Part shown: one piece after another, positions 1 through 64,000 of the stretch | Position numbering within the stretch: position 1 is the stretch's first letter | Layout: each line of letters begins with the position of its first letter | Origin: Oligoflexales bacterium | GTDB taxonomy: Bacteria > Bdellovibrionota_B > Oligoflexia > Oligoflexales > JALZUQ01 | Direction: 5' to 3' | DNA length: 64,000 nt | Assembly: GCA_023301465.1 (NCBI GenBank) | Contig: JALZUQ010000013.1 | Span: 3,286 to 67,285, forward strand | Program-made: the position numbers and the translations under genes | Notes under the pieces: generated by a model | Database searches by the model: none | The model's input: only the letters and a program-made list of their open reading frames with translations | What the model was told of the DNA's origin: nothing

Positions 1-311
1 CCAACAAATTTATAGTTATCAAGAGATTCAGCTGTAAGAGGAGTTTCTTTTCTTTTTGCAGTAGATCCAATATCAATAACCATTGGAGCAGCAAATGGAC
101 TAGACCTCCCAAATGGTGAAAAATGATACTCAACACTAGGCTCAATCAACTCTTCAACTCTCAACGGGGTTTCAATTGCTTGTCCTTTAACAGCAGGATA
201 CCCACCTACTGACTCCCACTCTGCATCTGATAGTTCTTCATCAACCCCATCTTGAGCATAAATATATGAGGGTGATACAAATACAAGTATTAATGTTAAT
301 AAAATTTTCAT
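1..311 (-). CDS. pilP: PilP-like pilus assembly lipoprotein (C-terminal part lost at the left window edge)
   Basis: Absent from the ORF track because it is truncated. The reverse frame is open from ATG at 311..309 to position 1: MKILLTLILVFVSPSYIYAQ (signal peptide) ... ETPLTAESLDNYKFVG. That last motif resembles the conserved PilP core. The gene starts 1 nt after the pilO stop, in pilM-N-O-P order. Confidence 0.45.
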   Translation of the reverse strand, partial: MKILLTLILVFVSPSYIYAQDGVDEELSDAEWESVGGYPAVKGQAIETPLRVEELIEPSVEYHFSPFGRSSPFAAPMVIDIGSTAKRKETPLTAESLDNYKFV

Positions 312-312
312 A

Positions 313-975
313 TCACTCCAACGATTTATAAATAACAACTTCTACATTCGCATCAAGTTGAATGTTTCTTCTTCTCATCTTTGCTGCTTCATACTTACTT
401 AAGTTTGCATACAGTTTTTCTTTTTTTTCTTTATCTTTTTTAGCTTCTTGATTGCCCATTAATTTAAAATCAATTTTTTTAACAAACATTAATCTTTCAA
501 AATGCACTACTTGATCTAGAAAGCTTCCAATATCTCTATAAAGCCCTTTTATTTTTAAATTAATACCTTTTTCAGCATATTTTAACCCTTCTTCCGGCTT
601 TTTTTCTTTTTGCGGCTGAAAATCCTCAAGCTCAACTCTAGAAAGCCTCGCTGCCTTTGTTATTGATGACAAAACATCAGCGATATTAACTTGGTTCGGT
701 AATTTTTTAAAAGCTTCATTAAGTTCGCCTTCAATAAAACTTATATCTTTTTCTAATTTGGGGAGCTCTTCACTCTTTTTAATTGACTGTTTATATACAA
801 CACTCTTTTGACTATTTGCAGATTTAGCCGACTCTAGAACCTCATTTTTCTTAGTGGAGTTTTCACTAAAATGAAGTGCAGGCCACAAAAGGGCCAAAAT
901 AATAACAAGAATAATACGGTAAGCGAGTTTCATCGACCGATATTTTTCGATTAAATCTTTCAAAGTATCATTCAT
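313..975 (-). CDS. pilO: Type IV pilus assembly protein PilO
   Basis: 220 aa with an N-terminal TM helix (YRIILVIILALLWPALHF) followed by a coiled-coil region. It overlaps pilN by 4 nt and sits in the expected position of the pilMNOP order. Confidence 0.6.
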   Translation of the reverse strand: MNDTLKDLIEKYRSMKLAYRIILVIILALLWPALHFSENSTKKNEVLESAKSANSQKSVVYKQSIKKSEELPKLEKDISFIEGELNEAFKKLPNQVNIADVLSSITKAARLSRVELEDFQPQKEKKPEEGLKYAEKGINLKIKGLYRDIGSFLDQVVHFERLMFVKKIDFKLMGNQEAKKDKEKKEKLYANLSKYEAAKMRRRNIQLDANVEVVIYKSLE

Positions 976-1661
976 GATTTCTTCTTCTTGTTTTTTAGGT
1001 TTTTATTTTCTTTTTTATTTTTCTCATCTTTTGATTCATGAGTTTTTGCATAAAACAATAAATCGAAATCTACTACATTCTTCACTTCAGGAAATCTCTC
1101 TGAATCGCCAGATTTTCTTGTAAATGACAATGTGTCGGAGTAAAAATACACCTGAGTTCTTAGATCGTTTGCATCTACTAGATTATTTACAGACTCTTTT
1201 AAAATTTTAATATATTCTGCAATAAGCTCATTACTTAAGGCTCTTCCTTTAAGAGATATTTCTTCACCTTGTTTTTTAACTTCTAGTTCTTCAAACCACA
1301 CACCCGCAGGTTTCATGTTTTGAATATGTTCTAAAACGATGACCGGCATATAACGAGACAATTTAACTTTTGTAATATTCTTGAGTGCATCTACCTTTTC
1401 ACTTAACTTTATTCGTTTTTCTAAAAGAGATGTATGTCTTTTTACTTCAGGGTCTAATTTTGCTATGGTAGATTCCATTCTAGATTTTTCAGCATAAGCT
1501 GCCTTAATCTGATCATCAATGCTACCTATGTAATAAGTCACAGCAAAATACGCCACTGCAAACACAATGAAACCGACTAGAAAGTCAGGAACCCACCAAA
1601 ACTGGCTGTCTAATTCTTCAATTGGTGCTAAGTTAATCTTAATCAACTTAAAGTCCCTCAC
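972..1661 (-). CDS. pilN: Type IV pilus assembly protein PilN
   Basis: 229 aa. The N-terminal IKINLAPIEE matches the PilN INLLP-type motif and is followed by a single TM helix. It lies directly downstream of pilM. Confidence 0.7.
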   Translation of the reverse strand: MRDFKLIKINLAPIEELDSQFWWVPDFLVGFIVFAVAYFAVTYYIGSIDDQIKAAYAEKSRMESTIAKLDPEVKRHTSLLEKRIKLSEKVDALKNITKVKLSRYMPVIVLEHIQNMKPAGVWFEELEVKKQGEEISLKGRALSNELIAEYIKILKESVNNLVDANDLRTQVYFYSDTLSFTRKSGDSERFPEVKNVVDFDLLFYAKTHESKDEKNKKENKNLKNKKKKS

Positions 1662-1662
1662 A

Positions 1663-2724
1663 TTATTTTTCGTTAAACTTTCTCAATGCTAAACCACTTG
1701 CCACTCCAAATAAGTGACCTTGTTCTAACAAGTAATCCATAGAAGCATTTGATTTTTTTAAATCTACCCCTGCAAATGGGTTCATGATTGAAGCTGGTAT
1801 TTGCAACTCTGCAGCAATTGCTGCATCTAAACCTAAAACCTTAGAACTTCCACCAGAAAGAACTATTGAGTCCATTTCACCACCAAAATTGTTATCCATC
1901 TGCAAAAAATCAGCGATACTATTACTAATATGGCCTGATAATTGGTTATTAACTTCGGAGATGATATTAACAATCTCAGGGTTTTGTTCGCCTCCGATTT
2001 GGGACGCAGAAATTTTCATTGTTTCAGCATTTTCAAAACTTAAATCGAGATTTTCTTTAATGGCTGCCGTATAGTCATCACCACCAAAGTTAATATCACG
2101 TGAATATAAGTACTCACCCGCATTAACAATGGACATTTGACTTATTTTTGCACCAATATTTAAAAATATTTTAATCTTGTCTTGAAAACCATAATTATGC
2201 TCATAAGAATTCATCACACAAAAAACATCGCAGTCTACAACTCCAACACGCAATCCAACATTACGAACGGCCTCTATATATCCATCTACAACATCTTTTG
2301 AAACTCCCGTTAATAGAACAGGGACTTCACCTTGGGAGTCAGGAACTTCATTTAGAACTAAATATTCCCAGTACAATTCCCTAAGATCAGCATGGAAGTT
2401 TTGTTCAGCTTCAGAACTCACTAACTCAATGAGTTCACCACCAGCCATTCCTTCTGGAATATATACTTTCTTCATCATAACTGCATTTCCACCTACAGAA
2501 ATCCCAGCTCTACGACCAAACTTTGATATCTTTAAGCGATCCATTAGTTCTGATACACAATTTGTTACTTCATCTGCATCTGAAATCACACCATCAACGA
2601 TAGAGTTTGCAGGTAAAGTTTCTAAACCTGCATTCTTCAATTTTTGTGCTTTTGGATCTGCAAATTCAACCAACTTAATCGCTGAAGATCCAAAATCTAT
2701 CGCAATGAGAGACTTACTAAACAA
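1663..2724 (-). CDS. pilM: Type IV pilus assembly ATPase-like protein PilM
   Basis: 353 aa with an actin/FtsA-like fold pattern. N-terminus IAIDFGSSAIKLVEF, and GGSSKV near the C-terminus. It heads the pilMNOP block. Confidence 0.85.
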   Translation of the reverse strand: MFSKSLIAIDFGSSAIKLVEFADPKAQKLKNAGLETLPANSIVDGVISDADEVTNCVSELMDRLKISKFGRRAGISVGGNAVMMKKVYIPEGMAGGELIELVSSEAEQNFHADLRELYWEYLVLNEVPDSQGEVPVLLTGVSKDVVDGYIEAVRNVGLRVGVVDCDVFCVMNSYEHNYGFQDKIKIFLNIGAKISQMSIVNAGEYLYSRDINFGGDDYTAAIKENLDLSFENAETMKISASQIGGEQNPEIVNIISEVNNQLSGHISNSIADFLQMDNNFGGEMDSIVLSGGSSKVLGLDAAIAAELQIPASIMNPFAGVDLKKSNASMDYLLEQGHLFGVASGLALRKFNEK

Positions 2725-2857
2725 TGGGTGCCACCTAACTTATGAAAAGAATCGTTTATCCCATTGTTTCATGAACATGAATTTGATGTCAATTTTTAAG
2801 GCAGCAAAAAACACTGTTTTTATAGGCATTTTTTACCGTAGTAGGTGAACTAGGAAA

Positions 2858-3733
2858 TTATTGCCATACTAAAGATAGTGGAACAGCTTGTAAGAAGTCG
2901 ATATGGTCACCAAAATGCAAGGTGTGCTGATGATGCCTACCATCAATTGCTAAAATAGCTTCTTCACAAAAATTTTGTATTTGAAGTGTTTGATTCTTGA
3001 GTGAAAACCGATCTGAAACAATATTTAACTGGTTTTGCGGTAAGTAATAAGGTTCTCTTACTCGAAATAATGTGTCTTTACTAAGAATATCAATTGGGGT
3101 TGACCCTGCTGCTCTAATTGCCGCAGTAGAACCGGTAGCTGTAGAAACCCAAACCCCACTTGAGCGATGCATTTCTCTTTGTTTTTGATACCTAATCTCA
3201 TACCTTGTCGTACAAGATGGGTTCGAGTTTGCGAACAAAACATCATTTAAAGCAGAACTAGTCGTAATCACTTCGCATGAAGAAGCCTTTGTAATCTGTG
3301 CTTTTATTCTTTGTAAAGATACTGTTTTTAATTTTTGATTTAAAAACTCAAGCAATATATCTTCAAATGTACTTTGGTGACTCGCACATAAGTACCCAAC
3401 ACTAGCATCGGAAGACCGAACACCTAAAACTGGAGTTTTATCATCAAGCCTGTGGGAAGTTGCTAATAATGTACCATCACCACCGATAGTAATCACTAGG
3501 TCAAAACCTTTGAAGTCGACCTGGTCTAAACCTTCTAGGTCAACCTGTTCGATCACAGAGAACTCTCGGGTTAGTATCTCTAAAACTTTGTTTTCTGTCT
3601 GGCAGTGTTGTTGATGTTCACGTTTTAAGTCGGTGAGATAGTGACCATCCACTATCCCCTTTTCAATGTTTTTATGAAAACCCTCACCGTGTCTTTGTAA
3701 GTTTGTCGACTTTGAAACAACAATTGTTTTCAT
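2858..3733 (-). CDS. nadK: NAD(+) kinase
   Basis: 291 aa with the GGDGT motif (VITIGGDGTLLAT), ALNDVLF, and the Gly-rich TATGSTAAIRAAG motif typical of NAD kinases. Confidence 0.85.
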   Translation of the reverse strand: MKTIVVSKSTNLQRHGEGFHKNIEKGIVDGHYLTDLKREHQQHCQTENKVLEILTREFSVIEQVDLEGLDQVDFKGFDLVITIGGDGTLLATSHRLDDKTPVLGVRSSDASVGYLCASHQSTFEDILLEFLNQKLKTVSLQRIKAQITKASSCEVITTSSALNDVLFANSNPSCTTRYEIRYQKQREMHRSSGVWVSTATGSTAAIRAAGSTPIDILSKDTLFRVREPYYLPQNQLNIVSDRFSLKNQTLQIQNFCEEAILAIDGRHHQHTLHFGDHIDFLQAVPLSLVWQ

Positions 3734-3739
3734 TAGAGA

Positions 3740-5305
3740 TTAATGCCGTTGGTTTGCAGCAATGATCTTTGCGTAGTTCATATGGTGACTATTGCGGTGA
3801 ATCACACCTTTGTTATCAAGAGCCTGAAGAGACTGCTTTTGAAGAGCATCACGCATTCTAAAAGCTTGAATATAACGCATCATTCCAGATATTTGATCAA
3901 TATCTTGACCAATTTCTGCGGATGGCGTTGTAGATTCAGACAAAAACTTCACGATTACTTTTTTATTTCCATTTGAAAAAACTTCACCAAAAACTTTCTT
4001 ATTTGATTCCATTTTTGAAAACAACTTTTCTTTTATCACTTCATCTGAGCCAAGACCCTGTATCGACGCTGAACTTAATGACACATCTCCAGTATCTTGC
4101 CATTTCAATCCATTTGCAGACAATAGAGAAGAAACATCCGTACCAGCTACAAGAGAGTCATGAATTTTTTTTGATAACTCTGCAGCTTTCATTGGTTTGA
4201 TATTCTTTTGGAGTAGTTTTTTTGCAATTTGATCTTTTACTTGATCAACTGTTTTTTTAGAGGCTTTTTTAACGCCTTCAACTTTGATGATATGAAAACC
4301 AAATGGTGTTTCTACAAGTTCAGAAACCTCACCGTTTTTCATATTAAAAGCAGTATCTGAAAACTCTTTCACCATGGTTTTACGACTAAACCAACCGAGA
4401 TCTCCACCAGTTTTCTTTCCACTTTGCTCATCGGTATTTGCTTTTGTAAGTGAGATAAAGTCTTCTACTTTTGCTCTCTTTAATAAGTCCGCAGCCTTTG
4501 ACTTTGCCTGCTCTTTTGTTCTTAAAATAGTACCATCAGCTCTACGAGATCCTTTATACGCAACCAACAAATGTCTTGCTTTTACTTGCTTAGGTTTGTC
4601 GTAGTCTCTTATGTTTCTTGCAAAATATTCTTGGATCTGTGCATTCGACCCCTCTTTTGCAACAAAACTCTGTACATCTGCATCAGTCACAACAACAGAG
4701 AGTTTCTCAGGATCAACGGAAACATATTGAAACTTACGCTTAATGTTTCTAATGCTTTGCTCAAGCTCCGCTGCTTTCTTAGAAACCATAAAAGTTTCCG
4801 AAGTAAGTCTAGCGTACTTTTCGTTTACAAGGTCTCTTGTGACAGCATCTTGATACTGACGTTCTGTATAGCCATTAGAAGCAAGAATGTTTTTGTATCT
4901 AGCAGGATCAAACTTTCCTTCTGCGTCTTTAAAATTATTGAAGGTGTATTCGATGAGTTTCTTTTCATCTACGCCTATACCCATGTTTTTTGCGTTATAG
5001 AAAGACACATAAGATGAAAGTAGTTGATTCATGACTGTTTGAGAAAGGTTGGACTTTACTGGGTCAAAACCTTCACCAGCTCTATCTCTTTCTTGTTGAA
5101 ACATTCTTGAGTAAGCTCTACGAAACTCTATATCTGAAACCTCTAAATCTCCAACAGAAGCCGCTTTTCCGCCTGATGCAATGTTGCCTTGATCTGGACT
5201 ACATACGCCAAAAAAGGTCATTGCAAAAAGAGCCAAGGACAAAACCACGTAACTCATTGTTTGATTGAAATTTAACTTCTTGCTTTTCCAAGTGAATAAT
5301 CCCAC
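3740..5305 (-). CDS. PpiD/SurA-like periplasmic peptidyl-prolyl isomerase (parvulin type), membrane anchored
   Basis: Parvulin domain ARHLLV...GGDLGWFSRKTMVKEFSDTAFNMKNGEVSELVETPFGFHIIKV, plus an N-terminal TM helix (YVVLSLALFAMTFFGV). The track ORF starts at TTG 5350. I prefer GTG 5305, which follows a GGAG Shine-Dalgarno. Confidence 0.75.
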   Translation of the reverse strand: MGLFTWKSKKLNFNQTMSYVVLSLALFAMTFFGVCSPDQGNIASGGKAASVGDLEVSDIEFRRAYSRMFQQERDRAGEGFDPVKSNLSQTVMNQLLSSYVSFYNAKNMGIGVDEKKLIEYTFNNFKDAEGKFDPARYKNILASNGYTERQYQDAVTRDLVNEKYARLTSETFMVSKKAAELEQSIRNIKRKFQYVSVDPEKLSVVVTDADVQSFVAKEGSNAQIQEYFARNIRDYDKPKQVKARHLLVAYKGSRRADGTILRTKEQAKSKAADLLKRAKVEDFISLTKANTDEQSGKKTGGDLGWFSRKTMVKEFSDTAFNMKNGEVSELVETPFGFHIIKVEGVKKASKKTVDQVKDQIAKKLLQKNIKPMKAAELSKKIHDSLVAGTDVSSLLSANGLKWQDTGDVSLSSASIQGLGSDEVIKEKLFSKMESNKKVFGEVFSNGNKKVIVKFLSESTTPSAEIGQDIDQISGMMRYIQAFRMRDALQKQSLQALDNKGVIHRNSHHMNYAKIIAANQRH

Positions 5306-5485
5306 AAAAATCTCCACAACATAATGAATATCTAATGAACATGTTCCCAAACGAATCTAACATTTATTATTTAGATAAAAAATATAGCAGTCGTAAGATT
5401 TTCTATTGTATGCGACCCACTGCTATTGTCTAGCAATAACAGACCTTCTGTGGTAAAAATGAGCCAACACGAAACTGTTTAGTAA

Positions 5486-6556
<1,071 letters not shown>

Positions 6557-6582
6557 AAATGTTTTAGGGAGGTCGCTGCAAA

Positions 6583-7431
6583 ATGAAACGCAAAGGATTT
6601 CAACGTAAATGGTTGTTAGTAGTTGCGTTATTTGCACTCGTGAGCTCTATATTTTACTCTAAACACCAAGGAGTTCGCTACTCTAGCTCTATTGAGGGTA
6701 AGTTATCTTTTTTCATTGAAACTCCAGAACGCTGGTTTATACAAACAAAAAAATACTTTAGTGATTTTTTTGGTAAATTTGAAACCCAAAAGAACCTTCA
6801 AAAAGAACTCGACGCCCAAAAACAAAAAACATCTGAGTTTATGACTTATGCACATTTACTGGAAAGTCGAATCCAAGAACTAGAGAAAAAACTCAAACTA
6901 AATACTATCCCACATGTTAAACGATTCTCTGAAAAAATTTTTGCAGAAGTATCTCACCACCATGATAACCTTCCGATCGATTTATACCGTGCTCACACAA
7001 ATGGAAATCATAACAGCCTTCAAAAAGACGCTGTCATCATGAACCATGAAGGACTGGCAGGGAGTATTATGAGACACGGCAACCTTGGTTTTGATTTTCA
7101 GGGCGTAAACCACCCCAGATTTAGAGCAGACATCTTTCTTGAAAGAACCCACCAACGTGGCATCTGGAAAGGAACTGGTAACGACACCAGCGAGCTCACC
7201 CTTAAAAATTACACCGATATAAAAATCGGGGACCTTATTCTTAGCTCCGGACTAAAAAACAAATTCCCACCACATATTCCTATTGGGTTTGTCAAACACC
7301 TTGAATACACAAGCAATGGATTAGCCAATAAAATTAAAGTTGAACCACTGGTCAATTTTGACAATCTAAAATATGTTTATGTTTTACTAAACAACTCCTC
7401 TTTAAATACAAAAAACATTTCTTTAAAATGA
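6583..7431 (+). CDS. mreC: Rod shape-determining protein MreC
   Basis: 282 aa with an N-terminal TM helix, a coiled-coil, and the C-terminal beta-domain motif SSGLKNKFPPHIPIGFV. It lies between mreB and mreD. Confidence 0.75.
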   Translation: MKRKGFQRKWLLVVALFALVSSIFYSKHQGVRYSSSIEGKLSFFIETPERWFIQTKKYFSDFFGKFETQKNLQKELDAQKQKTSEFMTYAHLLESRIQELEKKLKLNTIPHVKRFSEKIFAEVSHHHDNLPIDLYRAHTNGNHNSLQKDAVIMNHEGLAGSIMRHGNLGFDFQGVNHPRFRADIFLERTHQRGIWKGTGNDTSELTLKNYTDIKIGDLILSSGLKNKFPPHIPIGFVKHLEYTSNGLANKIKVEPLVNFDNLKYVYVLLNNSSLNTKNISLK

Positions 7432-7835
7432 GTAGCTCAACACATAAATCATTAAGAACTGAAGTCTTCACACAAAACCACTCATCTGTTGTTTTACCTT
7501 TTATTTTATGCATATTTGGGACATTGTTATTTTATATTCTATCACCATATATTGTCTCTAAAAACTTTTTGTTTCACGTTCCTACTTTGTTTTTCTTATG
7601 GCTCACATCAAAAAGAAACAGTGGGTTTTCAATTGCTATCGCCATTGCAATGGGGCTTACGACAGAAATCCTTCTATCGTTAACCATTGGTGCTGGGGTA
7701 TTTATATACTGTTTTAGTTATGGAGCAATCAGAGCTATTGAACCCTTATGGGATCTTCATTACAGGTTTCATAGAGTAGGTTACAGCATAGTATTTATTG
7801 TGATCTGGCATATACTTTTTTGGGCTATGCACTAA
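7428..7835 (+). CDS. mreD: Rod shape-determining protein MreD
   Basis: 135-aa polytopic membrane protein. It overlaps mreC by 4 nt and has the mreD position in the operon. Confidence 0.6.
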   Translation: MSSSTHKSLRTEVFTQNHSSVVLPFILCIFGTLLFYILSPYIVSKNFLFHVPTLFFLWLTSKRNSGFSIAIAIAMGLTTEILLSLTIGAGVFIYCFSYGAIRAIEPLWDLHYRFHRVGYSIVFIVIWHILFWAMH

Positions 7836-7916
7836 AACATAAATTTTTGGAGAATTTTTATCTTTAAGAGCAATAACATTGTCATAAAAAAACGCATCTT
7901 ATTATTTGCGATTCTT

Positions 7917-9731
7917 ATGTGCACTGTGATTGCACTTCTAACAAGCCGACTAGCATATATCCAAATTATTAAACCCGAACAATACATTAAACAAGCGGAT
8001 GCCAATTTCAAATCACGCATCCAAGTAAATGCACCAAGAGGTGTTTTTTATGACAGAAACAATCAAATCATCTTAGGAAACAAAAAAGTATCAAACTTTG
8101 TCTTTTTTCGTCAAAAAAAACTACCTTCGAACGAAATCATTCAAACCGTTGCAGAAACTATAGAAAAACCTATACATTACATTCAATCAAAAATAAAACA
8201 ATCCTACTTACAACCTAAATACATACCAATCGTTATTAAACGTAACTTAAATCTCTCTGAAATTTCTGAAGTTGAAAACAAACTTTCACAAGTGCCGGGG
8301 TTTGAAGTCATGACACAACCTGGGAGGTCTTATAGTAAGGGACAGCCACTTCACATGCTAGGCCACCTTGCAGAAATAAGTCGCACAGAACTTAAAAAAT
8401 CTGAAAACGAAAACTACAGCAGAGGTGATCTTGTAGGAAAAAAAGGGCTTGAAAGAATATTTGAAAAAGAACTTGTTGGAAAAAAAGGACTTAAAGTTGT
8501 CAATGTTGATGCTAGAGGAAGCCTTGTAGACCCAAATCAAAACGAATACTCTAAAAAACCAATCCCCGGACACAATATACACCTCACCATTGATTATGAT
8601 TTACAAAATTTTGTTTTTGAAACTTTCCGGCATAAACGTGGGGCCGTCATTGCGATGGATCCCAGAAATGGAAAAATCCTTGCCATAAAAAGCTCTCCAA
8701 CATATCCTCCTGAGCTTTTTCAATCGCAACTATCAACAAAAGCTTGGAATATTATTGCCAACAACCCTTTTGCTCCATTGATTGATAAGACGATACGTGC
8801 TGAATATCCTCCAGGAAGTTTATATAAAGTAGTGGTAGGACTTGCCGCCCTACAAGAAAACAAAATCAATGAACACACGACCTTTAAATGCACTGGTCAC
8901 TTCAATGTGAATAAAGAAAAATTCCATTGTCATAAACGATCAGGTCATGGAAGGGTCAATCTAAAGCAAGCAATGCGGTACTCATGTGATTCCTTTTTCT
9001 ATCAAATTGGCCTCGAACTAGGAGTCGATAAAATTGCCAGCTATGCAAAAAAGTTTATGCTTGGCAGCTCTTTTGGTATCCGTTTTGGTACAGAAAAAAC
9101 TGGATTAATCCCTACCCGTGAATGGAAATATAAAAAGAAAAAAGTTGCTTGGAAACGCGGAGAAACTTTACCGGTATCTATTGGACAAGGTTTTAACCTC
9201 ACTACCCCACTTCAACTTGTTAATTTATTTTCGAGTATTGCCAACGGGGGAAAGGTATGGAAGCCTTATGTTGTTCAGAGAACCAGCGATTACTATGGAA
9301 AAGTGATCAAGGAGTTTGAGCCTGAATTATTAAGTAATATTAATGATATCAATCCAGAACATTTTGAACTCATAAAAAAATCATTAATTGAGGTAACAAC
9401 CCACCCAAAAGGAACAGGCCGGCTAGCAAAATCATCTATAACAGAAATTGCCGGCAAATCGGGTTCGGTACAAGTCGTAAAGCTTAAGAGGTATGCAAAA
9501 GGCGAACAAGTTAGCATGCTCTGGAAAGAACACGCTATTTTTGCTGGATTCGCACCTGCTAATAACCCCAAAATTACGGTCTTGGTTTTTTCGGAACATG
9601 ACAACTCGGAAGAAGGCGGTGGTAAAGCTGCTGGCCCTATTGTCAAAAACATCATCGAGCACTATCTTTCTATCGAAAACCAAAATGGAGGAAAAAGACT
9701 TGGCGGATATCCAAATCAAAAGTCCGGCTGA
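7917..9731 (+). CDS. mrdA: Penicillin-binding protein 2 (elongasome transpeptidase)
   Basis: 604 aa with a PBP dimerisation domain plus a transpeptidase domain. Active-site motifs are present: PGSLYKVV (SxxK), a SCD element (SxN-type) and KSGSVQ (KSG). The true start may lie upstream of ATG 7917 (see finding). Confidence 0.9.
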   Translation: MCTVIALLTSRLAYIQIIKPEQYIKQADANFKSRIQVNAPRGVFYDRNNQIILGNKKVSNFVFFRQKKLPSNEIIQTVAETIEKPIHYIQSKIKQSYLQPKYIPIVIKRNLNLSEISEVENKLSQVPGFEVMTQPGRSYSKGQPLHMLGHLAEISRTELKKSENENYSRGDLVGKKGLERIFEKELVGKKGLKVVNVDARGSLVDPNQNEYSKKPIPGHNIHLTIDYDLQNFVFETFRHKRGAVIAMDPRNGKILAIKSSPTYPPELFQSQLSTKAWNIIANNPFAPLIDKTIRAEYPPGSLYKVVVGLAALQENKINEHTTFKCTGHFNVNKEKFHCHKRSGHGRVNLKQAMRYSCDSFFYQIGLELGVDKIASYAKKFMLGSSFGIRFGTEKTGLIPTREWKYKKKKVAWKRGETLPVSIGQGFNLTTPLQLVNLFSSIANGGKVWKPYVVQRTSDYYGKVIKEFEPELLSNINDINPEHFELIKKSLIEVTTHPKGTGRLAKSSITEIAGKSGSVQVVKLKRYAKGEQVSMLWKEHAIFAGFAPANNPKITVLVFSEHDNSEEGGGKAAGPIVKNIIEHYLSIENQNGGKRLGGYPNQKSG

Positions 9732-10875
9732 CCTCCACTTTGTCCAAAGGCACCGTGGAGTTGCTTTCCAACATCATTCAAGATGGCAACTTCCTGTTTT
9801 TCTCATGATTCTCACCCTCTTTATCGTTGGCGGTCTTTTTAACCTCTATAGCTCAACCAGTGGTGGCGTACTTTTTCGATCTCAAATGAAAAACCTTGCT
9901 ATTGGAAGCTTTGTCTTTTTATTTACTTTTATATTTGGAAATAGCAAACGCATTAATCAAATTGTATTTCCCCTCTTTGCATTCACTGTCATTGGACTAC
10001 TCGGAGTTTTAGTATTTGGAAAATCAGTGAATGGTTCACAAAGATGGTTACAGATAGGCGGTTTTCAAGGACAACCTTCAGAGTTTGCAAAAATCACAGT
10101 GGCTCTATTTGTTGCAAAATACTTTTCGTTTTATCAGTATTTTCAAAAATTTAGGTTTGTAGATTTTTTAGTTTTAAGCTCTGGTGTTGGTTGTATTTTT
10201 GGTCTTATTGCTATTCAACCAGACCTTGGAACTGCTGGAATATGTGCAATTATTGCGGCTACTCAGATGCTTCTTGTAAAGTGGGATAAAAATACTTTCC
10301 GAACTTTATTTGTTGCTGGCATCATTTGCTTTGGTCTAGGCTGGAAATACTACCTCCATGATTATCAAAAGCAGAGAATCCTTACATTCATTAACCCAAG
10401 CTCTGATCCACTTGGTGCTGGATATAACATCAAACAGTCTCTCGTTGCTGTAGGAAGCGGTCAGCTATGGGGAAAAGGCTACCAAAAAGGAACACAAACT
10501 CAGCTTAGCTTTCTTCCAGCAAAAGATACTGATTTTATCTTTTCTGTATTAAGCGAAGAGCATGGCTTTGCAATTGCTTCACTCATCTTATTGTTAGTAG
10601 TGGCTTTAACGGTTTTCATGATGTGGTTTGCTTGGATTGCAAAAGACACCTTTGGCACCCTTGCAACTGTTGGTGTTGCTATTTGTTTTTTCTCACAGTC
10701 AGTGATTAACATTGCCATGGTATTAGGATTATTTCCTGTCGTGGGAATGCCTCTTCCATTTTATTCCCACGGTGGTAGTTCAGTCATTGGACTATTATTT
10801 GGACTAGGTATCGTTGCAGCATTAGCAAAAGATCACTTTAGAGTAAATATTCAAACAAACTATGAAGGAGCATGA
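9685..10875 (+). CDS. rodA: SEDS-family peptidoglycan polymerase RodA
   Basis: FtsW/RodA/SpoVE family motifs: LQIGGFQGQPSEFAK, PDLGTA, QSLVAVGSG, LPAKDTDFIFSVLSEEHGF, FYSHGGSS. The track ORF (9493) carries a non-homologous extension inside mrdA. I take ATG 9685 (MEEKDL...) as the start. Confidence 0.9.
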   Translation: MEEKDLADIQIKSPADLHFVQRHRGVAFQHHSRWQLPVFLMILTLFIVGGLFNLYSSTSGGVLFRSQMKNLAIGSFVFLFTFIFGNSKRINQIVFPLFAFTVIGLLGVLVFGKSVNGSQRWLQIGGFQGQPSEFAKITVALFVAKYFSFYQYFQKFRFVDFLVLSSGVGCIFGLIAIQPDLGTAGICAIIAATQMLLVKWDKNTFRTLFVAGIICFGLGWKYYLHDYQKQRILTFINPSSDPLGAGYNIKQSLVAVGSGQLWGKGYQKGTQTQLSFLPAKDTDFIFSVLSEEHGFAIASLILLLVVALTVFMMWFAWIAKDTFGTLATVGVAICFFSQSVINIAMVLGLFPVVGMPLPFYSHGGSSVIGLLFGLGIVAALAKDHFRVNIQTNYEGA

Positions 10876-11795
10876 ACATGATCACACAAAAGATTCAGTC
10901 ATTAAAAAACCAAACTCTTCCAAGTAGTAAAGATCTAGGCGACAATATCGACTTAAAAAAACACCCTAAAACATATAAAGGGAAAGTTCGAGACATTATC
11001 ATTCATGACGATCATTTAGAAATGCACCATTCTGATAGACTTTCTGCATTTGATAGAGCTATTTGTGATGTACCTTATAAGGGGATCATATTATGTGAAC
11101 TCACTAAATTTTGGTTTGAACATATGGAATCAAAGGGCATACCAACCCACTTGATCTCTCAACCTGGCCCGAGAACTCTCAAAGTAAAAAACTGCACTCC
11201 TTTTAAAATCGAGGTTATTATTCGAGGCTACCTTGCGGGCAGTATGCAACGAGCATACTTAAAAGGTGACAGAGAGATATGTGGCCTTACTATCCCAGAA
11301 GGTTTAAATAAGTTTCAAAAACTCCCAGAACCTCTCATTACCCCAACAACAAAAGCTGCTGTCTATGAGCATGATGAAAACATATCTGAAGAGAACCTAC
11401 TAAAAGAAGGCCTTGCCACTCCTGAGGAATGGAAAACCATTAAAGACATGGCATTAAAGGTTTATGAATACGGCCGTATCCACTGCGAAGAAAAAGGCTG
11501 GATACTTGTAGATACAAAGTATGAATTTGGCAAAACTTCTGATGGAAAAATTGTTATTATTGATGAAGTCCATACACCAGACTCCTCAAGGTTTTGGCAA
11601 AAAGAAACCTATGAGCAAAGACTGAAAGAAGACAAAGAACCTGTGATGTTTGACAAAGAATTTATCCGAAAAGAACTATTAGCAAAAGGTTTTGATGGTC
11701 ATGGTGATGTTCCAGAGATTGAAACAAGCCTCATCTGGGAGCTTGCAAATCGTTATGTTGGAATTACAAATGAGCTTGTAGGTCACTCTATATAG
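10872..11795 (+). CDS. purC: Phosphoribosylaminoimidazole-succinocarboxamide (SAICAR) synthase
   Basis: 307 aa with SDRLSAFD, ILVDTKYEFG and the PDSSRFW motif. The ATGA overlap with the rodA stop and the upstream GAAGGAG indicate translational coupling. Confidence 0.9.
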   Translation: MNMITQKIQSLKNQTLPSSKDLGDNIDLKKHPKTYKGKVRDIIIHDDHLEMHHSDRLSAFDRAICDVPYKGIILCELTKFWFEHMESKGIPTHLISQPGPRTLKVKNCTPFKIEVIIRGYLAGSMQRAYLKGDREICGLTIPEGLNKFQKLPEPLITPTTKAAVYEHDENISEENLLKEGLATPEEWKTIKDMALKVYEYGRIHCEEKGWILVDTKYEFGKTSDGKIVIIDEVHTPDSSRFWQKETYEQRLKEDKEPVMFDKEFIRKELLAKGFDGHGDVPEIETSLIWELANRYVGITNELVGHSI

Positions 11796-11798
11796 TAC

Positions 11799-12839
11799 TT
11801 ATTTTTTTAATGCGTTTTTTAAAATTGTGGCACGTTGAAGAATAAGTTCAATGTGCCTTTTTTGAAAAACAGGTTTTGAAAATATTGCCTCAAGTTTTTT
11901 AAGGCTTAGATTATCAAGACCTTTTAGACTTGGGTTCTCGGTGTAATCTGTCACAGCCACCCTTCTACTACTGATTTTATTTTGAACCCAAATAAAACCA
12001 CGCCACCGCACATAGTTTAACTCTTTATTTGGCATGTAACGTATGTATTTATAAAAAGATAAGATCAAACTCTCAGCCCAATAAGGCGAAAAGACTTCTC
12101 GTAACTCTTCTAAAGTTGGATCGTTTAAAGTTGAAAATTTATCAAAAGGAAAACTATTTAAGCCGTCTAAATTGGTTTTTACATCAACCCAATTGCCTCT
12201 TCTCAAAAATGGAAAGCCACCATACTGTACGTGCTGTATAATACGAATCACCTCAAAATCAAACATGGTCAAACGATTATTTTTATCTACAAGCATATTA
12301 TTTTTATGATTATCATACTGACCTATGACAAAAGAAAATATATTCATGTCACTAAAATCTTTTTTTGAAACCGCCGATTGAATATCACTCAGCGTTGTCT
12401 TTTCACTCATTAGCTTTGGATTGCCTTCTACAAAAAACTGAAGAGTATACCACTTGCCATCAATTTTTCTTTGCACTGTAGGAGGAACTAAATCCAAACC
12501 TAAAAAATTATTTAATTGATATGCCGAAACCTCGGCAACACCCTCTTCATTACCATTATCTCTTTTTACAGCAAACACACCGTTACCCATATCTACAAGG
12601 TAAACATGCGACGCAGCATCGTATTCAAAACCCTTTGATTCTAAATGTTCTTTAAGTGATACCGTTTTTTGTATTTTTGACTTCAATAATACTTGTTCTA
12701 ATTTAAGCTCTGAAAAGTCTTTATGCCAGCGAGATTTTTGTTGGATGGTTTCATTCATTTTATTTTGACAAGTCATAGCAACAACACAGGTAAAGCTTTG
12801 CATAGAGCATAAAAAAATGATTATTTTTAAAGACACCAC
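11799..12839 (-). CDS. Exported PI3K/PI4K-fold (HipA-related) kinase-like protein
   Basis: 346 aa with a hydrophobic N-terminus (IIIFLCSMQSFTCVVA). GVFAVKRDN...EVSAYQLNNFLGLDLVPPTV...LQFFVEG resembles the nucleotide-binding lobe. GQYDNHKNNMLVDKNNRLTMFDFE resembles the G-x-x-D-R-H-x-x-N ... x-D-F-G catalytic and activation segments. Confidence 0.45.
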   Translation of the reverse strand: MVSLKIIIFLCSMQSFTCVVAMTCQNKMNETIQQKSRWHKDFSELKLEQVLLKSKIQKTVSLKEHLESKGFEYDAASHVYLVDMGNGVFAVKRDNGNEEGVAEVSAYQLNNFLGLDLVPPTVQRKIDGKWYTLQFFVEGNPKLMSEKTTLSDIQSAVSKKDFSDMNIFSFVIGQYDNHKNNMLVDKNNRLTMFDFEVIRIIQHVQYGGFPFLRRGNWVDVKTNLDGLNSFPFDKFSTLNDPTLEELREVFSPYWAESLILSFYKYIRYMPNKELNYVRWRGFIWVQNKISSRRVAVTDYTENPSLKGLDNLSLKKLEAIFSKPVFQKRHIELILQRATILKNALKK

Positions 12840-13002
12840 AACTCCAAGTCTTAATTTTGCTGGTTTATCTCATCAAAAAAAGACTCTGTCGAATAATTTC
12901 AGTTAACTAACTAAGTTCATTAGTAATTAAATTTAATATTTTTTGTATACGAAGCCCACATAATATTGGTACTGAAAACGAAATCTTAAATGGAGCCTTC
13001 TG

Positions 13003-13233
13003 ATGAAAACCTTACTTACGATACTATTAACCTTTTTCGCACTACTTGCATTTAACAGTTGTGGTGATGACGAAATGTCATCGAGCAGTTTTTCATCTTC
13101 ATGTTGTTTAAACGGTCAATTTTATGATTGCCCTACTTCAGCAGCAATGGATACATGTAATTTTATTGACTCTGGATCAGAGTGTACCAGAACCCCATCA
13201 AAAGATAACTCTTGTGAAAGCCTTATTTTTTAG
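13003..13233 (+). CDS. Small Cys-rich lipoprotein (76 aa)
   Basis: GGAG Shine-Dalgarno upstream and a signal peptide with lipobox LAFNSC. The mature ~57-aa peptide has 7 Cys and a Ser-rich stretch. Confidence 0.5.
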   Translation: MKTLLTILLTFFALLAFNSCGDDEMSSSSFSSSCCLNGQFYDCPTSAAMDTCNFIDSGSECTRTPSKDNSCESLIF

Positions 13234-13244
13234 AAAACCTCCAC

Positions 13245-13616
13245 GTGAATACTTTTCTAGTTTTACACATCGTCACCATCACACCATGTCTTGTTATTGG
13301 TCCTTTTATTCTTTTTAGAATTAAAGGAGACCGGTTTCACAAAATATTAGGAAGAACATGGGCTACACTGATGCTGATCAGTTGCATACTTTCTTTTGGG
13401 GTTCGCTCAGAAGAAAACCTCACTTGGCTTCACGGCTTAGCTGCTTTTACGATTTACCAATTACTCAAAGGTATTTGTAATGCACGCAATCACAATATGA
13501 ATGGCCATAGAAGAAACATGGTCGGCTCATACATCAGAAGCTTAGTTGCTTTTATCTTTACACTACAACCAACTCGATTCATTGGCGGTCAACTGTTTAA
13601 ACTATTTGGTTTTTGA
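13245..13616 (+). CDS. Small polytopic membrane protein (DUF2306-like pattern)
   Basis: 123 aa with a GTG start and 3-4 predicted TM helices. LHIVTITPCLVIGPFILFR...HKILGRTW resembles the DUF2306 N-terminal signature. Confidence 0.4.
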   Translation: MNTFLVLHIVTITPCLVIGPFILFRIKGDRFHKILGRTWATLMLISCILSFGVRSEENLTWLHGLAAFTIYQLLKGICNARNHNMNGHRRNMVGSYIRSLVAFIFTLQPTRFIGGQLFKLFGF

Positions 13617-13716
13617 ATACCGTAAAACCATTGCCAGCCCATTACTTAGTCAATTAAAGTGTGTTTTACTCGTATCTATTGCTAAATTGACCCTCCACTG
13701 CTATCAAACAACCCAA

Positions 13717-13737
13717 TTGAGAATGATTATCAATAAA
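13717..13737 (+). promoter_or_regulatory. Candidate Fur-family operator
   Basis: TTGAGAATGATTATCAATAAA is an imperfect palindrome (14/17 self-complementary). It matches 14 of 19 positions of the E. coli Fur consensus GATAATGATAATCATTATC. It ends 10 nt upstream of the ATG of a His-rich exported protein. The AT-rich background raises the chance of a random match. Confidence 0.25.
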
Positions 13738-13746
13738 GGTTACTCC

Positions 13747-15075
13747 ATGAAAACAAAACTTAACGCACTCGTCTTTATTTTGAGCTTAATACTAACTATG
13801 ACGACCCCAGCCGAAAATACATACGCACACGGAGACCATGACCACGATGAACACAAAGAAGAGATGCTTATTAGCTATCTTTCTGGTGCAAGCAGTCAAA
13901 TCCAAGAAGTCCAAAACAACTCTCTGTTAAGCCCCAAAGAAAAAATGTTGATGGCAACAGAAATTCTCATCGACTCACTTCCCCAAGCTCACGAGCATGC
14001 GTGCTCTGGAAATTGCAAAGATAAAAAAGCCGTGGGCTTTAAGGGTTCTTTAGCTAAATTTGGAAAATTTATTATCCAACTACCAAAAGCAGCTAGAAAA
14101 TCTATTGCTACTGGACTTAAAGGAGCTCTTGATTTTGCTGTAGAACCTAACATGTTTGGTAAAGTCGAACATATAATCACCTCACTAAAAAGAAAAGGCC
14201 ATACTAGAGTTGCAGAGCTTTGGCATCGTCATGGAATGATCTCAACCTTCTTTGTTGCAACCATCATTGGGGTTACTTACTTTCCTTACACAATCGTTAC
14301 TGAGTTTGCTGAGTCTTTAGTTTTAGGCCCTGCTCATGTTTGGTGTACTTTCTTTCAGATGCAATACTTGATGGGAGTCACATACTCTTTAAAATACATT
14401 GATACATTTGCTCTCATCATAAATTACCTTGTCAAAAAAAGGTTGAAGTCGCCTTATCATTTCCTCGATAACTCGTTGAACCTAACATTCATCGACCTAG
14501 AATTAAAGATAGCCCTTGAAGTCAGCCAAGAAACCCAAGCAAAGCAAGTTCAAAAAATTGCAGATATATCGAATGATTTTATTAGTTTAAAAACAAAACC
14601 ATTTCTCAAAAAAATTGCAATTCATACAAAGGATATCAATCAAAAAAAAATAATCAGAAAATTTCGAGAATTTTTTGATTCACAAATTATCATGGCAAGA
14701 CTTTGGCACGACAACTTAATGTTTATGGGTGAGTCCTTAAGGGAGTTAGTACAAATTCGATATAATGAAGCCATTCATGAAGCCGAAGAACACGTTTTGC
14801 AAACTGTATCTGAAAAAGACATTGATACTGTATTCAGAAAATCTCTTGCAATGGTCAACAAAAGACTGAGAATTATACGAAAACATTATTCTGATTGGGA
14901 AGCATCAGGCAAAGATGATCTACAAAAACGTGAAAAAATTGAAAAAGATTTTATTGAGTTCATAAGAGTAATGACAAATCATGAACCAGATGTCTTTGAC
15001 TTAGACATGTCATTTCAAAACTTTATTGAATTAAGAGACATCGATAAAAAATTGAGTTGCCAATCTGGTTTCTAG
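13747..15075 (+). CDS. Exported His-rich (HGDHDHDEH) membrane-associated protein of unknown function
   Basis: I take ATG 13747 (MKTKLNALVFILSLILTMTTPAENTYA, a signal peptide) as the start. The track start 13546 overlaps the upstream gene. The mature N-terminus is an acidic His cluster, and central hydrophobic helices are present. Confidence 0.5.
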   Translation: MKTKLNALVFILSLILTMTTPAENTYAHGDHDHDEHKEEMLISYLSGASSQIQEVQNNSLLSPKEKMLMATEILIDSLPQAHEHACSGNCKDKKAVGFKGSLAKFGKFIIQLPKAARKSIATGLKGALDFAVEPNMFGKVEHIITSLKRKGHTRVAELWHRHGMISTFFVATIIGVTYFPYTIVTEFAESLVLGPAHVWCTFFQMQYLMGVTYSLKYIDTFALIINYLVKKRLKSPYHFLDNSLNLTFIDLELKIALEVSQETQAKQVQKIADISNDFISLKTKPFLKKIAIHTKDINQKKIIRKFREFFDSQIIMARLWHDNLMFMGESLRELVQIRYNEAIHEAEEHVLQTVSEKDIDTVFRKSLAMVNKRLRIIRKHYSDWEASGKDDLQKREKIEKDFIEFIRVMTNHEPDVFDLDMSFQNFIELRDIDKKLSCQSGF

Positions 15076-15077
15076 TC

Positions 15078-15815
15078 TCACGAGCGTACTAAAACCAAGA
15101 TAATTGCAATCATCATAAACCCCATAAACAACCGTTTACGGAGTACTGGGTCGACACTTATTAAAAAACGGTCACCTAAACTCCTTCCAACAAGTCCGCC
15201 GACTCCAAGAAGAACGCTTTCTAAGATAGCTACGTTTCCTAATGAAAAATGAGTCGTAGAAGAAGCTAGGTTACTCACAAAAATCACAAAAACAGACAAG
15301 AGTGCCGAAGTAGAAAACTTCAAACCAAAATACATCAATGCTGGAACCAATAGAAAACCGCCACCAATTCCAAAAAAGCCCGATAGAAAACCAACAAATT
15401 TTGCAACTATTACAAACTTAAGAACTGTCATCATATCAAAACGGATATCAGCGTCTTTAGAAGGTGGCTTTGAAAGGCTGATGACAAATAAGCTAACGAC
15501 CATAACAGCAATCAAAGACATTAAATGAAATTGCTCAGAAACATACGCCGTTGCAGATGCCCCCAACCAACTTCCAAACATTGCTGGCAGAACCAAAATA
15601 CTTGCAAGTTTGATGTAAGGCTTTAATTGTTCACGCTTTGCAACCAAAATTGAAAGAGCAATCAGTGTAATTGCAAATGAACTACTACCTGTAGCACGTA
15701 CCGAAGTCATGCCCGTTAAAAGCAACATCGGGATGATGATGACTCCACCACCGACACCAAAAAAAATTGCCAGAACCCCCGCAAGGATTCCGACAAGTGG
15801 AAGTATATAAATCAA
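15078..15815 (-). CDS. TauE/SafE-family (DUF81) anion exporter
   Basis: 245 aa with about 7-8 TM helices and duplicated GVGGGVIIIP / GIGGGFLLVP motifs typical of TauE/SafE. Confidence 0.8.
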   Translation of the reverse strand: MIYILPLVGILAGVLAIFFGVGGGVIIIPMLLLTGMTSVRATGSSSFAITLIALSILVAKREQLKPYIKLASILVLPAMFGSWLGASATAYVSEQFHLMSLIAVMVVSLFVISLSKPPSKDADIRFDMMTVLKFVIVAKFVGFLSGFFGIGGGFLLVPALMYFGLKFSTSALLSVFVIFVSNLASSTTHFSLGNVAILESVLLGVGGLVGRSLGDRFLISVDPVLRKRLFMGFMMIAIILVLVRS

Positions 15816-15824
15816 AAAATACTC

Positions 15825-16139
15825 TTATAAGATTGGAGTAATAGGTGGTTTTGGCCTTACTGGCTTTTGCTCTGGTGGTTTTGCAACTGCTTTGGCAGTT
15901 GTTGGAGATTGCAGAGGGTCCATGCTGAAGTCAACATTCTCTGAACCTTCAGGTCTCTTACGGCCCTTGACATAACCTTCAGCAATCTCTCTTAGAGCAG
16001 TCACTTGTTGCTTATTCTTAGATTTGACCTTGGCGTCTCTACCATTCATCAATTGTCTCGCCCGGTTAGAGGCTACTACCACCAATGAAAAGCGGTTATC
16101 CATGAACTTGATGCAATCTTCAATCGAAACTCTTGCCAA
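15825..16139 (-). CDS. rpoZ: DNA-directed RNA polymerase omega subunit
   Basis: (L/M)ARVSIEDCIKFMDNRFSLVVVASNRARQL matches the RpoZ N-terminus. I take TTG 16139, which follows a GAGG Shine-Dalgarno, rather than ATG 16172. Confidence 0.85.
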   Translation of the reverse strand: MARVSIEDCIKFMDNRFSLVVVASNRARQLMNGRDAKVKSKNKQQVTALREIAEGYVKGRKRPEGSENVDFSMDPLQSPTTAKAVAKPPEQKPVRPKPPITPIL

Positions 16140-16309
16140 CGTAAACCTCACAATGTTGAATATTCTGTACATTTATTAAGCAGCGTGTTACTCACTTAAT
16201 GCTATGTAATATCACTTATAGATACCGAGCTCAAGGAGCAATCAGCTCCTCTATCCTTTCGGCAGGATATTACATAGAATGAGGAATAGTCACACGATAT
16301 AGGTAACTT

Positions 16310-17761
16310 ATGCTAAAAAAGCCAATCATCTTCTCTATCTGCATCCAGTTTGCTCTGGCTGTAGGCTGTGCAGACGATGCTCCTAAAACTCGTGAAAGAC
16401 TAATCACCAAACAAGCTGAACTTACAGACGCTCTTCCGATCATCTTTCCAAGAGCAAATAGTGTCGATTGCTCTAATGAAACGTCCCATATCGATAGTGG
16501 CGAAATTTTTTCTTTAACCCAATACCAAGTTACCCCCGACAGCATTATTTTTAACAATATGCTTGGTAGTCCCAGCATTCAAAATTCCATTGTAAAAAAC
16601 ACAAGGATTGGCTCGAAGTGGCAAAGAGAGTGTGGACAACTAAACGAGCACAACGGACTTGCTTGCAAACAAAGCGGAACGAATGTTGAAATAAATTTTC
16701 TTTTAACCGAAACAGGCGGCCTTTTACAAGCATGTGATCGTGTCGTGGATTTTCCTAGAGAATCTCCTGAAGCTGTTGCAGTTACAACAGCACACTACCT
16801 TGAAGAGTCTCACCAAACATTTAAAAGAAATTTTCCAGAACTAAAACTGAAACAAGTTGAGTTAGAGATTTTTCCTATTTTTGAATCCATTTTTGACTTC
16901 TTTTATAAACCGGAAGAAAGACAAACCACTCTTGGTTACTACGACGCAAACAATCTAGCTTACCTCCCAAACCAACAAAAAATTGCTGTTTACCCCGTCA
17001 AAGAAAAATCGTCTGTGTATCTTTGGGATTCAAGATTTCCTGCGTGGCATGAAATGGCTCACCACATTGATTTTGCTACCTCTAAAAGATACCGAGATTG
17101 CAGCATAGGTATCAATGAGATCGGTTCTGACTCTGGTCATTTAAGCCGAAAAGTTTGTGGTGCAGAAGCAGAAGCTCTAGCTGATCTCCTTGCATTTGCA
17201 ACTGGGCCTAATTTAGAAGATCACTTATATGGGCTAAAATGCCTTGACGCATTACGTAATATCAAAGACGGCACTTTTAAAAACACCGATACAAAAGTTC
17301 TTAATAACAATATACTTTCATACTTCTACGAGCAAACAGGCTTTAACCTCAAAGAACAAACACATGATGAAGATGCATTTGGAAACCAAGTACGCACATG
17401 TGAAAGACCTGACTATAGAGAGATTCACACTCTTGGTGCCATTCAAGGACATCATATTTATGCACTCTCGATGTTAGCTATACGAGCATTCAATATTCAA
17501 AGTGAATTAGAACGATCTGACTTCTTATATAAAACTGTCGTTCGTATGATGCGTAGACTTAATAAAAACTATAGAAATATCCCTCTTCAAGGCCTAGGCA
17601 GAATATACTATGTATTTCAAAATGTTATAAATCAAACCATAAAACAATCTTCATTAAACCCTGAAGCAAAGCAAGCATTGAAGATTGAAATATGCAGAAA
17701 ATCTAGAAAACAAATACAAGATGTTGGCTTTAACGTGTTTCAAAATTGGTGTAGTAACTAA
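16310..17761 (+). CDS. Lipoprotein with HExxH zinc-metallopeptidase motif
   Basis: 483 aa with lipobox LAVGC and the motif PAWHEMAHHIDF (HEMAH). I recognise no further family-level similarity. Confidence 0.45.
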   Translation: MLKKPIIFSICIQFALAVGCADDAPKTRERLITKQAELTDALPIIFPRANSVDCSNETSHIDSGEIFSLTQYQVTPDSIIFNNMLGSPSIQNSIVKNTRIGSKWQRECGQLNEHNGLACKQSGTNVEINFLLTETGGLLQACDRVVDFPRESPEAVAVTTAHYLEESHQTFKRNFPELKLKQVELEIFPIFESIFDFFYKPEERQTTLGYYDANNLAYLPNQQKIAVYPVKEKSSVYLWDSRFPAWHEMAHHIDFATSKRYRDCSIGINEIGSDSGHLSRKVCGAEAEALADLLAFATGPNLEDHLYGLKCLDALRNIKDGTFKNTDTKVLNNNILSYFYEQTGFNLKEQTHDEDAFGNQVRTCERPDYREIHTLGAIQGHHIYALSMLAIRAFNIQSELERSDFLYKTVVRMMRRLNKNYRNIPLQGLGRIYYVFQNVINQTIKQSSLNPEAKQALKIEICRKSRKQIQDVGFNVFQNWCSN

Positions 17762-17773
17762 GGGAAACACTCT

Positions 17774-19207
17774 ATGATAAAAAAAGCATCTTGGCATATC
17801 ATTGCCCTGAGTTTACCTGTTCTATTTTTTTTACTTTGGATTCTAGGTGCTAGTAGTTACGAGCTAACAGTATGCTTTTGTGGGTGGTTGGTCTTATGGT
17901 GGATCATAGAGTATATCCCAATGGGAATCACTGCACTATTACCTCTTGTCATTCTTTCTCTTGCTGGCTTAGAAAATATAAAAAATGTAGCTTCATCTTA
18001 CAGTAAGCCTATTCTCTTTTTATTTTTAGGTGGGTTTGTGATTGGAAGGGCACTTGAAAAAACAGAACTCAACAAACGCATTGCACTGCTTGTTCTTAAA
18101 AAGGTTGGATCTTCAGCAACTGGTATTTTAGTTGGGTTTTGTTTTGTGACTGCTTGTCTTAGTATGTTTGTAAGCAACACTGCAACAACGGTGCTCATGC
18201 TTCCTATTGTTGGTTCGGTTCTTGGTTTTCTGCTTGTACAAAAAAACACGCCCTCGGTTGAAGTCTCGAAGTTCTCAACACCCTTATATCTTGCTATAGC
18301 TTATAGTGCCAACATTGGTGGTACGCTCACACCGATTGGAACTCCTCCAACAGTCGTTTTTTTAGGTTATCTAGAAGAGCTTTATCAAATTCAGATTGGT
18401 TTTGGACAGTGGATGGCAATCACAGCTCCTGCTGGTATCTTATTTCTCGTTTTTATGATCTTTTTTTTACAATGGCTATTCCCTTTCAATATCAACATCC
18501 CGAAATCTTTTAAAGAGTACCTTCAAAAACAATACAAAAACCTCGGTAAAATAACACCAAGACAAACATATACGTTGGTGGTTTTTATAACTGCAGCTTT
18601 ACTTTGGATTTTTAAAGGCTTCATTCTTAAACTATTACCTGGACTACAGCTACGTGATGAAATTGTTGCACTTGGTGCTGCAGTTTTACTCTTTTTACCT
18701 ATTCTTAAACAAGATAAAAAAGTTATCAGTGGTGTTTTAGACCAAAGCGATATTGGAAAACTGCCGTGGAATATTTTTTTGTTGTTTGGCGGTGGAATGG
18801 CATTAGCACAACAAATGTCAGGTGCCGGAATTATCAAGCAAATTGCAAATCAAGCACAAGCATTTGACGGGACTTCAGCTTTTTGGATTATGGTTTTTTG
18901 TGCGGTGGCAGTATTACTACTGACAGAAGTTATGAGTAATGTAGCTCTTGTTGTAGTCGCACTACCAATCTTATTAAAAATGGGAGAAGAAATGGGACTT
19001 TCTCCAGCTCTCATTGCACTGCCTGCAACCATATGTGCTAGCTTAGCTTTTTGCTTACCCATCTCAACACCTCCAAATGCTATTGTATTTGCTTCTGGAG
19101 CTATCAAACCAAATCAAATGCTTAAGGCAGGCATTGTATTGAATGCAATTGGACTACTATTAACCGTGTCCTTAAGCTATTGGTTGGCTACTTTGATACT
19201 TGGGTAG
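17774..19207 (+). CDS. DASS/SLC13-family Na+-coupled anion (sulfate/dicarboxylate) symporter
   Basis: 477 aa and polytopic. It has duplicated SNTA-type hairpin motifs (FVSNTATTVLMLPI; EVMSNVALVVVALPI) typical of DASS transporters. Confidence 0.85.
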   Translation: MIKKASWHIIALSLPVLFFLLWILGASSYELTVCFCGWLVLWWIIEYIPMGITALLPLVILSLAGLENIKNVASSYSKPILFLFLGGFVIGRALEKTELNKRIALLVLKKVGSSATGILVGFCFVTACLSMFVSNTATTVLMLPIVGSVLGFLLVQKNTPSVEVSKFSTPLYLAIAYSANIGGTLTPIGTPPTVVFLGYLEELYQIQIGFGQWMAITAPAGILFLVFMIFFLQWLFPFNINIPKSFKEYLQKQYKNLGKITPRQTYTLVVFITAALLWIFKGFILKLLPGLQLRDEIVALGAAVLLFLPILKQDKKVISGVLDQSDIGKLPWNIFLLFGGGMALAQQMSGAGIIKQIANQAQAFDGTSAFWIMVFCAVAVLLLTEVMSNVALVVVALPILLKMGEEMGLSPALIALPATICASLAFCLPISTPPNAIVFASGAIKPNQMLKAGIVLNAIGLLLTVSLSYWLATLILG

Positions 19208-19306
19208 TTTTTCCAAACTACATACCAAATCTTAAGGTTGCTTTATTAAACTCTTAGATAAACATACTATAATTCAAACAATCAACCTCCAAAAGATTCA
19301 ACTGCC

Positions 19307-19726
19307 ATGAAAACTATAATTTTGATTTTTATATCTTTGTTTATTGTAGCGGCCCACTCACCAAAAAAACAATATTCAAAACTGGCCTGAATTTTATACT
19401 GAACTACAAAATTCTTTACGTTCAAAAGATGAAAAAAATCTAAACTCATTGATTAAATACGGTTTCATGCTTGAATAAAAAGAGGATCCTTAAAGCTAAT
19501 CCCAGCAGAAGTACAAGAGGTGTTATTAAAATCGAAGACCAGTGATTTTAACACACAAGACACTACCAGTAAAACAGATTCAAACTCTTTAGAAGAAAGG
19601 CACATCACACACGCTGCTGATGAACAATACAAAAAAGACCTCGATTGCTTTGCCAGCATTATTTATCTGTATATTGTAAAGTATGAAACTGGTTATAAGA
19701 TTATTGGTTTATTGGCTGCAGGTTAA
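19307..19726 (+). pseudogene. Small exported protein gene broken by two compensating frameshifts
   Basis: ATG 19307 gives MKTIILIFISLFIVAAHSPKK.. and hits a stop at 19388. The coding signal continues in the +1 frame (NWPEFYTELQNSLRSKDEKNLNSLIKYGFMLE). It then returns to the original frame (KRGSLKLIPAEVQEVLLKSK...YIVKYETGYKIIGLLAAG*). The switches coincide with A7 (19363-19369) and A5 (19477-19481) runs. Confidence 0.4.
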
Positions 19727-19744
19727 CTGATTCAACTTCAATCT

Positions 19745-19943
19745 TTTGAAAGGCGACGAAAAATTGAAATTTTTTGCTTGTTTTTCTAAGAATTTCTGCT
19801 GAAATTAGATCTGTGGTTGGGCAATTTTAACATACATCGCTGTGAGTGTTCCTTTGTCGAAATATCCAATGTCTCAAGTTGAGTAAATATGCTCTGAAAT
19901 GCTCTTCAGTCGGGCACTTATCATAATGGAAATTTTTGGCAAC
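19745..19943 (-). mobile_element. Possible remnant of an IS1595-type transposase N-terminus (zinc-ribbon region), degraded
   Basis: The reverse frame reads VAKNFHYDKCPTEEHFRAYLLNLRHWIFRQRNTHSDVC*NCPTTDL. It resembles the F-P-T-E-E-x-C-x-x-Y-L-x-x-x-R-W-P-x-G-x-x-C-P-x-C-G opening of IS1595/ISXO2-like transposases. There is no start codon, an in-frame stop, and no catalytic domain. Confidence 0.25.
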
Positions 19944-20061
19944 CTACACAAAATACTTAATTAGATCTAATCAGATAAGAGGCATGCAAGGGCACGCACC
20001 TTGGGAAAAATCAGTCCAATTGTATGTTATACTTAAAAGCTAACTACTTGAGTTGGACTGC

Positions 20062-20649
20062 ATGAAACGCTTAGCTTTTAGTCTGATGCTATTATTTTTG
20101 ATTATAGAGATTGCAACGGCATCTAATTGCACTGACCTTATTGTTGCTCTTCATAAAAATGAAAATAATAATGCCATTGAGAATATTGCAATCTCTATTC
20201 ACGAAGGCAAAGTAAGAGGTACTCATTTTAAAAAAGGTTCTATAGATATATACGCATTAGATGGAAAGGCACCATCAGAATTCAACGAAGAATTACAAGA
20301 TCTTGAGGCTCAAGCGAGAAACGATGGTTACATAACAGATTTTCCAAACCAGCTTAAACTCAAGGCCGAAGCAGCTATTATATGCATATCAACGTTTTGC
20401 ATGTTGCTTTCTAAAGACCCCGTCACTGTGATGTTATCTGCAACTACCATAGTGATATCTGCTGGCTCTCTTGTAGAAAAGAAGCTAGCTTCAGACGCTG
20501 TAGCATTTAAAGTGTTCGCGGATACAGTTACAAAACTATCTGAAAACGATACTGAAATCGATATTGTTGTGGGCTACAATGGTGCATTGCACTGGAATAA
20601 GGTAATTTACTATTTAGAAGGCCAAGGTTTCGAAGAAGTAAAAAATTGA
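20062..20649 (+). CDS. Hypothetical exported protein
   Basis: ATG 20062 gives MKRLAFSLMLLFLIIEIATA (signal peptide). It has an internal hydrophobic segment and no recognisable motif. Confidence 0.45.
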   Translation: MKRLAFSLMLLFLIIEIATASNCTDLIVALHKNENNNAIENIAISIHEGKVRGTHFKKGSIDIYALDGKAPSEFNEELQDLEAQARNDGYITDFPNQLKLKAEAAIICISTFCMLLSKDPVTVMLSATTIVISAGSLVEKKLASDAVAFKVFADTVTKLSENDTEIDIVVGYNGALHWNKVIYYLEGQGFEEVKN

Positions 20650-20890
20650 CCCACTTTTATTTGGTAAAATACTCAGTCTAATTGATTAAAAATAACCAGC
20701 AGTCTGGCCAGTTTTTCGGCTTTTTTACAAGTCGTATTGCAACCTATTGAAATTTTGATGCTTACTTGCAAATTGTCATTCATTTTAATGTGTGCTGTTG
20801 AACCATTCAAAGTTTGACTTTTGAAGCCTGCAAAGTCTTTGACAGTCAAAAACTAAATTCTTCACTTCAAACAACTTATGGAATTTCATC

Positions 20891-21475
20891 ATGAAAAAAA
20901 ATTATCTCTTATTTATTATGACAATAGTTCTTTTGTTTAGTTGTTCTGCATACGCTTCTGACGTTAACAAGTGCCACGGAAATTTCCAAGGAGTTAAAGG
21001 AGTATCAAAGCCAGATCTTATCAATCTGGTAGATGCTTTAGGCGGAATAAAAGGTGTAAAAGGATTTCTAAAATTAACTAAGACTAAATTCCTGAAACTT
21101 ACAAACCTTCAAAGTGAGAAATTAAATGCCTATCCTCATAAAAAATCGAAAACCAAAGGTGTTTATTGGAAAAAAAACAAATTAGGTAAGAGAAAAACAG
21201 CAAATATTCTAGCAGATGATAAAGTAATCGCCATGAAAAGAAAAAGATTTACCTTACTAGACATAAATTTCAAAATAGGAACATACCCAGATCGTGGTGG
21301 AAGTGCACAATTTGAATGGATTTCAATTATAGCCAAACATGAGGGAGTGTCTAATTTAATTGAAGATTACAATATTCCTAGAAACATCAAAGGTTTCAGC
21401 AATGGTAAAGACTCTTTGTATTTAGTGGACCCTGCCACTGGCGAATCTTTTGAATTTAAACTTTGCAAAAAGTAA
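20891..21475 (+). CDS. Hypothetical Lys-rich lipoprotein
   Basis: 194 aa with lipobox LLFSC. I recognise no family. Confidence 0.5.
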   Translation: MKKNYLLFIMTIVLLFSCSAYASDVNKCHGNFQGVKGVSKPDLINLVDALGGIKGVKGFLKLTKTKFLKLTNLQSEKLNAYPHKKSKTKGVYWKKNKLGKRKTANILADDKVIAMKRKRFTLLDINFKIGTYPDRGGSAQFEWISIIAKHEGVSNLIEDYNIPRNIKGFSNGKDSLYLVDPATGESFEFKLCKK

Positions 21476-21951
21476 TATTTTATTTCGAAGCAGTTAAGCC
21501 CAAAGAAACTCCATCATCGAGTTTAGTGGCGATAGGTTTTGAGGTAAACTTAACTCTAAACAGGCTAAGGTTTAGGTTCAATTCAGATTCAGATTCAGCA
21601 AGCTTCATACCCGATACTATTTGTTAAGCCATAACCACATACAACACTATGTGTTTGGAATGCTTGTGCATTAGTAGAACTTTCATCTAAACGAATCCTA
21701 CAAGCAAGTGAAACACTTAAAATCACTCCAACTACAATAAACAAAGATGTTTTTTTCAGAGTTATATATGATTAGAATCGTTGTGTTTTGATCAAATGTT
21801 GAGTTTTTTGGTTTAGATGTCTATTAAAGTTAGGCAAAAATTGCCGGCGTAAAATATTAGCAGCTTCACAGCAAAGCATTCTCAAGGGATAATAGATTAT
21901 ATAAAAGCTTGTTTTGAGCTTTGAAGTGTAAACTAATTATGTTGAGACTCC

Positions 21952-23595
21952 ATGCAAATAAAATTCTACATCCTAGCTCTACTGTCGTTGTCGTTTATGA
22001 CTCAACCTATTCTTGCAAAAAAAAAGAAGTTTAGTGTTCGTTCTGAATATAAAAAAGGACGCAAACTTTATCTTGGTAAAAAATACTTAAACGCAAGTTA
22101 TGTCCTTGCAAATATTTTAAAAAAATACCCTTCCCATGAACCTTCAGCAATTTTGTTAGCTAGAATTTATTACCGTGTTAAAAATTATAAGTCTGCTGGT
22201 CAATTATTTGAGAAAATGACAATACAAAACCTTGAACCCATTGAAAAATATGAATATGGCCATGTGTTCTCTCACTTAAATAATTATGATAGATGTTACG
22301 CAGCATTTTCGTCCATCAATAAAGAGCACCCTGTACATGACCTCGCACAGTTCTATGCAGCCATTTGTTCCATAAGGCTTAAAAATTACGTCAACGCTGA
22401 GTATTCGTTGAGACACTCTGTTGTTTTGCCTTCAAGACTTGCAAAAAGAAGGAAACTTTACTTAAAACATGTACGTTCCATCCTTCTCAACAAGGAAAAA
22501 GCACTGCTTAAAAAAGTTGAGAAAAGAGCCCTTAGGCAAATGAGAGCCAACTTAAAAAAAGATCTAAAAGATGAAAAGATTTTACCACCTATGGTAACCG
22601 TTACTAATTCTAAATCCAGTAACAATGTAAAAGAACCCCCTCACGCCCCTATCCACTTTGGGTTTCATTTTATTCATCAAACCTCAAAATACGAAAACGC
22701 TGCGGATATCTCTGAAACCCCAAGTATCTTTCGTTTTAGATACCTAGATGGCCCTTCATTCAAACTACCTTCAAGCAAGAAAAACACCGTCGAAGCAGGC
22801 TTACACGGCGGCATTGGCATTGACTACAGTACATCCGTTGGGCTTATTAGAGACCATGGTTTTGAAAACAAGTATACTCAATATCATAGCCTTTTTAACT
22901 TATATAAAGATAATGCAGCAACTCTTAGCTTAAGGGTTCTTCCATTCATCAAAGCAACTCTTCTAAAAAAGTACAAACTATATTTAGGTTTTGAATATGA
23001 AAGAGTTTTTCCTGAAGTTGTTTTCACTAATCTAAGCGGAACACACCAACTTATCTCAAAACTAGAAACTGAAGATAAGCATTGGCTATTATCGTTAGAT
23101 TTTAACTCAAGATGGCTGAGAAACGATGATAATCAGACATTTATTTGGTTTAATCATTTTCATATCCATGGTGGGTGGAAATTTTCGGAAAGCTTTCGTG
23201 TCTTGGCTGGACTGAAAGCAGACTTCTTTGATTACTTTGAAAATCAAATTGATGGGCCTGAAAGAGTATTTATCGTCAACATTGCTGCAGAACAAGATTT
23301 TCCTTTTAACACTATGTTAAATGCAAGTCTTTTTGCAGGTGTCATGCAAGAAAACCTCACATACGATATTGCACCCACTGAAGTGAAAAGCGAAGGCACT
23401 AAGTATGGCATTCAAATAAGTGGCTCATTATCTCCAGCACCATGGTTAAAAGTAGAAGCGAATCACCGTCGTTCATTAATTGAATGGACTACAACGGATT
23501 TAAACAACCCTGCTGTTCTAGAGAAGTTTTTAGAATCAACTTCCAACAATATTATTCAAACTGAAATGAAGATAATTTTAAACTTAATTTTCTAA
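21952..23595 (+). CDS. Putative outer-membrane protein: N-terminal TPR-like region plus C-terminal beta-barrel-like region
   Basis: 547 aa with signal peptide (LSFMTQPILA). TPR-like helices are present (LYLGKKYLNASYVLANILKKYPSHEPSAILLARIYYRVKNYKSAGQLF). The C-terminal half has alternating beta-strand patterns and ends in ...ILNLIF, an OMP-type terminal Phe. Confidence 0.5.
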   Translation: MQIKFYILALLSLSFMTQPILAKKKKFSVRSEYKKGRKLYLGKKYLNASYVLANILKKYPSHEPSAILLARIYYRVKNYKSAGQLFEKMTIQNLEPIEKYEYGHVFSHLNNYDRCYAAFSSINKEHPVHDLAQFYAAICSIRLKNYVNAEYSLRHSVVLPSRLAKRRKLYLKHVRSILLNKEKALLKKVEKRALRQMRANLKKDLKDEKILPPMVTVTNSKSSNNVKEPPHAPIHFGFHFIHQTSKYENAADISETPSIFRFRYLDGPSFKLPSSKKNTVEAGLHGGIGIDYSTSVGLIRDHGFENKYTQYHSLFNLYKDNAATLSLRVLPFIKATLLKKYKLYLGFEYERVFPEVVFTNLSGTHQLISKLETEDKHWLLSLDFNSRWLRNDDNQTFIWFNHFHIHGGWKFSESFRVLAGLKADFFDYFENQIDGPERVFIVNIAAEQDFPFNTMLNASLFAGVMQENLTYDIAPTEVKSEGTKYGIQISGSLSPAPWLKVEANHRRSLIEWTTTDLNNPAVLEKFLESTSNNIIQTEMKIILNLIF

Positions 23596-23616
23596 CAAGA
23601 AAGAAGGAATCAAAAA

Positions 23617-24087
23617 ATGTTCGATCAACAATGGATAGAAAACCTCACAAAAGCTGAGTACAAAAACAAAAAGTGGGAATTCCAACAATCTAATGACCCT
23701 GTAGAGGTTATTGCATATCGTCAAAAAACGGTATTAACAAACCTACACTCTAAGTTATGTGAGGTTCTTACTATTTATAATGACCTTGCAAAGGCTGAAC
23801 AGAAAATAAGAATGATGACCAAAGCCATGCCAATACCGTCTATTGTCTTATTAATGCATTCTCTTCAATGTCAGATAATGATGAAAAATGATTCTATACA
23901 CATTAGTATTCACGGAACCAAAAACTATAAAACAGCTCAGTTACAACATTCTCAGTTAAAACCGCATGCTGATAATTTTGGCACAGTTTTATGGCAATAC
24001 TCTAACCAAGTCTTATTAAGTGAGGACATGCTTATTAAACTTGTGTTAGAAGACATGAATAGACTGTATTTTGAAACACATTCATAA
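23617..24087 (+). CDS. Hypothetical protein
   Basis: 156-aa ORF lying 21 nt after the OMP-like gene on the same strand. No recognisable motif. Confidence 0.45.
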   Translation: MFDQQWIENLTKAEYKNKKWEFQQSNDPVEVIAYRQKTVLTNLHSKLCEVLTIYNDLAKAEQKIRMMTKAMPIPSIVLLMHSLQCQIMMKNDSIHISIHGTKNYKTAQLQHSQLKPHADNFGTVLWQYSNQVLLSEDMLIKLVLEDMNRLYFETHS

Positions 24088-24111
24088 AATTGTTTAGCAT
24101 AGGAAGAACCC

Positions 24112-24414
24112 ATGAAAATTTTTTTTCCAAACAAACCAAGTAGCGAAGAAGTCATTACAAAAATTACTGACAAAATGGGAAGCCGAAAAATCGCAGACCT
24201 ACTCTCATTTGACGCCTCTGATAAATCCTTGGAAATTTTGATCAAAAGCATGGGAACTTCAAAGCTAACATTTGACCGAACCGAAGGTAATGACGAAACT
24301 TGCTTCGCACTCTGCAAAGAAAAAATTGCTTTGACACATCGTGCATTTAAAGGTGAGCTCACCAAGAAGCTAGTGACTATTATTGAACAAGCTGGTGGAC
24401 GAGTCGAAGAGTAG
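24112..24414 (+). CDS. Hypothetical small protein
   Basis: 100-aa ORF on the same strand, with GGAAGAA upstream of the ATG. No secure family assignment. Confidence 0.4.
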   Translation: MKIFFPNKPSSEEVITKITDKMGSRKIADLLSFDASDKSLEILIKSMGTSKLTFDRTEGNDETCFALCKEKIALTHRAFKGELTKKLVTIIEQAGGRVEE

Positions 24415-24458
24415 CTTCTCCTTTCTTTCCTTTTTAAACTTCAAGCAAGAGTTACTTT

Positions 24459-24995
24459 ATGAACAATGTCTTTCCCTACCAAGGTACTTCTCCAGAGTTT
24501 GGTAAAGGTGTTTGGTTAGCACCAAGCTGTAATGTTATCGGCCACACAAAAATTGGTGCTAATACTAATATTTGGTTTCAAACAGTGGTTCGCGGGGATG
24601 TAAATACGATTGAAATCGGTGAAAACACAAACATTCAAGATAATACCACCGTACATGTTACCAAAAACGGTGGACCAACATTTATAGGATCTAACGTTAC
24701 CATTGGTCACCAGTGCACCATTCACGCTTGTCATATCAATGACCATTGCTTGATTGGAATGGGCTCAGTATTAATCGACAAAACCATTGTTCCAGAGTTT
24801 ACAATGATTGGAGCAAATTCACTGGTCACCAGAAAATCCGATCTAAAATCTGAATGGCTTCATGTTGGCAACCCTTGTCGCCCTATCAGAAAACTAACCG
24901 ACGCCGAACTCCAATACCTTAAGACTTCAGCAACCGACTATATAAAAACCGCTGAGCATTATGCAAAGGCAGGTATAGGAACCATCTATCCTTAA
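24459..24995 (+). CDS. Gamma-carbonic-anhydrase-like / hexapeptide-repeat (LbH) protein (YrdA/PaaY family)
   Basis: 178 aa. VWLAPSCNVIGHTKIGANTNIWFQTVVRGDVNTIEIGENTNIQDNTTVH is the typical gamma-CA-like left-handed beta-helix signature. Confidence 0.85.
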   Translation: MNNVFPYQGTSPEFGKGVWLAPSCNVIGHTKIGANTNIWFQTVVRGDVNTIEIGENTNIQDNTTVHVTKNGGPTFIGSNVTIGHQCTIHACHINDHCLIGMGSVLIDKTIVPEFTMIGANSLVTRKSDLKSEWLHVGNPCRPIRKLTDAELQYLKTSATDYIKTAEHYAKAGIGTIYP

Positions 24996-25398
24996 TCGCA
25001 GGGTGAGGAATCACTAAATCAGGAAGTTCTACTTTGTGTGGCTTACCCTCAAACCAAGCGTCAATAATGTCTATATCAATCAAACGATTTTCCCAACGCA
25101 CACTTCGTACACGCCCTAGAGATATTTCTACTTTGTGAATGAGCTCTAATAATTGAGAAGGTTCTTTGTCTGATTCCATCAAAATCAATTGATTTAAAAA
25201 GACTCGGTCTGCAACCTCACCGACAGGTTGCGTTCCATATAATGGAGACTCATACTTCATAGATAAACCAGCATGAACCATTTGATTCTTGGCATCTTTC
25301 AGGGTTTTGTGCATATCACCAAGATTACTGCCTAAACCAAGAGCATAAATAAAGGTTTTAGTGCTTTTTTTTGAATCATTTACTGGACCTAGAGCCAT
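24919..25398 (-). CDS. folK: 2-amino-4-hydroxy-6-hydroxymethyldihydropterin pyrophosphokinase
   Basis: 159 aa with YALGLGSNLGD, RWENRLIDIDII and LVIPHPAIKDRWF, which are HPPK motifs. Confidence 0.85.
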   Translation of the reverse strand: MALGPVNDSKKSTKTFIYALGLGSNLGDMHKTLKDAKNQMVHAGLSMKYESPLYGTQPVGEVADRVFLNQLILMESDKEPSQLLELIHKVEISLGRVRSVRWENRLIDIDIIDAWFEGKPHKVELPDLVIPHPAIKDRWFLYLPLHNAQRFLYSRLLKS

Positions 25399-25434
25399 TG
25401 TCTTCCTATATATAAAGTCTCACAAAGGGTCTTT

Positions 25435-25806
25435 ATGTTTAACATGCACATTCAGCGTTATCCAGTTCAGATGAGCTTAGGCGTCTTCTCTGAAGAACGT
25501 CAGCAATATTGCCTAGTGCTTGTAGGACTAAAGTGCACTTACTCATTAAAACAACCAAAAGACCAAATTTCTCAAACTATTAATTATGGTGATGTTGTTG
25601 AACAAATAGATCACCTCCTCAAAAAAAAACATATACAACTCATAGAAACTGCAGTGGAGCAGTTAGGCGAACATATCTTAAGCCACTTTTCATCAATCAG
25701 TACTCTTGAAGTCAGCATTGAAAAAACCTCTTTTCCGAGTAATGTTCTTAAAAGTGGAACTGTCTGTATTTCTAAATCATTTACAAGAACAGGAGGACTT
25801 CAATGA
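25435..25806 (+). CDS. folB: Dihydroneopterin aldolase (FolB-like)
   Basis: 123 aa with a FolB-like pattern (LGVFSEERQ..., INYGDVVEQI, LIETAVEQLGEHIL). It is divergent from folK and coupled to pdxA by an ATGA overlap. Confidence 0.65.
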   Translation: MFNMHIQRYPVQMSLGVFSEERQQYCLVLVGLKCTYSLKQPKDQISQTINYGDVVEQIDHLLKKKHIQLIETAVEQLGEHILSHFSSISTLEVSIEKTSFPSNVLKSGTVCISKSFTRTGGLQ

Positions 25807-26873
25807 TGAACTCTCCAATTATGTATATTAGTTGCGGTGATCCTCTTAGCGTCAATTTTGAGATTCTTTTCAAAACACTTAAGAATCATTCTGAAAAAAA
25901 AATCATCATTGTTGGGTCTTTCAAGCTTTGGGAAGATCAACATCAAAAGCTTGGAGTAAATCCGCAGTTATCACCTGCTTTAATTTCTGAGGATTTTATC
26001 CCAAAAGATACCGGAGTTTATTTTATAGATTTGTTTTCAGGAGAATCATCTATCTTACAGTTTATTCATGAGCCATTATCACCAAACACACAAAAAAGAT
26101 GTGGTGAAATTGCTATGATTAGCCTTGAAAAAGCTGCAGAACTTTCTTACAAAAACCAAGCATCACTTGTAACCCTCCCGGTAAATAAGTACCACTGTTC
26201 TTTGGTTCAAGAAGACTTTAAAGGACAAACCGATTGGCTTGCTGAGAGGTTTGATCAAAAAACCATTATGATTCTCAAAAACCCAGAGTTAACAGTGGCT
26301 TTATGCACAAACCATATCTCTATCCGAGAAGTTCCCAGTGCCATCAAAAAAGAAACCATTCGATCAAAAGCAATGCTTCTCAATAGCTACCTCAAGAGCA
26401 TTGGCATTTTACATCCAAAGATTGGTGTGTGCGGCCTAAACCCACATTGCGGTGATCAAGGAGTGATTGGAGACGAGGACCATGACATTCAATCATGGAT
26501 CCACGAAATCAACCTCGCAGAAGATATTCAATTATTGGGACCCATTGCTGCGGATACACTTTTTCAAAGAAGCTTTCGAGAGAAGCTTGATGGAGTTCTT
26601 GCTATGTATCATGACCAAGGGTTAATCCCAGTAAAAGCACTTTCAGAAGAAAAACGGTGTGTAAACATCACATGGGGTCTCGATTTTTTAAGAATTTCCC
26701 CAGACCATGGACCTGCTGCAGACCTTTACCTAAAAGGCGTAGCACACTCTGGCAGCTTAGAGTATGCATTTGAAAACATTAGCCAAGGCTTTCAATCTAC
26801 CAGTCAAAATATCCACCAGCAATCAGAGAATACACCTAGGCACCTTGCATCAAGTGTGATGGAGAACTCGTAA
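25803..26873 (+). CDS. pdxA: 4-hydroxythreonine-4-phosphate dehydrogenase
   Basis: 356 aa with GLNPHCGDQG, AMYHDQGLIPVK and ISPDHGPA, the PdxA metal and substrate motifs. Confidence 0.9.
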   Translation: MMNSPIMYISCGDPLSVNFEILFKTLKNHSEKKIIIVGSFKLWEDQHQKLGVNPQLSPALISEDFIPKDTGVYFIDLFSGESSILQFIHEPLSPNTQKRCGEIAMISLEKAAELSYKNQASLVTLPVNKYHCSLVQEDFKGQTDWLAERFDQKTIMILKNPELTVALCTNHISIREVPSAIKKETIRSKAMLLNSYLKSIGILHPKIGVCGLNPHCGDQGVIGDEDHDIQSWIHEINLAEDIQLLGPIAADTLFQRSFREKLDGVLAMYHDQGLIPVKALSEEKRCVNITWGLDFLRISPDHGPAADLYLKGVAHSGSLEYAFENISQGFQSTSQNIHQQSENTPRHLASSVMENS

Positions 26874-29378
26874 ATGGAAAAAATTGAAGTATTTGGTGCT
26901 CGGGAAAATAACCTTAAAAATTTTGATGTAGATTTTCCTAGAGATAAATTGATTGTCATCACAGGTGTTAGTGGCTCAGGCAAGAGTTCCTTGGTTTTTG
27001 ACACTATCCTTGCTGAATCACAAAGACGTTTTTTTTATACCCTATCAAACTACACAAGGCAGTTTTTAAATATTCAAGACAGGCCAAAGGTTAGAAAAAT
27101 CAACGGTGTATCACCGGCAATTTTTTTGGCTCAAAACGAAACCGCTCCATCATCTCGTGCAACGGTTGCCTCACTCACCGATATTGGTGAGTTACTTGGA
27201 GTTTTGTTTGCAAGACATGGAACAAAACTTTGCCCTGATCATGGACTAGAAACCACTGGCTCTAGCCTAAAGAGTATTGTTTCTGAGGTACAACGAAAGT
27301 TCAAAAACAAATATATGCTGGTAAGTGCTCCCATCATCACGGACAAAAAAGGTAAATACAGCAAAGAACTAAAAAAGCTCATGGACGATGGTTTTCAACG
27401 TTTTTTTATTGATGGTGAGATGATTACTACTGAAGACGAAGTACCTTCTTTGAGTGGAGCTCACAAACACACCATTAAACTCGTTGTAGACTTGGTAAAA
27501 GCAGATCAAGCATCTACAAAAAGACTTCAAAGAGCAATTGAAGTAGCTTTGAAGCATGGTGGAGAGCATGTTGAAATCACATTAAAAACCAAAGAAGATT
27601 ACGATTTCAAAAACAGTGCCACCTATTCTCTTCAAAATGGTTGTCCTGATTGTGGGTTTAGTTGGCCTAAACTAGACTCGCGTTATTTTTCAAGCAACTC
27701 CCAAGGCAGGTGCGAAGAGTGTAATGGCTATGGATACTTTGATACCAGCGAAGAAGGCACACCTATAAAGCAAGACCTTGCATTTCAAATGAGGTACTGG
27801 GAAGACTGTGAGTTTTGTGAGGGCACTGGACTTCTTGAGGACTTAGAACACGTTCAAATTGAGGAAACCAATATACATGAGCTATATCAATATAGTTTAA
27901 GTGAACTGCATGGCGTGGTAAAAAAACTAAAGTCTCCCACGAAGAACCCTGCCTTTTTAAGAATTCAAACTGAAATTCTCACAAAAATCACTCAACTAAC
28001 TGATATGGGTTTGGGATATTTACAGCTTTTTAGAAGAATCAAAACCATCTCAGGCGGCGAACTTCAAAGGCTTCGACTTGCAAGCCTTTTGAATGCAAAC
28101 CTTAGTGGTATTATGTACGTATTTGATGAGCCGTCTCAAGGGCTTGCACCATCTGAAATTGAAACCATTGCTAAAATTCTACTGAAACTCAGAGATCGAG
28201 GGAATTCGTTATTTGTGGTGGATCATGACGAAATCATGATGGAGTACGCAGATATTATTTACGATATGGGACCCGGTGGTGGGCCAGAGGGTGGAAGGCT
28301 TCTAAGTCAATTTGCTCCAAAAGACGCAAAGCTTCACTCAAAAACATCTCATTCTGCCATGGCATTGTTTGAATATCAAAATTCAAAAAAGAGTCCCAAA
28401 CCAAAATCATCCACCATCAAAAAAAACGATGATTTTTTAGTGCTTCACAAACCCGAGCTAAATAATTTAAAGATAAAGTCTGTCAAGTTTCGAAAAAAAT
28501 CTATTAATATCGTGTCAGGAGTTTCTGGTGCTGGAAAATCCAGCCTTACAAAAGGTGTTTTGCATTATGCTCTCACTCAAGTGACTGACAAAAAACGGAA
28601 AGGCCCAGTAGAATCCGAGTTTTTTGAAAGCATTGAAAACTCTAATGAAATTGAGCATGTTTACCTTGTTAACAGAAAGCCACTCGCTAAAAGCAGTGTG
28701 AGCACACCAGCAACTTATCTTGATATATACTCAGACATACGCAAACTCATGGCGAAAGTCCCAACAGCACAAGTGCTTGGATTGACCATTAAAGACTTTT
28801 CATTTCATTCAAAAGGCGGAAGGTGTGAAGTTTGCGGCGGCCGTGGATATGAGTCTGTGACGATGAGGTTTTTACCAGACACAAAAACAGTTTGTTATCA
28901 CTGCCAAGGAAAACGTTTCGATCAAGCGGTCCTATCAGTACAGTACAACGGCCTAAATATCTCTGAAATTCTTAACTTGTCTATCGGCGAGGCTATTAAG
29001 GTTTTTGAAAACCATAAAAAAATTGCTTCCAAACTTCAAAACGCTATCAACCTTGGGCTTGGGTATCTTAAATTAGGACAGCCTACCTCTACTTTCTCCG
29101 GAGGAGAAGCTCAACGCATGAAGTTAGTGCCTATCGTATCCAAGAAAAAACCTGCTTGGATTATCTTAGACGAACCGACCATGGGGCTTCACCATCAAAA
29201 CATACTACAACTCACCACGGCTCTTCACGAACTCGTTAGCCGTGGCTTTACCTTTGTCATTATTGATAATGCCCCAACCCTAATTGAGCGTTCTCACTGG
29301 CAAATTGAACTGGGACCGGGTTCGGCTGAAAACGGTGGTAAGATTATGTTTGAACGAAGCATTAAAACGAAACACTAA
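26874..29378 (+). CDS. uvrA: UvrA-family excinuclease ATPase, short form lacking the insertion domain
   Basis: 834 aa. N-terminus ARENNLKNFDVDFPRDKLIVITGVSGSGKSSLVFDT, two ABC modules (LSGGELQRLRLA; FSGGEAQRMKL) and zinc modules (CPDCG...CEEC...CEFC; CEVCGGRG...CYHCQG). The start abuts the pdxA stop with a 0-nt gap. Confidence 0.85.
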   Translation: MEKIEVFGARENNLKNFDVDFPRDKLIVITGVSGSGKSSLVFDTILAESQRRFFYTLSNYTRQFLNIQDRPKVRKINGVSPAIFLAQNETAPSSRATVASLTDIGELLGVLFARHGTKLCPDHGLETTGSSLKSIVSEVQRKFKNKYMLVSAPIITDKKGKYSKELKKLMDDGFQRFFIDGEMITTEDEVPSLSGAHKHTIKLVVDLVKADQASTKRLQRAIEVALKHGGEHVEITLKTKEDYDFKNSATYSLQNGCPDCGFSWPKLDSRYFSSNSQGRCEECNGYGYFDTSEEGTPIKQDLAFQMRYWEDCEFCEGTGLLEDLEHVQIEETNIHELYQYSLSELHGVVKKLKSPTKNPAFLRIQTEILTKITQLTDMGLGYLQLFRRIKTISGGELQRLRLASLLNANLSGIMYVFDEPSQGLAPSEIETIAKILLKLRDRGNSLFVVDHDEIMMEYADIIYDMGPGGGPEGGRLLSQFAPKDAKLHSKTSHSAMALFEYQNSKKSPKPKSSTIKKNDDFLVLHKPELNNLKIKSVKFRKKSINIVSGVSGAGKSSLTKGVLHYALTQVTDKKRKGPVESEFFESIENSNEIEHVYLVNRKPLAKSSVSTPATYLDIYSDIRKLMAKVPTAQVLGLTIKDFSFHSKGGRCEVCGGRGYESVTMRFLPDTKTVCYHCQGKRFDQAVLSVQYNGLNISEILNLSIGEAIKVFENHKKIASKLQNAINLGLGYLKLGQPTSTFSGGEAQRMKLVPIVSKKKPAWIILDEPTMGLHHQNILQLTTALHELVSRGFTFVIIDNAPTLIERSHWQIELGPGSAENGGKIMFERSIKTKH

Positions 29379-29404
29379 TCACAAACAAAGAATGATGAGG
29401 CAAC

Positions 29405-29854
29405 ATGTCCCCCAAACAACCTAAACTTCCTTGGTATAAAGATGGCGTTAAATTTCAATGCCAAGGCTCCGGAAAATGTTGCATCTCAAGAGGTGAGTAT
29501 GGGTTTGTCTATGTAACTGCAGAAGATAGAAGACGTATGGCAAAAGAATTTGGAGTTCCCACACGCTCATTTACAAGTAAATACTGCAAAAAAACAGACG
29601 AAGGTTACCACCTCATAGAAGAACCCGGGCGATCTGAGTGTTTATTTTTAGAAAACAACCAATGTTCTGTTTACAAAGCTAGACCTACTCAATGTCGCAC
29701 TTGGCCTTTTTGGCCTGAGTTTTTGAATGCTAAAAAGTGGCGTTCTGAAGTGAAAAATTTCTGTCCGGGTGTTGGCAAAGGTAAACTTTATGACCCAGTA
29801 GAAATCGAAACGATTATGCGGTCTCAAGAGGCTTCTGATAACTCCAAAAAATAA
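29405..29854 (+). CDS. YkgJ-family (CxxCxxCC) cysteine-cluster protein
   Basis: 149 aa with FQCQGSGKCCIS near the N-terminus and additional conserved Cys (CLFL..NQCSVY...CRTWPFWP), as in UPF0153/YkgJ proteins. Confidence 0.7.
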   Translation: MSPKQPKLPWYKDGVKFQCQGSGKCCISRGEYGFVYVTAEDRRRMAKEFGVPTRSFTSKYCKKTDEGYHLIEEPGRSECLFLENNQCSVYKARPTQCRTWPFWPEFLNAKKWRSEVKNFCPGVGKGKLYDPVEIETIMRSQEASDNSKK

Positions 29855-30017
29855 AACCAATAAAATCAAAAATTTATAATCATGTCTTCATCATACCAAA
29901 TGCTGCTTATTAGAAAACATAATCCTTTTTGATAAACATGAATAATTTGTTCTAATCTCGATTCAAATATATCTTCATTCTAGGCAGTAATCTAAGACCC
30001 TATGAAGGAACCCTATT

Positions 30018-30530
30018 ATGAAGAAAACGATTTTAACGATAGCACTATTCGCAACTATTTTATCATGTGGCAGCACTCAAAACGCATTCGGTTCATCTAG
30101 TGAGCAGTCTATTGATAGAGTTGAACAAGCAGTGACACAATTTGTAAATGAATGTTTTTCAGATGATGTGAAGATAATCTCTGCAGAAAAACCAGTAAGT
30201 CATCTATTAACGGCAGCATTAAAAGCTGAACTAGAACTACGCAAAGATCTACTCATCCCGCTTAATGGAAAATCCTTTAAAGTTCGAGTGACCCAATCGT
30301 TACCAAATCATCACAGCAGCATAGACTCAGATAAGTGGAACTGTGATGACTTAGATAACTGGCTCCATGAAAAACTTTACTCAAATAATAAAGACTTGAG
30401 TCATCAGTATGGTTTATTGACTGCTGAAGCTTTAACGACTGACGACACTTCGGCAATGATCAGTTATGTTAGCTATCACTACAAAGGCAATGACAAGCTA
30501 ATTAAAATCAAACTTTATAGTGCAAACTAA
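30018..30530 (+). CDS. Hypothetical lipoprotein
   Basis: 170 aa with lipobox ILSCGS. No recognisable domain. Confidence 0.5.
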   Translation: MKKTILTIALFATILSCGSTQNAFGSSSEQSIDRVEQAVTQFVNECFSDDVKIISAEKPVSHLLTAALKAELELRKDLLIPLNGKSFKVRVTQSLPNHHSSIDSDKWNCDDLDNWLHEKLYSNNKDLSHQYGLLTAEALTTDDTSAMISYVSYHYKGNDKLIKIKLYSAN

Positions 30531-30550
30531 TTCTGTCATTTTTCTTAAAA

Positions 30551-30598
30551 ACAAAACCCCGCTTGCATTGATTCAATACAAACGGGGTTTTGTTTTTT
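30551..30598. terminator. Bidirectional rho-independent terminator
   Basis: CAAAACCCCG ... CGGGGTTTTG is a 10-bp stem flanked by an A-run upstream and a T-run (TTTTGTTTTTTT) downstream. It sits between convergent genes. Confidence 0.7.
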
Positions 30599-30610
30599 TG
30601 CTCTTTGAAG

Positions 30611-31858
30611 CTACTCTAAAACTTTTAATGGTTCTGCTGTGTTTTCTAATAAGTAGACTACTGGGTCTATGTTAGCATCCACCACACTTTGGATAATTTC
30701 ATCTCCGGGGTAGAACCCAAGACCAAACATACCTTTTGCGGCAGTTGGACTAAGTTCAAAAGTAAAACAAAAAACACCGTGTTCTCCGTAAGCCCAATCA
30801 CATGTGTCACCAGACGCAACATATAGCCCACTTGCTTGCATTGGTTTATAGTTATTCCACTTGGACATTTGATTTGCCATTTCTACAAATGCTTTTTGAT
30901 CGTCAGTTTTTGCTATTTTAGACTTCGAGTGCCCCCACGGATAAAGAATTAACTCTGAGTACGTATGAAAACTAATCATCGTTTTAATATTTTTGTGGGA
31001 TTCAACAAACTTTTTGACTGATAAGATCTCTGGCTCAGTAAATGCTTTTTCACCTTTGTATACAGATGACCTCGGATTACTAGATGAACCACCTGTCCCC
31101 CACTTGTAGCCGTAGTTTCTATTTAGATCGACACCAACATGTTTACTATCTTTTATTTTACTTCTATTCTTTCTCCAGAACTTATAAACACCATCTTTGA
31201 TATCATGTATTGCACCATCTGGATTAATAAGAGGCACAACATATATGACACGCTTTCTCATTAAGTCTCTAAAATCCACGTCTTGCTTCATTAAATCTGA
31301 AATCTTCTGAATCATTAACAGTGGCACTTCTGTGCTAAGGTGCTCTCTAGCGTGATGTGTTCCAAACATCACTAGTGCTGGCTTTGAAAGTTCATTTGCA
31401 AACCCATCATAAGAAATCTTTACCCCTAATTGCTTTCGGCCTTCATATGACTTACCTAGCTCAAAAAGCTGCATATGTTTTGAGTTTTCTTTTACAAGCT
31501 TATTGAGCTCTACATTTACTTCATCATAAGTATGGTAGTCTGCATCACGTGTAGGGAACTCCAAGGTATCCGCCAAGAAATCAAAAAGACTAAATATTCC
31601 CGTTGAACTTTGAACAGCAGTTGAAACCTCGCCCACAATAGTAGGATTCAAACCATCTATGTTTTGCAGATCTTTAAGCTCATCTTTAGTTAGAACCGTA
31701 GAGATATTATTGGCATTAATGGAATCAATATGGATATAATTTGCAAGGTCATCTACCTCTGATTGACTTTGAAAAGGAATCTCTACTTGATAAACACTTT
31801 GTGCATATATAGTTGATTGACACGAAATTAATATTAGGAATAGTTTTAATAGTTTCAT
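30611..31858 (-). CDS. Secreted M14-family zinc carboxypeptidase
   Basis: ATG 31858 (MKLLKLFLILISCQSTIYAQ) follows a GGGGGAAG Shine-Dalgarno. The HxxE zinc motif is FGTHHAREHLSTE, and NRNY, SFHTYSE and FTFEL motifs of carboxypeptidase A/T-type M14 enzymes are present. Confidence 0.85.
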   Translation of the reverse strand: MKLLKLFLILISCQSTIYAQSVYQVEIPFQSQSEVDDLANYIHIDSINANNISTVLTKDELKDLQNIDGLNPTIVGEVSTAVQSSTGIFSLFDFLADTLEFPTRDADYHTYDEVNVELNKLVKENSKHMQLFELGKSYEGRKQLGVKISYDGFANELSKPALVMFGTHHAREHLSTEVPLLMIQKISDLMKQDVDFRDLMRKRVIYVVPLINPDGAIHDIKDGVYKFWRKNRSKIKDSKHVGVDLNRNYGYKWGTGGSSSNPRSSVYKGEKAFTEPEILSVKKFVESHKNIKTMISFHTYSELILYPWGHSKSKIAKTDDQKAFVEMANQMSKWNNYKPMQASGLYVASGDTCDWAYGEHGVFCFTFELSPTAAKGMFGLGFYPGDEIIQSVVDANIDPVVYLLENTAEPLKVLE

Positions 31859-31965
31859 CACGCTTCCCCCAAAGACTTGATTATTACGTAATTCTATCAA
31901 GTTTTTGGCTGAGCGGTCAATCTTATTAAAAGGAAAGCAAAGATGACTAAGTCATTATGACTTTA

Positions 31966-33498
31966 TTAAAGTGACCTTAAACGTTTTTGTGCTCTATCTA
32001 AAAATATCTTTTGTTCGTGCTTTGAGTTTTTTACAGAACCTGCTCCAAGTAAAACGACCCTACCGTTTATGATACCAAAAGCAACACGCACTGTGGAATT
32101 CATTTTTAGCTCATATACGCCAGCTTGAAGCACCATTTTTATTCTAGCATTCTTCTTATTTTGAATAGCATCTAGTAAAAGCTTATATGCAGTTCTCAAA
32201 TCTTTTAAGTTATTTGGTTCCTCAAAAAATTTCTTTATTTCTTTTTTAATGAGCTTTGTACCAGCAAAATTGAGCATAAAATCTAATTTTGCGACATCGG
32301 ATAACTCGTTAATTTCTTCTTTGGTTTTATGACCATTCTCGTCATCATCACCTGACACAGGTAACACCATTGGCCCTCTAGTTTTTACCTTTTGTTTCTT
32401 ACGACCTTGATTAATTTTATGACTTCTATCGTTTGTTTCTGTATTAGGTTTAAATACTTTTGGGGATGGCGATAAAGATACGTCCGTAATAGTCTCTGGT
32501 ATTTTAATCTTATCAATTTTTTTAGATATTAATACATGAACATATCCTAATACCGACTTCTTAACGACAGATCCACTGACATTACTTCGGACATGATCAG
32601 CAGAAAGGATGCTGAAAATCACTTTTTCAATAAAAGACTTAATCAAAGGATCATAAGGGGTTTTTTTAAAGATTTTACGTGTATATCTATCACTTAATTT
32701 TTTGATTTTTTTCTCTGATCTCCGTAAATCATAATATGATCCGGGCAGTAATTTAACTAAACCAAGAATGAATGGTTTTAAATCACTCCATATTTTCATA
32801 CCTCGATCAACTAAAAAAGCATAACGATTTTTCTTTTGAATAAACCTGACATCTTTATCTGATATATTATCACTACCGTCATTTCTTATGATTAATGCAA
32901 GACCAATCTCTGTGAAATATTTAAAAATTTTTGTGGCATCTGTCTTACTAATAGATCGGAAGAAAGCTTTTGAAAAGTAGCTCTTTATCAAACCATCTGT
33001 TAACTCAGGCTGTATTTCTTCCCAAGATGGGTATGTCAATAAGTCAGTCATTAAAATTCTTTTAGTCGTTGTTCCTAAACCATTTAGCTCTTCGCTACTC
33101 CATACAATTTTTTTTCTAGGCCTTATTAATCTTGATTTTTTTCTTAATTGTGGATTTAACTTAAAAAATGAAAGTAAACCTTCTAGACCAACGTATGAAT
33201 GTGCTGAGTATTCTGGCGTTTTGAGTTTTTTAGCAACTAACTCCCATTGTTTGTCACTAACGCCTTTTAACTGAAAATATGAATGAATCAATTCAAACAA
33301 CTGAAAGTGCTCATTAGGACTTTCTTTGATTACTGACATTTGTTGGACTGTTAATGCCGACTCTAAATAAGAATAAATCAGTTCGGAATTTAAGCGAGTG
33401 TCTGTTCTTCCCTTAAAATGATCATGACACTCTTCAGTAGAAGAAAAGCAAGGCGGTGAAACTAAGAACAAAATTAAGCTAAAGACTAAAGTCTTCAT
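31966..33498 (-). CDS. Exported protein with C-terminal HigB/RelE (Gp49-like) toxin-fold domain
   Basis: ATG 33498 gives MKTLVFSLILFLVSPPCFSS (signal peptide). About 400 aa of unknown function follow. The C-terminus is ...AGVYELKMNSTVRVAFGIINGRVVLLGAGSVKNSKHEQKIFLDRAQKRLRSL, which matches the G-L-[FY]-E-L-[RK] / R-V-x-F / V-V-L-L / K-K...A-x-K-R pattern of Gp49/HigB toxins. Confidence 0.5.
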   Translation of the reverse strand: MKTLVFSLILFLVSPPCFSSTEECHDHFKGRTDTRLNSELIYSYLESALTVQQMSVIKESPNEHFQLFELIHSYFQLKGVSDKQWELVAKKLKTPEYSAHSYVGLEGLLSFFKLNPQLRKKSRLIRPRKKIVWSSEELNGLGTTTKRILMTDLLTYPSWEEIQPELTDGLIKSYFSKAFFRSISKTDATKIFKYFTEIGLALIIRNDGSDNISDKDVRFIQKKNRYAFLVDRGMKIWSDLKPFILGLVKLLPGSYYDLRRSEKKIKKLSDRYTRKIFKKTPYDPLIKSFIEKVIFSILSADHVRSNVSGSVVKKSVLGYVHVLISKKIDKIKIPETITDVSLSPSPKVFKPNTETNDRSHKINQGRKKQKVKTRGPMVLPVSGDDDENGHKTKEEINELSDVAKLDFMLNFAGTKLIKKEIKKFFEEPNNLKDLRTAYKLLLDAIQNKKNARIKMVLQAGVYELKMNSTVRVAFGIINGRVVLLGAGSVKNSKHEQKIFLDRAQKRLRSL

Positions 33499-33682
33499 GT
33501 GTTTTCCTTGGCTGAGCAATTAACCAAGCTCAGTTATCATTCAAGCACTACTTGAGTCAATACAGGAGAAACCTAAAGAACCTTCACCACTTAAGTAATT
33601 GTATTTATTAATATTTACACAAAGTGTTTTCATCACAAACTTACCACGATTAAATTTGTTTTTATCTGCATTCATATTTCCA

Positions 33683-35107
33683 TCAAAATAAAAAGTTAAA
33701 GAAATATGCAATTGGGATTACCATGAACATTTTCCATTTATATTCAGAGTCTGTTTCTCCTATAAGCGAATCATGATCTACTGATCCAGTTTCATCCACT
33801 ACTAACTTTGCCTGTTTCCTTCGAGCAATCATACTCTCACTAAGTTGATTAGCAAATTCAGATCCATCGTAACAAATAAAAACAAGCTCAGAATTTAAAT
33901 TTGCTGAACGAGGATCTAAATTATATGTTCCTAAAATAGAAACTTTATCATCTATCACAGCACGCTTAGAATGAATAGTCCATATGGAAGGTGTCGCATT
34001 GGACTCAGGGTAGTTTTCCAAGTATTTACCGTCGTAAGCAAATAATTTAAAACCTGAAAATTTTAATTCTGAAATATCAGGATATAATGCAGAAATCGTA
34101 TAGTAACCATCTGTTGAGGCAAGGCTGTTTGTAAGAATCGTCATTTTTATTCCACGATCACTAATAGACTTAAGTATGCTTCGACCATTTTGTGTTAAGA
34201 CTAAATATGGACTTTCAATGAGCATTTTATCTTTTGTTTCTTGAACTAGCTCTGTAATAACCGAAAACACTCTTCGATTACTCACTGCGGAACCGGGGTA
34301 ATCAGTCACAAACCTTGAGTTTTTACATTCCGATGTTTGTGGCTCTATTTGTAGTTTTTTTAGCTTATCAAGCATGGCATGATCATTTTCAATGAGTTTA
34401 AATAGATTTTTTTGTGCTTGATTCATTTCAACTTCAACAGTCTCAGGGTTTACACTCCATGTAGAATCCCAGTACAAATCAAAACTCTTACGAATAGATG
34501 TTACTAAGTCACCTTCAATCATAATATCACTATCCAAAAAATTCCATTTTGCTGGCATATCAAAGTAGTCATTAGCAATATTACGCCCACCAATCATAGC
34601 GATGCGATCGTCTACTGAAAGTAACTTACGATGTGTTCGATGCTGAACATTAAAAAGCTTAGATAGAGAAGAGGTATTATAATATTTAACCTCAACACCG
34701 TACTTCATTAATACTTTTGCATAGTAAGGGCTGAGTTTAAACACAGGCTTTGCAAAATCTACAAGAACGCGAACCTTCACACCTTGTTTTGCTTTTTCAA
34801 TCAATGCATTTGTTAAGATACGACTTGCACTATCAATTTCGTAAATAAAGAACTCTAGGTCTAAGGATTTTTTTGAAGATTGAATCATTTCAAGGCGGTG
34901 CAACAAAGATTCATAACCAATATCAATCAGTGTTATTTTTTGAGGGTTAAGACTCCTAACATCTGTAGAGTCTACTTGATGCTTTGGGTCACTCCAGTGG
35001 TTTTCAGTGACGTAAAGCACAACCATGAAATAAGAGTAAACCCCTAAAACGGCAACCACTACAAACCCAGTTGAATAAATCATCAGTTTTTTAAGAATTT
35101 TTCCCAA
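33683..35107 (-). CDS. Phospholipase D / cardiolipin-synthase-family enzyme, membrane anchored
   Basis: 474 aa with an N-terminal TM helix and two HKD motifs (HRKLLSVDDRIAMIGGRNIANDY; IHSKRAVIDDKVSILGTYNLDPRS). Confidence 0.85.
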   Translation of the reverse strand: MGKILKKLMIYSTGFVVVAVLGVYSYFMVVLYVTENHWSDPKHQVDSTDVRSLNPQKITLIDIGYESLLHRLEMIQSSKKSLDLEFFIYEIDSASRILTNALIEKAKQGVKVRVLVDFAKPVFKLSPYYAKVLMKYGVEVKYYNTSSLSKLFNVQHRTHRKLLSVDDRIAMIGGRNIANDYFDMPAKWNFLDSDIMIEGDLVTSIRKSFDLYWDSTWSVNPETVEVEMNQAQKNLFKLIENDHAMLDKLKKLQIEPQTSECKNSRFVTDYPGSAVSNRRVFSVITELVQETKDKMLIESPYLVLTQNGRSILKSISDRGIKMTILTNSLASTDGYYTISALYPDISELKFSGFKLFAYDGKYLENYPESNATPSIWTIHSKRAVIDDKVSILGTYNLDPRSANLNSELVFICYDGSEFANQLSESMIARRKQAKLVVDETGSVDHDSLIGETDSEYKWKMFMVIPIAYFFNFLF

Positions 35108-35189
35108 AACTTTGCCTTATCTATGTCTAATTTTATGCTTCGGGTTCTATTTTAATTTTCTTAAACCACGCCAAACAATCCACAAGCTC

Positions 35190-35222
35190 CGGTAATCAAA
35201 AGAAAATATCTTTTGATTACCG
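35190..35222. promoter_or_regulatory. Perfect 13-bp inverted repeat in a divergent promoter region (candidate operator)
   Basis: CGGTAATCAAAAG-aaaatat-CTTTTGATTACCG lies between the divergently transcribed PLD gene and the peptide ABC operon. No adjacent U-tract, so it is not a typical terminator. Confidence 0.3.
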
Positions 35223-35384
35223 CAAAACCCAAGTGGGATGCCACCCAAATTGGCACTTTAGTAAAACCATAACTCTCGGTCTTTATTATGTTTTTACTTG
35301 CATCCAACCTCTATCAAGCACTATTCTATTTGATAAAGATTGAATGAAAGATAATATAATCAAGCACTTGAAGAAGGGACTCTC

Positions 35385-36416
35385 GTGTCATTAACCTATC
35401 TGTTACGCCGCCTACTCCTAGTGATCCCTACCTTTATTGGCATCACTATTTTAGTTTTTGGCATTACCCGTATTGTACCCGGCGGGCCCATCGAAAGAAT
35501 TCTCTCGGAAGCACAGCTAGCTCAGTCTGGAGAAAGCAGTGGACCAAGTGGTGTTATTGGAAGTGCTGCTTCTTCTCTATCTGACGAACAAATGGACCAA
35601 CTAAAAGAGTTTTATGGCTTTGATAAACCAACACCAATTGCTTATGTCCACTGGTTATCAAAGTTGGCCCGTTTAGACTTAGGAACTTCTACACGCTACT
35701 ACGAACCTGTTTGGGATACGATTGCAGAACGCCTACCTATTTCAACTTACTATGGATTACTTAGCTTACTCATTGCGTACCTCATATCTGTTCCTCTAGG
35801 AGTATTAAAAGCTATTAAGCACAGAACCTTCATCGACAACAGTACGTCAATTTTAATTTTTGTCGGTTATGCAATTCCTCCACTTGTGATTGCCGTTCTT
35901 CTACAAGCATGGCTTGGTGCATATATGGAGTGGTTTCCACTTGGTGGCTTTATGAGTGATGAGTTCAGTGATCTAAGCTTTTTTGGAAAAGTAAAAGACC
36001 TTTTCTGGCACAGTTTTTGTCCTCTGATTGCTTATATTGCAGGTAGTTTTGCATTAATGACCATGATGATGAAAAACGCTTTAATGGATAACTTATCTGC
36101 AGATTATGTTCGAACCGCAATGGCAAAAGGCCTAAGTTTTAAGTGGGCTGTCATGAAGCACGCGATGCGAAATAGCCTTATCCCTCTTGCAACTCACTTT
36201 GGAAATAACATTGGTTTTTTCTTAGCAGGCTCTCTATTTATTGAGCAGGTTTTTAATATTGATGGTTTTGGGTTACTTGGATACGAATCTCTTTTAGAAA
36301 GAGACTATCCGGTTGTGATGGGTATTTTAGCAATCACCGCCGTTTTACAATTGATTGGTAATATCTTGTCTGATTTTTGTGTTGCACTAGTTGATCCACG
36401 GGTACAGTTTGAATGA
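35385..36416 (+). CDS. Peptide ABC importer permease (OppB/DppB/YejB type)
   Basis: 343 aa with N-terminus YLLRRLLLVIPTFIGITILVF and the EAA-type loop ADYVRTAMAKGLS. It is first in a five-gene operon. Confidence 0.85.
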   Translation: MSLTYLLRRLLLVIPTFIGITILVFGITRIVPGGPIERILSEAQLAQSGESSGPSGVIGSAASSLSDEQMDQLKEFYGFDKPTPIAYVHWLSKLARLDLGTSTRYYEPVWDTIAERLPISTYYGLLSLLIAYLISVPLGVLKAIKHRTFIDNSTSILIFVGYAIPPLVIAVLLQAWLGAYMEWFPLGGFMSDEFSDLSFFGKVKDLFWHSFCPLIAYIAGSFALMTMMMKNALMDNLSADYVRTAMAKGLSFKWAVMKHAMRNSLIPLATHFGNNIGFFLAGSLFIEQVFNIDGFGLLGYESLLERDYPVVMGILAITAVLQLIGNILSDFCVALVDPRVQFE

Positions 36417-37462
36417 TAAAACTTCGATTTGATCCATTAACCCTAAAAAAGTTTCGTAGGTTTCGCGAGATTAAGCGTGGCTATTACTCGCTTTTGATCA
36501 TGCTATTCTTACTATTTGCAGCGATGTTTGCAGAGCTCTGGATAAATAGCCGCCCGCTGATGGTGAAGTATGAAGGTCAGTATTTCTTTCCCACATACGG
36601 ATCTATTATTCCGGGCACGGAGTTTGGCTTAGATTATCCGTCTGAAACAAAATACCGCGAGCTTCTCAAAAAGTTTGAAGGTCAAAATGAAAATTGGGCT
36701 CTTATGCCGCTTATTCCATATAACGCTGTAGAAACCCATTCGATTGAAGGTGAATATCCACCTTACCCACCTAATGCAAAGCTCAAACACTACCTTGGCA
36801 CTGACACTATTGGAAGAGATATTGTTGCAAGACTAGTCTACGGATTTAGGATTTGTATCTTTTTTTCTTTATTGGTTTTGGTTTTTAGTTATGCAATTGG
36901 CATCATTATGGGCTGTGCTATGGGTTTTTTAGGTGGAAAATTCGATATGATCATGCAAAGAATCATTGAGATTTGGTCTAATATTCCTGTTCTTTATATC
37001 ATTATTGTCATCGCTTCAATTGTCACACCTAATTTTTGGATCATGGTCACACTTGCCGTTATCTTTGGCTGGCATCCCATTACTTACTATATGAGAGCGG
37101 TAACTTATAAAGAAAAAGCTAGGGAATATGTTCAAGCAGCAAGATCACTTGGTGCATCTCCCATGAGAATCATCCTCAAACAAATCATGCCCAACACCTT
37201 GTCGGTGGTTGTTACTTTTGCCCCTTTTGCAATCGCAGGTGGTATCACCATGATTACTGCACTTGATTACCTAGGCTTTGGACTGCCTGCACCAACACCG
37301 AGCTGGGGGGAGTTACTGTCGCAAGGCCAAAAAAATCTCGACGATTACTGGATCGTATGGTCCGTTATTGTATTTATGATTTCCGTCTTAGTGATGGTTA
37401 CATTTATAGGGGAAGCGGTTCGCGAAGCCTTTGACCCCAAAAAATTTACTGTTTATAAATAG
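36413..37462 (+). CDS. Peptide ABC importer permease (OppC/DppC/YejE type)
   Basis: 349 aa with HYLGTDTIGRDIVARLVYG and YVQAARSLGASPMRII motifs. It overlaps the upstream permease gene by 4 nt. Confidence 0.85.
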   Translation: MIKLRFDPLTLKKFRRFREIKRGYYSLLIMLFLLFAAMFAELWINSRPLMVKYEGQYFFPTYGSIIPGTEFGLDYPSETKYRELLKKFEGQNENWALMPLIPYNAVETHSIEGEYPPYPPNAKLKHYLGTDTIGRDIVARLVYGFRICIFFSLLVLVFSYAIGIIMGCAMGFLGGKFDMIMQRIIEIWSNIPVLYIIIVIASIVTPNFWIMVTLAVIFGWHPITYYMRAVTYKEKAREYVQAARSLGASPMRIILKQIMPNTLSVVVTFAPFAIAGGITMITALDYLGFGLPAPTPSWGELLSQGQKNLDDYWIVWSVIVFMISVLVMVTFIGEAVREAFDPKKFTVYK

Positions 37463-37474
37463 GGAGAGTGTTAC

Positions 37475-39340
37475 ATGAAAATTCTATGGATTTTAGGGAT
37501 TGTCAGCTTACTATCTGGCTGCAATCAATGTTCATCTCAAGAATCAACAGATGGAGCACAAACCACTACCAGCACGAATACCGCAGATTTAAAAAGCTAT
37601 CCAAATACTCCTATCACTGAAGAAAATCTAAAGTGGTTAACAAACGAAACTGATGCACCTCTTGGTAGTCCTGACGCTATAAAAGGAGGAACATTTAAAG
37701 CATTCATGCTTACTTACCCCCTTACTTTCAGAAGCGTTGGCCCTGACTCGAATCATAGCCTGCGTTCTTTATTCTTGGACAATGATCTTTCTTTGATTTA
37801 CTCACACCCAAATACTCAAAACATCATTCCCGGCATTGCAGAAAGTTGGGCTTTTAGTTCTGATAAAAAATCTATGTATTTCAAAATCAACCCAAACGCA
37901 CGCTGGAGTGATGGAGTTCCTATCAGAGCGGATGATTTTATGTATATGTTAGAGTTCTACAGATCAAAACACATACTTTCACCATTTAGAAACAACTACT
38001 ACACAGAGATGATTGACAAGATTGTTAAACATGACGATTTAACGATTTCAATATCTTCTACCAAGCCCAGACCGGATATCCATGAATACCTTGCTTTAGG
38101 ACCAGTTCCGAGACATTTTTACGGCGTAATCGACAAGGATTTTGTCAAAAAATATAACTGGTCTATCATTCCTAACTCAGGCCCTTATATTCTAGAGAAG
38201 TTTTCTAAAGGAAAATCCTTAGTATTTAAACGCAAAAAAGACTGGTGGGCTAAAGATCTTCGATTTAATAAAGGTCGTTTTAATGTAGACAGAATATCCT
38301 TTAAGACCATTCGCGATCAAAATACGGCTTTTACTTACTTTATGAAAGGTCAATTAGACTCTTTTAATTTAACTCAACCTGATTATTGGTACAAAGATGA
38401 AAAAGCTAGACCACTTGTAAACGGTTATATCAAAAGGCATGTTTTCTATAATGACCTTCCACGGCCCAGTCGTGGTTTTTGGATGAACCAAGCGAGTGTT
38501 TTACTGAGCGATATCCATATCAGAAGAGGCATCGCTTACTCCATTGACGCTAATAAAGTTATTAAACAAGTGTTAAGAGGAGAATCACAAAGACTCAGTC
38601 AAGTTTTTACTGGTTATGGTAAATACACCAACCCAAATATCAAACCACTTCCTTTCGACCCAAAAAAAGCTGCTGCATCATTCGCAAAAGCTGGGTTCAC
38701 CAAACGTGGTGGCGACGGAATCTTAATGAAAGGCAGACAAAGACTTTCTATAGAAGTTCGTTACGGCAATAAGCAAAACGGTGACCGCCTTGCTATTGTA
38801 AAAGAATCAGCAAAAGAAGCAGGGTTAGAGTTAGTCATCAAGTATATGGATGGCTCTGCTTTTTTCAAAAGTGTTCTTGAGAAAAAACACCAAATTGCAT
38901 TTATGGGATGGAGCGTGAGCTCCAAACCTAGCTACTGGCAAGGATTTCATACAGACAACGCAAATAAGCCACAAACGAACAACATCACCAACACGAGCGA
39001 TCCAGCTCTGGATAAAAAAATCGAAATTTACCGTGCATCTATCAATACCGATGAACGTATTAGCCTAGCAAAAGAGATACAACAGATGATTCAAGACCGT
39101 GTTTTACAAATTCCATCTTGGGAAGCTTTTTACTTTCGCAACGGTTACTGGAGATGGTGGAAACTTCCAAAGGTGCCTGGAAGTAAAGAATCTGGATCAA
39201 GCTTTGATCCAACAGGTTACACAAGTGGCGGGCTGTACTGGTATGACAAGGCTGAGCACGACAAAGTAAAAGCGGCAATGAAATCAAAAACAAAACTAGA
39301 CAACACGGTTGAAACTTATGACCAATACAAAACAAACTAA
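37475..39340 (+). CDS. Family-5 peptide-binding lipoprotein (OppA/YejA-like)
   Basis: 621 aa with lipobox LLSGC. The size and position inside the operon fit a cluster-C/family-5 solute-binding protein. Confidence 0.8.
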   Translation: MKILWILGIVSLLSGCNQCSSQESTDGAQTTTSTNTADLKSYPNTPITEENLKWLTNETDAPLGSPDAIKGGTFKAFMLTYPLTFRSVGPDSNHSLRSLFLDNDLSLIYSHPNTQNIIPGIAESWAFSSDKKSMYFKINPNARWSDGVPIRADDFMYMLEFYRSKHILSPFRNNYYTEMIDKIVKHDDLTISISSTKPRPDIHEYLALGPVPRHFYGVIDKDFVKKYNWSIIPNSGPYILEKFSKGKSLVFKRKKDWWAKDLRFNKGRFNVDRISFKTIRDQNTAFTYFMKGQLDSFNLTQPDYWYKDEKARPLVNGYIKRHVFYNDLPRPSRGFWMNQASVLLSDIHIRRGIAYSIDANKVIKQVLRGESQRLSQVFTGYGKYTNPNIKPLPFDPKKAAASFAKAGFTKRGGDGILMKGRQRLSIEVRYGNKQNGDRLAIVKESAKEAGLELVIKYMDGSAFFKSVLEKKHQIAFMGWSVSSKPSYWQGFHTDNANKPQTNNITNTSDPALDKKIEIYRASINTDERISLAKEIQQMIQDRVLQIPSWEAFYFRNGYWRWWKLPKVPGSKESGSSFDPTGYTSGGLYWYDKAEHDKVKAAMKSKTKLDNTVETYDQYKTN

Positions 39341-40322
39341 AGACCCAATCCTTGAGGTAAAAAACCTCGCCGTTGGGTTTCAAACAGACCGAGGCCTCCT
39401 CACTGCTGTCGACGATGTCAGTTTTGAGGTTTACCCCGGAGAGACTCTAGGAATTGTTGGTGAATCCGGCTGTGGTAAAAGCGTAAGCTCTATGGCGATC
39501 ATGGGACTTTTACCAAGACCTGCTGGCCGAGTCACAAACGGTGAGATTATATTTGAAGGCAAGGACCTCAACAAAGCACCTTTGGAACACATGTACAAAG
39601 TTCGAGGCAACCAAATTGGCATGATCTTTCAAGAGCCCATGACTGCACTAAACCCGGTTCATACCATTCAAAAACAACTTGGAGAAGCGTTTAGACTCCA
39701 CCACCCAGACATGACCGAAGAAACTATCTTTGAAAAATCCGTTGAGATGCTCACAAAGGTAGGTATTCCTGCACCAAGAATGAGAATCCTTGATTTTCCT
39801 CATCAACTATCAGGAGGAATGAGGCAAAGAGCCATGATTGCCATCGCTCTTGCGTGTAACCCAGAACTTTTAATTGCCGATGAACCAACAACCGCATTAG
39901 ATGTCACCATCCAAGCTCAGATTCTTGATCTATTGAAGTCACTTCAAAAAGACCTTGGCATGGCCATGATATTTATCACCCATGACCTTGGTGTTGTTTC
40001 TCATGTATGTGACCGTGTTCTTGTCATGTATGCAGGCCGTGCTGTCGAAGTTGCACCGACTGATGTGATCTTCAAAAACCCTCAGCACCCTTACACCAAA
40101 GGCCTTCTTTCTTCATTGCCGAGCTTTCACACCAAACCCAAAGCAAAACTTCAAACCATCGAAGGTCAAGTTCCGTCCCTTGCAAACATGCCTACAGGCT
40201 GCCGTTTTGCTGACAGGTGCGAATACGTCCAAGACAAGTGCCGCGAAGAAACCCCTATTCTAGAAAACATTCGTGAAAACCATCAAATACGTTGTATCCG
40301 CCATAAGGAAATATCCTCATGA
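39318..40322 (+). CDS. Peptide ABC importer ATPase (OppD/DppD type)
   Basis: GESGCGKS (Walker A), [19 protein letters not shown], and the C-terminal oligopeptide-transporter extension with a Cys cluster ([14 protein letters not shown]). I take ATG 39318 rather than TTG 39309. Confidence 0.9.
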
Positions 40323-41302
40323 CCCATTCTGAAAATCAGGCACTCCTTCAAGTAAAAGACTTAGTAAAATACTACCCTATCCGCGGTGGTCTTTTCTTTC
40401 GAGAGATAGCACGCGTCCACGCTGTTGATGGAATTAGCTTTGAAATTAAACCCGGCCAAACCCTTGGATTAGTTGGGGAATCTGGTTGTGGAAAATCAAC
40501 CGTAGGTCGCACTCTCATCAAACTTCACGAAGCAAACTCTGGCCAAATTATTTTTGACGGACACGATATCACCCACCTTAGTCGCAAAGACTTCCGACCT
40601 CACCGTGAAAATATTCAATTTATCTTTCAAGATCCGTATGAATCTCTTAATCCACGACACACCGTCAGACAGGTCCTAGAAGAGCCTTATTTGATTCATT
40701 GTAACTATTCAAAGAAAGAACGCATAAAACGAATAGAAGAGCTTCTAGAGCTCGTGGGACTCCCTAAAACAGCAATCCACAAATACGCTCATGAATTTTC
40801 TGGCGGTCAACGTCAAAGAATTGGAATTGCAAGAGCCCTCGCACTGAAACCAAAATTAATTATCTGTGATGAACCCGTTTCAGCTTTGGATGTTTCCGTA
40901 CAAGCCCAAGTCATGAACCTGATGGTAGATCTTCAAAAAGAATTTAACCTATCTTATTTGTTTATTGCTCACGACCTATCAGTCGTAAAGCACCTCTGTG
41001 ACGAAATTGCTGTGATGTATCTTGGTAAGATCGTCGAAAAGGGCCCAGCGGAAGAATTATTCAACTCTCCAAAACACCCATACACGAAAGCATTGATATC
41101 TGCAGTTTGTCATGTCGGTGATGAATCCAACAAAGAAAGAATCATTTTGGAGGGAGAAGTTCCATCACCTATTTCTCCACCATCAGGGTGCAGGTTCCAC
41201 ACAAGGTGCCCATACACTGAAGCAAAGTGCCGAAACCAAGTACCAGAAGTACAACTTGATGGTGACACGCTAGTGGCCTGCCATTTTCATAAAGAAATTT
41301 GA
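40319..41302 (+). CDS. Peptide ABC importer ATPase (OppF/DppF type)
   Basis: [35 protein letters not shown], and the C-terminal CRFHTRCPYTEAKC motif. It overlaps the upstream gene by 4 nt. Confidence 0.9.
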   Translation: MTHSENQALLQVKDLVKYYPIRGGLFFREIARVHAVDGISFEIKPGQTLGLVGESGCGKSTVGRTLIKLHEANSGQIIFDGHDITHLSRKDFRPHRENIQFIFQDPYESLNPRHTVRQVLEEPYLIHCNYSKKERIKRIEELLELVGLPKTAIHKYAHEFSGGQRQRIGIARALALKPKLIICDEPVSALDVSVQAQVMNLMVDLQKEFNLSYLFIAHDLSVVKHLCDEIAVMYLGKIVEKGPAEELFNSPKHPYTKALISAVCHVGDESNKERIILEGEVPSPISPPSGCRFHTRCPYTEAKCRNQVPEVQLDGDTLVACHFHKEI

Positions 41303-41314
41303 TTGATCTAATTG

Positions 41315-41956
41315 CTAAAGAAATGACCTAACAACTGCCGTGAGACCATTAATAATAAATTGAATCGCGATGGCCGTTAACAAGATACCCATCAGCTTTG
41401 TCAGTAAGTTCAAACCTGTCTTACCTAATATTTTATAAAGTAAGTTTGACATCTTTAAAATTAAAAAACAGCACAGTATTGCTAAGGTGATTGCCAACAA
41501 CAATGAAATGATGCGAATATCACTTGCAGCTTTTGATGAGTACAGTACGACTGTTGAAATGGATCCGGGGCCAGCCAGAAGTGGAATCGCTAAAGGGAAT
41601 ACCGAAATATCATCTCTATCAATGGATTCTATTTTTTCTTCTGAACTCACGCGGTTTCGATTATCGCTTAATTGAGCTAAACCAAATTTCAAAAGCAAAA
41701 TCCCGCCAGCAATCTGAAAAGCAGGTAATGTAATTCCAAATACTCTAAAAATTGCCATACCGCTTGCTGCGAAGGTACACAATATTGCTAGAGCAATTAA
41801 CGAGGCTTTCAACCTGACATGATTATGTTCTTTGGGGTTATGGATGTCTTGGGTCAAACTCATATAGACAGGAATCACTGCAAATGGATCGACGATGACA
41901 AAAATCGCCACAAATGCGTTGAAAATATAAGTTAGTTCTTGTTGAAGTATATCCAT
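41315..41956 (-). CDS. MarC-family (UPF0056/NAAT) membrane protein
   Basis: The FVAIFVIVDPFAVIPVYMSL signature and six predicted TM helices support the call. I take ATG 41956 rather than 42004. Confidence 0.8.
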   Translation of the reverse strand: MDILQQELTYIFNAFVAIFVIVDPFAVIPVYMSLTQDIHNPKEHNHVRLKASLIALAILCTFAASGMAIFRVFGITLPAFQIAGGILLLKFGLAQLSDNRNRVSSEEKIESIDRDDISVFPLAIPLLAGPGSISTVVLYSSKAASDIRIISLLLAITLAILCCFLILKMSNLLYKILGKTGLNLLTKLMGILLTAIAIQFIINGLTAVVRSFL

Positions 41957-42049
41957 ACCCGACCTTACGGAACACTCAATCGAAGAGTGATGCTTAGTAG
42001 GCACTCATTGCCTAAGAAGGCGGAGTAACGAAGATGGGCCGAGGTGTCA

Positions 42050-42096
42050 ATAAAAAACCCCCAATGATCCGGGCTCCAGCGGATTATTGGGGGTTT
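42050..42096 (-). terminator. Rho-independent terminator of the Lys-rich protein gene
   Basis: On the minus strand: ACCCCCAATAATCC-gctggagccc-GGATCATTGGGGGT followed by TTTTTTA. The 14-bp stem has one mismatch. Confidence 0.7.
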
Positions 42097-42133
42097 GAAA
42101 TTCGACTATACGAAAGATGAGTCCTCTAGATGA

Positions 42134-42712
42134 CTATTTCTTCTTACGTTTAGTTGCTTTCTTCTTAGCAGGCTTACGCTTAACTGCTTTTTTCTTAGCA
42201 GGCTTACGCTTAACTGCTTTTTTCTTAGCTGGTTTACGCTTAGCTGCTTTTTTCTTAGCTGGCTTACGCTTAGTAGCTTTTTTCTTCGTTGCTTTTTTCT
42301 TCGTAGTCTTACGTTTTTTAGCAGTTGTTTTTCTTTTAGCAGTTTTACGCTTAGTAGCTTTCTTCTTAGTCTTACGCTTAGTAGCTTTTTTCTTAGTTAC
42401 TTTACGCTTCGTAGCTTTACGCTTAGTTGCTTTCTTCTTAGTCTTACGCTTAGTAGCTTTTTTCTTCGTTACTTTACGCTTAGTAGCTTTTTTCTTCGTT
42501 ACTTTCTTCTTTTTCTTCGTTGCTTTCTTCTTTGTCTTACGTCTGGTTGTTTTTTTAGCAGTTGTTTTACGCTTTGCTACTTTTTTCTTCGTTGCTTTTT
42601 TCTTCGTTTTCTTTTTAGTTGCTTTACGCTTCGTAGTGCTTTTTCTTTTTGTAGCCTTACGCTTCGTTGCCTTCTTCTTCGTTGCTTTTTTCTTTGTTCT
42701 TTTCTTTGCCAC
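42134..42712 (-). CDS. Histone-H1-like / Hc-like lysine-rich repeat protein
   Basis: GTG start 5 nt after a perfect AAGGAGG. The 192 aa consist almost entirely of K/R/T/A/P in KKKATKRK and KRKPAKKKA(V/A) repeats. A terminator lies directly downstream. The long opposite-strand ORF is the hydrophobic mirror image. Confidence 0.7.
   Translation of the reverse strand: MAKKRTKKKATKKKATKRKATKRKSTTKRKATKKKTKKKATKKKVAKRKTTAKKTTRRKTKKKATKKKKKVTKKKATKRKVTKKKATKRKTKKKATKRKATKRKVTKKKATKRKTKKKATKRKTAKRKTTAKKRKTTKKKATKKKATKRKPAKKKAAKRKPAKKKAVKRKPAKKKAVKRKPAKKKATKRKKK
42150..42700. repeat. Imperfect tandem coding repeats (about 24-30 nt period) inside the Lys-rich gene
   Basis: The unit gcaggcttacgcttaactgcttttttctta occurs twice in direct succession. 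Diverged copies follow (gctggtttacgcttagctgc..., cttacgcttagtagctttt...). Confidence 0.8.
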
Positions 42713-43088
42713 GTTTTCCTCCTTGAAATTCTGAGCTAAAGTTACCTAGGATTCAACTCACTATACTGGAGCCAATCAATATGATGAAAGCAAAAATGCC
42801 TAACATCTAAACTAAGATCATATTTATCATCGGATCAATAATTAAAAAGTTTAATTTAACTAAAGTTATCAATCCACATCATTCAAAATATGACATACTT
42901 TATTATTACCAATTTCATTTTCAGTTTTCAAATTTTTTTTAATAAAATTAGTATTATTTCATCTGTTCGAATCTATCTTTAGATAAAAAAAGACAAAAAA
43001 AAAGATAAAAAACATTTTTTTTATCTTTTTTTACTCAATTAGTTTATCTGCATCTGGAAGCTGTAAACACTGAGCTGCAAGGGTTACA

Positions 43089-43436
43089 TCAAGACATCAT
43101 TCCTGCTTTCATGAATATATCTGCAATATTTTTATCTTTTGACGAACAAACTAAACCATAACGAATTAAATCAAACTTTCCGAAGTCAGGTTTGCTCCAA
43201 ACAACCTCAAAAACAACTTTTTCATCACCAATTTCTAAAGTTAGTGTTTCTCCAATAGAAATTTCTTCTGCAGACAAGATACCAAGTCCGTTGTCAGATA
43301 CATCAATTGGCTTGCAAGAAATACAACGATCAAACTCATTTCGACGCATTTTTCCCGGCAATAAGCCTGTTAATAACTTACGGCTTTTGTTTCGGCGTTC
43401 TTTTAGTTTTAGATTACCTAAATTGATATACGACAT
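43089..43436 (-). CDS. Stand-alone PilZ-domain (c-di-GMP-binding) protein
   Basis: 115 aa with RRNKSR (RxxxR) followed about 25 aa later by DVSDNGLG (DxSxxG), the bipartite PilZ c-di-GMP motif. Confidence 0.75.
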   Translation of the reverse strand: MSYINLGNLKLKERRNKSRKLLTGLLPGKMRRNEFDRCISCKPIDVSDNGLGILSAEEISIGETLTLEIGDEKVVFEVVWSKPDFGKFDLIRYGLVCSSKDKNIADIFMKAGMMS

Positions 43437-43603
43437 AATTCCTTACCCCTGTGGATCTATTCAACGATCACCTATGTCAAAGATTTCGGTGTTCAAACAC
43501 TTGATCTGAGAAACACTGGGTATCTAAGTAATATTAGCAAGTTATCAGGGTCTTTGTTTCTATACTGCAAGCTTATATGCAACTAAGGTTGAGTATTAAG
43601 GAT

Positions 43604-44566
43604 CTATTTCTTACCTTTTATGTAAAAACGGTAAGGTTTTGGTTCATTTTCTTTTGCAGATAAAGAATCCTCCAAAAACTCACCTAACGAGTCTACAGGA
43701 GACCAAGTAGGATGAGAGGATTGCTCATCTGTGCCAAGAAAACCCTCATAGATCAACTCTACTTCTCTAAAGCCTACTCGCTTTAATAGTTTTGATAACG
43801 CCGAAACGGAAGGTAAAAACCAAAAACCTTTCGCCCCATAGTACTTTGAAGAAGCAATATAACTGACAGGTTTTGGGTCATCAATCCCAGAAGTGTCTAA
43901 GATGACTTCCCCTCCTTTTGAAAGAGAGTCAAAGATATCTTTAAGCATCACCAAGGGGTCACGCCTATGGTAATAAATCCCAAGACACAAAATCGTATCA
44001 AAAAACTTTGGGTATAAGCTTAATTGCTCAACACCTAAAGGCTCCATATAGAGCGGAACTTCTCTATTTAAAAAACTTTTGAAAGTTTCAAAACACTGCC
44101 AATGCTTTGCAACAGGCTCTAACCCCACGACTAACTCTGGCTGCTCTTCTAAAAGCTTCCACATAAAGTAACCGTTATTTGAGCCAATATCACAAACTTT
44201 TTTACCTTGAACATTTAAATGAGGTTTTAATCGAGACCATTTAATAGAGCTATCCCACTCAGCATCAATAGATAGCCCAAAAATATCATAAGGCCCCTTC
44301 CGCCATGGAATAAGATGCTTACAAATCGACTTAATATCTTCAAAGTGTGGAGGGTGACATTCATCTTTTTTACCAATCTTGACTCGTGGGCCAACTACTT
44401 CAAGAAAATCAGTTTTTACATGAGATATTTTTTCTTTTAAAACGAGATAATCTGTTAGCCAAGAGCTTGATTGGTTTTTCTTATGAAACTGAGAACGTAA
44501 CTCTAAGATTTTAGAGCACTTTATTTGATTCGTGTATTTATCTAAGTAGTCTAGCATGGGTCTCAC
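43604..44566 (-). CDS. cmoB: tRNA U34 carboxymethyltransferase CmoB
   Basis: LIPWRKGPYDIFGLSIDAEWDSSIKWSRLKPHL...DIGSNNGYFMWKL...LGIYYHRRDPL is collinear with E. coli CmoB motifs (PWRKGPF, IDTEWRSDWKW, VLYHRR). Confidence 0.85.
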   Translation of the reverse strand: MRPMLDYLDKYTNQIKCSKILELRSQFHKKNQSSSWLTDYLVLKEKISHVKTDFLEVVGPRVKIGKKDECHPPHFEDIKSICKHLIPWRKGPYDIFGLSIDAEWDSSIKWSRLKPHLNVQGKKVCDIGSNNGYFMWKLLEEQPELVVGLEPVAKHWQCFETFKSFLNREVPLYMEPLGVEQLSLYPKFFDTILCLGIYYHRRDPLVMLKDIFDSLSKGGEVILDTSGIDDPKPVSYIASSKYYGAKGFWFLPSVSALSKLLKRVGFREVELIYEGFLGTDEQSSHPTWSPVDSLGEFLEDSLSAKENEPKPYRFYIKGKK

Positions 44567-44569
44567 TCT

Positions 44570-45310
44570 TTAGACTGTCATGGCAAATGTTGCGAAATTG
44601 TGACAACGACTCACTAGGTGAATTTCTTTAAACCCAGCTGAAGCAAAAATAGCTCTGTTTTGTTTTTCGGTTAACGGCACCAAGATATTTTGAAGAGCAA
44701 TGCGTTTGTTTTCAATTTCTTCGATGCTGTATCCTTGATCAAGTTTATATTGATAATACAAATCATCAGAAATTTTTTGAAAGCTAGGACTATCAGACAG
44801 AAGTTTTTCAGAAACAAAAACAATTCCACCCTCTTCTAAACTAAAGTGGATAGATCTCATAAGCTCTAATCGTTGGTCCATTGGAAGAAACTGAAGTAGG
44901 TAGTTTACTACAACCATATGTGAAGCTGGTAACTGAGCATCCATAACACTGCCATGAAATAACTCGACTCTATCACCGAAACCTTTAAGTTTTGCTTTCG
45001 CTATATTGAGCATATCCAAAGAAAAGTCCACCCCAAGAAAGTGCTCTATTTGTGGAAGCTCTTTTGCGAGATGCTCAATTGCTAAACCAGTAGAACAACC
45101 TAAATCCACACAAACCCCACCAGATTCTGGAAGATAATTTGCTGCCCAATGAGTGATCCATTGCTGAGTTTCTCGGTACATAGGAACTGAACGCTCAATC
45201 ATGTCATCAAAGGCGGTTGCAACCTTTAAATCAAACGAAAAAGATCCTTCAGAAAACGGTTCACAAAACACGTTGTCTTTTTGAGATAATATGGGATGAT
45301 TTGAATCCAT
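44570..45310 (-). CDS. cmoA: Carboxy-S-adenosyl-L-methionine synthase CmoA
   Basis: 246 aa with FDDMIERSVPMYRETQ (CmoA signature) and the SAM-binding DLGCSTG. It lies upstream of cmoB on the same strand. Confidence 0.85.
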   Translation of the reverse strand: MDSNHPILSQKDNVFCEPFSEGSFSFDLKVATAFDDMIERSVPMYRETQQWITHWAANYLPESGGVCVDLGCSTGLAIEHLAKELPQIEHFLGVDFSLDMLNIAKAKLKGFGDRVELFHGSVMDAQLPASHMVVVNYLLQFLPMDQRLELMRSIHFSLEEGGIVFVSEKLLSDSPSFQKISDDLYYQYKLDQGYSIEEIENKRIALQNILVPLTEKQNRAIFASAGFKEIHLVSRCHNFATFAMTV

Positions 45311-45354
45311 AGTTCCTAACCTAATTTTCTAAAACACCTATTGGAGTGACTGTT

Positions 45355-47292
45355 ATGGCATCACATCAAGATAAAAGCAAACCCCTTTGGACTCCTTCTA
45401 AAGATGACATCCAAAACAGTAACTTAACGAAATTTAAAGTTTTTTTTGAAAAAAAACTGAATAAAAACATCCAAAATGACGCCGAACTTCACAGGCTCTC
45501 TGTAGAACATTATGAAGAATTCTGGACTGCTTGCATGGAGTTTCTTGAAGTACAACATCAAGGAGATTTATCACCATCAAAAATTACTGGGGAGTCTCAC
45601 TCGTTTATCGGAACAAAATGGTTTCCTAATATCAGGTTAAACTTTGCAGAAAATATGCTCAGTTCTCTCACCAACTCAAAAAACCTTATCTGTTCTTATG
45701 ATGAGATTTCTGGAGAGCAAGAATTCTCATCTGAAACACTTCGAAAAGATGTACTCAATTGGGCAAGTACCCTCAAAAAAAATGGCCTTAACTCAGATGA
45801 TGTCGTCATGGGTGTCGTCAGTAACCGCTATGAGTCTATCGTCCTTATGCTTGCAACCACTCTTTTAGGTGGAGTATGGGCTTCTTGTTCTCCTGATTTT
45901 GGCTTACAAGCTATTGACGATCGACTAGGACAAGTAGAACCAAAGTTTTTAGTTTACCACAGCAAATATGGCTACGGCGGTAAAACTTTTTCTATCATAG
46001 AGACCATTCAGAAACTTCAAGAAAAAAACCCTTGTATTCAAAAAACATGGGACCTTCATACAGAGAAACCCGAAGTCAACTCAGAATCTATACCACTAGA
46101 AAACCTCGTGGTAAAAAGACTATTTAGTGATCCTCTTTATATCATGTTTTCATCAGGAACCACTGGAAAACCAAAATGTATTATCCACTCCGTTGGTGGC
46201 ACCCTGCTTCAACATAAAAAAGAACTGATACTCCACACAAACCTAAAACCAAAAGACCGTTTATTTTATTTTACAACTTGTGGCTGGATGATGTGGAACT
46301 GGATGGTAAGCACACTAGCTTGTAGTGGGCAACTCTATTTATTTGATGGGGCCATTACGAAGCCAGACCCTCTCATCTTATGGAAGACGCTTGAAAAACA
46401 TCAAATCAAAATTTTTGGAACATCTCCTAGGTTCTTATCTTTTTGCAGAAACCAAGATATTATCCCAAAAGACCTCTTTAAGTTAAACAACCTACAAACC
46501 ATCTTATCTACTGGGGCACCATTGGATGAAGAGCTTTTTTATTGGGTTTATAAAAACATCAAATCAAATATACAATTAGCGAGTATTTCTGGTGGCACGG
46601 ATATTATATCTTGCTTTCTTCTGGGCTCTCCCCATGAACCTGTGTACGCAGGTGAGCTTCAAGCTGCTGGACTGGGAATGGATGTTGCAGCACTAAACGA
46701 TAACAAAAAAGACTGTGCTCCTGATGAATTTGGTGAACTTGTTTGTAAAAAACCTTTTGTTTCTATGCCAACAGGTTTCAAAAACGATCCTCACAATAAA
46801 AAATACATAGCCTCCTATTTTAATCATTACGAAGACATAGAGATATGGAGACATGGAGACTACTTGTGTAAAACCTCCAACGGTGGCTATAAAATCAAGG
46901 GCCGTTCAGACTCAACCCTTAACCCAAGCGGTGTTCGAATTGGTACTGCCGAGATATACAGAGTTGTTGAGTCTCTTGAATTTGTATCAGACAGTATTGC
47001 AGTTGGCCTCCCGCAAGATGGTCACGAAGTTATTGGTCTTTATATACAACTTGAAGAAAACCCACCAAACGATTGGCGTGATATCATCAAAAAAACTATT
47101 AAATCCCAACTCAGCCCAAGACACTTGCCGTCGATTATGGAGTCAGTACGGAGTATCCCGTACACCCGAAGCGGAAAAAAAATGGAGGTAATTGTCAAAA
47201 AAATTCTGATGAATACAGATAATAAAAAAATTGAGACATCGGCTGTATCAAACCCAGACTCTCTTTTGGGGTTTCATCACATTAAAAAGTGA
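45355..47292 (+). CDS. Acetoacetyl-CoA synthetase (acetoacetate-CoA ligase)
   Basis: About 645-aa adenylate-forming enzyme with PLWTPS near the N-terminus, the AMP motif MFSSGTTGKPKCI, GDY...GRSD, and the catalytic SGKK near the C-terminus. I take ATG 45355, preceded by GGAG, over GTG 45346. Confidence 0.8.
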   Translation: MASHQDKSKPLWTPSKDDIQNSNLTKFKVFFEKKLNKNIQNDAELHRLSVEHYEEFWTACMEFLEVQHQGDLSPSKITGESHSFIGTKWFPNIRLNFAENMLSSLTNSKNLICSYDEISGEQEFSSETLRKDVLNWASTLKKNGLNSDDVVMGVVSNRYESIVLMLATTLLGGVWASCSPDFGLQAIDDRLGQVEPKFLVYHSKYGYGGKTFSIIETIQKLQEKNPCIQKTWDLHTEKPEVNSESIPLENLVVKRLFSDPLYIMFSSGTTGKPKCIIHSVGGTLLQHKKELILHTNLKPKDRLFYFTTCGWMMWNWMVSTLACSGQLYLFDGAITKPDPLILWKTLEKHQIKIFGTSPRFLSFCRNQDIIPKDLFKLNNLQTILSTGAPLDEELFYWVYKNIKSNIQLASISGGTDIISCFLLGSPHEPVYAGELQAAGLGMDVAALNDNKKDCAPDEFGELVCKKPFVSMPTGFKNDPHNKKYIASYFNHYEDIEIWRHGDYLCKTSNGGYKIKGRSDSTLNPSGVRIGTAEIYRVVESLEFVSDSIAVGLPQDGHEVIGLYIQLEENPPNDWRDIIKKTIKSQLSPRHLPSIMESVRSIPYTRSGKKMEVIVKKILMNTDNKKIETSAVSNPDSLLGFHHIKK

Positions 47293-47310
47293 ATTTTTTG
47301 GAAGATCAAA

Positions 47311-48039
47311 CTACTTTAAAGACTTTTTATCATGTTGTGCAACTAAATCATCGAGCTGCAATGAAAGTTTTTGGCTTAAGTCTTGTGGTAATATATCTAT
47401 ACAATTCATCATATCAAGAATAAACGTATTTTTGACCGTTTGATAGTTATCTAAATTTTCTGTTTCTGCTTTTGCACTGTCAAAACTTTGTGTTGGTAAC
47501 TCTATCTTTTTAACCATTGCAGAAATTAAATTTTTCATAAAAGAAACTTTATCTGATTCGTCTAATTCTTTGCTTGATTCTACAATTGAATGATTTATTT
47601 GTTGATTGGTTTTTTGAAGAAAAACTAAAGTATTAAATTTATAAGTATTATTAGTTTTATCATAATTTAAAGTAAGTGTTGTATTGTTGTGTTCAACAAG
47701 ATAGCCCAATAAGCTTTGTCCATTTACTATGAAAGCATCCTGGTGATAGCCTACCTTTTTTTTGGTAATACTCGATTGATTAATAATATAAAATATCCCA
47801 TCAAATGATTGCTGATTACGAGCAACAAAGTAATCTTCTGGCAAGTTGAACTCTTCCAGCCTTATTCCAATGGGAGCGTATTTTTGTAAAAGAACATATG
47901 CAGAGTATAGCTTAGAGCTATCAGAATCTGATGAGGATACTTCATCGATAATTTGATAAGTTGATTGAATCAAAGAGGTAGATGGGGCGACACCACAACT
48001 GAAGCAGAATAAAATAACACTAAAAACCATGTGCTTCAT
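47311..48039 (-). CDS. Hypothetical lipoprotein
   Basis: 242 aa with lipobox CFSCG. No recognisable domain. Confidence 0.5.
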   Translation of the reverse strand: MKHMVFSVILFCFSCGVAPSTSLIQSTYQIIDEVSSSDSDSSKLYSAYVLLQKYAPIGIRLEEFNLPEDYFVARNQQSFDGIFYIINQSSITKKKVGYHQDAFIVNGQSLLGYLVEHNNTTLTLNYDKTNNTYKFNTLVFLQKTNQQINHSIVESSKELDESDKVSFMKNLISAMVKKIELPTQSFDSAKAETENLDNYQTVKNTFILDMMNCIDILPQDLSQKLSLQLDDLVAQHDKKSLK

Positions 48040-48100
48040 ATTTATCCTTTCAAAGTAATATTATTTATTCATAAAACTGTCTTAGCTAATAGGACTCAAT

Positions 48101-48654
48101 TTATTCTTTGAGTTCAGAACTAAGTCTTTGCACACTTCTTGATAGCGTCTCAGAATGCCAAGTTATGCTATTAAAATATGCTAAAAATTCAGCCAATTTA
48201 CCTGTAACATCATCAAACCAGCTTGTACACAACTCAGCTTGTTTTAGTACTTTTTCATTCAAACTGGTTCGACTATAAAATGCATAAATTGCTTCTAGGA
48301 GTGAAAAAACAAAGAAATTATAGATACTTGTAAGAAAATATTATTCACCAAGACTAAATAATCTCTGATATGATTAATTTCCCCGCCAAAGCATATACAA
48401 AACCAATCCTGACACTAGGTATACCCATTTCATTCTTTTTGGTTGATCCAATAAACGATTTATAAAAGAACTCGCTTGAGCCAAAGTCATAAACCAACAA
48501 AGAGAAAAAACAGCTGCCCTGCACCTAGCTTTAGCGGTTAATGTGCCACTTTGCCAATCATTTCGTAAAAGAACAAAAGGATCTTTTCTTAAATAAATTT
48601 CATTAGATTCAGATACTTATAAATAGAAAAGAACGGTGAACTGCCTATAGTCAT
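48101..48654 (-). pseudogene. Decayed gene (one frameshift plus two in-frame TAA stops) for a small membrane protein
   Basis: This 650-bp gap has no ORF of 60 aa or more. One reverse frame still reads about 170 codons with only two stops: ...LRKDPFVLLRNDWQSGTLTAKARCRAAVFSLCWFMTLAQ...LYMLWRGN*SYQRLFSLGE*YFLTSIYNFFVFSLLEAIYAFY...SRSVQRLSSELKE*. That is far fewer stops than expected for AT-rich non-coding DNA. The only ATG (48654) is in another frame. Confidence 0.35.
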
Positions 48655-48692
48655 TTCTGTGAAGTTGGTTTACTTTAAAGATTCAGATTTTC

Positions 48693-49793
48693 TTGAGGGG
48701 ACCATTGAGTAAACTCTTTCAGTTGTGGCTACAAAGTGTTTTTGGTCGACAAAAACATCAGCTCACTAAAAACATCACAAATGGAATCATGGGTGTGATG
48801 ATTCTTGGCACAGCTTATTTTGTTTTAAAAAACACCCTTGAAGGGCAACTACAACAAGTTTCTCAATCAGCATACGAAGTTGCCTCTATTTTTTTAAGTC
48901 GCCTAGGCTGTGTATTTGCGGGAATGTTTATTGCTGTAAGAATTGATGCTTCTAGCTCAGATGGTTTTAAAGAGTTCTATTATTGGCAATATGTCCCTCA
49001 AACTACCATTCAACTGTGGCTGATCGCTAGAAAAGCATTATACTTCATCTTTGCATCCACAGTCAGCGTCTTTGTACTACACTTACTTTTTCCTATTATG
49101 CCCATCATGCAAACTATCTTTATTTTTCTGGCTTCTTGTTTGGTGAGTTTCTTTTGGTTTAGAGTATCTAGATCCGCTCTTTCTAAGACTTCAACATCTC
49201 TTCCACAGTCATGGCAGTATGCCTTACTAAGACTCAAACTATTTTCTTCAGAAAAATTCTTCTTTTTCCTTGGTATTTTAATTTCTTCTCTCGTCATCTA
49301 TGTTGTTTATATTAAAAGCTTTAAGTCTATTCACGCACACTATTTGTTTGCACTTGCTATTGGTATGATTGTTTCTATCTTACAAGCCTCAGATATCGAA
49401 CGACAGCTAAAATCATCTTGGCTTGATATATTAAGCGGAAAAACACACGATCAATTTATATCGTTATTTGCTTTTAGTGGTGGTTTTCTTTCATTGCTTT
49501 TTGGAACTCTCATCTTTGTGACATATTACTTCAATACAGGAAATATGGATGGTGGGTTTAACTTAGTATTACTACCAGTTTTACCTCCAATTTTTACAGC
49601 TGTACTTTTGTTTCAAATCGACCCATCTAAAACTATTGTTTTAATTAGTTTAGTCACTCTTGTTTCATTATTCTTAGGTTCTCTTTGTATTCTACACCCT
49701 ATTGGTTACCTCGCTTCATTCATCATGGTCATGGTAGCTGCCTCTCAACAACAACACCGTCTTTATCCATACGTAGGAGAAAGAGTCACATGA
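48693..49793 (+). CDS. Polytopic membrane protein, probable permease partner of the downstream ABC ATPase
   Basis: 366 aa with about 8-10 hydrophobic helices and a TTG start. Its stop overlaps the ATPase ATG (ATGA). No recognisable family motif. Confidence 0.5.
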   Translation: MRGPLSKLFQLWLQSVFGRQKHQLTKNITNGIMGVMILGTAYFVLKNTLEGQLQQVSQSAYEVASIFLSRLGCVFAGMFIAVRIDASSSDGFKEFYYWQYVPQTTIQLWLIARKALYFIFASTVSVFVLHLLFPIMPIMQTIFIFLASCLVSFFWFRVSRSALSKTSTSLPQSWQYALLRLKLFSSEKFFFFLGILISSLVIYVVYIKSFKSIHAHYLFALAIGMIVSILQASDIERQLKSSWLDILSGKTHDQFISLFAFSGGFLSLLFGTLIFVTYYFNTGNMDGGFNLVLLPVLPPIFTAVLLFQIDPSKTIVLISLVTLVSLFLGSLCILHPIGYLASFIMVMVAASQQQHRLYPYVGERVT

Positions 49794-50491
49794 TACGTAC
49801 AGAAAAAATCACTCACCGTTTTAAAAGCGGCTTCCAACTACTCCCATGTACATTAGAGTTTCAAAATCATGAGTGCATTGCTGTACTTGGAAAGAACGGA
49901 GCTGGAAAATCTACTTTTTTCCAATTGCTTACAGGGTTTCTACCACCACTATCTGGGAAAGTATGGTTTAACGAAAAACTAATGGCCCCAAGAAACTCTG
50001 CATTAAGAAAGAATATTGGCTACCTCACTCAAAAGCTCCCATTACCAGATTGGTCTACACCTATTCAATTACTAAGGTATGTTTCCAAACTACATCAACT
50101 TGGTAACTCTGAAGATAAGATTAGGAGTATATTGGAACAATGGGAGTGCACTAGCTTTCAAAACCAACCCATTCATGGTTTTTCTCACGGCATGAAAAAA
50201 CGAGTCGGTCTTTGCGTTGCTACTTTGCACCAACCAAACTTCTTAATTCTAGACGAACCTTACTCTGGGCTTGATTTAAGCCAAAATCAAAATTTATCAA
50301 AGTTTATTAGCAACCGGACTAAACGGAATCAAACCATACTTTTAAGCACACACATTATTCCATATGCTGCTGAATTGTGTGATCGAGCAATCTTCGTAGA
50401 CAATGGAAATATTCAAGAAATATCAAAATGGAAATCTTGGGATTTCCAGACAAGAATGACGAGAATTAAAGAAATGGTAGAAAACTCATGA
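49790..50491 (+). CDS. ABC transporter ATP-binding protein (ABC-2/DrrA-like, single NBD)
   Basis: I take ATG 49790 (MIRTEKITHRF...). Walker A is GKNGAGKST, the signature variant is FSHGMKKRVGL, and Walker B is FLILDEP. Confidence 0.85.
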   Translation: MIRTEKITHRFKSGFQLLPCTLEFQNHECIAVLGKNGAGKSTFFQLLTGFLPPLSGKVWFNEKLMAPRNSALRKNIGYLTQKLPLPDWSTPIQLLRYVSKLHQLGNSEDKIRSILEQWECTSFQNQPIHGFSHGMKKRVGLCVATLHQPNFLILDEPYSGLDLSQNQNLSKFISNRTKRNQTILLSTHIIPYAAELCDRAIFVDNGNIQEISKWKSWDFQTRMTRIKEMVENS

Positions 50492-52218
50492 GTAGTCCAT
50501 TAAAAAAAATCACCAAGGACTATGCTTATCCACTTTGGAAATGGTACTTGGCTGGGATTGTAGCACTAGCAATTACCAACTATGTGACTTTGGTCATTCC
50601 AGATATTGCAAAATCTATCGTTAATATTCTTCAAAGTGCTAAATCTATCACTGATATACAACAGCTTGCACTAACAATGATTGGACTTGGTGTTTTCTTA
50701 ATATTTATTCGAACCATTTCAAGACTTATGCTTTTTTGGCCAGGACGTGTCATAGAAGCCAAAGTAAAAGAAAATGTGTTATCGAGCTTGATTCAATGCA
50801 AAGACGAAGCTTTCTACAAATTAAAATTTGGTGACCTTATTTCACGAGGAGCGAATGATGTCGGTAATGTTCGTGCTCTTTACTCATTTGCGTACCTACA
50901 GTTTTTAAACTTATTTTTCCTCATTATCTTTGCAGTTTGGCATATGACTAGTATCAATGGAAAACTAACGATTGCAGCACTAAGTCCATTGCTTCTTATG
51001 GGTTTTTTAGGAAAATACATATTACCACTTATGCACAAGTACTCTAAAATACAGCAGCAAGAAATAGCTGCATTGACCAATAGTGTTACTGAAACTTTTG
51101 CAAATATTCACTCCATCAAAACCCAAAACCTAGAGAAACACTTTTTAGACTTGAGTGAAGACAAGAATGCTCGGCTTGAAAAGATCAACATTAAACTTGC
51201 TGCAGTGAGAAACTTTTTTTGGCCATTACTTATCGGTCTTCAAAACCTCTCTCTATTGGTTGTCTTGTTCTATGGTGGTAGATTAGTAATTTCTAATCAA
51301 ATTAGTTTAGGTGATATTCTTGCCTTTAATATGTACATTGCATTGCTTAGCTTTCCTTTGACTGCCATCGGGTTTGTCCTTGGGATTTATCAACGCACAA
51401 GAGTGTCAGCAAAAAGGTTAGTAGAAGTTCTATCATTAGAAAAAGAAAAAAACGTAGGCAATCCCCCCAAAGACAATGCAGAAATTGCAATTCAAGTAAA
51501 AGAATTAAATTTTTCTTATGATTCAAACACGAAAGTCCTACAAGATATTTCTTTTGAACTAAAAGCAGGGCAAAGACTTGGCATATATGGACCTATTGGA
51601 TCAGGGAAGTCTACATTACTTCGTATGCTATCAGGCTTACAAAAACAAAATTCTGGGAACATTCATATTTGCGAGCAAAACATTGAAGATTACTCGCTTC
51701 CTGATTTAAGAAAAACGGTCCTTTTTTGCCAACAAGAATCTGTGTTTTTATCTGCTAGCATCAAAGAGAATCTGGACTTAGGCCATGATTTCGATGATCA
51801 TCAACGCGATAAAGCCACCGAACAAGCACAACTGAAGCGTGATATCTCACAGTTTGAAAACGGTATAGATACACAAATTGGTGAACACGGATACAAGCTT
51901 TCTGGTGGACAAAAACAACGTTTATCCCTCGCCAGGACTCTATTACGATCTAATTTACCAGAGACTCAAATTATTTTACTCGATGATATTTTTTCGGCCT
52001 TAGACCATGAAACGGAACAACTTATTATTAAAGAATTTGACAGTATAAAGCATAGCACTGTCATTGCCACTCACAGATCTTCTATTCTCAAAACTTGTGA
52101 CCGCGTTATCTTTTTTGATCATGATGGGAGAGTTATCGAAAACACTAGTGACCCACAAGCAATTTCAAAAAGGCTACAGGACATTGACTATTCTGCTCCA
52201 AAGGAGAACAAGTCATGA
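50488..52218 (+). CDS. ABC exporter half-transporter (TMD-NBD), subunit 1 of a heterodimer
   Basis: 576 aa with six TM helices followed by an NBD. Walker A is GPIGSGKSTLL, the signature is LSGGQKQRLSLAR, and Walker B is ILLDDIFSALD, with Asp at the catalytic-Glu position. Confidence 0.9.
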   Translation: MSSPLKKITKDYAYPLWKWYLAGIVALAITNYVTLVIPDIAKSIVNILQSAKSITDIQQLALTMIGLGVFLIFIRTISRLMLFWPGRVIEAKVKENVLSSLIQCKDEAFYKLKFGDLISRGANDVGNVRALYSFAYLQFLNLFFLIIFAVWHMTSINGKLTIAALSPLLLMGFLGKYILPLMHKYSKIQQQEIAALTNSVTETFANIHSIKTQNLEKHFLDLSEDKNARLEKINIKLAAVRNFFWPLLIGLQNLSLLVVLFYGGRLVISNQISLGDILAFNMYIALLSFPLTAIGFVLGIYQRTRVSAKRLVEVLSLEKEKNVGNPPKDNAEIAIQVKELNFSYDSNTKVLQDISFELKAGQRLGIYGPIGSGKSTLLRMLSGLQKQNSGNIHICEQNIEDYSLPDLRKTVLFCQQESVFLSASIKENLDLGHDFDDHQRDKATEQAQLKRDISQFENGIDTQIGEHGYKLSGGQKQRLSLARTLLRSNLPETQIILLDDIFSALDHETEQLIIKEFDSIKHSTVIATHRSSILKTCDRVIFFDHDGRVIENTSDPQAISKRLQDIDYSAPKENKS

Positions 52219-53933
52219 TTCGTGATTTTAAACGCCTCAAAACAACTTGGAGTTTCTTCGGCAGCAAGAAAAAACTCGTTTATATTTGCTTCATCATGCT
52301 ACCTATCATTGCAATTTTTCAAGCTGTTCCTCCTCACTTACTAAAATATGCAATTGATCTAGGCATGCAAAAAAGCGACTATTCAACACTTTCATTTTAT
52401 AGTTTATTATTCTTTGTTACTGCCATTATCGAGTATGCAAGTCGAGGCGGACTCAGCTACCTTGCATCTGTTGCTGTACAGGCAATGATTGCCAATATGA
52501 GAATGCATGTTATCAACCACCTCATGAGTCAATCCTCAAGCTTTCATGATAAAAAACTAAGTGGTGCACTTGTCACGAGAGCAACTAGCGACTTTGATAA
52601 TTTATCAGAATCACTGAATCAAGGCCTTCTTAGCAGTGTCGTCGATATTTTTGTCATTATTTCCTGCGGTGTGGGCATGTATCTACTAAGCCCAAACCTC
52701 ACTTTGTATGTTATCGGAGTAGTTCCAATTGTAGTTGTTACGATTTATTTTTTCTCGAAAGCAGTAAAAAAATCTATGCTTAGTGCAAGGTCTCACCTTG
52801 CAAGTGCTAATGGTTTTTTTCAAGAGTCTCTGACTGCACGAGAGATGATTAAACTCATGTCGGCATCAAAGTACGTTTATTTAAAATATAAAAACAAAGT
52901 AAACGAGTTTAGAAACAAACAAATGGAAAGTGTCATTTATGATGCAACTTTATTCTCGATTGTCCACGGCATCTCAGCCATCACACTAGGCTTTGTTTTT
53001 TGGTTGATTGCAAAAAACCAAAACCTACTTGGAGAACTAAGCATTGGTGTTTTTATCGCATTTGCACAATATATACGCCAGTTCTTTGAACCCATCAAAC
53101 AACTCAGCTCAAAAATTGCTATGCTTCAAGGAGTCTTTACGTCTCTACAAAGAATAGAAGATGTTTTAAGTTATGAAGATTATGTTGAGGGCAATCAAAA
53201 AATCACAAAACCAGTGAGTGGTATCGAATGTAAAAATTTAAATTTTAGCTATGACACCGCACCTATTTTAAATCAGATCAGTTTTAGTGTCAGCCACGGA
53301 AAATCATTAGCACTTGTCGGACGCACGGGTTCTGGAAAATCTACCGTCATGAGAATTCTTAGCAAACTCTATGATAACTATAGCGGCCAGATTCATATTG
53401 ATGGACATGACCTTAGGACTCTAGACCCTTTTGAAGCAAGAAAGCATTTTGGGATTGTTTCTCAAGAAGTCGTCATGTTTGAGGGAAGTATCGCATTTAA
53501 TATTTGTGGAATGAGTAAAAGAGATGACCATAAACTCAACCAACTCGCTAAAGATATTGGTTTGGATCGCATCATTACTAGATTGCCTGAGGGGTGGGAT
53601 AGTGAAGTTGATTATGGCGGAAAGAATTTTTCTCTTGGTGAGAGACAATTATTTGCTTTTGCAAGAGCACTCTACAAAGACCCTCAGTATATTATTTTAG
53701 ATGAAGCAACAGCATCCATTGACCCAGAGTCAGAAAAACTTATAGAAGTAGCAACTAAAAAAATCCTTCAAAACAAAACAACGATTGTAGTTGCTCACCG
53801 CCTTAACACGATAAAAGCCTGTGACCATATCATTTTGCTGGATAACGGTAGAATTGTAGAAGAAGGAAGCTATGGAGAGTTGATTGCCAAAGGTGGAAAA
53901 TTTCACCATTTGGCCGATCATGCACTAACTTAG
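52215..53933 (+). CDS. ABC exporter half-transporter (TMD-NBD), subunit 2 of a heterodimer
   Basis: 572 aa. Walker A is GRTGSGKSTVM, the signature is the non-canonical FSLGERQLFAFARAL, and Walker B is IILDEATASID. It overlaps subunit 1 by 4 nt. Confidence 0.9.
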   Translation: MIRDFKRLKTTWSFFGSKKKLVYICFIMLPIIAIFQAVPPHLLKYAIDLGMQKSDYSTLSFYSLLFFVTAIIEYASRGGLSYLASVAVQAMIANMRMHVINHLMSQSSSFHDKKLSGALVTRATSDFDNLSESLNQGLLSSVVDIFVIISCGVGMYLLSPNLTLYVIGVVPIVVVTIYFFSKAVKKSMLSARSHLASANGFFQESLTAREMIKLMSASKYVYLKYKNKVNEFRNKQMESVIYDATLFSIVHGISAITLGFVFWLIAKNQNLLGELSIGVFIAFAQYIRQFFEPIKQLSSKIAMLQGVFTSLQRIEDVLSYEDYVEGNQKITKPVSGIECKNLNFSYDTAPILNQISFSVSHGKSLALVGRTGSGKSTVMRILSKLYDNYSGQIHIDGHDLRTLDPFEARKHFGIVSQEVVMFEGSIAFNICGMSKRDDHKLNQLAKDIGLDRIITRLPEGWDSEVDYGGKNFSLGERQLFAFARALYKDPQYIILDEATASIDPESEKLIEVATKKILQNKTTIVVAHRLNTIKACDHIILLDNGRIVEEGSYGELIAKGGKFHHLADHALT

Positions 53934-54565
53934 GTATTCAGTAATTCTTTTAATTCCCTCATGAACTCTACGCTGTCTGTCAAAGACAATAACTGTTCTC
54001 TATGAGATAGAATTCTACCTTTCACTAAACTTTGCATAGGCAATGCCCTCCAAGCAATAAGCTCATTCAAAGACTCACCATCTCCACGAGCAATGTCACG
54101 TTTCAGTGTGTCTTCGTTAACTAATATAAAAGAAGAAACAGAACCACGCGATCGATCGATCAACATCTCAGAAGGGTTTTCAGAAAGTCCTGTTGTTAAA
54201 TCTACTAAATACGATTTTGGAGAAAACTCAAGTAATGTCCCTGTTCCTGCATCAGTGGCAAATGACAAAGCTCCAAATGTTGTAAAAACAAATCCCAGAT
54301 TCCAAAGAGCTGTTTTATTAATATTTTTACGTAATGAAAATCTCTTAGTCTTATAGCCTTCTTTTTTTACAGTCACAAAAGTTTCTTGAAAAGTAACACT
54401 CCTAACAGAAAAACTTACCGGTGCTTCTCCAATCTTATTGCCATCCACATAAACGATTGCTCCTACTGGTTCAGAAGCAATCGTTACTTCATCACCTTTT
54501 TCAGAAAATATGGTGGCACAACTTACTTGCATCAACAAAATGAAATACAACACTAGTCTCTTCAT
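53930..54565 (-). CDS. PEGA-domain lipoprotein
   Basis: 211 aa with lipobox MQVSCA. The N-terminal PEGA-like strand pattern is VTIASEPVGAIVYVDGNKIGEAPVSFSV. Confidence 0.65.
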   Translation of the reverse strand: MKRLVLYFILLMQVSCATIFSEKGDEVTIASEPVGAIVYVDGNKIGEAPVSFSVRSVTFQETFVTVKKEGYKTKRFSLRKNINKTALWNLGFVFTTFGALSFATDAGTGTLLEFSPKSYLVDLTTGLSENPSEMLIDRSRGSVSSFILVNEDTLKRDIARGDGESLNELIAWRALPMQSLVKGRILSHREQLLSLTDSVEFMRELKELLNT

Positions 54566-54750
54566 GGATTCTCCATTAATAAGTAATCATCCCATCATAC
54601 TAAAACCTTAATGAATCACTGTCCAGTCACATCAAAAAACCACCAACCATGTGCAACACAAGGCTTTCATGAAAATAACTCGGTCAAAATGTTGATATTG
54701 ATATGAATGATATGTTAAAAAAAATCTTAGGAAACTAAAGAGATATTTAA

Positions 54751-55203
54751 ATGAAAGATATTTTGATTCAAAGTGCAAAGAGTTCTGAGGTTCTTGAACT
54801 AAGGCATCAAGTATTAAGGCCACACCAAAATATTGGTGAATGTGCCTACGGAGTTGATGATCTTCGAGAAACCAAGCATTGGAAAGCATGTAACCATAAA
54901 AATGAAATTATTGGAATCATCACGCTCTTTCCAGAACAATTAGACAAAAACTCAACATCTCAAGGATACCGAATAAGAGGCATGGCCGTCTCTCCTCAAG
55001 CACAAGGATTAGGGGTGGGGGCGTTATTGTTAGATCATGCATTAAAAGATCGTGAGCTTTCATCAGAAGGATACGTCTGGTGCAACGCAAGAAACACTGC
55101 AATTGGTTTCTACAAAAAAAATGGTTTTAAGGTTTTTGGTGAGCCTTTTGATATACCCGGTATTGGTGAACATTTTATTGCAAAAAGACTGATTAAAGAA
55201 TGA
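54751..55203 (+). CDS. GNAT-family N-acetyltransferase
   Basis: 150 aa. The acetyl-CoA-binding motif is IRGMAVSPQAQGLGVGALLLDHAL, and ...FYKKNGF is motif B. Confidence 0.85.
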   Translation: MKDILIQSAKSSEVLELRHQVLRPHQNIGECAYGVDDLRETKHWKACNHKNEIIGIITLFPEQLDKNSTSQGYRIRGMAVSPQAQGLGVGALLLDHALKDRELSSEGYVWCNARNTAIGFYKKNGFKVFGEPFDIPGIGEHFIAKRLIKE

Positions 55204-56129
55204 CAAATGAATCGCCACAAATCATTGATGACTTCAACCCTAAACTAAAAAGACAGGAGAGAGGACGCTATAAAGGGTATCCTTTATACTTCAAAAACAA
55301 ATATAAATTCTCATTAATAGATGATAAACACCCTCAATCTCTTAATAAATGGGTCTTGGATATAAAAAGAAGACCAAATACTCTACTGGTCAGTAATTTC
55401 AATTATCGCTCAAAACTCTATCTTGCAGAAATACCACTCATAGGATTAGATCAAATGTATTTAATGAGTGTACCATTTTTTGAAATGTGGGTTTTTATTT
55501 TTTCCCACGCTCAAATGCTTTTAAAATTTAATGAACCGATTGTTCTTTATCCACAAAACGACCATCAAAAAACAAAACTGCCTATTGAAATCTACAGTTT
55601 TATTTACTCATATAATTATGTTGGTGGATACGACCCAAGTGCAGAATCAAAAAACGTTGAACAATACTCCCCACTGGGTGGATTTTGGTTTACTCGAAGA
55701 AAATACGAAGGGACTCATAACCTAATAGACTTTCATGACTGGAAAGACTATGAAATCAAAAGCTATACAAAAGCATTAAATTCAATCAAAGAAGGGAAGA
55801 AAACATCAAGAAAAAGCCCTACCACACTTTACGAAATAGAAGTCTCTAAAATAAACTCCGCCTTATACCTACAAAAACAGTTTCAATATGGGAACTTTCA
55901 AAACGCTCAAGACAAAAAATATGAAACACTATTTCGCAACTGTGGAAATATCATACTAAGAAACATCATCAGCAGTATCCACAAACCAAAAACATGGATA
56001 AACAGGTTCAACCCAAAAATAATGTTAGCTTATTATTCACCTGCAAGAGTTTACTATTTCTTGAAGCATTATCAAATTTTGAAATCTGAGACCGATTTAC
56101 TGTCTTTTTTAAATCATCCAAAAAAATAA
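55200..56129 (+). CDS. Hypothetical protein
   Basis: 309-aa ORF coupled to the GNAT gene by an ATGA overlap. No recognisable motif. Confidence 0.45.
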   Translation: MTNESPQIIDDFNPKLKRQERGRYKGYPLYFKNKYKFSLIDDKHPQSLNKWVLDIKRRPNTLLVSNFNYRSKLYLAEIPLIGLDQMYLMSVPFFEMWVFIFSHAQMLLKFNEPIVLYPQNDHQKTKLPIEIYSFIYSYNYVGGYDPSAESKNVEQYSPLGGFWFTRRKYEGTHNLIDFHDWKDYEIKSYTKALNSIKEGKKTSRKSPTTLYEIEVSKINSALYLQKQFQYGNFQNAQDKKYETLFRNCGNIILRNIISSIHKPKTWINRFNPKIMLAYYSPARVYYFLKHYQILKSETDLLSFLNHPKK

Positions 56130-59100
56130 TTATAATGTCAGTTGTTCTAAATAAGTTTTAAAGGCTAAACTCCGCTCTTTAGCTCCAGTTTTTTCGTAGC
56201 CTTTTATAAGATAGTTAAGAACCTCTAAATCATCAGACTCGATCTCATAGTATTGCTCAAATTGGCTTAAGGCATTTTCAATATCATTGTTATTGAAATA
56301 ATAGACACCTACAATTTTATGAAAGTATTCACCACAAACTTCCACAGCTTTTTCTTCATACTGCAAAAGCTCAGCTAGTAATGATGATGACAAATCATTT
56401 TGATTGGAACTCGTAGCTGCATGAAACCAGTAACATTTCGTCAAAATATTAGCGTAACTATTATGCTTTTTAAAAATTTCATTTACTTCTTTAAATTTTT
56501 GTTGTTCTAACAACCCAGCAGACCACCAGTTTAAATAAGAAGTTGAAGGCTCTGAATTCATCATTTGCTCAAACTCAACAACCGATTTTTCAAACATTCT
56601 TGCTTTGAATAACAGTTCTCCTTTGGCAATTTTTTGTTCTTTATTCGTTGGCATCAGCGGTGCAATAGAATCTCTTAGACTATAAATTTTTTCAAACTGA
56701 CCTTGGTTTAAGACACTCTTTAAAAACGCAAAGGGATCTAAATCTAAATACTGTAAAGACTCCCTAATGCTTAAAGCTTCTTTTGGATAATGCTTAGAGA
56801 AAAACTCTTTTAACTCACCATCAAGTTGGTTTTGATCAGAATAAAATAAACGGGATTGCCTTACTTCCGCATACGCATTCAGATCTGTATTCACTGGGGT
56901 TTCATTAAAATTTGAGACGACCTCTTCTCTTGTCATCGCAAAAAAACTTAGTATGTCATTAATTGAATTGGCTGGAATATTATGAAGTTTTCTTTTCATT
57001 TGCGGCTTTGCCACCAGTTTTTCAAATCTTTTTGAGTTTAGTTTTAATGGCTCATGAGATCCCACAATGATCATTTCTTGATCTTCGGGGTTTGTAAAAA
57101 CTGCACCGTGTTCAAAGACTGTAAAAAATGTTTTTAAAATACTTTGGACTGCAATAGAATCAATATTATATAAATTTAACCACTGACCATAAACGCCACC
57201 TTGCGTTAAATTTTCTGAGACTATCTCAAAAAAATCTTGAGTAAAGAGGTTCGCAACACCTGCAAGCCATGAATGTGAAGGCTGAGAAACAATAATATCA
57301 AAAGGACCTCTTTGTTTTGTGGCAAGAACAAATCGTGCGTCTTCGATCTGAAGCTTTACATTTTTTCTTGCGGTAATTGGGTTATTGTTTTTATGAACAT
57401 ATTCAGCAGCGTCCATAATCCCTTGCTCTAACTCTGCAACTTGAACTAACCCAAGATCTGTTTGACTTAAAAAATCTACCGTAAAACCACCGCCATACCC
57501 AACAATAAATGAAGAATTTATATTCTTTGAGAACAGGTAAGGCAACATCCCAAGAAGAGCTTCGTAACGCGGAAACACATCAATATTATCTAAGTCATAA
57601 ATTGACTCATTTAATCCGTTTGTCTTTAGTCTTAAGTACCTATTAAAATTCTCACCTCCAGATGAATCTATAGATAAACTTGTAATTGCAGATTTACCTT
57701 CTGTAATCTGCACAAACTTTTCATCTTCGTTAAACGCATCTAACACTTCCGGGATGGATTTAAAATCGCTAGCAGAAAAATATGCACTTTTAATAATATT
57801 GGTAAAGTTTGGCTCAATCCCCCATGAACCAAGTAACAATAAAACCCCTAATGCATATGGCATGATTTTAGTGATTGAAGTGTTTTTTTGAGATGACCAC
57901 ACCCAAACCCCGGCACCAACTAGTGGGACGACAGCAATCATTGAAGCAACATGGGACCCTAAACTCGGTAATACCAATAAACCTAACCCCATCGAAGCTA
58001 AAATAGACCCAAGAGTATTTATTCCATACGCTCTACCTAAATTTAAAGATACATCTCCCCCATCATTCGTCATCGCTTTTACGATTAATGGAAATAAAAT
58101 TCCAAAGAGCAATGTGGCGGGAAACATAATGATTCCTGAAACTATTGATTTTGCAAATAAAGTCGAAACCGGCCAAATATCACTTAAGAGGACCTGTAAT
58201 GTCAAAGACATCTTTGGTGCAACATTTAATAAAGCCGTCACTGCAAAACAAACAAACGCTGTAAAAGCAAGTGAAACACCAATGGCTAGTTTAAGATTAT
58301 GGAATTTGTCAATCCAACGACTAACCATTAATGAGCCTAAAGCAATTCCAATTAAAAACAGAGCTAAGACCATTCCAATTCCAAAGATATTCGTTCCTAA
58401 AAATACAGTGAGATACTTAGTCCAAATAACTTCGAACCCAATTGCACTAAAACCTGTTACAAATGCAATGGATAAAAATTGGTAGTTCGGTAATGTTTTA
58501 ATGCTCTTTTGTACTTCTGCTTTCTTCTCAATTACTTGTTTAAACAAAGACGAATATTTTAAGTGAAGACCGTAAATCATAAGAGCAGCAATAAAGTAAA
58601 CAGCAATTGCCAAGAAGTTTGCACCATTGACACCAATATAAGGTATGAAGAAATAACTGGTACAAAAAGCTCCAGCGACTGCACCTAGGGTATTAACACC
58701 ATATAAAATACTAACTGTTTTTCCAGCTGAATTATCTTGAAGCTGAATAAATTTTACGAGTAAAGGTAAAGTAATACCCATTCCAACTGCAGGTCCTAAT
58801 ATACAAAGACCCACAAGAGAAAATTTTATGACGGCATTTAAAACAAAAAAACTTTCTCCAAAATTGAGAAAGCGAAGAAAAATATGAAACTCATTGAGGG
58901 GAAAGAAAATCAAAAGTGCATATAAGCCAACAGCAGCTTCAATCCATGCATAAACTTTGAGGTGTTCTTTTACTTTGGAGCTAAGTTTTCCACCAATATA
59001 ACCACCAATACCTAAGCCACCAAAGAAGATCCCTAAAACGATTCCCATAGCAGTGGATGTTGAACCAACACTTAGAGATAAAACTCTAATCCATACGGTC

Positions 59101-59168
59101 TCAAGAGTTAAGCTAGCTAACCCTGAACAAAAAAATACAAAAAGCAAAGCAACATTCAAGTAAGTCAT
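56130..59168 (-). CDS. Fused polytopic membrane domain / spermidine-synthase-like methyltransferase fold / TPR-like C-terminus
   Basis: 1012 aa. The N-terminal ~450 aa have more than 10 TM helices. The middle has aminopropyltransferase-like motifs (IVGYGGGFTVDFL; FDIIVSQPSHSWLAGVANLFTQDFFEIVSENLTQGGVYGQW). The C-terminal ~250 aa are helical-repeat-like. Confidence 0.7.
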   Translation of the reverse strand: MTYLNVALLFVFFCSGLASLTLETVWIRVLSLSVGSTSTAMGIVLGIFFGGLGIGGYIGGKLSSKVKEHLKVYAWIEAAVGLYALLIFFPLNEFHIFLRFLNFGESFFVLNAVIKFSLVGLCILGPAVGMGITLPLLVKFIQLQDNSAGKTVSILYGVNTLGAVAGAFCTSYFFIPYIGVNGANFLAIAVYFIAALMIYGLHLKYSSLFKQVIEKKAEVQKSIKTLPNYQFLSIAFVTGFSAIGFEVIWTKYLTVFLGTNIFGIGMVLALFLIGIALGSLMVSRWIDKFHNLKLAIGVSLAFTAFVCFAVTALLNVAPKMSLTLQVLLSDIWPVSTLFAKSIVSGIIMFPATLLFGILFPLIVKAMTNDGGDVSLNLGRAYGINTLGSILASMGLGLLVLPSLGSHVASMIAVVPLVGAGVWVWSSQKNTSITKIMPYALGVLLLLGSWGIEPNFTNIIKSAYFSASDFKSIPEVLDAFNEDEKFVQITEGKSAITSLSIDSSGGENFNRYLRLKTNGLNESIYDLDNIDVFPRYEALLGMLPYLFSKNINSSFIVGYGGGFTVDFLSQTDLGLVQVAELEQGIMDAAEYVHKNNNPITARKNVKLQIEDARFVLATKQRGPFDIIVSQPSHSWLAGVANLFTQDFFEIVSENLTQGGVYGQWLNLYNIDSIAVQSILKTFFTVFEHGAVFTNPEDQEMIIVGSHEPLKLNSKRFEKLVAKPQMKRKLHNIPANSINDILSFFAMTREEVVSNFNETPVNTDLNAYAEVRQSRLFYSDQNQLDGELKEFFSKHYPKEALSIRESLQYLDLDPFAFLKSVLNQGQFEKIYSLRDSIAPLMPTNKEQKIAKGELLFKARMFEKSVVEFEQMMNSEPSTSYLNWWSAGLLEQQKFKEVNEIFKKHNSYANILTKCYWFHAATSSNQNDLSSSLLAELLQYEEKAVEVCGEYFHKIVGVYYFNNNDIENALSQFEQYYEIESDDLEVLNYLIKGYEKTGAKERSLAFKTYLEQLTL

Positions 59169-59536
59169 CTTCCCTCAATCTCCCAAAATACCCACTTAAC
59201 ATAGCAAGTTAAGGGCCAATTATGTTAAATCACATTTTAACATGCCATATAGACCTTTCATATAAAGTGATGGTGATTTTCTGAACTTTTATTCAGAGAA
59301 AATGAATATGGTTTGGTAACAAAACTTAACCACCCTCTAACTTTTCTCAACCACCCTTAGATTAAAGTAGGCAAAAACTAACTTGCCAAAAGGCTAAAGA
59401 CAGAATGATTGCTAATATAAAAATCATTAACACGTCATAATGACTAGCTTTGCCTAAAGGTATAAACGTTGCATAATTTGATGTGAATCATTGCATTCAA
59501 CTAGATTTTTAACCAACACGGGGGGGACCGGTTTCT

Positions 59537-61492
59537 ATGAATAGAATGATAACAACTTCGCTACTTGGCTTTGCAAGTTTTGCAATGGCATTTGAGCCAG
59601 TATTTGCTCAGATGAAGCCCATGCGGCCAAAACCAAAGCCCATGCGACCCAGACCACAACCTAAACCACGTCCAAAACCACAACCTAAACCACGTCCAAA
59701 ACCACAACCTAAACCACGTCCAAAACCACAACCTAAACCACGTCCAAAACCACAACCTAAACCACGTCCAAGACCGCAACCTAAACCGCGTCCAAGACCG
59801 CAACCTAAACCACGTCCAAGACCGCAACCTAAACCGCGTCCAAGACCGCAACCTAAACCGCGTCCAAGACCGCAACCTAAACCGCGTCCAATGCCTCAAC
59901 CGAAGCCACGTCCAAGACCAATGCCTCAACCGAAGCCACGTCCAAGACCGATGCCTCAACCGAAGCCACGTCCAAGACCAATGCCTCAACCGAAGCCGCG
60001 TCCAAGACCGATGCCTCAACCGAAGCCACGCCCAAGACCGATGCCTCAACCGAAGCCACGTCCAAGACCACAACCAAAACCGCGTCCGAAGCCGCAGCCG
60101 AGACCAATGGTTAAACCAATGCGACCAATGGGACCGAAGTTTAGACCAATGCCTAAACCAAGACCAAAAGCACGTCCGCAATATAGAGGTAAAACAGGAT
60201 ACTTTTTCACAAGTAGAGGCAGCTGTGCATACTTCTTAAGAGGAAACTTCCAAAGATTTACTCTTAAATCATACTGTAGACCATTGATTGCTGGCACAGG
60301 CAGTAACTCATGTACGTATGCATATGACGGAAGGTGTGATGATGGAAGATCTGGCTCTCACTCATCTGCATGTAGGTATGGCACGGACCAAAATGATTGT
60401 AAGTACACTAAACCTTTAGCTCCTATCCCAACAGGACCTAACTCGTGTCAGTTTGCTTATGATAAACAATGTGATGATGGAAGGCTTTACGCACAGAGTT
60501 CAACTTGTGACTACGGAACGGATCAATATGATTGCAATCGTATTTTCGGACCAGCTCCACAACCGAACCCAGTAGAACCTAACTATGTTGCTACACAAAT
60601 TAAAGTGAATGTTCCTTATGGATCACAGATTAAAGTGAACGGAAACTCTGTGAAGCAAACGACAACATCTACTGAGTTTACAAAGTACAACTTATCTGAT
60701 GCACAGATAACATCTACAAATATCAGTGTTCAAATCGCTGAAAAAGATGGATATCACACTGCAAGCAGAAAAGTTTACTTAAAAGGTGGGGAGTCTCATG
60801 AGTACAATTTCTTTAACGTAAACTCACAACGTCAAAAGAATGCTAATGGAAAGACATCCATTTCCATTAAAGCACCAAAAGGATCTCAATTAACCATTTC
60901 TGGAAAAATCGTAAACATGGGTACGCAAGTAAAAGTATTCAATGCTACGAACATTCAACCGGGAATGATTTCTCAAGGGTTTAAACTTAAGGTGACTTAC
61001 AAAGCGTTAACCTCGAAAGGCTATGAATCCATCACTCACGATCGAAGTTTCACACTTGTGGGAGGCGAAGATCACTACTTGGATTTTGCAAACGAGGGAA
61101 GTATCGGTATAGCAAATCTATACACATCATTAAACACAGCAGCTTTAGGTGCTTGTGAAAAAGGTGTAAACGTAGATCTAGCACTATACGGTGGTGACTA
61201 CTACAGATTAACGAAGTACAACATCCTCGTAGATGAAAGTAATTGTGCAGACTCCAATGCACTCAATTGGGTAAAAGTTGGACCAGTTACTTACTACGCA
61301 ATATCTGTAGACACTGCTAGCAACGGTGCTTACCAGTACAGATTAAGTGATGGCACAAGAACCAACCTTGCAATTTTCTCAGATAAGTATGATGAATCAA
61401 CATTGGCTTCTGAGTTAAAATTCGCAAAACCACAGTCTGGAGAAGTTTACTACTCCAACGGTTATGAGCCAGAAGTAGAGGAGAAACCGTAA
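59537..61492 (+). CDS. Secreted Pro/Lys/Arg-repeat protein with twin Cys-rich modules and a beta-rich C-terminal region
   Basis: 651 aa with signal peptide [24 protein letters not shown] and GGGGGG upstream of the ATG. About 190 aa of PKPRPxPQ-type repeats are followed by two CxYAYDxxCDDG...C.YGTDQxDC modules. A terminator lies downstream. Confidence 0.7.
59612..60185 (+). repeat. In-frame tandem repeats (24-nt and 30-nt units) encoding PKPRPKPQ / PKPRPRPQ / [10 protein letters not shown]
   Basis: Read directly. The unit ccacaacctaaaccacgtccaaaa occurs 4 times, ccgcaacctaaaccgcgtccaaga-type units 5 times, and ccaatgcctcaaccgaagccacgtccaaga-type units about 6 times, plus degenerate flanks. 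That is about 17 contiguous units with no spacers. Confidence 0.9.
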
Positions 61493-61526
61493 TAAATTAC
61501 GGGTAAAACTTTACAAAATAATGAGG

Positions 61527-61562
61527 CCCGGTGGACGATGTTCACCGGGTTTCATTCTTTTC
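61527..61562 (+). terminator. Rho-independent terminator
   Basis: GCCCGGTG-gacgatgtt-CACCGGGT followed by TTCATTCTTTT, about 35 nt after the stop of the repeat-protein gene. Confidence 0.6.
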
Positions 61563-61630
61563 TCAGATAGGTATTTGCTTTTAAAAGCCACTCACCTTAA
61601 AATCTGAATAGACTTTAAAAAGGACTCATT

Positions 61631-62488
61631 ATGAACCATCAAATATACACCATTACAAAAACACTCGGATTATCATTATTGATATTAGCAGCAAATAGCG
61701 TCCATTTATTCGCACAAGCTACCCCATGGCTAGGAGTAGAAATTTCTAAACATTCAAAGGGGGTTATGATTGAAGGTGTCATTGAAGGCTCATCAGCAGA
61801 CAAAGGTAAATTAGAACCGGGAGATCTTTTAACGAAGATTGACAACGTTGTTCTAAAATCACCGAAGGAACTAATTTCTTATGTCCAAAGTAAACCTGTT
61901 GGCACAAATGTAAAACTTGAATTTATGAGAAACTTAAAGCCTCAAAAGAAAATTATGAAACTCACTGCTAAACCGAGTGAGGAAGAAGCTATCAGCGAAC
62001 TACACATGAATAAACCCATGAAAGACTATGCTCTCAATGTCTTTGCATACGATCCAATCACAAAAAGTGTCAAAAATTATCAAACAAGCGTTTCTAAAAT
62101 CAAAAAGAAGTCCATTGTTCTAAAGTTTTGGGCTACATGGTGTCCAGCATGCCTGTCCACCCATTCCCTCATAAATCAAAAACTATTAAACAACAAAGAC
62201 GTTGAAGTTCTTGCCATCACGAATGAAAAAGACACAAAAGCTATTACAGACTTTATTATAACCAACAAACCAAAATTCTTAATTGTCCAAGACAAAGGCT
62301 ACGCTATTAGAAAAGAATGGTACTTTTCAGCAATACCTGCTTTTGCTGCCACAAATCAAAAAAGAGTCGTAAAATATATTAAACTTGGAACAGTAGACAC
62401 TATGAAAAAAACAGACCTCATCACAAAAAAAGAGACCGAAGTCACCGTTAGCACTGTTGATATGAGTTTTGCTACTGCAAAAAAATAA
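61631..62488 (+). CDS. Periplasmic PDZ-domain / thioredoxin-like (TlpA/redoxin) fusion protein
   Basis: 285 aa with a signal peptide. The PDZ pattern is GVMIEGVIEGSSADKGKLEPGDLLTKIDNVVLKSPKEL. The redoxin motif is LKFWATWCPACL (CxxC). Confidence 0.8.
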   Translation: MNHQIYTITKTLGLSLLILAANSVHLFAQATPWLGVEISKHSKGVMIEGVIEGSSADKGKLEPGDLLTKIDNVVLKSPKELISYVQSKPVGTNVKLEFMRNLKPQKKIMKLTAKPSEEEAISELHMNKPMKDYALNVFAYDPITKSVKNYQTSVSKIKKKSIVLKFWATWCPACLSTHSLINQKLLNNKDVEVLAITNEKDTKAITDFIITNKPKFLIVQDKGYAIRKEWYFSAIPAFAATNQKRVVKYIKLGTVDTMKKTDLITKKETEVTVSTVDMSFATAKK

Positions 62489-62509
62489 TTAAAAGAGAAA
62501 TTCCACACA

Positions 62510-62550
62510 AAAAAAAACCCCAGCAGTTTCCTGCTGGGGTTTGTATCTTT
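62510..62550. terminator. Bidirectional rho-independent terminator
   Basis: AAAAAAAAA-CCCCAGCAG-tttc-CTGCTGGGG-TTTGTATCTTT lies between convergent genes. The U-tract is especially strong for the minus-strand transcript. Confidence 0.75.
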
Positions 62551-62617
62551 CAACCAATTCATTTCGGGGGAGGACAAAACAAACTGGAGAATGAATCCAT
62601 GAATAAACCGTTTTTTC

Positions 62618-64000
62618 TTATCTTCTGCCGCCTTGTCTGCGACCGTTACGGTTTCTAAAGTTAGTTTGTCTGTTTCTTTGAAAACCTGTTTGGTTATTAA
62701 TTACTGGGTTAACTTGTTGTCCAAGTATTGGGTTTGTAACTCCAGTATTAATTAGTGGTTGATTAATACGTGGTTGAGTAAAACCTTGGCTTCCCGGTAA
62801 TTCAAGAATAACGTTTTGTACATCTAGTTGCATGACACCGATGAACTGTAAAGGGTTTGTATCAATCGCTTGCTCAGGAGTGATTTCCCAGTTTACTTCG
62901 ATCCACTCGTTGCTACCCGGTTTGTTTGCTACATAACTTACTAAAATAGTCAGTTCAGGTGTACTATCGCTTCTTCTAGAAATCAGTTCGCAGTAGTTTG
63001 CTCTTACAATTGTTGGATAAGAAGAAAATGCATTAAAATGTGCTTCTACAGTTGCCCATTGAGTTTGAGTCATAAGGTTCAATGGAGACCTGCTACAACG
63101 CTCATTTAATTGACTCAGAGTAGATTTAGCATCTTCTTTATCCGTGAAATAGTTGATAAGCATTCTTCTTTTTGCTTTTACTTGGCCAAATGCACCACCG
63201 ACCAGAGTTCCATAACCATCAGTCGCAATTGCTACATGATTATTTGCAAAGTAAGGGTCAAGCTTATGAACATTCCCGTTACCTAATGGACCTGTTGGAG
63301 TAGATTTCACACATGATTCGATAACTTTACCGTTAGCATACTGACGTTGTAGTAAATACTCAGCACCATTTGTATTTAATCCACCTGCGAAATTTGTACC
63401 AGTGTTTCCGTTACAAGTTACATCTAAGTAAGTTGCGTCAGTTCCAAACTCTGAAAAACTTGAATTTGCTGCATACTCTGAAACAAGTTTACCATACTCT
63501 TCAATCCTGCTTTGCACTAAATGCCAATCACTTGGAGTTCTAATTTGGTAGTCTGTACCAATATGGAAAAATTGATTTGATTGATTAGAAAGGTTACCTT
63601 CAACTCCAGATTGCACAACTTGACCAGCAAATGCATTTTGATAATCAAAGTTAGGGTCTACTTGACCAAAATCAACACCTTGCTGACCTTCAACCGCAAC
63701 CGGAAGACTTCCATCAGCAATAACACTACTAAAAACAAATGGGTGTGTTTTTGTATATGAAACAAATCTCTCAGAACCAATCGTTGGAACAACTGAAAGA
63801 ACATAAGACTCTTGTGGAGTAAGATCTGATAATGAAATAAGACTTGTATCTTGAACTGGGCTCCAGCCAGAAATTTCATTTCCTAAGCTGTCCTCTAGAC
63901 GAGATTCCCAAATGATAGAAGTTGAGTTGACGGTCAAAGCGTCAATATCAAGTTTGAAGTCAGCAGTCAGATCATTGATGCTGCCAGCAACAATATTAAA
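62618..64000 (-). CDS. Large hypothetical protein, N-terminus beyond the right window edge, with an Asn/Gln/Arg-rich C-terminal tail
   Basis: The reverse frame stays open from the stop at 62618 to position 64000 (FNIVAGSINDLTADFKLDIDALTVNSTS...). The track start at 63937 is therefore only an internal TTG. The C-terminus is ...NNQTGFQRNRQTNFRNRNGRRQGGRR. Confidence 0.6.
   Translation of the reverse strand, partial: FNIVAGSINDLTADFKLDIDALTVNSTSIIWESRLEDSLGNEISGWSPVQDTSLISLSDLTPQESYVLSVVPTIGSERFVSYTKTHPFVFSSVIADGSLPVAVEGQQGVDFGQVDPNFDYQNAFAGQVVQSGVEGNLSNQSNQFFHIGTDYQIRTPSDWHLVQSRIEEYGKLVSEYAANSSFSEFGTDATYLDVTCNGNTGTNFAGGLNTNGAEYLLQRQYANGKVIESCVKSTPTGPLGNGNVHKLDPYFANNHVAIATDGYGTLVGGAFGQVKAKRRMLINYFTDKEDAKSTLSQLNERCSRSPLNLMTQTQWATVEAHFNAFSSYPTIVRANYCELISRRSDSTPELTILVSYVANKPGSNEWIEVNWEITPEQAIDTNPLQFIGVMQLDVQNVILELPGSQGFTQPRINQPLINTGVTNPILGQQVNPVINNQTGFQRNRQTNFRNRNGRRQGGRR

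Follow-up and report, generated by a model that had tools for sequence, protein, structure and literature searches.

An atypical kinase-like protein with a predicted export signal represents a large, unnamed bacterial family related to SCO1664-type proteins and FAM20 kinases

Can a bacterial gene that appears to join an export signal to a kinase core encode an enzyme that phosphorylates targets outside the cytoplasm? Animals are well known to phosphorylate targets outside the cytoplasm, by means of FAM20C and kinases related to it. We know of essentially no dedicated exported kinase in bacteria, in part because the periplasm is thought to be without ATP. The question is raised by one open reading frame (ORF) in the window, by which we mean the whole 64-kb stretch of DNA that was analysed. 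We judge it probable that this gene's product is a phosphotransferase, exported through the Sec system and probably active as a catalyst, from a large unnamed bacterial family that falls within the protein-kinase-like fold on its PI3K/PI4K-FAM20-SCO1664 branch. The combination of a predicted signal peptide, a kinase fold and kinship to FAM20 makes the protein a candidate kinase for targets beyond the bacterial cytoplasm.

The ORF list gives a frame of 346 amino acids with a GTG start on the minus strand, and the gene is present as a single copy within the window.

11799..12839, minus strand: coding sequence of the predicted exported, atypical kinase-like protein, 346 aa, with its stop codon at 11799-11801

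Because a syntenic orthologue (P0002) is 58% identical to the product, we consider the ORF to be a real gene. All motif strings quoted in a preliminary description of this DNA are present in the translation, namely IIIFLCSMQSFTCVVA (residues 6-21), GVFAVKRDN (87-95), EVSAYQLNNFLGLDLVPPTV (103-122), LQFFVEG (133-139) and FVIGQYDNHKNNMLVDKNNRLTMFDFE (170-196); the spacer from RDN to EVSAY is 7 residues, not the 8 given there.

Searched alone, the protein passes no curated family threshold in Pfam or NCBIfam. Pfam returned only ABC1 and DUF6493, both sub-threshold, NCBIfam returned TIGR03843 at 15 bits (E 0.011, residues 103-154 only), and phmmer against PDB sequences gave nothing relevant. The DUF6493 match (E 0.0037) was found with the window protein only and was dismissed because no other family member matches that model. 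A word-indexed protein search yielded only 3 relatives. An exhaustive profile search produced 681 matches at E<=1e-3. The stricter threshold of E<=1e-10 is passed by 242, and these roughly 240 cluster representatives are all unnamed. When a family HMM was built without the window protein and its two closest relatives, it matched the window protein with 285 bits over residues 6-344. The family alignment holds 125 homologues with 21-34% identity to the window protein, among which E103, Y107, P119, P120, T121, Q134, G173, D176, N181 and D194 are each at least 90% conserved, and the quoted motifs thus appear not to be chance resemblances. In the literature searched, neither this family nor any exported FAM20-like kinase of bacteria is described. 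Given that the family is unnamed in all sources searched, even a basic activity assay would provide new information.

A structure predicted by AF2 with the 125-sequence alignment reached a pLDDT of 93 and a pTM of 0.87 (pLDDT 40 with a 3-sequence alignment). Its elements run beta-beta-beta-alphaC-beta-beta-hinge-helices-catalytic loop-beta-beta-D, which is the protein kinase order. Foldseek against the PDB returned kinases only (probability 0.8-1.0), headed by Helicobacter pylori CtkA (JHP0940; 3akk, E 1.1e-4, TMt 0.43), HipA (3dnv, E 7e-4) and FAM20C (E 1e-3, TM 0.40/0.36), with RIPK1, RNase L, Vps34 and PI3K (p110) among the further matches; TM-scores are low throughout, at 0.36-0.43. The protein has the canonical element order of the PKL fold superfamily together with E103, D176, N181 and D194, and its beta3 Lys is replaced by R93. 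The core had been described as being of PI3K/PI4K type, with similarity to PI3/4K or HipA folds expected, and the predicted structure, the Foldseek matches and the family profile bear this out, as does PF00454, which members match more often than any other Pfam family (16/125 at E<=0.01, 25/125 at E<=1, best 8.6e-8).

The closest named bacterial family is TIGR03843/SCO1664, the actinobacterial PI3/4-kinase-like proteins, and this proposed relation also held. Its model is matched by 84 of the 125 members (best 2.6e-10), hhalign aligns the two families over residues 46-215 (99.4%, E 1e-21), and the predicted pattern K..E..LG..VPPTV..Q.FV falls in register. SCO1664-type proteins share AVYKP, RE.AAY..S..LG..LVPPTV, GS.Q.FV and DR..G(H/N) with the family. 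At 15 bits the window protein lies below the TIGR03843 cutoff of 172.4 bits, and homology is clear at the profile level. SCO1664-type proteins measure 230-260 aa and have no signal peptide, whereas the window protein has 346 aa and a hydrophobic N-terminus. They are also without the insert at residues 200-300 and the C-terminal RRDQ helix, and have K-x-G-H where the family has x-x-G-N.

Among PI3K and PI4K enzymes in the PDB, the family profile reaches PI3K-alpha (2.8e-3) and PI4K2-beta (4e-3); PF00454 did not match the window protein even at E<=10. Both groups have a G-x-x-D-[RN]-H-x-x-N loop with a metal-binding Asp 12 residues on. Against the motif G-x-x-D-R-H-x-x-N...DFG, the window protein fits in spacing, with Asn for the Arg and Glu for the final Gly, and the family consensus reads GQWD(R)H.GN ... 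IDN. Unlike PI3K/PI4K, the window protein lacks accessory helical and C2 domains and is predicted to be exported, and no lipid-binding elements were identified in it.

The suggested relation to HipA stands at the level of fold (the 3dnv match) and fails at the level of sequence, since neither HipA nor CtkA gave a match in the Pfam and PDB sequence searches. HipA has the register D-x-H-x-K-N where the window protein has D-N-H-K-N-N, and no HipB-like partner gene lies near the window gene, next to which are purC and a gene for a small lipoprotein-like product. Membership in the HipA family was rejected because it has no sequence support. A set of shorter, unnamed and uncharacterised exported relatives of about 275 aa (P0163-P0177) aligns to the family in hhalign (99.85%, E 1e-30). 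These proteins have signal peptides, a kinase core, and the same helices at the N-terminus and at the C-terminus (RRD), and they too resemble FAM20 (FAM20A 3e-10), but are without the approximately 85-residue C-lobe insert (residues about 216-300).

The kinase domain has the following elements, all on the minus strand.

12420..12728: kinase N-lobe, residues 38-140, from AF2 secondary structure (pLDDT >90) and from profile alignments with FAM20 and TIGR03843-type proteins
12561..12566: K92-R93 in beta3, placed identically by MAFFT and HMM alignments
12531..12533: E103, the alphaC glutamate (AEVSAY), Glu in 118/125 members and aligned to the Glu of FAM20 AEIAAF
12297..12323: catalytic loop G173-QY-D176-N-H178-KN-N181, with Gly in 123/125, Asp in 121/125 and Asn in 122/125
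12252..12263: F193-D194-F195-E196, the DFG equivalent with the metal-binding Asp, Asp in 122/125
11940..12242: family-specific C-lobe insert, residues about 200-300, with motifs QxVxYGxFPF, FPFD and YxxW..W.Q
11802..11939: C-terminal helices, residues 301-346, with a near-invariant R336 (Arg in 116/125)

In the AF2 model the N-lobe consists of an N-terminal helix, beta1-beta3, alphaC, beta4-beta5 and the hinge LQFFVEG. The catalytic loop aligns to GNMDRHHYE of FAM20 and NNADRKsGH of TIGR03843. At the DFG equivalent most of the family has I-D-N (L-D-N in FAM20), and the subclade of the window protein has D-F. The C-lobe insert is conserved within the family and modelled with pLDDT >90, and the C-terminal helices are common to the 275-aa exported relatives by hhalign. 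Only one Cys (C24) is left after removal of the predicted signal peptide, and the family alignment shows no conserved Cys column.

One earlier assignment in this region has to be revised. The Lys of GVFAVK, K92, is not in the invariant Lys column; by both MAFFT and HMM alignment the ATP-binding column is occupied by R93, where 115 of the 125 members (92%) have Lys, and K92 should face away from the active site by strand alternation. In canonical kinases, a change of the beta3 Lys to Arg usually abolishes activity. We weighed the reading that the product is an exported protein with a kinase fold that does not act as a conventional ATP-dependent kinase, being instead a pseudokinase or nucleotide-binding scaffold such as FAM20A, a catalyst of another reaction such as AMPylation by SelO, or a user of another phosphoryl donor. 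With another chemistry or donor, the scarcity of extracytoplasmic ATP would be no obstacle. The window protein shares the Arg with eight relatives, the best PDB sequence match of the family is the pseudokinase FAM20A, and losses of D176 or D194 in P0008, P0012, P0013 and P0097 indicate that the family tolerates inactive forms. SelO and SidJ are precedents for kinase-fold enzymes with other chemistries (cited in PMC7948968). Nevertheless, E103, D176, N181 and D194 are all kept in eight of the nine members of the Arg subclade, the window protein included, and this retention argues for selection on catalysis. The Arg itself is conserved in the subclade and not random, and the complete pentad K/E/D/N/D (R-E-D-N-D in the window protein) occurs in 102 of 124 members. 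We regard this alternative as unlikely, though it is the most serious of those considered.

Under the preferred reading of an exported phosphotransferase, translation would begin at the GTG pair 12839/12836, and the signal peptide (residues 1-21) would carry the protein over the inner membrane and be cut after VVA. [quoted passage not shown] In the N-lobe, which has LQFFVEG as its hinge, R93 of beta3 would pair with E103 of alphaC, and we infer that catalysis can proceed with Arg in this position. In the C-lobe, D176 would serve as catalytic base and N181 and D194 as metal ligands, and phosphate would pass to a hydroxyl group of an extracytoplasmic target. By analogy with FAM20, the substrate would be a protein Ser/Thr or a glycan.

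A large, conserved family that combines signal peptides with an intact kinase active site would raise the questions of what is phosphorylated and where the nucleotide comes from. According to the general view, the periplasm of Gram-negative bacteria contains no ATP, which leaves the site of action unexplained. Given the Bdellovibrionota-like genome, the most plausible place to find ATP would be inside a host or prey cell, or in what leaks from it. In a stronger form of this idea, the signal peptide would serve the first of two secretion steps and the kinase would act within another, ATP-rich cell, as CtkA of H. pylori and the PI-kinase effectors of Legionella do. The top structural match is this same CtkA, a secreted bacterial kinase (called a proinflammatory kinase in its PDB title). 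Fusions to eukaryote-type modules, an F-box in P0143 and Skp1_POZ in P0146, hint that some members may act inside eukaryotic cells, although the contigs of these fusion proteins are too short for organism assignment. The PBP2 encoded by the window genome is nearest to those of metagenome-assembled genomes (MAGs) of Oligoflexales and Bdellovibrionota, and one family member occurs in a MAG of the Bdellovibrionota, a phylum that includes predators; other members occur in Vulcanimicrobiota/Eremiobacterota MAGs, for which neither predation nor pathogenicity is known. Moreover, the window gene lies in housekeeping surroundings (mreBC-PBP2-rodA-purC ... tauE-rpoZ), where the GC content is host-like (about 36-38%) and no secretion-system genes adjoin it. 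We consider an effector role improbable on present indications, and it is a refinement of the preferred reading, not an exclusive alternative to it.

Gene neighbourhood was rejected as a clue to function or substrate because nothing is conserved across the loci compared (L001, L003, L004, L005, L006 and L007). In L006 and L007, a gene for a GH38 alpha-mannosidase overlaps the kinase gene; the mannosidase lacks a signal peptide, so it gives no hint that the two proteins work in one compartment. A scan of the genome collection with a 12-sequence alignment returned only 2 loci, and the taxonomic spread is consequently poorly sampled. A phage or plasmid origin was also rejected, with no phage match and plasmid matches only to Micrococcus SCO1664-type fragments, and no Rfam elements were found in the window.

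Export of the protein is predicted from its N-terminus and from the region that precedes it, again on the minus strand.

12777..12839: predicted Sec signal peptide, residues 1-21 (MVSLK followed by IIIFLCSMQSFTCVVA), from hydrophobicity, P0002 and the family trend
12842..12845: GGAG Shine-Dalgarno (SD)-like site read from the sequence, 2 nt 5' of the GTG at 12839
12960..12989: sigma-70-like promoter match TTAAGA-18-TATTAT from a consensus scan, in a 163-nt divergent intergenic region

The promoter match is weak because such matches are fewer in the scan than in shuffled sequence. Export was judged by heuristics of hydrophobicity and charge. The N-terminus of the window protein reaches a top 10-aa Kyte-Doolittle (KD) value of 2.59 and, by eye and presupposing the GTG start, consists of MVSLK, a 16-residue h-region and V-V-A, with likely cleavage after A21. 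A classic signal peptide occupies the equivalent place in P0002. In 105 of 117 family members, a 10-aa segment with KD>=2.0 lies in the pre-domain (median 32 aa), compared with 14/117 for the rest of the protein. Among these 105, the n-region has a net charge of at least +1 in 87, and in 82 the positive charge on the N side of the segment exceeds that on the C side, an N-in/C-out bias. SCO1664-type relatives, which are cytoplasmic, have hydrophilic N-termini and no strongly hydrophobic segment. The claim of an export-type N-terminus is thus upheld as far as prediction goes, and export as a family trait is supported by the family-wide signal-like segment. For the window protein itself, the charges (+1 ahead of the hydrophobic core, +2 over the 15 residues behind it) give an ambiguous balance, less clear than that of most relatives, and export would depend on the GTG start. 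A lipoprotein was rejected, as neither A-M-T-C24 nor the G-T-P-C of P0002 fits a lipobox.

Public annotation (P0001) instead gives a 334-aa product that starts at an ATG at M13 (12803), which would cut into the hydrophobic segment. The GGAG at 12845-12842 also lies 5 nt upstream of a second GTG at 12836, and no SD-like site was seen in the sequence upstream of the ATG, which speaks against a mis-called start and supports the long form from the GTG pair. We find it very improbable that the product is a cytoplasmic SCO1664-like kinase starting at M13, as the public gene call and the indecisive charge distribution would allow, because besides the SD evidence P0002 and about 90% of members have a full signal-like segment directly before the first conserved column, and the genuinely cytoplasmic TIGR03843-type relatives do not have hydrophobic N-termini.

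By profile comparison, the closest experimentally studied relatives are the FAM20 kinases of the secretory pathway, rather than HipA. FAM20C is the Golgi casein kinase, FAM20B a xylosylkinase and FAM20A a pseudokinase. The family profile reaches the PDB sequences of FAM20A (8e-8), FAM20C (4.8e-6), Caenorhabditis elegans Fam20 (1.4e-5) and FAM20B (2.3e-4), which indicates homology and not membership; PF06702 (FAM20) does not match the window protein and matches 3/125 members at E<1 (best 0.041). Collinear matches cover beta3 (AVFKP), alphaC-beta4 (AE[IV]AA[FY]..L...VPPTV), beta5 (GS.Q.F), the catalytic loop (F.F..G..DRH) and then [IL]DN. Both FAM20 and the family have an N-terminal signal to a luminal or extracytoplasmic compartment, as predicted heuristically for the family. 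The window protein differs in being shorter (about 325 aa mature), in its C-lobe insert, in having DNHKNN for DRHHYE and D-F for D-N, and in the Arg at the beta3 Lys; FAM20 has conserved disulfides and the family none. Against FAM20, the two exported bacterial families (8e-8 and 3e-10) score much better than the cytoplasmic SCO1664-type proteins (6e-4). We tentatively propose, as a possibility more doubtful than the preferred reading itself, that these two families are 'secretory kinases', Sec-exported and phosphorylating envelope, extracellular, prey or host targets, and that they form the prokaryotic sister group, and possibly the source, of the animal FAM20/Four-jointed kinases. An exported bacterial family would provide a bacterial outgroup for the origin of FAM20 kinases. 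FAM20 has been called Metazoa-specific (PMC9758233), and the family described here is bacterial; a 2026 preprint lists FAM20B among possible contributions of Myxococcota to eukaryotes.

An ORF with a GTG start encodes a 346-amino-acid protein at window positions 11799 to 12839 on the minus strand. The preliminary description proposed an exported protein with a PI3K/PI4K-type (HipA-related) kinase core, and this interpretation is supported with several refinements: the minus strand had to be added, FAM20 takes the place of HipA as the closest studied relative, an Arg occupies the catalytic Lys position, and export depends on use of the GTG start. Every string quoted in that description is found in the ORF, namely the hydrophobic N-terminus (residues 6-21), GVFAVKRDN, EVSAYQLNNFLGLDLVPPTV, LQFFVEG and FVIGQYDNHKNNMLVDKNNRLTMFDFE.

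The gene is single-copy within the window, and a 58% identical orthologue (P0002) occupies the same neighbourhood on another metagenomic contig, where rpoZ-tauE, rodA-PBP2-mreC-mreB and an exported neighbour of 442 amino acids are likewise present. Judged from these sequence comparisons, the gene is real and conserved. A word-indexed protein search recovered just three relatives; an exhaustive profile search recovered 681 cluster representatives at E<=1e-3, of which 242 pass E<=1e-10 and 25 pass E<=1e-30; most are 320-370 amino acids long, and their only name is ‘hypothetical protein’. A family HMM from which the window protein was left out together with the two sequences closest to it gives the window protein 285 bits over residues 6-344.

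When searched alone, the window protein matches nothing above threshold in Pfam (ABC1, E 0.053; DUF6493, E 0.0037), reaches NCBIfam TIGR03843 only below threshold (E 0.011, 15 bits), and has no relevant match among PDB sequences. An AF2 model from a three-sequence alignment has a pLDDT of 40, and one from a 125-sequence family alignment (A2) has a pLDDT of 93 and a pTM of 0.87. The N-lobe of the latter model comprises three strands (the third ending at residue 93), a long helix (96-112) and two strands (121-135) leading to a hinge, after which two helices run into the G173-N181 loop, followed by two short strands and D194. This predicted order of elements is that of protein kinases, and a Foldseek search of the PDB with the model returned kinases only.

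Foldseek matches of the AF2 model
H. pylori CtkA: E 1.1e-4, TM-score 0.37 / 0.43
RNase L kinase domain: E 6.3e-4, TM-score 0.28 / 0.16
RIPK1: E 6.3e-4, TM-score 0.32 / 0.37
HipA (3dnv): E 7e-4, TM-score 0.33 / 0.29
FAM20C (5yh3_C): E 1e-3, TM-score 0.40 / 0.36
Vps34 and p110: E 1e-3 to 1.4e-3, TM-score 0.25-0.30 (query-normalised)

We regard the modelled kinase fold class as secure; the TM-scores are low, and none of the solved structures would serve as a close template.

Placement within this fold relied on three independent profile tests, which agree. Among family members compared with Pfam, PI3_PI4_kinase is the most frequent match (16 of 125 at E<=0.01, best 8.6e-8; 25 of 125 at E<=1), followed by ABC1 and then Fam20C (3 of 125), and together with the fold results this bears out the proposed PI3K/PI4K-type core. 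TIGR03843, the SCO1664 family, is matched by 84 of the 125 members in NCBIfam (best 2.6e-10), and an hhalign comparison of A2 with aligned TIGR03843-type proteins reaches 99.4% (E 1e-21, residues 46-215), showing the K..E..LG..VPPTV..Q.FV pattern by which this relation had been recognized. When the A2 profile is compared with all PDB sequences, the FAM20 family ranks first, and its matches are collinear over five to six motifs. The suggested HipA relation holds only as a fold match; by sequence, FAM20 is the closest studied relative.

Matches of the A2 profile to PDB sequences
FAM20A: E 8e-8
FAM20C: E 4.8e-6
C. elegans Fam20: E 1.4e-5
Zebrafish Fam20C: E 6.3e-5
FAM20B: E 2.3e-4
PI3K-alpha: E about 3e-3
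PI4K2-beta: E 4e-3

Motifs of the window family compared with those of FAM20
beta3: AVFKP; FAM20, [AL][VL]FKP
alphaC: aEvaAYrasrfL; FAM20, AEIAAFHLDRIL
beta4: VPPTV in both
beta5: GsLQlFV; FAM20, GSVQVFL
Catalytic loop: FyFvfGqwDrH; FAM20, FDFLIGNMDRH
DFG-equivalent: IDN; FAM20, LDN

By bit score, TIGR03843-type proteins (45-63) are closer to the window family than FAM20 (25-35) or PI3K/PI4K2 (about 19-20). Closer still (hhalign 99.85%, E 1e-30) is a second family of about 275 amino acids (P0163-P0177), which lacks residues corresponding to about 216-300 of the window family; its members are unnamed, signal-peptide-bearing and kinase-like, with one example in an Aminicenantes MAG. FAM20 is matched much more strongly by the two bacterial families with signal peptides (8e-8 for the window family and 3e-10, to FAM20A, for the shorter one) than by the cytoplasmic TIGR03843-type proteins (6e-4). 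The family profile also matches P0185 (6e-10), a 478-amino-acid protein of the green alga Chloropicon primus annotated as PI3K/PI4K catalytic domain-containing, and therefore eukaryotic relatives besides FAM20 exist.

The window protein is like a member of a PI3/4K-FAM20-SCO1664 branch. Given that it falls below every curated family threshold, it should be kept out of PF00454, TIGR03843, PF06702 and HipA, and we assign it to an uncharacterised bacterial family of kinase fold that is predicted to be exported. Searches of the literature turned up neither this family nor any exported bacterial kinase of FAM20 type. In a pan-kinome survey of Legionella, FAM20 is regarded as specific to Metazoa, and four small Legionella families cluster near FAM20/CotH (PMC9758233). 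FAM20B is listed in a 2026 preprint as one of the eukaryotic genes that may derive from Myxococcota, and thus relatives of FAM20 in bacteria have already been noticed but are uncharacterised.

The catalytic positions are strongly conserved in the 125-sequence alignment: the beta3 Lys column holds K in 115 sequences and R in 9, and E103 of alphaC is conserved in 118, G173 in 123, D176 in 121, N181 in 122 and D194 in 122. The full K-E-D-N-D set is present in 102 of 124 members, and the window protein has R-E-D-N-D. Aligned without gaps, VYLVDMGNGVFAVKR and VxLVxLxxGxKAVFK put R93 rather than K92 at the Lys position, and this placement is the same in the MAFFT and HMMER alignments, with high posterior probability. 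By the strand alternation established for the kinase A-x-K motif, V91 and R93 should face the nucleotide site and K92 should point away from it.

We consider it reasonably likely that the window protein is a Sec-exported phosphotransferase. In this reading the phosphates of the nucleotide would be positioned by R93 and E103, the base would be D176, and metal binding would fall to N181 and D194. FAM20C/B and PI4K2, taken as analogues, suggest that the phosphoryl group could be accepted by Ser/Thr of a protein, a hydroxyl of a glycan or the head group of a lipid. Catalytic competence is not rated higher mainly because of the Arg in the Lys column, given that a K-to-R change is normally inactivating in canonical kinases. 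An exported pseudokinase, or a protein with an alternative chemistry, is considerably less likely. The Arg is shared with eight other members, which by sequence form a coherent subclade with the window protein; these largely show D-F, not D-N, following the metal-binding Asp, and their catalytic loops largely read G[RQ][YF]DNH. The remaining four catalytic residues are retained in eight of the nine.

If the lineage is of a predatory type, the prey compartment would be the likeliest place for an exported phosphotransferase to find ATP. Window PBP2 (7917-9731, plus strand) has at most 45% identity to any of 5.8 billion proteins, its own record excepted, and therefore the window comes from a poorly sampled, deep-branching lineage. 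The nearest named relatives of this PBP2 are in Oligoflexales and Bdellovibrionota MAGs, and the genome is probably Bdellovibrionota-like, a weak assignment. One kinase family member comes from a Bdellovibrionota MAG and others come from Vulcanimicrobiota/Eremiobacterota MAGs. Injection of the protein into host or prey as an effector, a refinement of the exported phosphotransferase reading, is in our judgement quite improbable. Some longer members carry an F-box (P0143) or, after the signal peptide, Skp1_POZ (P0146), and P0132 joins the kinase-domain homologue to a cytidylyltransferase-like domain; these fusions may be eukaryote-directed effectors or bifunctional enzymes, a hint that part of the family works inside eukaryotic cells.

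No neighbour gene is conserved among the six loci examined. On two related contigs (L006, 2825-6981; L007, 2888-7014), an apparent operon places the kinase homologue behind a GH38 alpha-mannosidase gene whose stop codon it overlaps; this mannosidase has no signal peptide. A gene for SelO, an AMPylating pseudokinase, lies about 400 bp downstream of the homologue in L007.

Export was assessed in 117 members by scanning the residues before the first conserved domain column (W38; median 32 residues) for 10-residue windows with a mean Kyte-Doolittle value of at least 2.0. Such a window precedes the domain in 105 members and occurs elsewhere in the protein in just 14 of 117. In these 105 members, a short stretch (median 4 amino acids) of positive charge, +1 net or more in 87 of them, leads into an uncharged hydrophobic core of median length 19 residues, and the 15 residues that come next are acidic on average; 82 have a more positive charge on the N side than on the C side. 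Many members carry A-x-A sites directly before the domain (...PAIA/APW, ...LLHA/QPSW, ...PAFA/ERWP). TIGR03843-type relatives, unlike this family, have hydrophilic N-termini. In the window protein, the predicted n-region is MVSLK, the predicted h-region is IIIFLCSMQSFTCVVA and positions -3/-1 would be V/A, with no lipobox at the N-terminus; the 15 residues after the h-region have a net charge of +2, and the signal is less clean than that of the family. In many A2 members a lone Cys follows the predicted cleavage site by a few residues, often in C-x-x-[LIVF]-F. The equivalent C24 is the sole Cys of the mature window protein, and this residue could be a site of intermolecular disulfide formation or modification.

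The export proposed in the preliminary description is supported by signal-like segments across the family, and for the window protein it would depend on the GTG start. Public gene calls begin the protein at M13 (P0001, 334 amino acids). We take the long form as correct because GGAG (12845-12842) lies directly upstream of a GTG pair (12839 and 12836), no comparable site precedes the ATG, and P0002 has a full signal peptide aligned with this N-terminus; a cytoplasmic protein starting at M13 is very improbable.

GC content around the kinase gene (36-38%) is similar to that of the remainder of the window, and an Rfam search of the whole 64 kb found nothing. The gene is convergent with purC (ending at 11795), with stop codons just 3 nt apart, and is separated by 163 nt from the first of the following divergent ORFs.

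Features beyond the start of the kinase gene
13003-13233, plus strand: small lipoprotein-like ORF of 76 amino acids, with a lipoprotein-type signal (LLAFNS-C) and a Ser-/Cys-rich mature peptide with many cysteines; no Pfam match
13245-13616, plus strand: DUF2306 predicted membrane protein (E 1e-11)
13546-15075, plus strand: exported or membrane protein of about 442 amino acids, likely starting near 13747 (MKTKLNALVF...); listed from 13546 as 509 amino acids

The DUF2306 ORF overlaps the upstream part of the 509-amino-acid ORF, and therefore the start of the latter is probably over-extended. The protein of about 442 amino acids matches no Pfam family, carries a metal-binding-like HGDHDHDEH motif immediately after its signal peptide, and is conserved at the same position in the orthologous locus with 34% identity. 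A terminator-like hairpin and T-run for the convergent purC gene lie at 11829-11857 (plus strand), inside the 3' part of the kinase coding sequence.

Follow-up and report, generated by a model that had tools for sequence, protein, structure and literature searches.

The locus and its gene

The gene under study lies on the minus strand of the window (the whole stretch of DNA that was analysed, 64 kb). Its coding sequence covers 31966..33498 (-), with 510 codons and a TAA stop at 31968-31966. Upstream is a gene for a PLD-superfamily (cardiolipin-synthase-like) protein that has a membrane helix at its N-terminus (33683..35107, -). On the 3' side, a 65-nt gap is followed by the gene of an M14 zinc carboxypeptidase with a signal peptide (30611..31858, -). 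Both agree with the sequence-only reading, which had described the neighbours as secreted or anchored hydrolases. No terminator-like site was found between the PLD, target, and M14 genes. A 25-nt inverted repeat, 92% complementary (30547..30597), stands between convergent gene ends and is probably the terminator of this gene run. A mobile-element context was considered and rejected (no tRNA genes, no flanking repeats), and a JGI member (P0127) of the 90%-identity cluster of the M14 protein proved to be unrelated.

Counted from a TTG, the frame is open for 517 codons (31966..33519, -), and the probability of such a frame arising by chance in 32% GC DNA is ~5e-20. The ATG at 33498 gives a protein of 510 aa, and six nt 5' of it the sequence reads AAGGA, a Shine-Dalgarno-like ribosome-binding site (33505..33509, -). 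The ORF is real and is a single uninterrupted gene, as had been claimed. An assembly or sequencing artefact that joined two genes is highly improbable, given the chance value of the frame; moreover, a fusing indel would need to sit exactly in the linker described below without exposing a stop, and two assemblers produced the same locus sequence, with the coding sequence identical in an ENA scaffold and a Logan contig. What keeps the artefact under consideration is that all the available copies of the locus are 100% identical and probably derive from one shared sample (one metagenome), hence they give no independent confirmation.

The search for homologues of the protein, both word-indexed and exhaustive, returned only the protein itself among 5.8 billion clusters and 1.84 billion representatives. 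No paralogue turned up in the window, scanning genome and viral contigs for peptide patterns revealed no relatives, a tblastn search with the C-terminal domain had no useful outcome in plasmids or phages, and phmmer found no match among PDB sequences. The lineage can be considered undersampled because its PBP2 shares no more than 45% identity with any known sequence. The homologues of PBP2 place the genome at the phylum level, as Bdellovibrionota-like, whereas a genome scan based on UvrA yielded no more than distant Prevotella matches. The lack of homologues counts against the reading of the protein that is favoured below.

The N-terminus, the body, and the linker

The protein begins with MKTLVFSLILFLVSPPCFSS, present exactly as the sequence-only reading had quoted it, and the features of this segment support the export signal proposed there. 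Residues 1-19 (33442..33498, -) are signal-peptide-like and comprise a Lys n-region (MK), a 12-residue hydrophobic core, Pro-Pro, and C-F-S, which places small residues at -3 and -1; an acidic TEE comes next, and cleavage would occur after S19. The N-terminal segment has neither a lipobox nor a twin-arginine motif. On the Kyte-Doolittle scale the 15-residue windows of the protein peak here, and no other window of that length in the N-terminal 470 residues is hydrophobic. MK stands before the core and the net-acidic SSTEECHDH behind it, a charge distribution that favours an N-in, C-out orientation with the C-terminal domain outside the cytoplasm. Judged by these features, the N-terminus is of the export type and oriented N-in, C-out.

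The body that follows (residues 20-320; 32539..33441, -) is basic (pI 9.7), mostly helical, and of no recognisable family. Three overlapping segments of it had no Pfam match at E ≤10, and NCBIfam and PADLOC gave no match for the protein. A full-length single-sequence AlphaFold model reached a pLDDT of 37.6; it is below 50 and unreliable in the body, and the Foldseek matches of the full-length model were meaningless. An internal repeat in the body, or a further RelE-like unit there, was also considered and rejected.

Residues 321-400 (32299..32538, -), rich in P, S, T, K, D, and E, are a probable flexible linker. The full-length model shows no secondary structure and its lowest pLDDT (24-34) at residues 318-400. 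The predicted disordered linker precedes the putative toxin domain.

The C-terminal domain and its pocket

For the C-terminal module, residues 401-510 (31969..32298, -), the best explanation is probably a RelE/HigB (Gp49-clade) domain of BECR-like fold that has diverged strongly, based on profiles, alignment, a structural model, and Foldseek. Its sequence had been quoted exactly in the sequence-only reading, which assigned it to the HigB/RelE (Gp49) toxins. The assignment holds in part: the same family came out on top in Pfam and in PHROGs, and its scores exceeded all shuffles, but it stayed below every family threshold. PF05973 was the only Pfam match, with E 0.0082 and 16.6 bits for the last 144 aa and E 0.1 and 13.1 bits for the whole protein, both short of the gathering cut-off of 23.9 bits that defines membership. 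The best PHROG match was phrog_2523 (E 0.012), the same family as PF05973. Decoys run against Pfam reached comparable values, the reversed sequence matching an unrelated family at E 0.0028 and one shuffle scoring E 0.02, so the nominal E-values alone are not significant.

Comparisons with real family members, set against shuffled sequences, speak for significance. With phmmer against 120 real PF05973 proteins the best score was 13.8 bits (maximum 10.2 in 200 shuffles), and 31 PF05973 members scored at least 7 bits, against a maximum of 8 in shuffles. The family HMM gave 10.4 bits (maximum 8.2 in 500 shuffles). The gene ranked first of 489 real and spurious ORFs against a local family HMM, but with an E of only 0.06-0.1. 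By hhalign, the single sequence against the 120-member family alignment had a probability of 5.7%, and 1 of 30 shuffles came close. The alignment to the family is collinear over ~100 residues at 17-21% identity, with identity at only 8 of the ~22 strongly conserved family positions.

The structure of the domain was predicted by AlphaFold from the single sequence; the Gp49 family alignment was left out because it would impose the family fold and test nothing. The model had a pTM of 0.50 and a pLDDT of 59, the latter rising to 62-87 in the last 60 aa. It shows three helices, a four-strand meander, and one helix, instead of the helix-helix-strand-strand-strand-helix order that had been read from the sequence. 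Foldseek against 350,542 PDB chains placed RelE-superfamily toxins (RelE, YoeB, YafQ, HigB, HP0892/HP0894, and Cami1) at ~27 of the 50 best matches, among them Mycobacterium tuberculosis HigB1 with 25% identity over 106 columns. The fold search pointed to the superfamily, but model confidence was low to medium and every individual match had an E of at least 0.3 (range 0.3-2, rmsd around 10 Å). In BFVD the model matched unnamed proteins only.

We considered whether the likeness could be due to chance, that is, whether an orphan secreted protein ends in some other small alpha+beta domain that matches Gp49 through its composition and a generic strand/helix pattern. The profile scores are all sub-threshold, decoys do as well in E-value, hhalign is weak, the Foldseek matches have poor E-values and rmsd, and the lysine-rich composition inflates scores, all of which would fit such an origin. 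It would have to account, however, for the same family topping two libraries, for scores above every shuffle, for RelE-superfamily proteins making up about half of the top 50 with a model built without family information, and for a collinear alignment in which the catalytic residues match. We regard chance as unlikely.

The alignment with HigB1, in which residue roles are known (PMC9098466), allows the pocket to be mapped. E463-L464-K465 (32104..32112, -) aligns with the E-L-R motif (HigB1 E66 and R68; RelE K54), R471 (32086..32088, -) with HigB1 R77 and RelE R61, and K490-N491-S492-K493-H494 (32017..32031, -) with HigB1 K95-N96-Q97-Q98-K99. Four of the mapped pocket residues are identical (E66=E463, R77=R471, K95=K490, N96=N491), R68 is replaced by K465, and the equivalents of the RelE catalytic trio K54/R61/R81 are kept as K465, R471, and K490. 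The changes with respect to HigB1 are K99 to H494, core F93 to S488, and Q98 to K493; HigB1 K58 and N73 have no aligned partner, with K454 and N467 lying nearby. In HigB1, K95 is essential and an Ala substitution of K99 abolishes toxicity (PMC9098466).

These changes raise the possibility that the RelE fold is present but is not a toxin, being catalytically dead or put to another use (for instance, in binding nucleic acids or a surface) in an exported basic protein, for which an antitoxin or immunity protein would be unnecessary. The replacements of K99 and F93, the few identities at conserved family positions, and the lack of an immunity or antitoxin gene (see below) are in line with it, as is the case of the paralogues HigB2 and HigB3, which are non-toxic despite their fold (Mansour et al.). 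The positions retained here are exactly those of the catalytic pocket, E-L-K, R, and K-N, which argues against a module that has lost its function. Moreover, His is a common catalytic residue among other RelE-family RNases. A non-toxic module seems to us a rather unlikely alternative.

Antitoxin search, proposed role, and known systems

The sequence-only reading had noted that no antitoxin accompanies the gene, and the searches confirmed it. [quoted passage not shown] The usual position of HigA is occupied by the M14 peptidase gene, which also stands where an immunity gene (e.g., Imm54) would lie directly downstream. The neighbouring 56-aa and 170-aa ORFs had no family match. At 80 metagenome loci, PF05973 toxin ORFs did not exceed 162 aa when counted from the first Met, or 211 codons from stop to stop, and a downstream ORF of 60-120 aa was present at 79 of the 80, those read being of the HTH type. 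With 510 aa and an export-type N-terminus, the present protein departs from the stand-alone cytoplasmic PF05973 format of ~100-130 aa. Secreted toxins, for their part, are normally accompanied by an immunity gene, and its absence here weighs against an exported toxin.

Another reading is that of a cytoplasm-facing, membrane-tethered toxin of the defence or toxin-antitoxin type (cf. ToxM), in which the hydrophobic segment at the N-terminus would stay uncleaved as an anchor and the N-terminal body would be a built-in neutraliser. RelE/ParE toxins with several domains or with transmembrane segments are known, as are fused toxin-antitoxin genes (PMC11980606), and M377 (32370-32368), which has an AGAGGG motif, could in principle give a cytoplasmic product of 134 aa. 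Nevertheless, the charge distribution favours N-in, C-out, no antitoxin-like domain was found in the body, PADLOC had no match, and the genes on either side encode housekeeping or exported enzymes and have no part in defence. We consider a tethered toxin very unlikely.

The explanation that we favour, tentatively and at a little under an even chance, is that the gene encodes an exported basic protein that ends in a very diverged RelE/HigB-type domain and acts as an RNase effector outside the producer. The strongly basic protein would cross the inner membrane by the Sec pathway, and its last ~100 residues would fold as a very diverged RelE/HigB-type (Gp49-clade, BECR-fold) domain. This domain would be an RNase warhead that works outside the producer, much as polymorphic toxins and bacteriocins use the toxin domain at their C-terminus, and the ~300-residue body and the flexible linker may serve targeting, entry, or release. 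Inside the target cytoplasm, it would act in the way of HigB1 and cleave mRNA in the ribosomal A site. The producer might need no antitoxin because the protein leaves its own cytoplasm unfolded.

A stronger version, an immunity-free, ribosome-dependent HigB/Gp49-clade mRNase sent into the cytoplasm of prey or competitors to stop translation, is in our judgement unlikely. If true, it would be the first Sec-dependent extracellular or predation effector from the HigB/Gp49 clade, with self-protection by export alone. A role against prey or competitors was suggested in the sequence-only reading, and the one thing that bears on predation is the phylum-level Bdellovibrionota-like placement of the genome.

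If an exported HigB-clade domain without an antitoxin or immunity protein were verified, it would show that the clade can also be recruited as an extracellular weapon, and two questions would follow: by what route a ribosome-dependent toxin gets to foreign ribosomes, and what keeps the producer safe. Coming from a Bdellovibrionota-like genome, the protein would be a candidate for the early shut-off of prey translation. The case consists of one orphan sequence from one metagenome with sub-threshold homology, and it should be taken as an experimental lead rather than a finding.

The best likeness in both sequence and fold is to two PF05973 proteins, HigB1/HigB-TAC of M. tuberculosis (Rv1955; PDB 7AWK, 7NBU) and HigB of Streptococcus pneumoniae (6AF3). 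The alignment is collinear, with E-L-[RK], R, and K-N at the positions of E66/R68, R77, and K95/N96, and the model predicts their order of helices, a four-strand antiparallel sheet, and a C-terminal helix. These toxins are cytoplasmic, of ~120-140 aa, and have HigA downstream (plus a SecB-like chaperone in the TAC system), whereas the domain described here stands at the end of 510 residues that begin with an export signal, lacks an antitoxin, has His for K99 and Ser for F93, and reaches an identity of only 17-25% with a sub-threshold Pfam score.

Cami1 (PDB 8PHB, 8PHJ), one of the top fold matches, also carries its RelE-like domain, a ribosome-dependent RNase, in a larger protein. In contrast, it works in the cytoplasm as a CRISPR-associated effector under the control of cyclic oligoadenylate and has no export signal.

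A modular design is also found in the nuclease colicins D and E5 and in the CdiA-CT BECR tRNases. These exported toxins are similar in size and have a BECR-fold RNase at the C-terminus, behind their delivery regions. They differ from the present protein in belonging to other BECR clades, in always having an adjacent immunity gene, in being freed by lysis proteins or type V secretion and not by a Sec signal peptide, and in cleaving tRNA without the ribosome.

The sequence-only reading did not recognise the architecture as described, but it is in the literature. Exported BECR RNase toxins are published, and Zhang et al. (2012; PMC3482391) included "Tox-RelE" among the toxin domains found at the C-terminus of polymorphic toxins that carry a signal peptide (T2SS-type); they noted it once, in Paenibacillus elgii (gi 357015358). 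Gerdes (2025; PMC11980606) described multidomain and membrane-anchored RelE/ParE toxins, including forms without an identifiable antitoxin, many of which were set aside. A 2026 survey of BECR proteins states explicitly that RelE-like RNases are regarded as essentially intracellular components of toxin-antitoxin systems. The architecture is already described, and it is a rare use of the RelE fold.

ToxM and other multidomain RelE/ParE proteins (PMC11980606) resemble our protein in that a domain of this fold is fused to a membrane or extracytoplasmic element. In ToxM the BECR domain is N-terminal, faces the cytoplasm, and has the partner antitoxin ToxR, whereas the present domain is at the C-terminus, with a predicted location outside the cytoplasm.

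Tox-RelE (PMC3482391) shares with the present case a RelE-type BECR domain, here a putative toxin, at the C-terminus of a signal-peptide protein, and residues 1-19 would provide the N-terminal secretion or trafficking signal of a polymorphic toxin. The Tox-RelE class was tabulated with RHS repeats, a HINT releasing peptidase, and Imm54, none of which is detectable here; Pfam gave no match at E ≤10 to RHS or filamentous repeats or to a releasing peptidase (HINT etc.) in the whole protein or in its three segments. Unlike Tox-RelE, the protein has no homologous N-terminal region, nor does anything point to cassette polymorphism: no conserved N-terminal region with alternative C-termini was found among relatives, a comparison limited by the undersampled lineage.

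Gene, product and putative export signal

The gene lies at window 31966-33498 on the minus strand and its full open frame covers window 31966..33519 on that strand. The start ATG at window 33498 (-), with AAGGA six nt upstream, gives a product of 510 aa, and gene callers choose the same start. At the 32% GC of this region, a 517-codon open frame would arise by chance with a probability of about 5e-20, so the ORF is a genuine gene, and we regard an artefact as extremely improbable. Copies in a 652-kb ENA scaffold and a Logan contig are both 100% identical to the window and therefore supply no independent variation. The GC content of the gene (0.322) is somewhat below that of its neighbours (0.345-0.40).

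The protein is very basic (pI 9.85, net charge +35), and residues 1-19 are its sole hydrophobic stretch outside the C-terminal sheet. They read M-K, a 12-residue hydrophobic core, P-P, C-F-S and then acidic S-T-E-E. Sec signal peptides usually have an n/h/c order. The N-terminus, as read from the sequence, fits this layout, positions -3 and -1 are small residues, and it contains neither a lipobox nor a twin-arginine motif; this agrees with the classical signal peptide proposed by the sequence-only reading. The flanking charges favour an N-in, C-out orientation, cleaved or not. That the product is a tethered toxin facing the cytoplasm is very unlikely.

Behind the signal lies a body of ~300 residues, mostly helical and of no recognisable family, followed by a linker of ~80 residues rich in P, S, T, K, D, and E, with zero predicted secondary structure, and by the C-terminal domain, which takes up the last ~110 residues. 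An in-frame ATG (Met377; window 32368-32380, minus strand) occurs inside the gene, with AGAGGG three nt upstream, a short spacing. Initiation at this putative site would yield a 134-aa cytoplasmic product with the entire RelE-like domain.

Resemblance of the C-terminal domain to RelE/HigB toxins

The only Pfam match of the protein was PF05973 (Gp49), the family of Gp49/HigB-type toxins in the RelE/ParE superfamily, found with the last 144 aa (E 0.0082); its 16.6 bits fall below the Pfam cut-off of 23.9 bits. The top PHROG match was phrog_2523 (E 0.012), which is the same family; genuine PF05973 proteins and the HigB of Streptococcus pneumoniae match it at 1e-31 to 1e-14. These nominal E-values are not significant for such a lysine-rich composition, since the reversed sequence gave a match at E 0.0028 to a Pfam family that is unrelated, and a match at E 0.02 came from one of nine shuffles. 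A resemblance arising by chance is the rival that these decoys bear on, and we consider it unlikely. It was also examined with a family sample retrieved with a consensus sequence, which returned 2,113 proteins; the tests used the 120 listed, all of which (120/120) carry a precomputed PF05973 annotation. The top phmmer score of the domain against these members was 13.8 bits (maximum in 200 shuffles, 10.2), and 31 of the 120 reached at least 7 bits, compared with eight at most for any shuffle. Scored with the family HMM, the domain reached 10.4 bits (maximum over 500 shuffles, 8.2), and the protein ranked first among 489 real and spurious ORFs, at an E of only 0.06-0.1. The hhalign comparison with the family was weak (probability 5.7%). 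Taken together, the sequence evidence for a RelE/HigB domain is suggestive and sub-threshold.

A MAFFT alignment with family members was collinear over ~100 residues, with one 3-residue deletion and 17-21% identity. Solved members of the family are S. pneumoniae HigB (6AF3) and Mycobacterium tuberculosis HigB1 (7AWK, 7NBU). The HigB1 pocket consists of K58, E66, R68, N73, R77, K95, Q98, and K99, and R68/R77/K95 have been equated with RelE K54/R61/R81 (Mansour et al., 2022, PMC9098466). In the alignment, E66, R77, K95, and N96 of HigB1 correspond to identical residues of our protein (E463, R471, K490, and N491), and R68 is replaced by K465, a position where RelE too has Lys. Further replacements are Q98 by K493, K99 by H494, and the core residue F93 by S488; nothing aligns with K58 or N73, and K454 and N467 are nearby. 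Of the ~22 family positions with strong conservation, only eight are identical in the domain. A RelE-fold module that has become inactive or been repurposed is the rival to which both the retained and the replaced residues are relevant; we judge it improbable.

AlphaFold was run from the single sequence of the last 118 aa; the Gp49 alignment was kept out of folding because it would impose its fold. The model (pLDDT 59, pTM 0.50; 62-87 across the last 60 residues) predicts three helices, then four strands in a row and a long helix at the C-terminus. The same helices, with three of these four strands, recur in a full-length model of low confidence. This order matches the BECR fold, which contains RelE-like toxins and is described as a helical segment at the N-terminus and, after it, a four-strand meander (Zhang et al., 2012, PMC3482391). 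When the model was compared by Foldseek with 350,542 PDB chains, every match had an E of at least 0.3, and RelE-superfamily toxins made up ~27 of the top 50. Methanocaldococcus jannaschii RelE ranked first; HP0894/HP0892, YoeB, YafQ, RelK, Proteus vulgaris HigB, and Cami1 were also present, and HigB1 (7AWK) aligned at 25% identity over 106 columns. In this predicted model, the enrichment appears far beyond chance. The RelE-like element order and matches point towards the fold proposed earlier for the C-terminus; the Pfam score and the Foldseek E-values fall short of it. We conclude that the domain probably has a RelE/ParE-superfamily fold; given that fold, whether it is catalytically active is evenly balanced.

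Antitoxin search, neighbourhood and lineage

Ordinary PF05973 toxins at 80 metagenome loci served as a comparison set. None of the 80 toxin ORFs exceeds 162 aa counted from its first Met, or 211 codons between stops, and in 79 a 60-120 aa ORF begins -30 to +80 nt from the toxin stop; the downstream ORFs that were read are HTH-type. An HMM built from 56 of these antitoxins found nothing among 927 window ORFs of at least 30 aa, the N-terminal part of our protein included (best E 0.08, 22 kb away). A 56-aa ORF with a TTG start (window 33541-33711, minus strand) lies in the gap upstream of the gene and overlaps the 3' end of the preceding one. It is a called gene in the ENA record, matches no Pfam or other family, has no relatives among the clusters, and is probably spurious. 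On these grounds, the absence of a cognate antitoxin from the window is well supported; the sequence-only reading had seen none flanking the gene.

On the same strand, the upstream neighbour (33683-35107) encodes a PLD-superfamily, cardiolipin-synthase-like product with an N-terminal membrane helix, and the downstream one (30611-31858) an M14 carboxypeptidase with a signal peptide. A terminator scan found no terminator-like site between the three genes. A promoter-like site (window 31891-31920, minus strand; TTGACC, 18 nt, TAGAAT, with TG before the -10, making it an extended -10) falls within the 65-nt gap that separates the stop codon of our gene from the M14 gene, which may therefore have its own promoter. 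A strong hairpin, a 25-nt inverted repeat with 92% complementarity and a 1-nt loop (window 30547-30597), sits 3' of the M14 gene, between its end and the convergent end of a 170-aa ORF (30018-30530, plus strand). It is likely a bidirectional terminator and was absent from the output of the simple terminator scan. The N-terminus of the 170-aa ORF is of lipoprotein type (MKKTILTIALFATILSC), and neither Pfam nor NCBIfam has a family that matches this ORF. A 57-aa JGI protein (P0127) is listed in the 90%-identity cluster of the M14 peptidase and has no visible similarity to it, which looks like a database clustering oddity, not a biological signal. Around the trio are opp transporter genes, uvrA, pdxA, and folate genes; no tRNA genes or flanking repeats marking a mobile element were found in the window. 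The UvrA homologue (26874-29378, plus strand) is short (834 aa vs. profiles of ~924-943 positions) and barely passes TIGR00630 (736 bits vs. 729.8). Its residues 310-826 align to model positions 404-916, and ~95 residues seem to be missing from its N-terminal half.

Searches of 5.8 billion clusters, of 1.84 billion representatives read exhaustively, of GTDB genomes and viral contigs, and of the window itself turned up no homologue for any part of the protein. The source lineage is deep and poorly sampled, so an exported protein that evolves fast could lack any close enough relative among sequenced genomes. The closest relative of the window's PBP2 (7917-9731) in the 5.8 billion clusters is 45% identical, its named relatives (41-42%) are Oligoflexales and Bdellovibrionota MAGs, and a UvrA peptide-pattern scan of GTDB species genomes gave only distant Prevotella genes. 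The gene is not the sole orphan-like one, since three more large ORFs on the plus strand match none of the Pfam families at E ≤ 1e-5: 13546-15075 (509 aa), 16310-17761 (483 aa), and 59537-61492 (651 aa). NCBIfam had no match for the first or the second, and for the third only TIGR03000 'plancto_dom_1' (43.5 bits vs. a cut-off of 43.1).

Proposed action and comparison with known systems

[quoted passage not shown] The producer would be spared because the protein is exported unfolded. The fold and export are supported; the activity, delivery, and target cell of the domain we infer. A predatory lifestyle would be plausible for the phylum.

The observations of the sequence-only reading were confirmed overall, and of its interpretation the fold and export were supported, but the architecture that it took to be undescribed is rare yet published (Zhang et al., 2012; Gerdes, 2025). 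'Tox-RelE' is tabulated among the toxin domains at the C-terminus of polymorphic toxins secreted through a signal peptide, is listed with RHS, HINT, and Imm54, and has a single stated instance, in Paenibacillus elgii (Zhang et al., 2012, PMC3482391). Multidomain RelE/ParE toxins, membrane-anchored ToxM among them, have been described, and that analysis omitted many multidomain forms for which no antitoxin could be identified (Gerdes, 2025, PMC11980606). A 2026 preprint on BECR classification places RelE-like proteins mostly inside the cell, in contrast to other BECR groups. The combination of features seen here is uncommon and suggestive, and comes from one orphan sequence from one metagenome with sub-threshold homology. 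The protein differs from type II Gp49/HigB modules in score threshold, size, and antitoxin, and it is missing the repeats, releasing peptidase, immunity gene, and polymorphism that are hallmarks of polymorphic toxins. We therefore file it as a member of neither family; with Tox-RelE it shares the principle of an exported carrier that bears a RelE-type warhead.

Follow-up and report, generated by a model that had tools for sequence, protein, structure and literature searches.

A stand-alone lysine-repeat gene in an uncultured Oligoflexia-like bacterium encodes a candidate nucleoid-condensing polycation of H1-like composition

The C-terminal tail of histone H1 and the protamines are disordered polycations that condense DNA via charge neutralisation. 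Among bacterial proteins, the closest described systems are Chlamydia Hc2 (gene hctB; 165–237 aa) and Bordetella BpH1 (182–206 aa), DNA-binding proteins made of pentamer repeats with evenly spaced charge and A/V/T/P spacers, whose repeat DNA changes through the gain and loss of units (PMC2848022). Compared with Hc1, Hc2 also binds RNA with greater affinity and is the stronger repressor of translation (PMC2848022). In Pseudomonas AlgP, a lysine-rich repeat domain is needed to space polyP granules (PMC9239181), and the HC2-like protein Hsero_0382 is the second most abundant PHB-granule protein in Herbaspirillum (PMC3783465). Streptomyces DdbA is an example of a lysine-repeat tail that is attached to a folded domain (PMC3643593). 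The gene described here was found on a stretch of 64 kb of DNA with a G + C content of approximately 37%, which is referred to as the window in the following. The initial annotation had described its product as a histone H1-like protein, and the coding features on which the analysis is based are:

42134–42712, minus strand: lysine-repeat CDS with GTG start, TAG stop included; 192 aa, 38 [K][K/R][K]xx units
42143–42286, minus strand: most regular DNA repeat, a 30-nt unit present 4.8 times with 91% match, encoding KRKPAKKKA[A/V/T] (Tandem Repeats Finder)
42117–42734, plus strand: mirror ORF on the opposite strand, 205 aa, rich in F/L/V/A/R, without a Shine-Dalgarno (SD) sequence

The 192-aa product contains 98 K (51%), 34 T (18%), 28 A (15%), 20 R (10%), 6 V (3%), 4 P (2%), 1 S, and a single M, which is the initiator, whereas the residues D, E, G, N, Q, H, C, I, L, F, Y, and W do not occur at all. 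Its net charge is approximately +118, with a pI of 12, a GRAVY of −2.2, and a calculated mass, with the initiator Met retained, of approximately 22.3 kDa. The K + R content of 59–61% compares to at most 22% in every other stop-to-stop ORF of at least 100 aa in the 64-kb window. Residues 2 to 192 can all be parsed, end to end, into 38 units led by K or R, 27 of which are [K][K/R][K]xx pentamers (KKKAT, n = 12; KRKPA, n = 4; KRKAT, n = 3; and others), and the charge autocorrelation of the protein peaks at lag 5 (0.71). On the nucleotide level, Tandem Repeats Finder detected a base period of 15 nt (5 aa) over most of the length of the gene. Composition, unit parse, and repeat detection thus agree with the initial annotation, which had described the whole ORF as lysine repeats with essentially no hydrophobic core. 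Digestion with trypsin would yield nearly exclusively peptides of 1–5 residues, so that a proteomics check based on this enzyme would fail. Shotgun proteomics with Lys-C would likewise miss the protein, and cleavage sites for Glu-C, Asp-N, and chymotrypsin are absent. The window forms part of a 652-kb metagenome scaffold of the ENA assembly WEIG22-1; the 192-aa gene was called in this assembly and in that of a second sample, both of which have the same DNA sequence as the window, and no copy of the exact protein was present in a collection of 15 billion proteins.

A search with MarC, which is encoded directly downstream, retrieved a 77%-identical MarC on two short contigs, L083 and L084, from two other ENA assemblies. 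Directly upstream of marC, and in the same orientation as in the window, these contigs contain a 5'-truncated K/R/T/A ORF that reads ATKRKATKRKTTKKRK...KRKPAKRKATKRKTKRKTTRRKKK and is followed by its stop codon. L083 and L084 come from different ENA accessions; position 1 of each contig falls on exactly the same base within the lysine-repeat gene, and the two are identical over 1413 nt. This shared break point suggests that the repeat systematically breaks short-read assembly, and genes of this kind are therefore likely to be under-recovered.

The orthologue retains the reading frame, the charge pattern, and the C-terminus (RKKK followed by the stop codon). The comparison covers this one, 5'-truncated orthologue and, in the window gene, the two-thirds towards the 3' end. 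All gaps between the two genes are multiples of three, with five internal gaps of 3 or 6 nt. The 114 aligned codons comprise 65 identical ones, 20 with synonymous changes, and 29 with replacements. Twelve of the 29 replacements are exchanges between K and R, 13 are exchanges among the A/T/V/P spacers, and only four convert a basic residue into a spacer or vice versa; the residue class was thus kept in 25 cases (basic for basic, spacer for spacer). No acidic, aromatic, or large hydrophobic residue was gained in either lineage. Many of the K-to-R differences are changes of whole codons between AAA and CGT that recur at the same place in successive units, a pattern that is read as the signature of repeat homogenisation (concerted evolution) with retention of charge. 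The initial annotation had also proposed that the repeat DNA makes the gene variable in length, which is plausible, but no such variability was observed: the window gene is identical in two samples, and the orthologue differs only by in-frame insertions and deletions, with the assembly breaking inside the repeat. On this evidence, the lysine-repeat ORF is a real stand-alone gene that is conserved and selected for charge and composition.

The following elements were identified in the regions flanking the gene:

42718–42724, minus strand: SD sequence AAGGAGG with a 5-nt spacer to the GTG
42713–43088, minus strand: upstream intergenic region, 376 nt, AT-rich, which should hold the gene's own promoter
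42120–42135, no strand assigned: near-palindrome AGTCATCTAGAGGACT, 16 nt, overlapping the stop codon of the lysine-repeat gene and identical at positions 357–372 of L083
42049–42096, minus strand: intrinsic terminator with stem CCCCCAATAATCCG / CGGATCATTGGGGG with A/U extensions, 8-nt loop, and T6 run
42045–42050, minus strand: TTGACA, directly past the T-run of the terminator and conserved in L083

The lysine-repeat gene carries strong expression signals. Its GTG start codon (42712–42710, minus strand) follows 5 nt after a perfect AAGGAGG (42724–42718, minus strand), precisely as the initial annotation had noted. This heptamer occurs in three copies in 64 kb (6.4 are expected by chance), and the other two copies lie inside genes. 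Among the 57 ORFs of at least 150 aa in the window, each of which was allowed its best start within the first 80 codons, the lysine-repeat gene alone has a 7-nt match to the anti-SD sequence. The hairpin with U-tract that had been reported directly downstream was found as well. Its 17-nt arms (42055–42071 and 42080–42096) are 94% complementary, enclose an 8-nt loop, and are followed by T6; the folding energy of −31.6 kcal/mol (z = −3.3) was not equalled by any of 200 shuffled sequences. A core of 30 nt of this terminator is 100% identical in L083, and the pair change at the base of the stem, from CCCCC/GGGGG in the window to CCTCC/GGAGG in L083, is compensatory, which indicates that the hairpin has been kept; the two versions fold equally well. 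In contrast to AGTCATCTAGAGGACT, which is 100% kept, the 3' UTR between this near-palindrome and the terminator has diverged in L083. It is conceivable that proteins bind to the near-palindrome or that it acts as an element of the mRNA 3' end. The protein is probably highly expressed and efficiently translated.

The TTGACA next to the terminator is likely the −35 box of the downstream marC, in which case the lysine-repeat gene would be monocistronic. In the region upstream of the gene, a promoter consensus scan yielded TTGAAA-18-AATAAT (42931–42902) as the sole candidate, with no enrichment over shuffled sequences, and no convincing sigma-54-like spacing was recognised by eye. The same AT-rich region contains a perfect hairpin consisting of A and T only (42997–43032; 16-nt arms AAAAAAAGATAAAAAA and TTTTTTATCTTTTTTT, 4-nt loop), which is located approximately 57 nt 3' of the stop codon of the adjacent PilZ-like gene and might act as a weak terminator or represent DNA with curvature or a regulatory role.

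Because the lysine-coding strand consists of 75% purines and only 10% T, two of the three frames of the opposite strand are open in the window as well as in L083. The mirror ORF (42117–42734) that the initial annotation had listed on this strand does exist. A strand test based on synonymous and non-synonymous changes is weakened by the fact that the third codon positions coincide on both strands; the choice of the strand was based on the conservation of the start codon and N-terminus and on the openness of several mirror frames. The ATG of the mirror ORF (42117) and its N-terminal codons are not conserved in L083, which has stop codons instead. The gene callers picked the ORF on the minus strand over the mirror ORF, and the lysine frame is the only fully open frame on its own strand. 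The mirror ORF, which also lacks an SD sequence, was thus rejected as a gene and is regarded as a composition artefact.

The codon choice of the lysine-repeat gene differs from the background formed by the long ORFs of the window, with AAG accounting for 51% of the Lys codons (background 23%) and CGT for 80% of the Arg codons (background 22%). KKK is nearly always encoded by AAG-AAA-AAA or AAG-AAG-AAA, so that no run of A is longer than 7 nt. Runs this short were obtained in 0.04% of synonymous shuffles and in none of 5000 simulations with background codon usage (minimum 9), but all of these codon and A-run statistics are inflated, since the repeat units are duplicates and not independent of each other. 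Long runs of A provoke transcriptional and translational slippage, and their avoidance fits a translated, probably abundant product.

No family in Pfam-A was matched by the lysine-repeat protein (hmmscan, E up to 10), with the caveat that the composition-bias filter may suppress low-complexity matches, and there were no matches in NCBIfam, in PHROGs, or in a PDB sequence search. Fifty-six matches resulted from a word-indexed search that covered 5.8 billion proteins, and an exhaustive search with HMMER, covering 1.84 billion representatives, gave 41 matches with a top score of 68 bits. All of the 24 matches that were inspected are lysine-rich stretches inside larger proteins carrying SWIB/MDM2, BlaI, MarR, DksA, phasin-like, or unrelated domains, and no repeat-only protein of matching length was among the matches listed. 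These matches are composition-driven and were rejected as family members. As the inspected matches are all parts of larger proteins, no homologous family is detectable and the class is defined by composition; homology to Hc1, Hc2, AlgP, or H1 was undetectable in the Pfam, NCBIfam, and protein searches. Two metagenome proteins (P0031 and P0186) consist of a KKKAT-repeat N-terminal half and a strongly acidic C-terminal half, a self-neutralising architecture that is quite unlike the all-basic 192-aa protein. In the single-sequence AlphaFold model, residues 2–146 form a single helix with high pLDDT, whereas the C-terminus, which contains Pro, is coil; the pTM is 0.32. This modelled helix is read as the helical propensity of the K/A/T repeat on charge neutralisation, with no tertiary fold.

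The genomic context of the lysine-repeat gene and other features of the window that were used to assess the host are:

35385–41302, plus strand: opp/dpp ABC transporter, neighbour of the lysine-repeat gene
41315–41956, minus strand: marC, downstream neighbour
43089–43436, minus strand: PilZ-like gene, 115 aa (22.3 bits, Pfam PilZ cutoff 22.5)
43604–45310, minus strand: cmoB and cmoA-like genes, neighbours
5519–10875, plus strand: cell-shape cluster with mreB (5519–6556), PBP2 (7917–9731), and rodA (9493–10875), based on Pfam matches
26874–29378, plus strand: UvrA-like ABC ATPase, 834 aa, with a UvrA_inter domain, shorter than canonical UvrA
56130–59168, minus strand: 1012-aa ORF with a sub-threshold N-terminal MFS_1 match (30.9 bits, cutoff 33.4) and approximately 700 residues without a match

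The best relatives of MarC in 185,579 species genomes (at most 61% identity) belong to Oligoflexales, Oligoflexus, and Pseudobacteriovorax MAGs. For MreB, a 98%-identical match is located on a separate metagenome contig of 20.6 kb (P0217), which implies that a close relative exists in public data, and a named match near the top, with 90%, is assigned to "Oligoflexaceae bacterium." Both markers thus place the host as an uncultured Oligoflexia-like member of the Bdellovibrionota. At the marC locus of the closest Oligoflexia MAGs (MarC identity approximately 60% or less), synteny is broken and no lysine-rich ORF was found near marC. Scans of JGI metagenomes with the PilZ-like neighbour and with the 30-nt terminator core gave no match. 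The 115-aa PilZ-like ORF itself is the sole member of its cluster in the 15-billion-protein collection; weak tblastn matches to it (27–29% identity) lie in two distant MAG loci (L010 and L011), at a distance of approximately 4 kb from marC. No nucleoid-related gene is adjacent to the lysine-repeat gene, whose neighbours give no functional hint, and no histone-fold, HU, or IHF gene was detected among the small ORFs of the 64-kb window. Elsewhere in the window, the UvrA-like ATPase may be a class II UvrA paralogue, and one ORF that was scanned between mreB and PBP2 had no Pfam match. The same applies, at the thresholds used, to eight ORFs of 242–651 aa (59537–61492, 13546–15075, 31966–33519, 16310–17761, 62618–63937, 48693–49793, 11799–12839, and 47311–48039), as is common in lineages that have been poorly sampled.

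Carrying 0.6 positive charges per residue and lacking a hydrophobic core, the chain cannot fold alone and must associate with polyanions. The reading that is preferred here, with moderate confidence, is that the protein would be a non-specific polyanion binder and most likely a nucleoid-condensing protein with DNA as its main target. According to this model, the gene would be transcribed as its own unit between the 376-nt AT-rich upstream region and the strong intrinsic terminator, and its product would be an intrinsically unstructured polycation of approximately 38 tandem units, each with three basic and two small residues (A/T/V/P). The protein would bind nucleic acid through electrostatic, sequence-independent contacts. 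Its main target would probably be the cell's own chromosome, where it would neutralise the backbone charge and bridge or condense the DNA in a manner resembling that of the H1 tail, Hc2, BpH1, and protamines. In principle, a single molecule carries enough charge to neutralise approximately 60 bp of duplex DNA. Since homology to characterised DNA binders is undetectable, it is from composition that we infer polyanion binding and, likewise, condensation and DNA as the main target. KKKAT/KRKAT repeats from metagenomes are found as tails of domains that are related to DNA or transcription (SWIB/MDM2, BlaI, MarR, and DksA), and this attachment of the same repeat text to DNA- or RNAP-binding domains is consistent with the DNA-binding interpretation. 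As the protein has no second domain that could confer specificity, the nucleoid is mildly favoured, being the most abundant polyanion. [quoted passage not shown] An improbable extension of the model would have the abundant polycation act together with such proteins as a counterpart of linker histones or protamines, producing a hyper-condensed, transcriptionally silent chromosome that is perhaps tuned by phosphorylation of the 34 threonines. If true, this would represent an independent bacterial version of the arrangement of core histones with H1 or protamines.

A main partner other than DNA is less probable, but is a serious alternative. The protein could tether or scaffold polyP or PHA granules, as AlgP, PhaF, and Hsero_0382 do, or could be an RNA- or ribosome-binding repressor of translation comparable to Hc2, possibly acting via coacervates. 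Composition alone cannot separate DNA from polyP or RNA, and precedents exist for each partner, namely the spacing of polyP granules by AlgP through its lysine-rich repeat domain (PMC9239181), the HC2-like protein that ranks second in abundance in Herbaspirillum PHB granules (PMC3783465), and Hc2, which binds RNA better than Hc1 and is the more efficient translational repressor (PMC2848022). Not every bacterial precedent listed in the initial annotation therefore indicates nucleoid condensation: Hc2 and BpH1 do bind DNA, but AlgP has been tied by experiment to the spacing of polyP granules (PMC9239181). However, the N-terminal domain that gives AlgP and PhaF their granule specificity is missing here, no ppk, pha, or phasin gene is located near the lysine-repeat gene, and no other fixed polyanion that such a protein would encounter in a cell comes close to chromosomal DNA in abundance. 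It is far less probable that no functional protein is made at all, be it that the open frame merely results from purine-rich, low-complexity repeat DNA or that the mirror ORF (42117–42734) is the true product. Stop codons are rare in a coding strand with 75% purines and 10% T, two frames of the opposite strand are also open, the exact protein is missing from the 15-billion-protein collection, and it has no family. These points are opposed by the perfect SD sequence at ideal spacing and the conserved terminator, by the status of the lysine frame as the only fully open one on its strand, and by an orthologue in which frame, charge pattern, and C-terminus (RKKK before the stop codon) are kept and all indels are in frame. 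The significant avoidance of A-runs and the mirror-ORF start, which is unconserved and has stops in the orthologue, also contradict this explanation.

The initial annotation had further suggested that, in an organism with a biphasic life cycle, the protein could compact either the cell's own DNA or that of prey. That a predator exports the protein in order to compact or inactivate prey DNA, or uses it as a stage-specific condenser in a biphasic predatory life cycle, is considered improbable. The host belongs to the Bdellovibrionota in the broad sense, and the nucleoid of attack-phase Bdellovibrio is unusually compact, with unknown determinants (bioRxiv 10.1101/2025.09.24.678257). Yet the premise of a biphasic life cycle is not established, as the nearest relatives by MarC and MreB are uncultured Oligoflexia MAGs and not Bdellovibrio, Bacteriovorax, or another known Bdellovibrio-like predator. 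Compaction of prey DNA would require export, but a protein with six V and no L, I, F, W, Y, or C contains nowhere a hydrophobic stretch suited to act as a signal peptide for Sec or Tat, and the gene has no secretion genes next to it. Moreover, the inventory of NAPs listed for B. bacteriovorus does not include such a protein (bioRxiv 10.1101/2025.09.24.678257).

If the protein is made at the level that its expression signals indicate, it would rank with the most strongly charged proteins that occur naturally in bacteria (61% basic and no acidic residues) and would be likely to have a major influence on how the chromosome is compacted in an uncultured lineage of the Oligoflexia. The gene also bears on the old idea of a bacterial origin of H1-like tails and on current work on the unusual chromatin of the Bdellovibrionota. 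Because genes of this type break short-read assemblies, escape homology-based annotation, and are invisible to trypsin-based proteomics, they are probably under-counted. The lysine-repeat, "H1-like" class as such is already known, and the finding is in this respect incremental.

Within this class, the protein most closely resembles Hc2 and BpH1, with which it shares the stand-alone organisation, a similar length (here 192 aa), consecutive lysine-rich pentamers, an even spacing of the positive charges, and A/V/T/P spacers; its host, unlike theirs, is Oligoflexia-like. The pentamers of Hc2 contain two basic residues, whereas three of five residues are basic here (61% K + R), and the main spacer is Thr instead of the Ala found in Hc2. 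Hc2 furthermore has a conserved N-terminus of 24 aa and a non-repeat C-terminal part of 69 aa, neither of which is present in the lysine-repeat protein. The latter does not match the Hc2 profile PF07382 and also has no 36-aa higher-order element. Hc1 combines a conserved N-terminal dimerisation domain with a lysine-rich C-terminus, whereas the lysine-repeat protein has neither a non-repeat N-terminus nor a Pfam match. The likeness to AlgP, PhaF, and Hsero_0382 consists of lysine-rich, low-complexity, disordered polycationic repeats that bind polyanions (in the present case as judged by composition), and the four C-terminal KRKPAKKKA units are similar to K-P-A-rich repeats. However, AlgP and PhaF have a structured N-terminal domain, KPAA tetrapeptides, and approximately 25% K (PMC9239181), while the lysine-repeat protein has no second domain and more than twice their charge density. 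The documented roles of AlgP and PhaF are in the positioning of polyP and PHA granules (PMC9239181, PMC3783465).

The proteins with SWIB/MDM2, BlaI, MarR, or DksA domains, which gave the best database matches, share the KKKAT/KRKAT/KRKPA repeat text, but in them the repeat is a tail on a folded DNA- or RNAP-binding domain, whereas it constitutes the whole protein here. Like the H1 tail, the lysine-repeat protein is a polycation rich in K/A/T/P, with a charge density that is nearer to that of protamines than to that of H1 tails. It lacks the winged-helix globular domain of linker histone H1 (Pfam Linker_histone), as judged from Pfam, the AlphaFold pTM of 0.32, and the PDB search, is lysine-based rather than arginine-based, and has no cysteines and no S/TPKK motifs. 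No evolutionary link to H1 or protamines is demonstrable. The designation as H1-like thus holds for the composition and for the pentamer architecture of the Hc2/BpH1 class, but does not extend to homology and denotes an analogy: with no profile match and no flanking domains, a comparison to H1 and Hc2 is reasonable in the sense of "works like," but fails in the sense of "is a member of." The lysine-repeat protein extends a known compositional class by a new and extreme example, from a lineage for which the class had not been described earlier.

Follow-up and report, generated by a model that had tools for sequence, protein, structure and literature searches.

The gene at 59537..61492 on the forward strand of the window (the 64,000-nucleotide stretch of Oligoflexales DNA analysed here; the stop codon is included) encodes a modular, predicted exported protein of 651 aa in which a polycationic proline-rich tract directly follows the signal peptide. 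The only relative that we found carries a tract of like composition at the same place, made of another repeat unit. The reading that fits best, which we hold tentatively and as somewhat short of probable, is that of an extended, protease-resistant polycation that serves as a tether or an electrostatic anchor and, by gaining and losing units in frame, drifts in length.

The tract (residues 25–215; 59609..60181, + strand) contains 89 proline (47%), 36 arginine, 29 lysine, 20 glutamine and 13 methionine residues and no aspartate or glutamate, with a net charge of +65. Proline follows 63 of the 65 lysine and arginine residues. Aromatic residues, leucine and isoleucine are absent, apart from a single phenylalanine in the degenerate tail. 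Between degenerate flanks of 17 and 28 residues lies the core array (residues 42–187; 59660..60097, + strand), in which 17 tandem units of 24 and 30 nt give a perfect (Pro-X)73 with proline at every odd position. Splitting the sequence at PKPRP yielded four PKPRPKPQ, five PKPRPRPQ, one PKPRPMPQ and five 10-residue units, then single PKPRPRPQ and PKPRPKPQ units. This agrees exactly with the sub-families listed in the preliminary description of this DNA, as does the position of the array behind the signal peptide. Tandem Repeats Finder detected a repeat of period 24 at 59651-59920 (11.2 copies, 93% matches, score 414) and one of period 30 at 59888-60070 (6.1 copies, 94%, score 331), which bears out the near-identical 24- and 30-nt repeats noted earlier, and also a 2-copy 21-nt repeat at 59615-59656 that corresponds to two copies of a PMRPKP seed. 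The regularity of the array is far beyond chance, and no other proline-rich stretch occurs in any frame of the window. The seven framing codons (PKPRP..PQ) differ among the 17 units only synonymously, and the only amino-acid changes between units are K, R or M at codon 6 and a 2-codon PM insertion. The synonymous variation of the framing codons argues for purifying selection on the protein frame.

The product is identical to the 651-aa NCBI record P0156; in two public records the same gene was cut to 513-533 aa by gene callers. Residues 1–24 (59537..59608, + strand) comprise a short basic n-region and a 15-residue hydrophobic core, with valine at -3 and alanine at -1 of a predicted cleavage site between VFA and QMKP. 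Judged by eye and by rule of thumb, this would be a cleavable-type Sec/SPase I signal peptide; it is nearly identical in the relative and contains neither histidine nor cysteine. Upstream of the gene we noted a weak promoter-like site (TTGCCT-16-CATAAT, 59450..59477, + strand, 9/12 matches in a consensus scan) and, from reading the sequence, a weak G-rich putative ribosome-binding site (59520-59526, + strand). The consensus scan also returned a terminator-like hairpin with a 17-bp stem at 61520..61556 (+ strand), 28 nt past the stop codon, which suggests that the gene is a monocistronic unit. The Rfam and tRNA scans of the window gave no match. The coding frame is that of the + strand, for there the ORF crosses the array without a stop and continues into the C-terminal part shared with the relative; minus-strand ORFs across the array (59561-60181 and others) are mirror images of the repeat and were rejected. 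Two further candidates were also discarded. A phase-variable on/off contingency locus does not agree with units of 24, 30 and 21 nt, all multiples of 3, which would change the length and keep the frame, and a polyprotein precursor does not agree with units that abut without spacers or dibasic sites.

Genes were scanned from 43.6 kb to the end of the window, with about 2.4 kb beyond it in the scaffold of a sister sample (L007); close to the gene, the Pfam/NCBIfam scan covered ORFs of at least 100 aa. The neighbours encode methyltransferases, an acetoacetate-CoA ligase, ABC transporters, a PEGA protein, an acetyltransferase, an MFS/SpdSyn protein, a PDZ-redoxin, a 2OG-oxygenase and unknowns. Both in the window and in the locus of the relative, the gene immediately downstream encodes an exported protein with a PDZ domain and a thioredoxin fold; NCBIfam gives it a weak similarity to MsrAB fusion proteins, in their thioredoxin-like part. 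This neighbour and the 12 cysteines of our protein, even in number in each sub-domain, are consistent with an extracytoplasmic location.

The sole relative in the databases searched, P0002 (locus L001), is 79% identical in the C-terminal part and has the same synteny. No further relatives were found in the GTDB species genomes or JGI metagenomes with an alignment of the C-terminal part (A1), nor in JGI with alignment A3, so that the family is known from two lineages and its statistics, resting on two members, are thin. In L001 the array follows the same signal peptide at the same position, with the same degenerate flanking motifs. Its tract of about 401 aa consists mainly of 35 PMRPKPQ and 5 PMRPMVQ units, encoded by a 21-nt unit; it likewise lacks aspartate and glutamate, carries a net charge of +113 and has proline after 111 of its 113 lysine and arginine residues. 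Only 11 PRP motifs occur in these 401 aa, against 31 (counted with overlap) in the 191 aa of the window tract. Composition and placement are thus conserved between the two, and unit, length and PRP content are not. Seeds of the PKPRPKP type occur in L001 and the PMRPKP seed occurs in the window; since the seed of each lineage is found in the locus of the other, different seeds appear to have been amplified in each. The earlier proposal of expansion by slippage or recombination held up in this comparison, as in-frame amplification of units. Methionine is enriched in both tracts (7% in the window, 15% in L001), and a purely electrostatic role leaves this conserved enrichment unexplained.

Proline-rich polyproline-II (PPII) linkers are common, and the array stands at the extreme of this class, as a fast-evolving version of TonB-type linkers. 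What sets it apart is a perfectly periodic, acid-free (Pro-X)n that reaches 190 residues in one lineage and about 400 in the other, with +65 to +113 as net charge, in an exported protein whose free N-terminus it forms; between these two close relatives the unit was replaced wholesale. Here nature shows clearly how selection can work on composition and physics and not on sequence, and the tract might be used for testing how the length and charge of a PPII polyelectrolyte set reach and adhesion in the bacterial envelope.

The C-terminal part begins with a 34-residue segment (60182..60283, + strand) that contains two cysteines (C230, C247), is conserved in P0002 and matched no family. It is followed by two copies of a 4-Cys module, C.YAYDG.CDDGR...C.YGTD..DC, at C259-C288 (60311..60400, + strand) and C304-C333 (60446..60535, + strand). 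Both copies were recognized from 341 representative-library matches that map to the module, and from their alignment (A2), with four invariant cysteines and a conserved aspartate. An AF2 model of the module reached pLDDT 81 and no match was obtained in Pfam, NCBIfam or PDB; to judge from these matches, the module would be of a widespread, uncatalogued type. NCBIfam returned a single family for the protein, TIGR03000 (plancto_dom_1), in two stretches within residues 352–518 (E 2.3e-11; 43.5 bits, barely above the curated cutoff of 43.1). Domain 1 (residues 352–426; 60590..60814, + strand) shows weak PEGA similarity (E 0.2), and the TIGR03000-like domain 2 (residues 440–518; 60854..61090, + strand) is an internal duplication of it (BLASTP, 29% identity, E 7e-8). 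The orphan C-terminal domain (residues 519–651; 61091..61489, + strand), with two cysteines and the acidic tail EPEVEEKP, matched only P0002 and no family or PDB entry. AlphaFold2 run on residues 212–651 without an alignment gave pLDDT 33, which is unusable as a model; for the TIGR03000 and C-terminal domains there is a single homologue on which to base one. We found no published papers on TIGR03000 or on proline-rich repeats of Bdellovibrio.

How might such a protein work? We infer that a divergent diderm bacterium, Bdellovibrionota-like, exports through Sec a protein of several modules held by disulfide bonds. The taxonomic placement is tentative and relies on the named PBP2 matches at 41-42% identity; a GTDB scan with the UvrA of the window gave only Prevotella matches at 33-36% identity, of no use for this purpose. 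Once its signal peptide is cleaved, the protein would begin with some 190 residues of acid-free Pro-X, where X is K, R, Q or M, unable to fold and probably PPII-like, extended, highly hydrated and semi-flexible. Its nearest analogues in sequence, the TonB/TolA linkers treated below, speak for such a conformation. Resistance to trypsin-like proteases would be intrinsic to the tract because proline follows nearly every lysine and arginine. The tract may stick electrostatically to anionic polymers of the envelope or matrix, such as the phosphates of LPS, acidic polysaccharide, eDNA or the surface of prey. The binding modules (both copies of the 4-Cys module, the pair of TIGR03000 beta-domains and the orphan domain) would thereby be held or spaced tens of nanometres away. 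Such polyanion binding by Pro/Arg tracts is supported by Bac7-type Pro/Arg peptides, which are reported to aggregate with anionic cell-associated polysaccharide (PMC13162253). Selection would act on composition, charge and overall extension and leave the exact motif free, so that the tract could evolve quickly, with fast turnover through in-frame slippage or unequal recombination and a different seed unit amplified in each lineage. Trypanosome procyclin (EP/GPEET, PF05887), too, has a long and perfectly alternating X-Pro array, which makes a surface rod that is extended and resists proteases, but procyclin is acidic (Glu-Pro), GPI-anchored and eukaryotic, whereas the array is cationic and bacterial, and the Pfam match between them (E 0.39, 11 bits against a cutoff of 100) is purely compositional.

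The preliminary description had favoured a rigid spacer that projects the C-terminal domains from the cell surface, and neither part of this proposal is supported in that form. Projection from the surface requires an anchor at the far end of the array. The array lies at the predicted free mature N-terminus, and the sequence and the Pfam/NCBIfam scans revealed no lipobox, transmembrane helix or sorting signal in the 651 aa; with no identifiable anchor, the proposed tether would have to hold by electrostatics alone. As for rigidity, the contour length of the array is 59 nm and that of the relative's about 124 nm, far beyond TonB/TolA-type linkers of about 100 residues, and a chain this long should be semi-flexible and not a rod.

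The rival that survives best, though we consider it unlikely, is a passive linker or entropic bristle, that is, a disordered, protease-proof spacer or a solubility or steric element in which charge only prevents collapse. Unit sequence and length are free to differ between the relatives, the proline-rich region of TonB was dispensable for function (Larsen 1994, as cited in PMC9022066), and similar linkers occur on many exported proteins. Gram-positive proline-rich spacers such as the PPII tail of FctB, thought to let folded domains clear the wall (PMC3707005), share with the array an extended, proline-rich sequence terminal to Ig-like or beta-sandwich domains. FctB-type tails are C-terminal, short (some 15 residues, at most a few tens) and next to an LPXTG sortase signal, whereas the array is N-terminal, in a diderm-type genome and without a sorting signal. 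Closer to it are three uncharacterised exported proteins, P0169 (PEGA-tract-PEGA), P0189 (signal-tract-CAP) and P0163, with acid-free K/R/Q-Pro tracts beside beta-sandwich or secreted domains. The layout of P0189, with the tract immediately behind the signal peptide, is that of our protein. The tracts of all three are shorter (82-137 residues) and of imperfect period, and outside the tract there is no homology to the array protein. P0169 and P0189, which we count in favour of the tether as well, show exported proteins of the beta-sandwich and CAP kinds using cationic tracts of the PKPRPQ type as linkers or tails. However, a spacer with a free end can hold nothing apart until that end is attached, and in two lineages not one acidic residue occurs in tracts of 191 and 401 residues, whereas TonB/TolA linkers mix glutamate and lysine. 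This exclusion argues that positive net charge is itself selected.

An offensive polycation is in our view improbable. Here the tract or the secreted protein would permeabilise the outer membranes of other cells, as polylysine and protamine do by displacing divalent cations from LPS, or would act on the ribosome or DnaK in the manner of proline-rich antimicrobial peptides (PrAMPs). The best named homologues of the PBP2 encoded in the window (41-42% identity) are in Oligoflexales/Bdellovibrionota MAGs, and the phylum includes predators. PrAMPs such as Bac7, PR-39, oncocin and apidaecin share with the array a high proline content, a strong positive charge, overlapping PRP motifs and a PPII-type conformation (PMC7736402), and PKPRPRPQ resembles the PRPRPRP stretches of Bac7. 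The composition of the tract lies above the minimum set for PrAMPs, 25% proline and +1 net charge (PMC7736402, Box 1). PRP, an indicative, non-essential feature, is present in the window tract but is not what the two tracts have conserved. What is essential to PrAMPs is antimicrobial activity and an intracellular target, the 70S ribosome or DnaK (PMC7736402), and PMC12056610 presents them as host-defence peptides of animals, insects and plants. In L001 PRP gives way to a dominant PMRPKPQ. The window tract, apart from the single tail phenylalanine, has no aromatic residue or leucine beside PRP, unlike DnaK-binding peptides of the oncocin/pyrrhocoricin type, e.g. YLPRP; many peptides of the surveyed PrAMP-like set, which spans 6-79 residues, have Tyr, Leu, Phe or Ile around PRP (PMC7736402). 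Mature PrAMPs are released from precursors, whereas the array is a 190-aa domain of a 651-aa bacterial protein with no processing sites between units, almost all K/R-X bonds being K/R-Pro. The array is joined to folded domains of a binding type, some 435 aa in all, for which a diffusible peptide would have no need; this covalent link and the absence of processing sites speak, indirectly, against an intracellular target. No adjacent immunity or export genes were present among the neighbours scanned. Nothing supports an antibiotic-peptide role for the array, and the ribosome-targeting segment entertained in the preliminary description is accordingly weak. A bolder variant, a long shot, is a 60-120 nm Pro-X tentacle used as a weapon or grapple, which would bind and destabilise the LPS of others or act as a PrAMP-like inhibitor, the first that is bacterial and not processed; target specificity would come from the Cys modules and beta-domains, and the rapid repeat turnover would reflect an arms race. 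If the polycation were active on the envelope of other bacteria, it would, hypothetically, be a new kind of bacterial effector.

A methionine-rich redox or metal buffer, i.e. a periplasmic oxidant sink or Cu(I)/Ag(I) binder that the PDZ-thioredoxin protein or other thiol-redox partners would service, is very unlikely. The window tract has 13 methionines and that of L001 has 62, one per unit, and the weakly MsrAB-like gene lies next downstream in both loci. However, the terminator-like hairpin separates the two genes, K/R-Pro and not methionine dominates the tract, and the neighbours scanned include no Msr, cupredoxin or Cus/Cop gene. The methionine spacing also departs from the MxxM/MxM pattern of known Mets motifs.

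Similarity searches with the array might suggest a force transducer of the TonB/TolA type, in which an uncleaved N-terminus on an ExbBD/TolQR-type motor anchors a tract that spans the periplasm and C-terminal domains that engage the outer membrane; we regard this as hardly credible. Most of the best 120 of 202 matches were TonB/TolA proteins, aligned through their proline linkers, and to this extent the array is of the TonB-spacer type, as first described. The three-part layout (hydrophobic N-terminus, Pro-rich domain II, globular C-terminus) resembles that of TonB/TolA and of recently proposed transducers with a non-TonB C-terminal domain (PMC12204202). Domain II of TonB/TolA (the PF16031 region of proteins with PF03544/PF13103 C-terminal domains), an extended PPII spacer across the periplasm (PMC9022066, PMC12204202), has similar K/P-rich X-Pro repeats with PKPKPQPKP-type runs, is extracytoplasmic and, like the array, keeps its composition while its sequence is poorly conserved. 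Its linkers, however, are about 40-100 residues long, usually with EP and KP runs, whereas the array, acid-free and without a PF16031 match, extends over 190-400 residues, 2-4 times the approximately 100-residue domain II typical of the family. They also lie between an SHLS/His inner-membrane helix and the C-terminal domain, the conserved histidine docking on the motor (PMC12204202). No such helix was found in residues 1–24, where hydrophobic residues extend over no more than about 15 positions, the cleavage site is of a classical kind and histidine, and with it an SHLS motif, is lacking. A Pfam hmmscan of the protein at E<=1 returned Trypan_PARP (the procyclin family) only, and no TonB_C, TonB_2 or TonB_N (PF03544 and PF13103 included). 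TonB/TolA genes sit with exbBD/tolQR, but neither exbB/exbD nor tolQ/tolR was present in the scanned neighbourhood; MotA_ExbB and ExbD matches were absent from the roughly 16 kb upstream (43.6-59.2 kb) and from the next three downstream genes (scanned, or precomputed in L007).

That the array arose from repeat mis-assembly, or that the region is untranslated, is barely conceivable: short-read assemblers do collapse such repeats, and the array is interrupted in two public assemblies of the population, but it is present in all three, recurs with another unit in the relative's independent assembly (long-read, judging by the contig name) and is read through in an open frame with synonymous framing-codon variation. 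The ENA scaffolds L002 (same sample) and L007 each contain three 100-N gaps, all within 59660..60097. Outside the gaps their sequence is 100% identical to the window, on which the pieces line up end to end except for one gap of 24 nt and one overlap of 19 nt. The array is real and its copy number alone is in doubt; the figure of 17 units is one assembler's resolution and at best a minimum estimate, and the tract in the real genome is probably longer than 190 residues. Variation in length between strains, as suggested in the preliminary description, finds a hint in L007, which has three 30-nt units where the window has five (60 nt difference), though this count is confounded by assembly collapse. 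In practice, short-read assemblies break at this repeat, and its copy number in a MAG is unfit for interpretation. As to the frameshifts in L001, read errors are the simplest explanation, the assembly being one of 3.19x.

The repeat array lies in an ORF of 651 aa (59537–61492, plus strand), with a promoter-like site upstream (59450–59477) and a terminator-like 17-bp hairpin downstream (61520–61556), both of which are consensus matches only. Read from the sequence, residues 1–24 of the product ([24 protein letters not shown]) resemble a Sec signal peptide, with one basic residue, a hydrophobic core of ~15 residues, a helix-breaking EP, and V at −3 and A at −1 ahead of Gln25. The Pro-rich tract follows directly (59609–60181, plus strand, up to residue 215). 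When we split it at PKPRP, the unit census of the preliminary description was exactly reproduced: 4 PKPRPKPQ, 5 PKPRPRPQ, 1 PKPRPMPQ, 5 [10 protein letters not shown], 1 PKPRPRPQ and 1 PKPRPKPQ, in that order. TRF detected arrays of period 21 (59615–59656, 2 copies, encoding KPMRPKP), period 24 (59651–59920, 11.2 copies, 93% matches) and period 30 (59888–60070, 6.1 copies, 94% matches). The tract is composed of 89 P, 36 R, 29 K, 20 Q and 13 M, with one each of V, G, F and A; since it contains no Asp or Glu, its net charge is +65. Residues 42–187 form a perfect (Pro-X)73 stretch with Pro at each odd position, the overlapping motifs comprise 31 PRP and 25 PKP, and 63 of the 65 K/R residues are followed by Pro. 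The 64-kb window has no further Pro-rich stretch, whichever frame is read. The array is richer in GC (55%) than the window (37%), as its CCN and CGN/AGA codons would predict.

Codon variation within the array argues that it is coding and constrained at the protein level. The frame is open across it into ~435 aa conserved in a homologue, and among the 17 units all five PKPRP codons and both PQ codons vary, by synonymous changes only (CCT/CCG/CCA, AAA/AAG, CGT/CGC, CAA/CAG). Amino-acid differences among units are limited to K/R/M at the sixth codon and a two-codon P-M insertion. Minus-strand ORFs over the array were rejected as mirror images of the repeat.

A comparison of the C-terminal 440 aa with 5.8 billion protein clusters returned, besides the protein itself, a sole relative (P0002, 79% identical). 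No other full-length relative emerged when 1.84 billion representatives were searched exhaustively with HMMER, and GTDB genomes and JGI metagenomes, when scanned, yielded none either. P0002 is encoded on L001, a 13-kb contig of 3.19x coverage whose name suggests a long-read assembly. L001 keeps the gene order acetyltransferase, 309-aa ORF, fused MFS/spermidine synthase (opposite strand), target, PDZ-redoxin and 439-aa ORF (62618–63937, minus strand, in the window). The signal peptide is near-identical to that in the window, and the same degenerate motifs stand at either end of the tract. The L001 tract (L001 4890–6090; 401 aa after repair of one frameshift, most simply a read error) is made up mainly of 35 PMRPKPQ and 5 PMRPMVQ units, encoded by a 21-nt repeat (TRF, L001 5078–5931, 40.6 copies). 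It has 164 P, 63 R, 50 K, 62 M and 48 Q, no D or E and a net charge of +113; K/R is followed by P in 111 of 113 cases, and PRP motifs number just 11. Both tracts keep their position, a Pro content of ~41–47%, cationic character, freedom from acidic residues and K/R-Pro bonds, with Gln and Met as further residues; they differ in unit sequence, in period (8/10 versus 7 residues), in length and in PRP density. Met occupies 13 of the 191 residues in the window tract and 62 of the 401 in L001, one per PMRPKPQ unit. Two PMRPKP seed copies are present at the start of the window tract and PKPRPKP-type seeds at the start of that in L001; that each tract keeps the seed of the other indicates that the two lineages amplified different seeds of one ancestral tract.

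Neither helices nor sheets can be formed by X-Pro repeats, which occupy the extended PPII region (PMC3707005). With 0.31 nm for each residue, the window tract would have a contour length of ~59 nm and the 401-aa L001 tract one of ~124 nm, versus root-mean-square end-to-end distances of ~11–22 nm and 16–32 nm when a persistence length of 1–4.4 nm is assumed, which suggests a semi-flexible polyelectrolyte and not a rod. The preliminary description had proposed a rigid spacer; the extended cationic Pro-X tract of hypervariable length survives from that proposal, whereas the rigidity and, given the free N-terminus, the anchoring call for revision. A tract at the free mature N-terminus could serve as a spacer only if it were itself attached. 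That both lineages exclude acidic residues altogether, over 191 and 401 residues, argues for electrostatic attachment to a polyanion, for which LPS, acidic polysaccharide, eDNA or the surface of another cell would be candidates. Aggregation with anionic polysaccharide of bacteria has been reported for Pro/Arg peptides such as Bac7 (PMC13162253). We tentatively favour, with slightly less than even confidence, the reading that the tract is a protease-proof polycationic tether or anchor, which would place the C-terminal binding modules and hold them in position, and whose length would drift through in-frame gain or loss of units. K/R-Pro bonds are resistant to trypsin-type proteases, and such resistance would suit a protease-exposed protein.

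The feature is an extreme low-complexity linker in an otherwise orphan protein of an uncultured lineage, and linkers of this kind are already known. With residues 1–225 as the query, 202 proteins matched at E ≤ 0.001, and most of the best 120 of these have a TonB_C or TonB_2 domain or a TonB/TolA name; as the matches fall on TonB/TolA proline linkers, they indicate shared composition and not homology. The TonB proline-rich region is extended and PPII-like, able to span the periplasm and dispensable for energy transduction (PMC9022066), and domain II of TonB/TolA is conserved in composition rather than sequence (PMC12204202). A merely passive linker or bristle nevertheless seems unlikely to us: the matched TonB/TolA linkers are short and of mixed charge, with Glu-Pro and Lys-Pro runs, whereas the window and L001 tracts are acid-free. 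The longest acid-free cationic Pro-rich stretches among the matches, all in uncharacterised exported proteins with PKPRPQ-type tracts, were 137 aa in P0163, 110 aa in P0189 (signal peptide-tract-CAP domain) and 82 aa in P0169 (PEGA-tract-PEGA), versus 243 aa by the same measure in the window and at least 305 aa in L001.

An offensive polycation or segment resembling proline-rich antimicrobial peptides (PrAMPs) is less probable still. The tract does have the composition of a PrAMP (≥25% Pro, cationic, PRP present; PMC7736402, Box 1), a definition whose two essential criteria are antimicrobial activity and a ribosome or DnaK target. However, PRP density collapses in L001; the Tyr, Leu, Phe and Ile found beside PRP in many PrAMPs are missing, bar one Phe in the tail; the units abut, with neither spacer nor dibasic processing site; and ~435 aa of folded domains are fused to the tract. 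The sole available comparison, that with L001, does not favour the envelope- or ribosome-targeting role suggested at first. The conservation of Met is unaccounted for by the linker or anchor explanation, and a Met-based redox or metal sink would be a very improbable one. A TonB-like transducer is barely credible: new transducers are reported to combine a SHLS/His-motif helix, a ~100-residue linker and non-TonB C-terminal domains with adjacent motor genes (PMC12204202), whereas the repeat protein has no His-bearing helix, TonB_C domain or adjoining motor genes (no exbBD/tolQR among the scanned neighbours).

The array exists, and an artefact is just as hard to credit, but its 17 units are best read as a minimum count. 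The protein cluster of the repeat protein has three members, of 651 aa (NCBI) and of 533 and 513 aa (ENA), the latter two being gene calls cut at internal Met codons. The two ENA products come from the scaffolds L002 (652 kb, SAMN23429950, the same sample as the window) and L007 (sister sample SAMN23429949), both of which are interrupted within the array by three N runs, each exactly 100 long (window 59732–59855 versus L002 2535–2946 and L007 3535–3946). Outside the N runs the sequence matches the window with 100% identity, in pieces that reach to 59731, span 59756–59855 and resume from 59837 onward. Their boundaries imply a 24-nt stretch absent from one gap and a 19-nt overlap across the other two, and by this tiling no gap-free path through the repeat is shorter than the window. 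The 30-nt units number three in L007 versus five in the window; since the absent pair is the exact outcome of skipping the loop between identical units 1 and 3, real polymorphism and assembly collapse are indistinguishable here. The array reported earlier stands in its existence and unit census, whereas the figure of 17 copies is unreliable in view of the N gaps.

Directly after the tract come a short two-Cys segment (residues 216–249), two 30-residue copies of a four-Cys module (60311–60400, residues 259–288; 60446–60535, residues 304–333), two TIGR03000 (plancto_dom_1) domains (residues 352–426 and 440–518) and an orphan C-terminal domain (residues 519–651) with no family or PDB match. TIGR03000 scored 43.5 bits against a cutoff of 43.1; its two domains are an internal duplication (E 7e-8) and weakly PEGA-like (E 0.2), PEGA being the most similar Pfam family. 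The 12 cysteines fall in even number in each sub-domain, consistent with a disulfide-bonded extracytoplasmic protein. Nearly all of the 341 representative-library matches are due to the Asp-rich four-Cys module, C-x-[FYW]-A-x-D-G-x-C-D-[DE]-G-x(7-9)-C-x2-G-T-D-x2-D-C. Its partners elsewhere are papain-like, caspase-like and trypsin-like peptidases, peptidoglycan-binding domains, Ser/Thr kinases and EGF/HYR domains. Its sequence had no match in Pfam, NCBIfam or PDB, and Foldseek found none in PDB for its AF2 model (pLDDT 81), which has almost no regular secondary structure. It seems to be an uncatalogued extracytoplasmic module, possibly Ca-binding.

The scanned neighbours (ABC exporters, a PEGA protein, an acetyltransferase, the fused MFS/spermidine synthase and an exported PDZ-thioredoxin protein) give no functional hint for the repeat protein. 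The PEGA-domain protein (53930–54565, minus strand, 211 aa, E 3e-10) lies ~5 kb upstream. The fused MFS/spermidine synthase (56130–59168, minus strand, 1012 aa, NF037959) is oriented divergently from the repeat gene, an arrangement kept in L001 (84% identity), and its C-terminal extension is weakly TPR-like by sub-threshold matches only. Directly downstream is the PDZ and thioredoxin-fold (Redoxin) protein (61631–62488, plus strand, 285 aa), signal-peptide-like by eye at its N-terminus; the L001 counterpart is 46% identical and frameshifted. It is possibly linked to the Cys modules or the Met-rich tract. The genome is of diderm type, with PBP2/MrdA and an MsbA-like ABC transporter. The closest PBP2 homologue among 5.8 billion clusters is only 45% identical; the best named ones (41–42%) come from Oligoflexales and Bdellovibrionota MAGs, so that the host is tentatively placed as a divergent Bdellovibrionota-like bacterium. 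The peptide patterns tried were shared by no GTDB species genome, and the low-GC (37%) lineage of the host seems to be poorly sampled. Scans of the 64-kb window for tRNAs and Rfam families gave no match. A second repeat-encoded polycation of the window is the product of a 192-aa ORF (42134–42712, minus strand) with no obvious signal peptide. It is a histone-H1-like low-complexity protein in which tandem repeats of KKKATKRK type (periods 15, 30 and 93 nt) leave room for little besides K, T, A and R.
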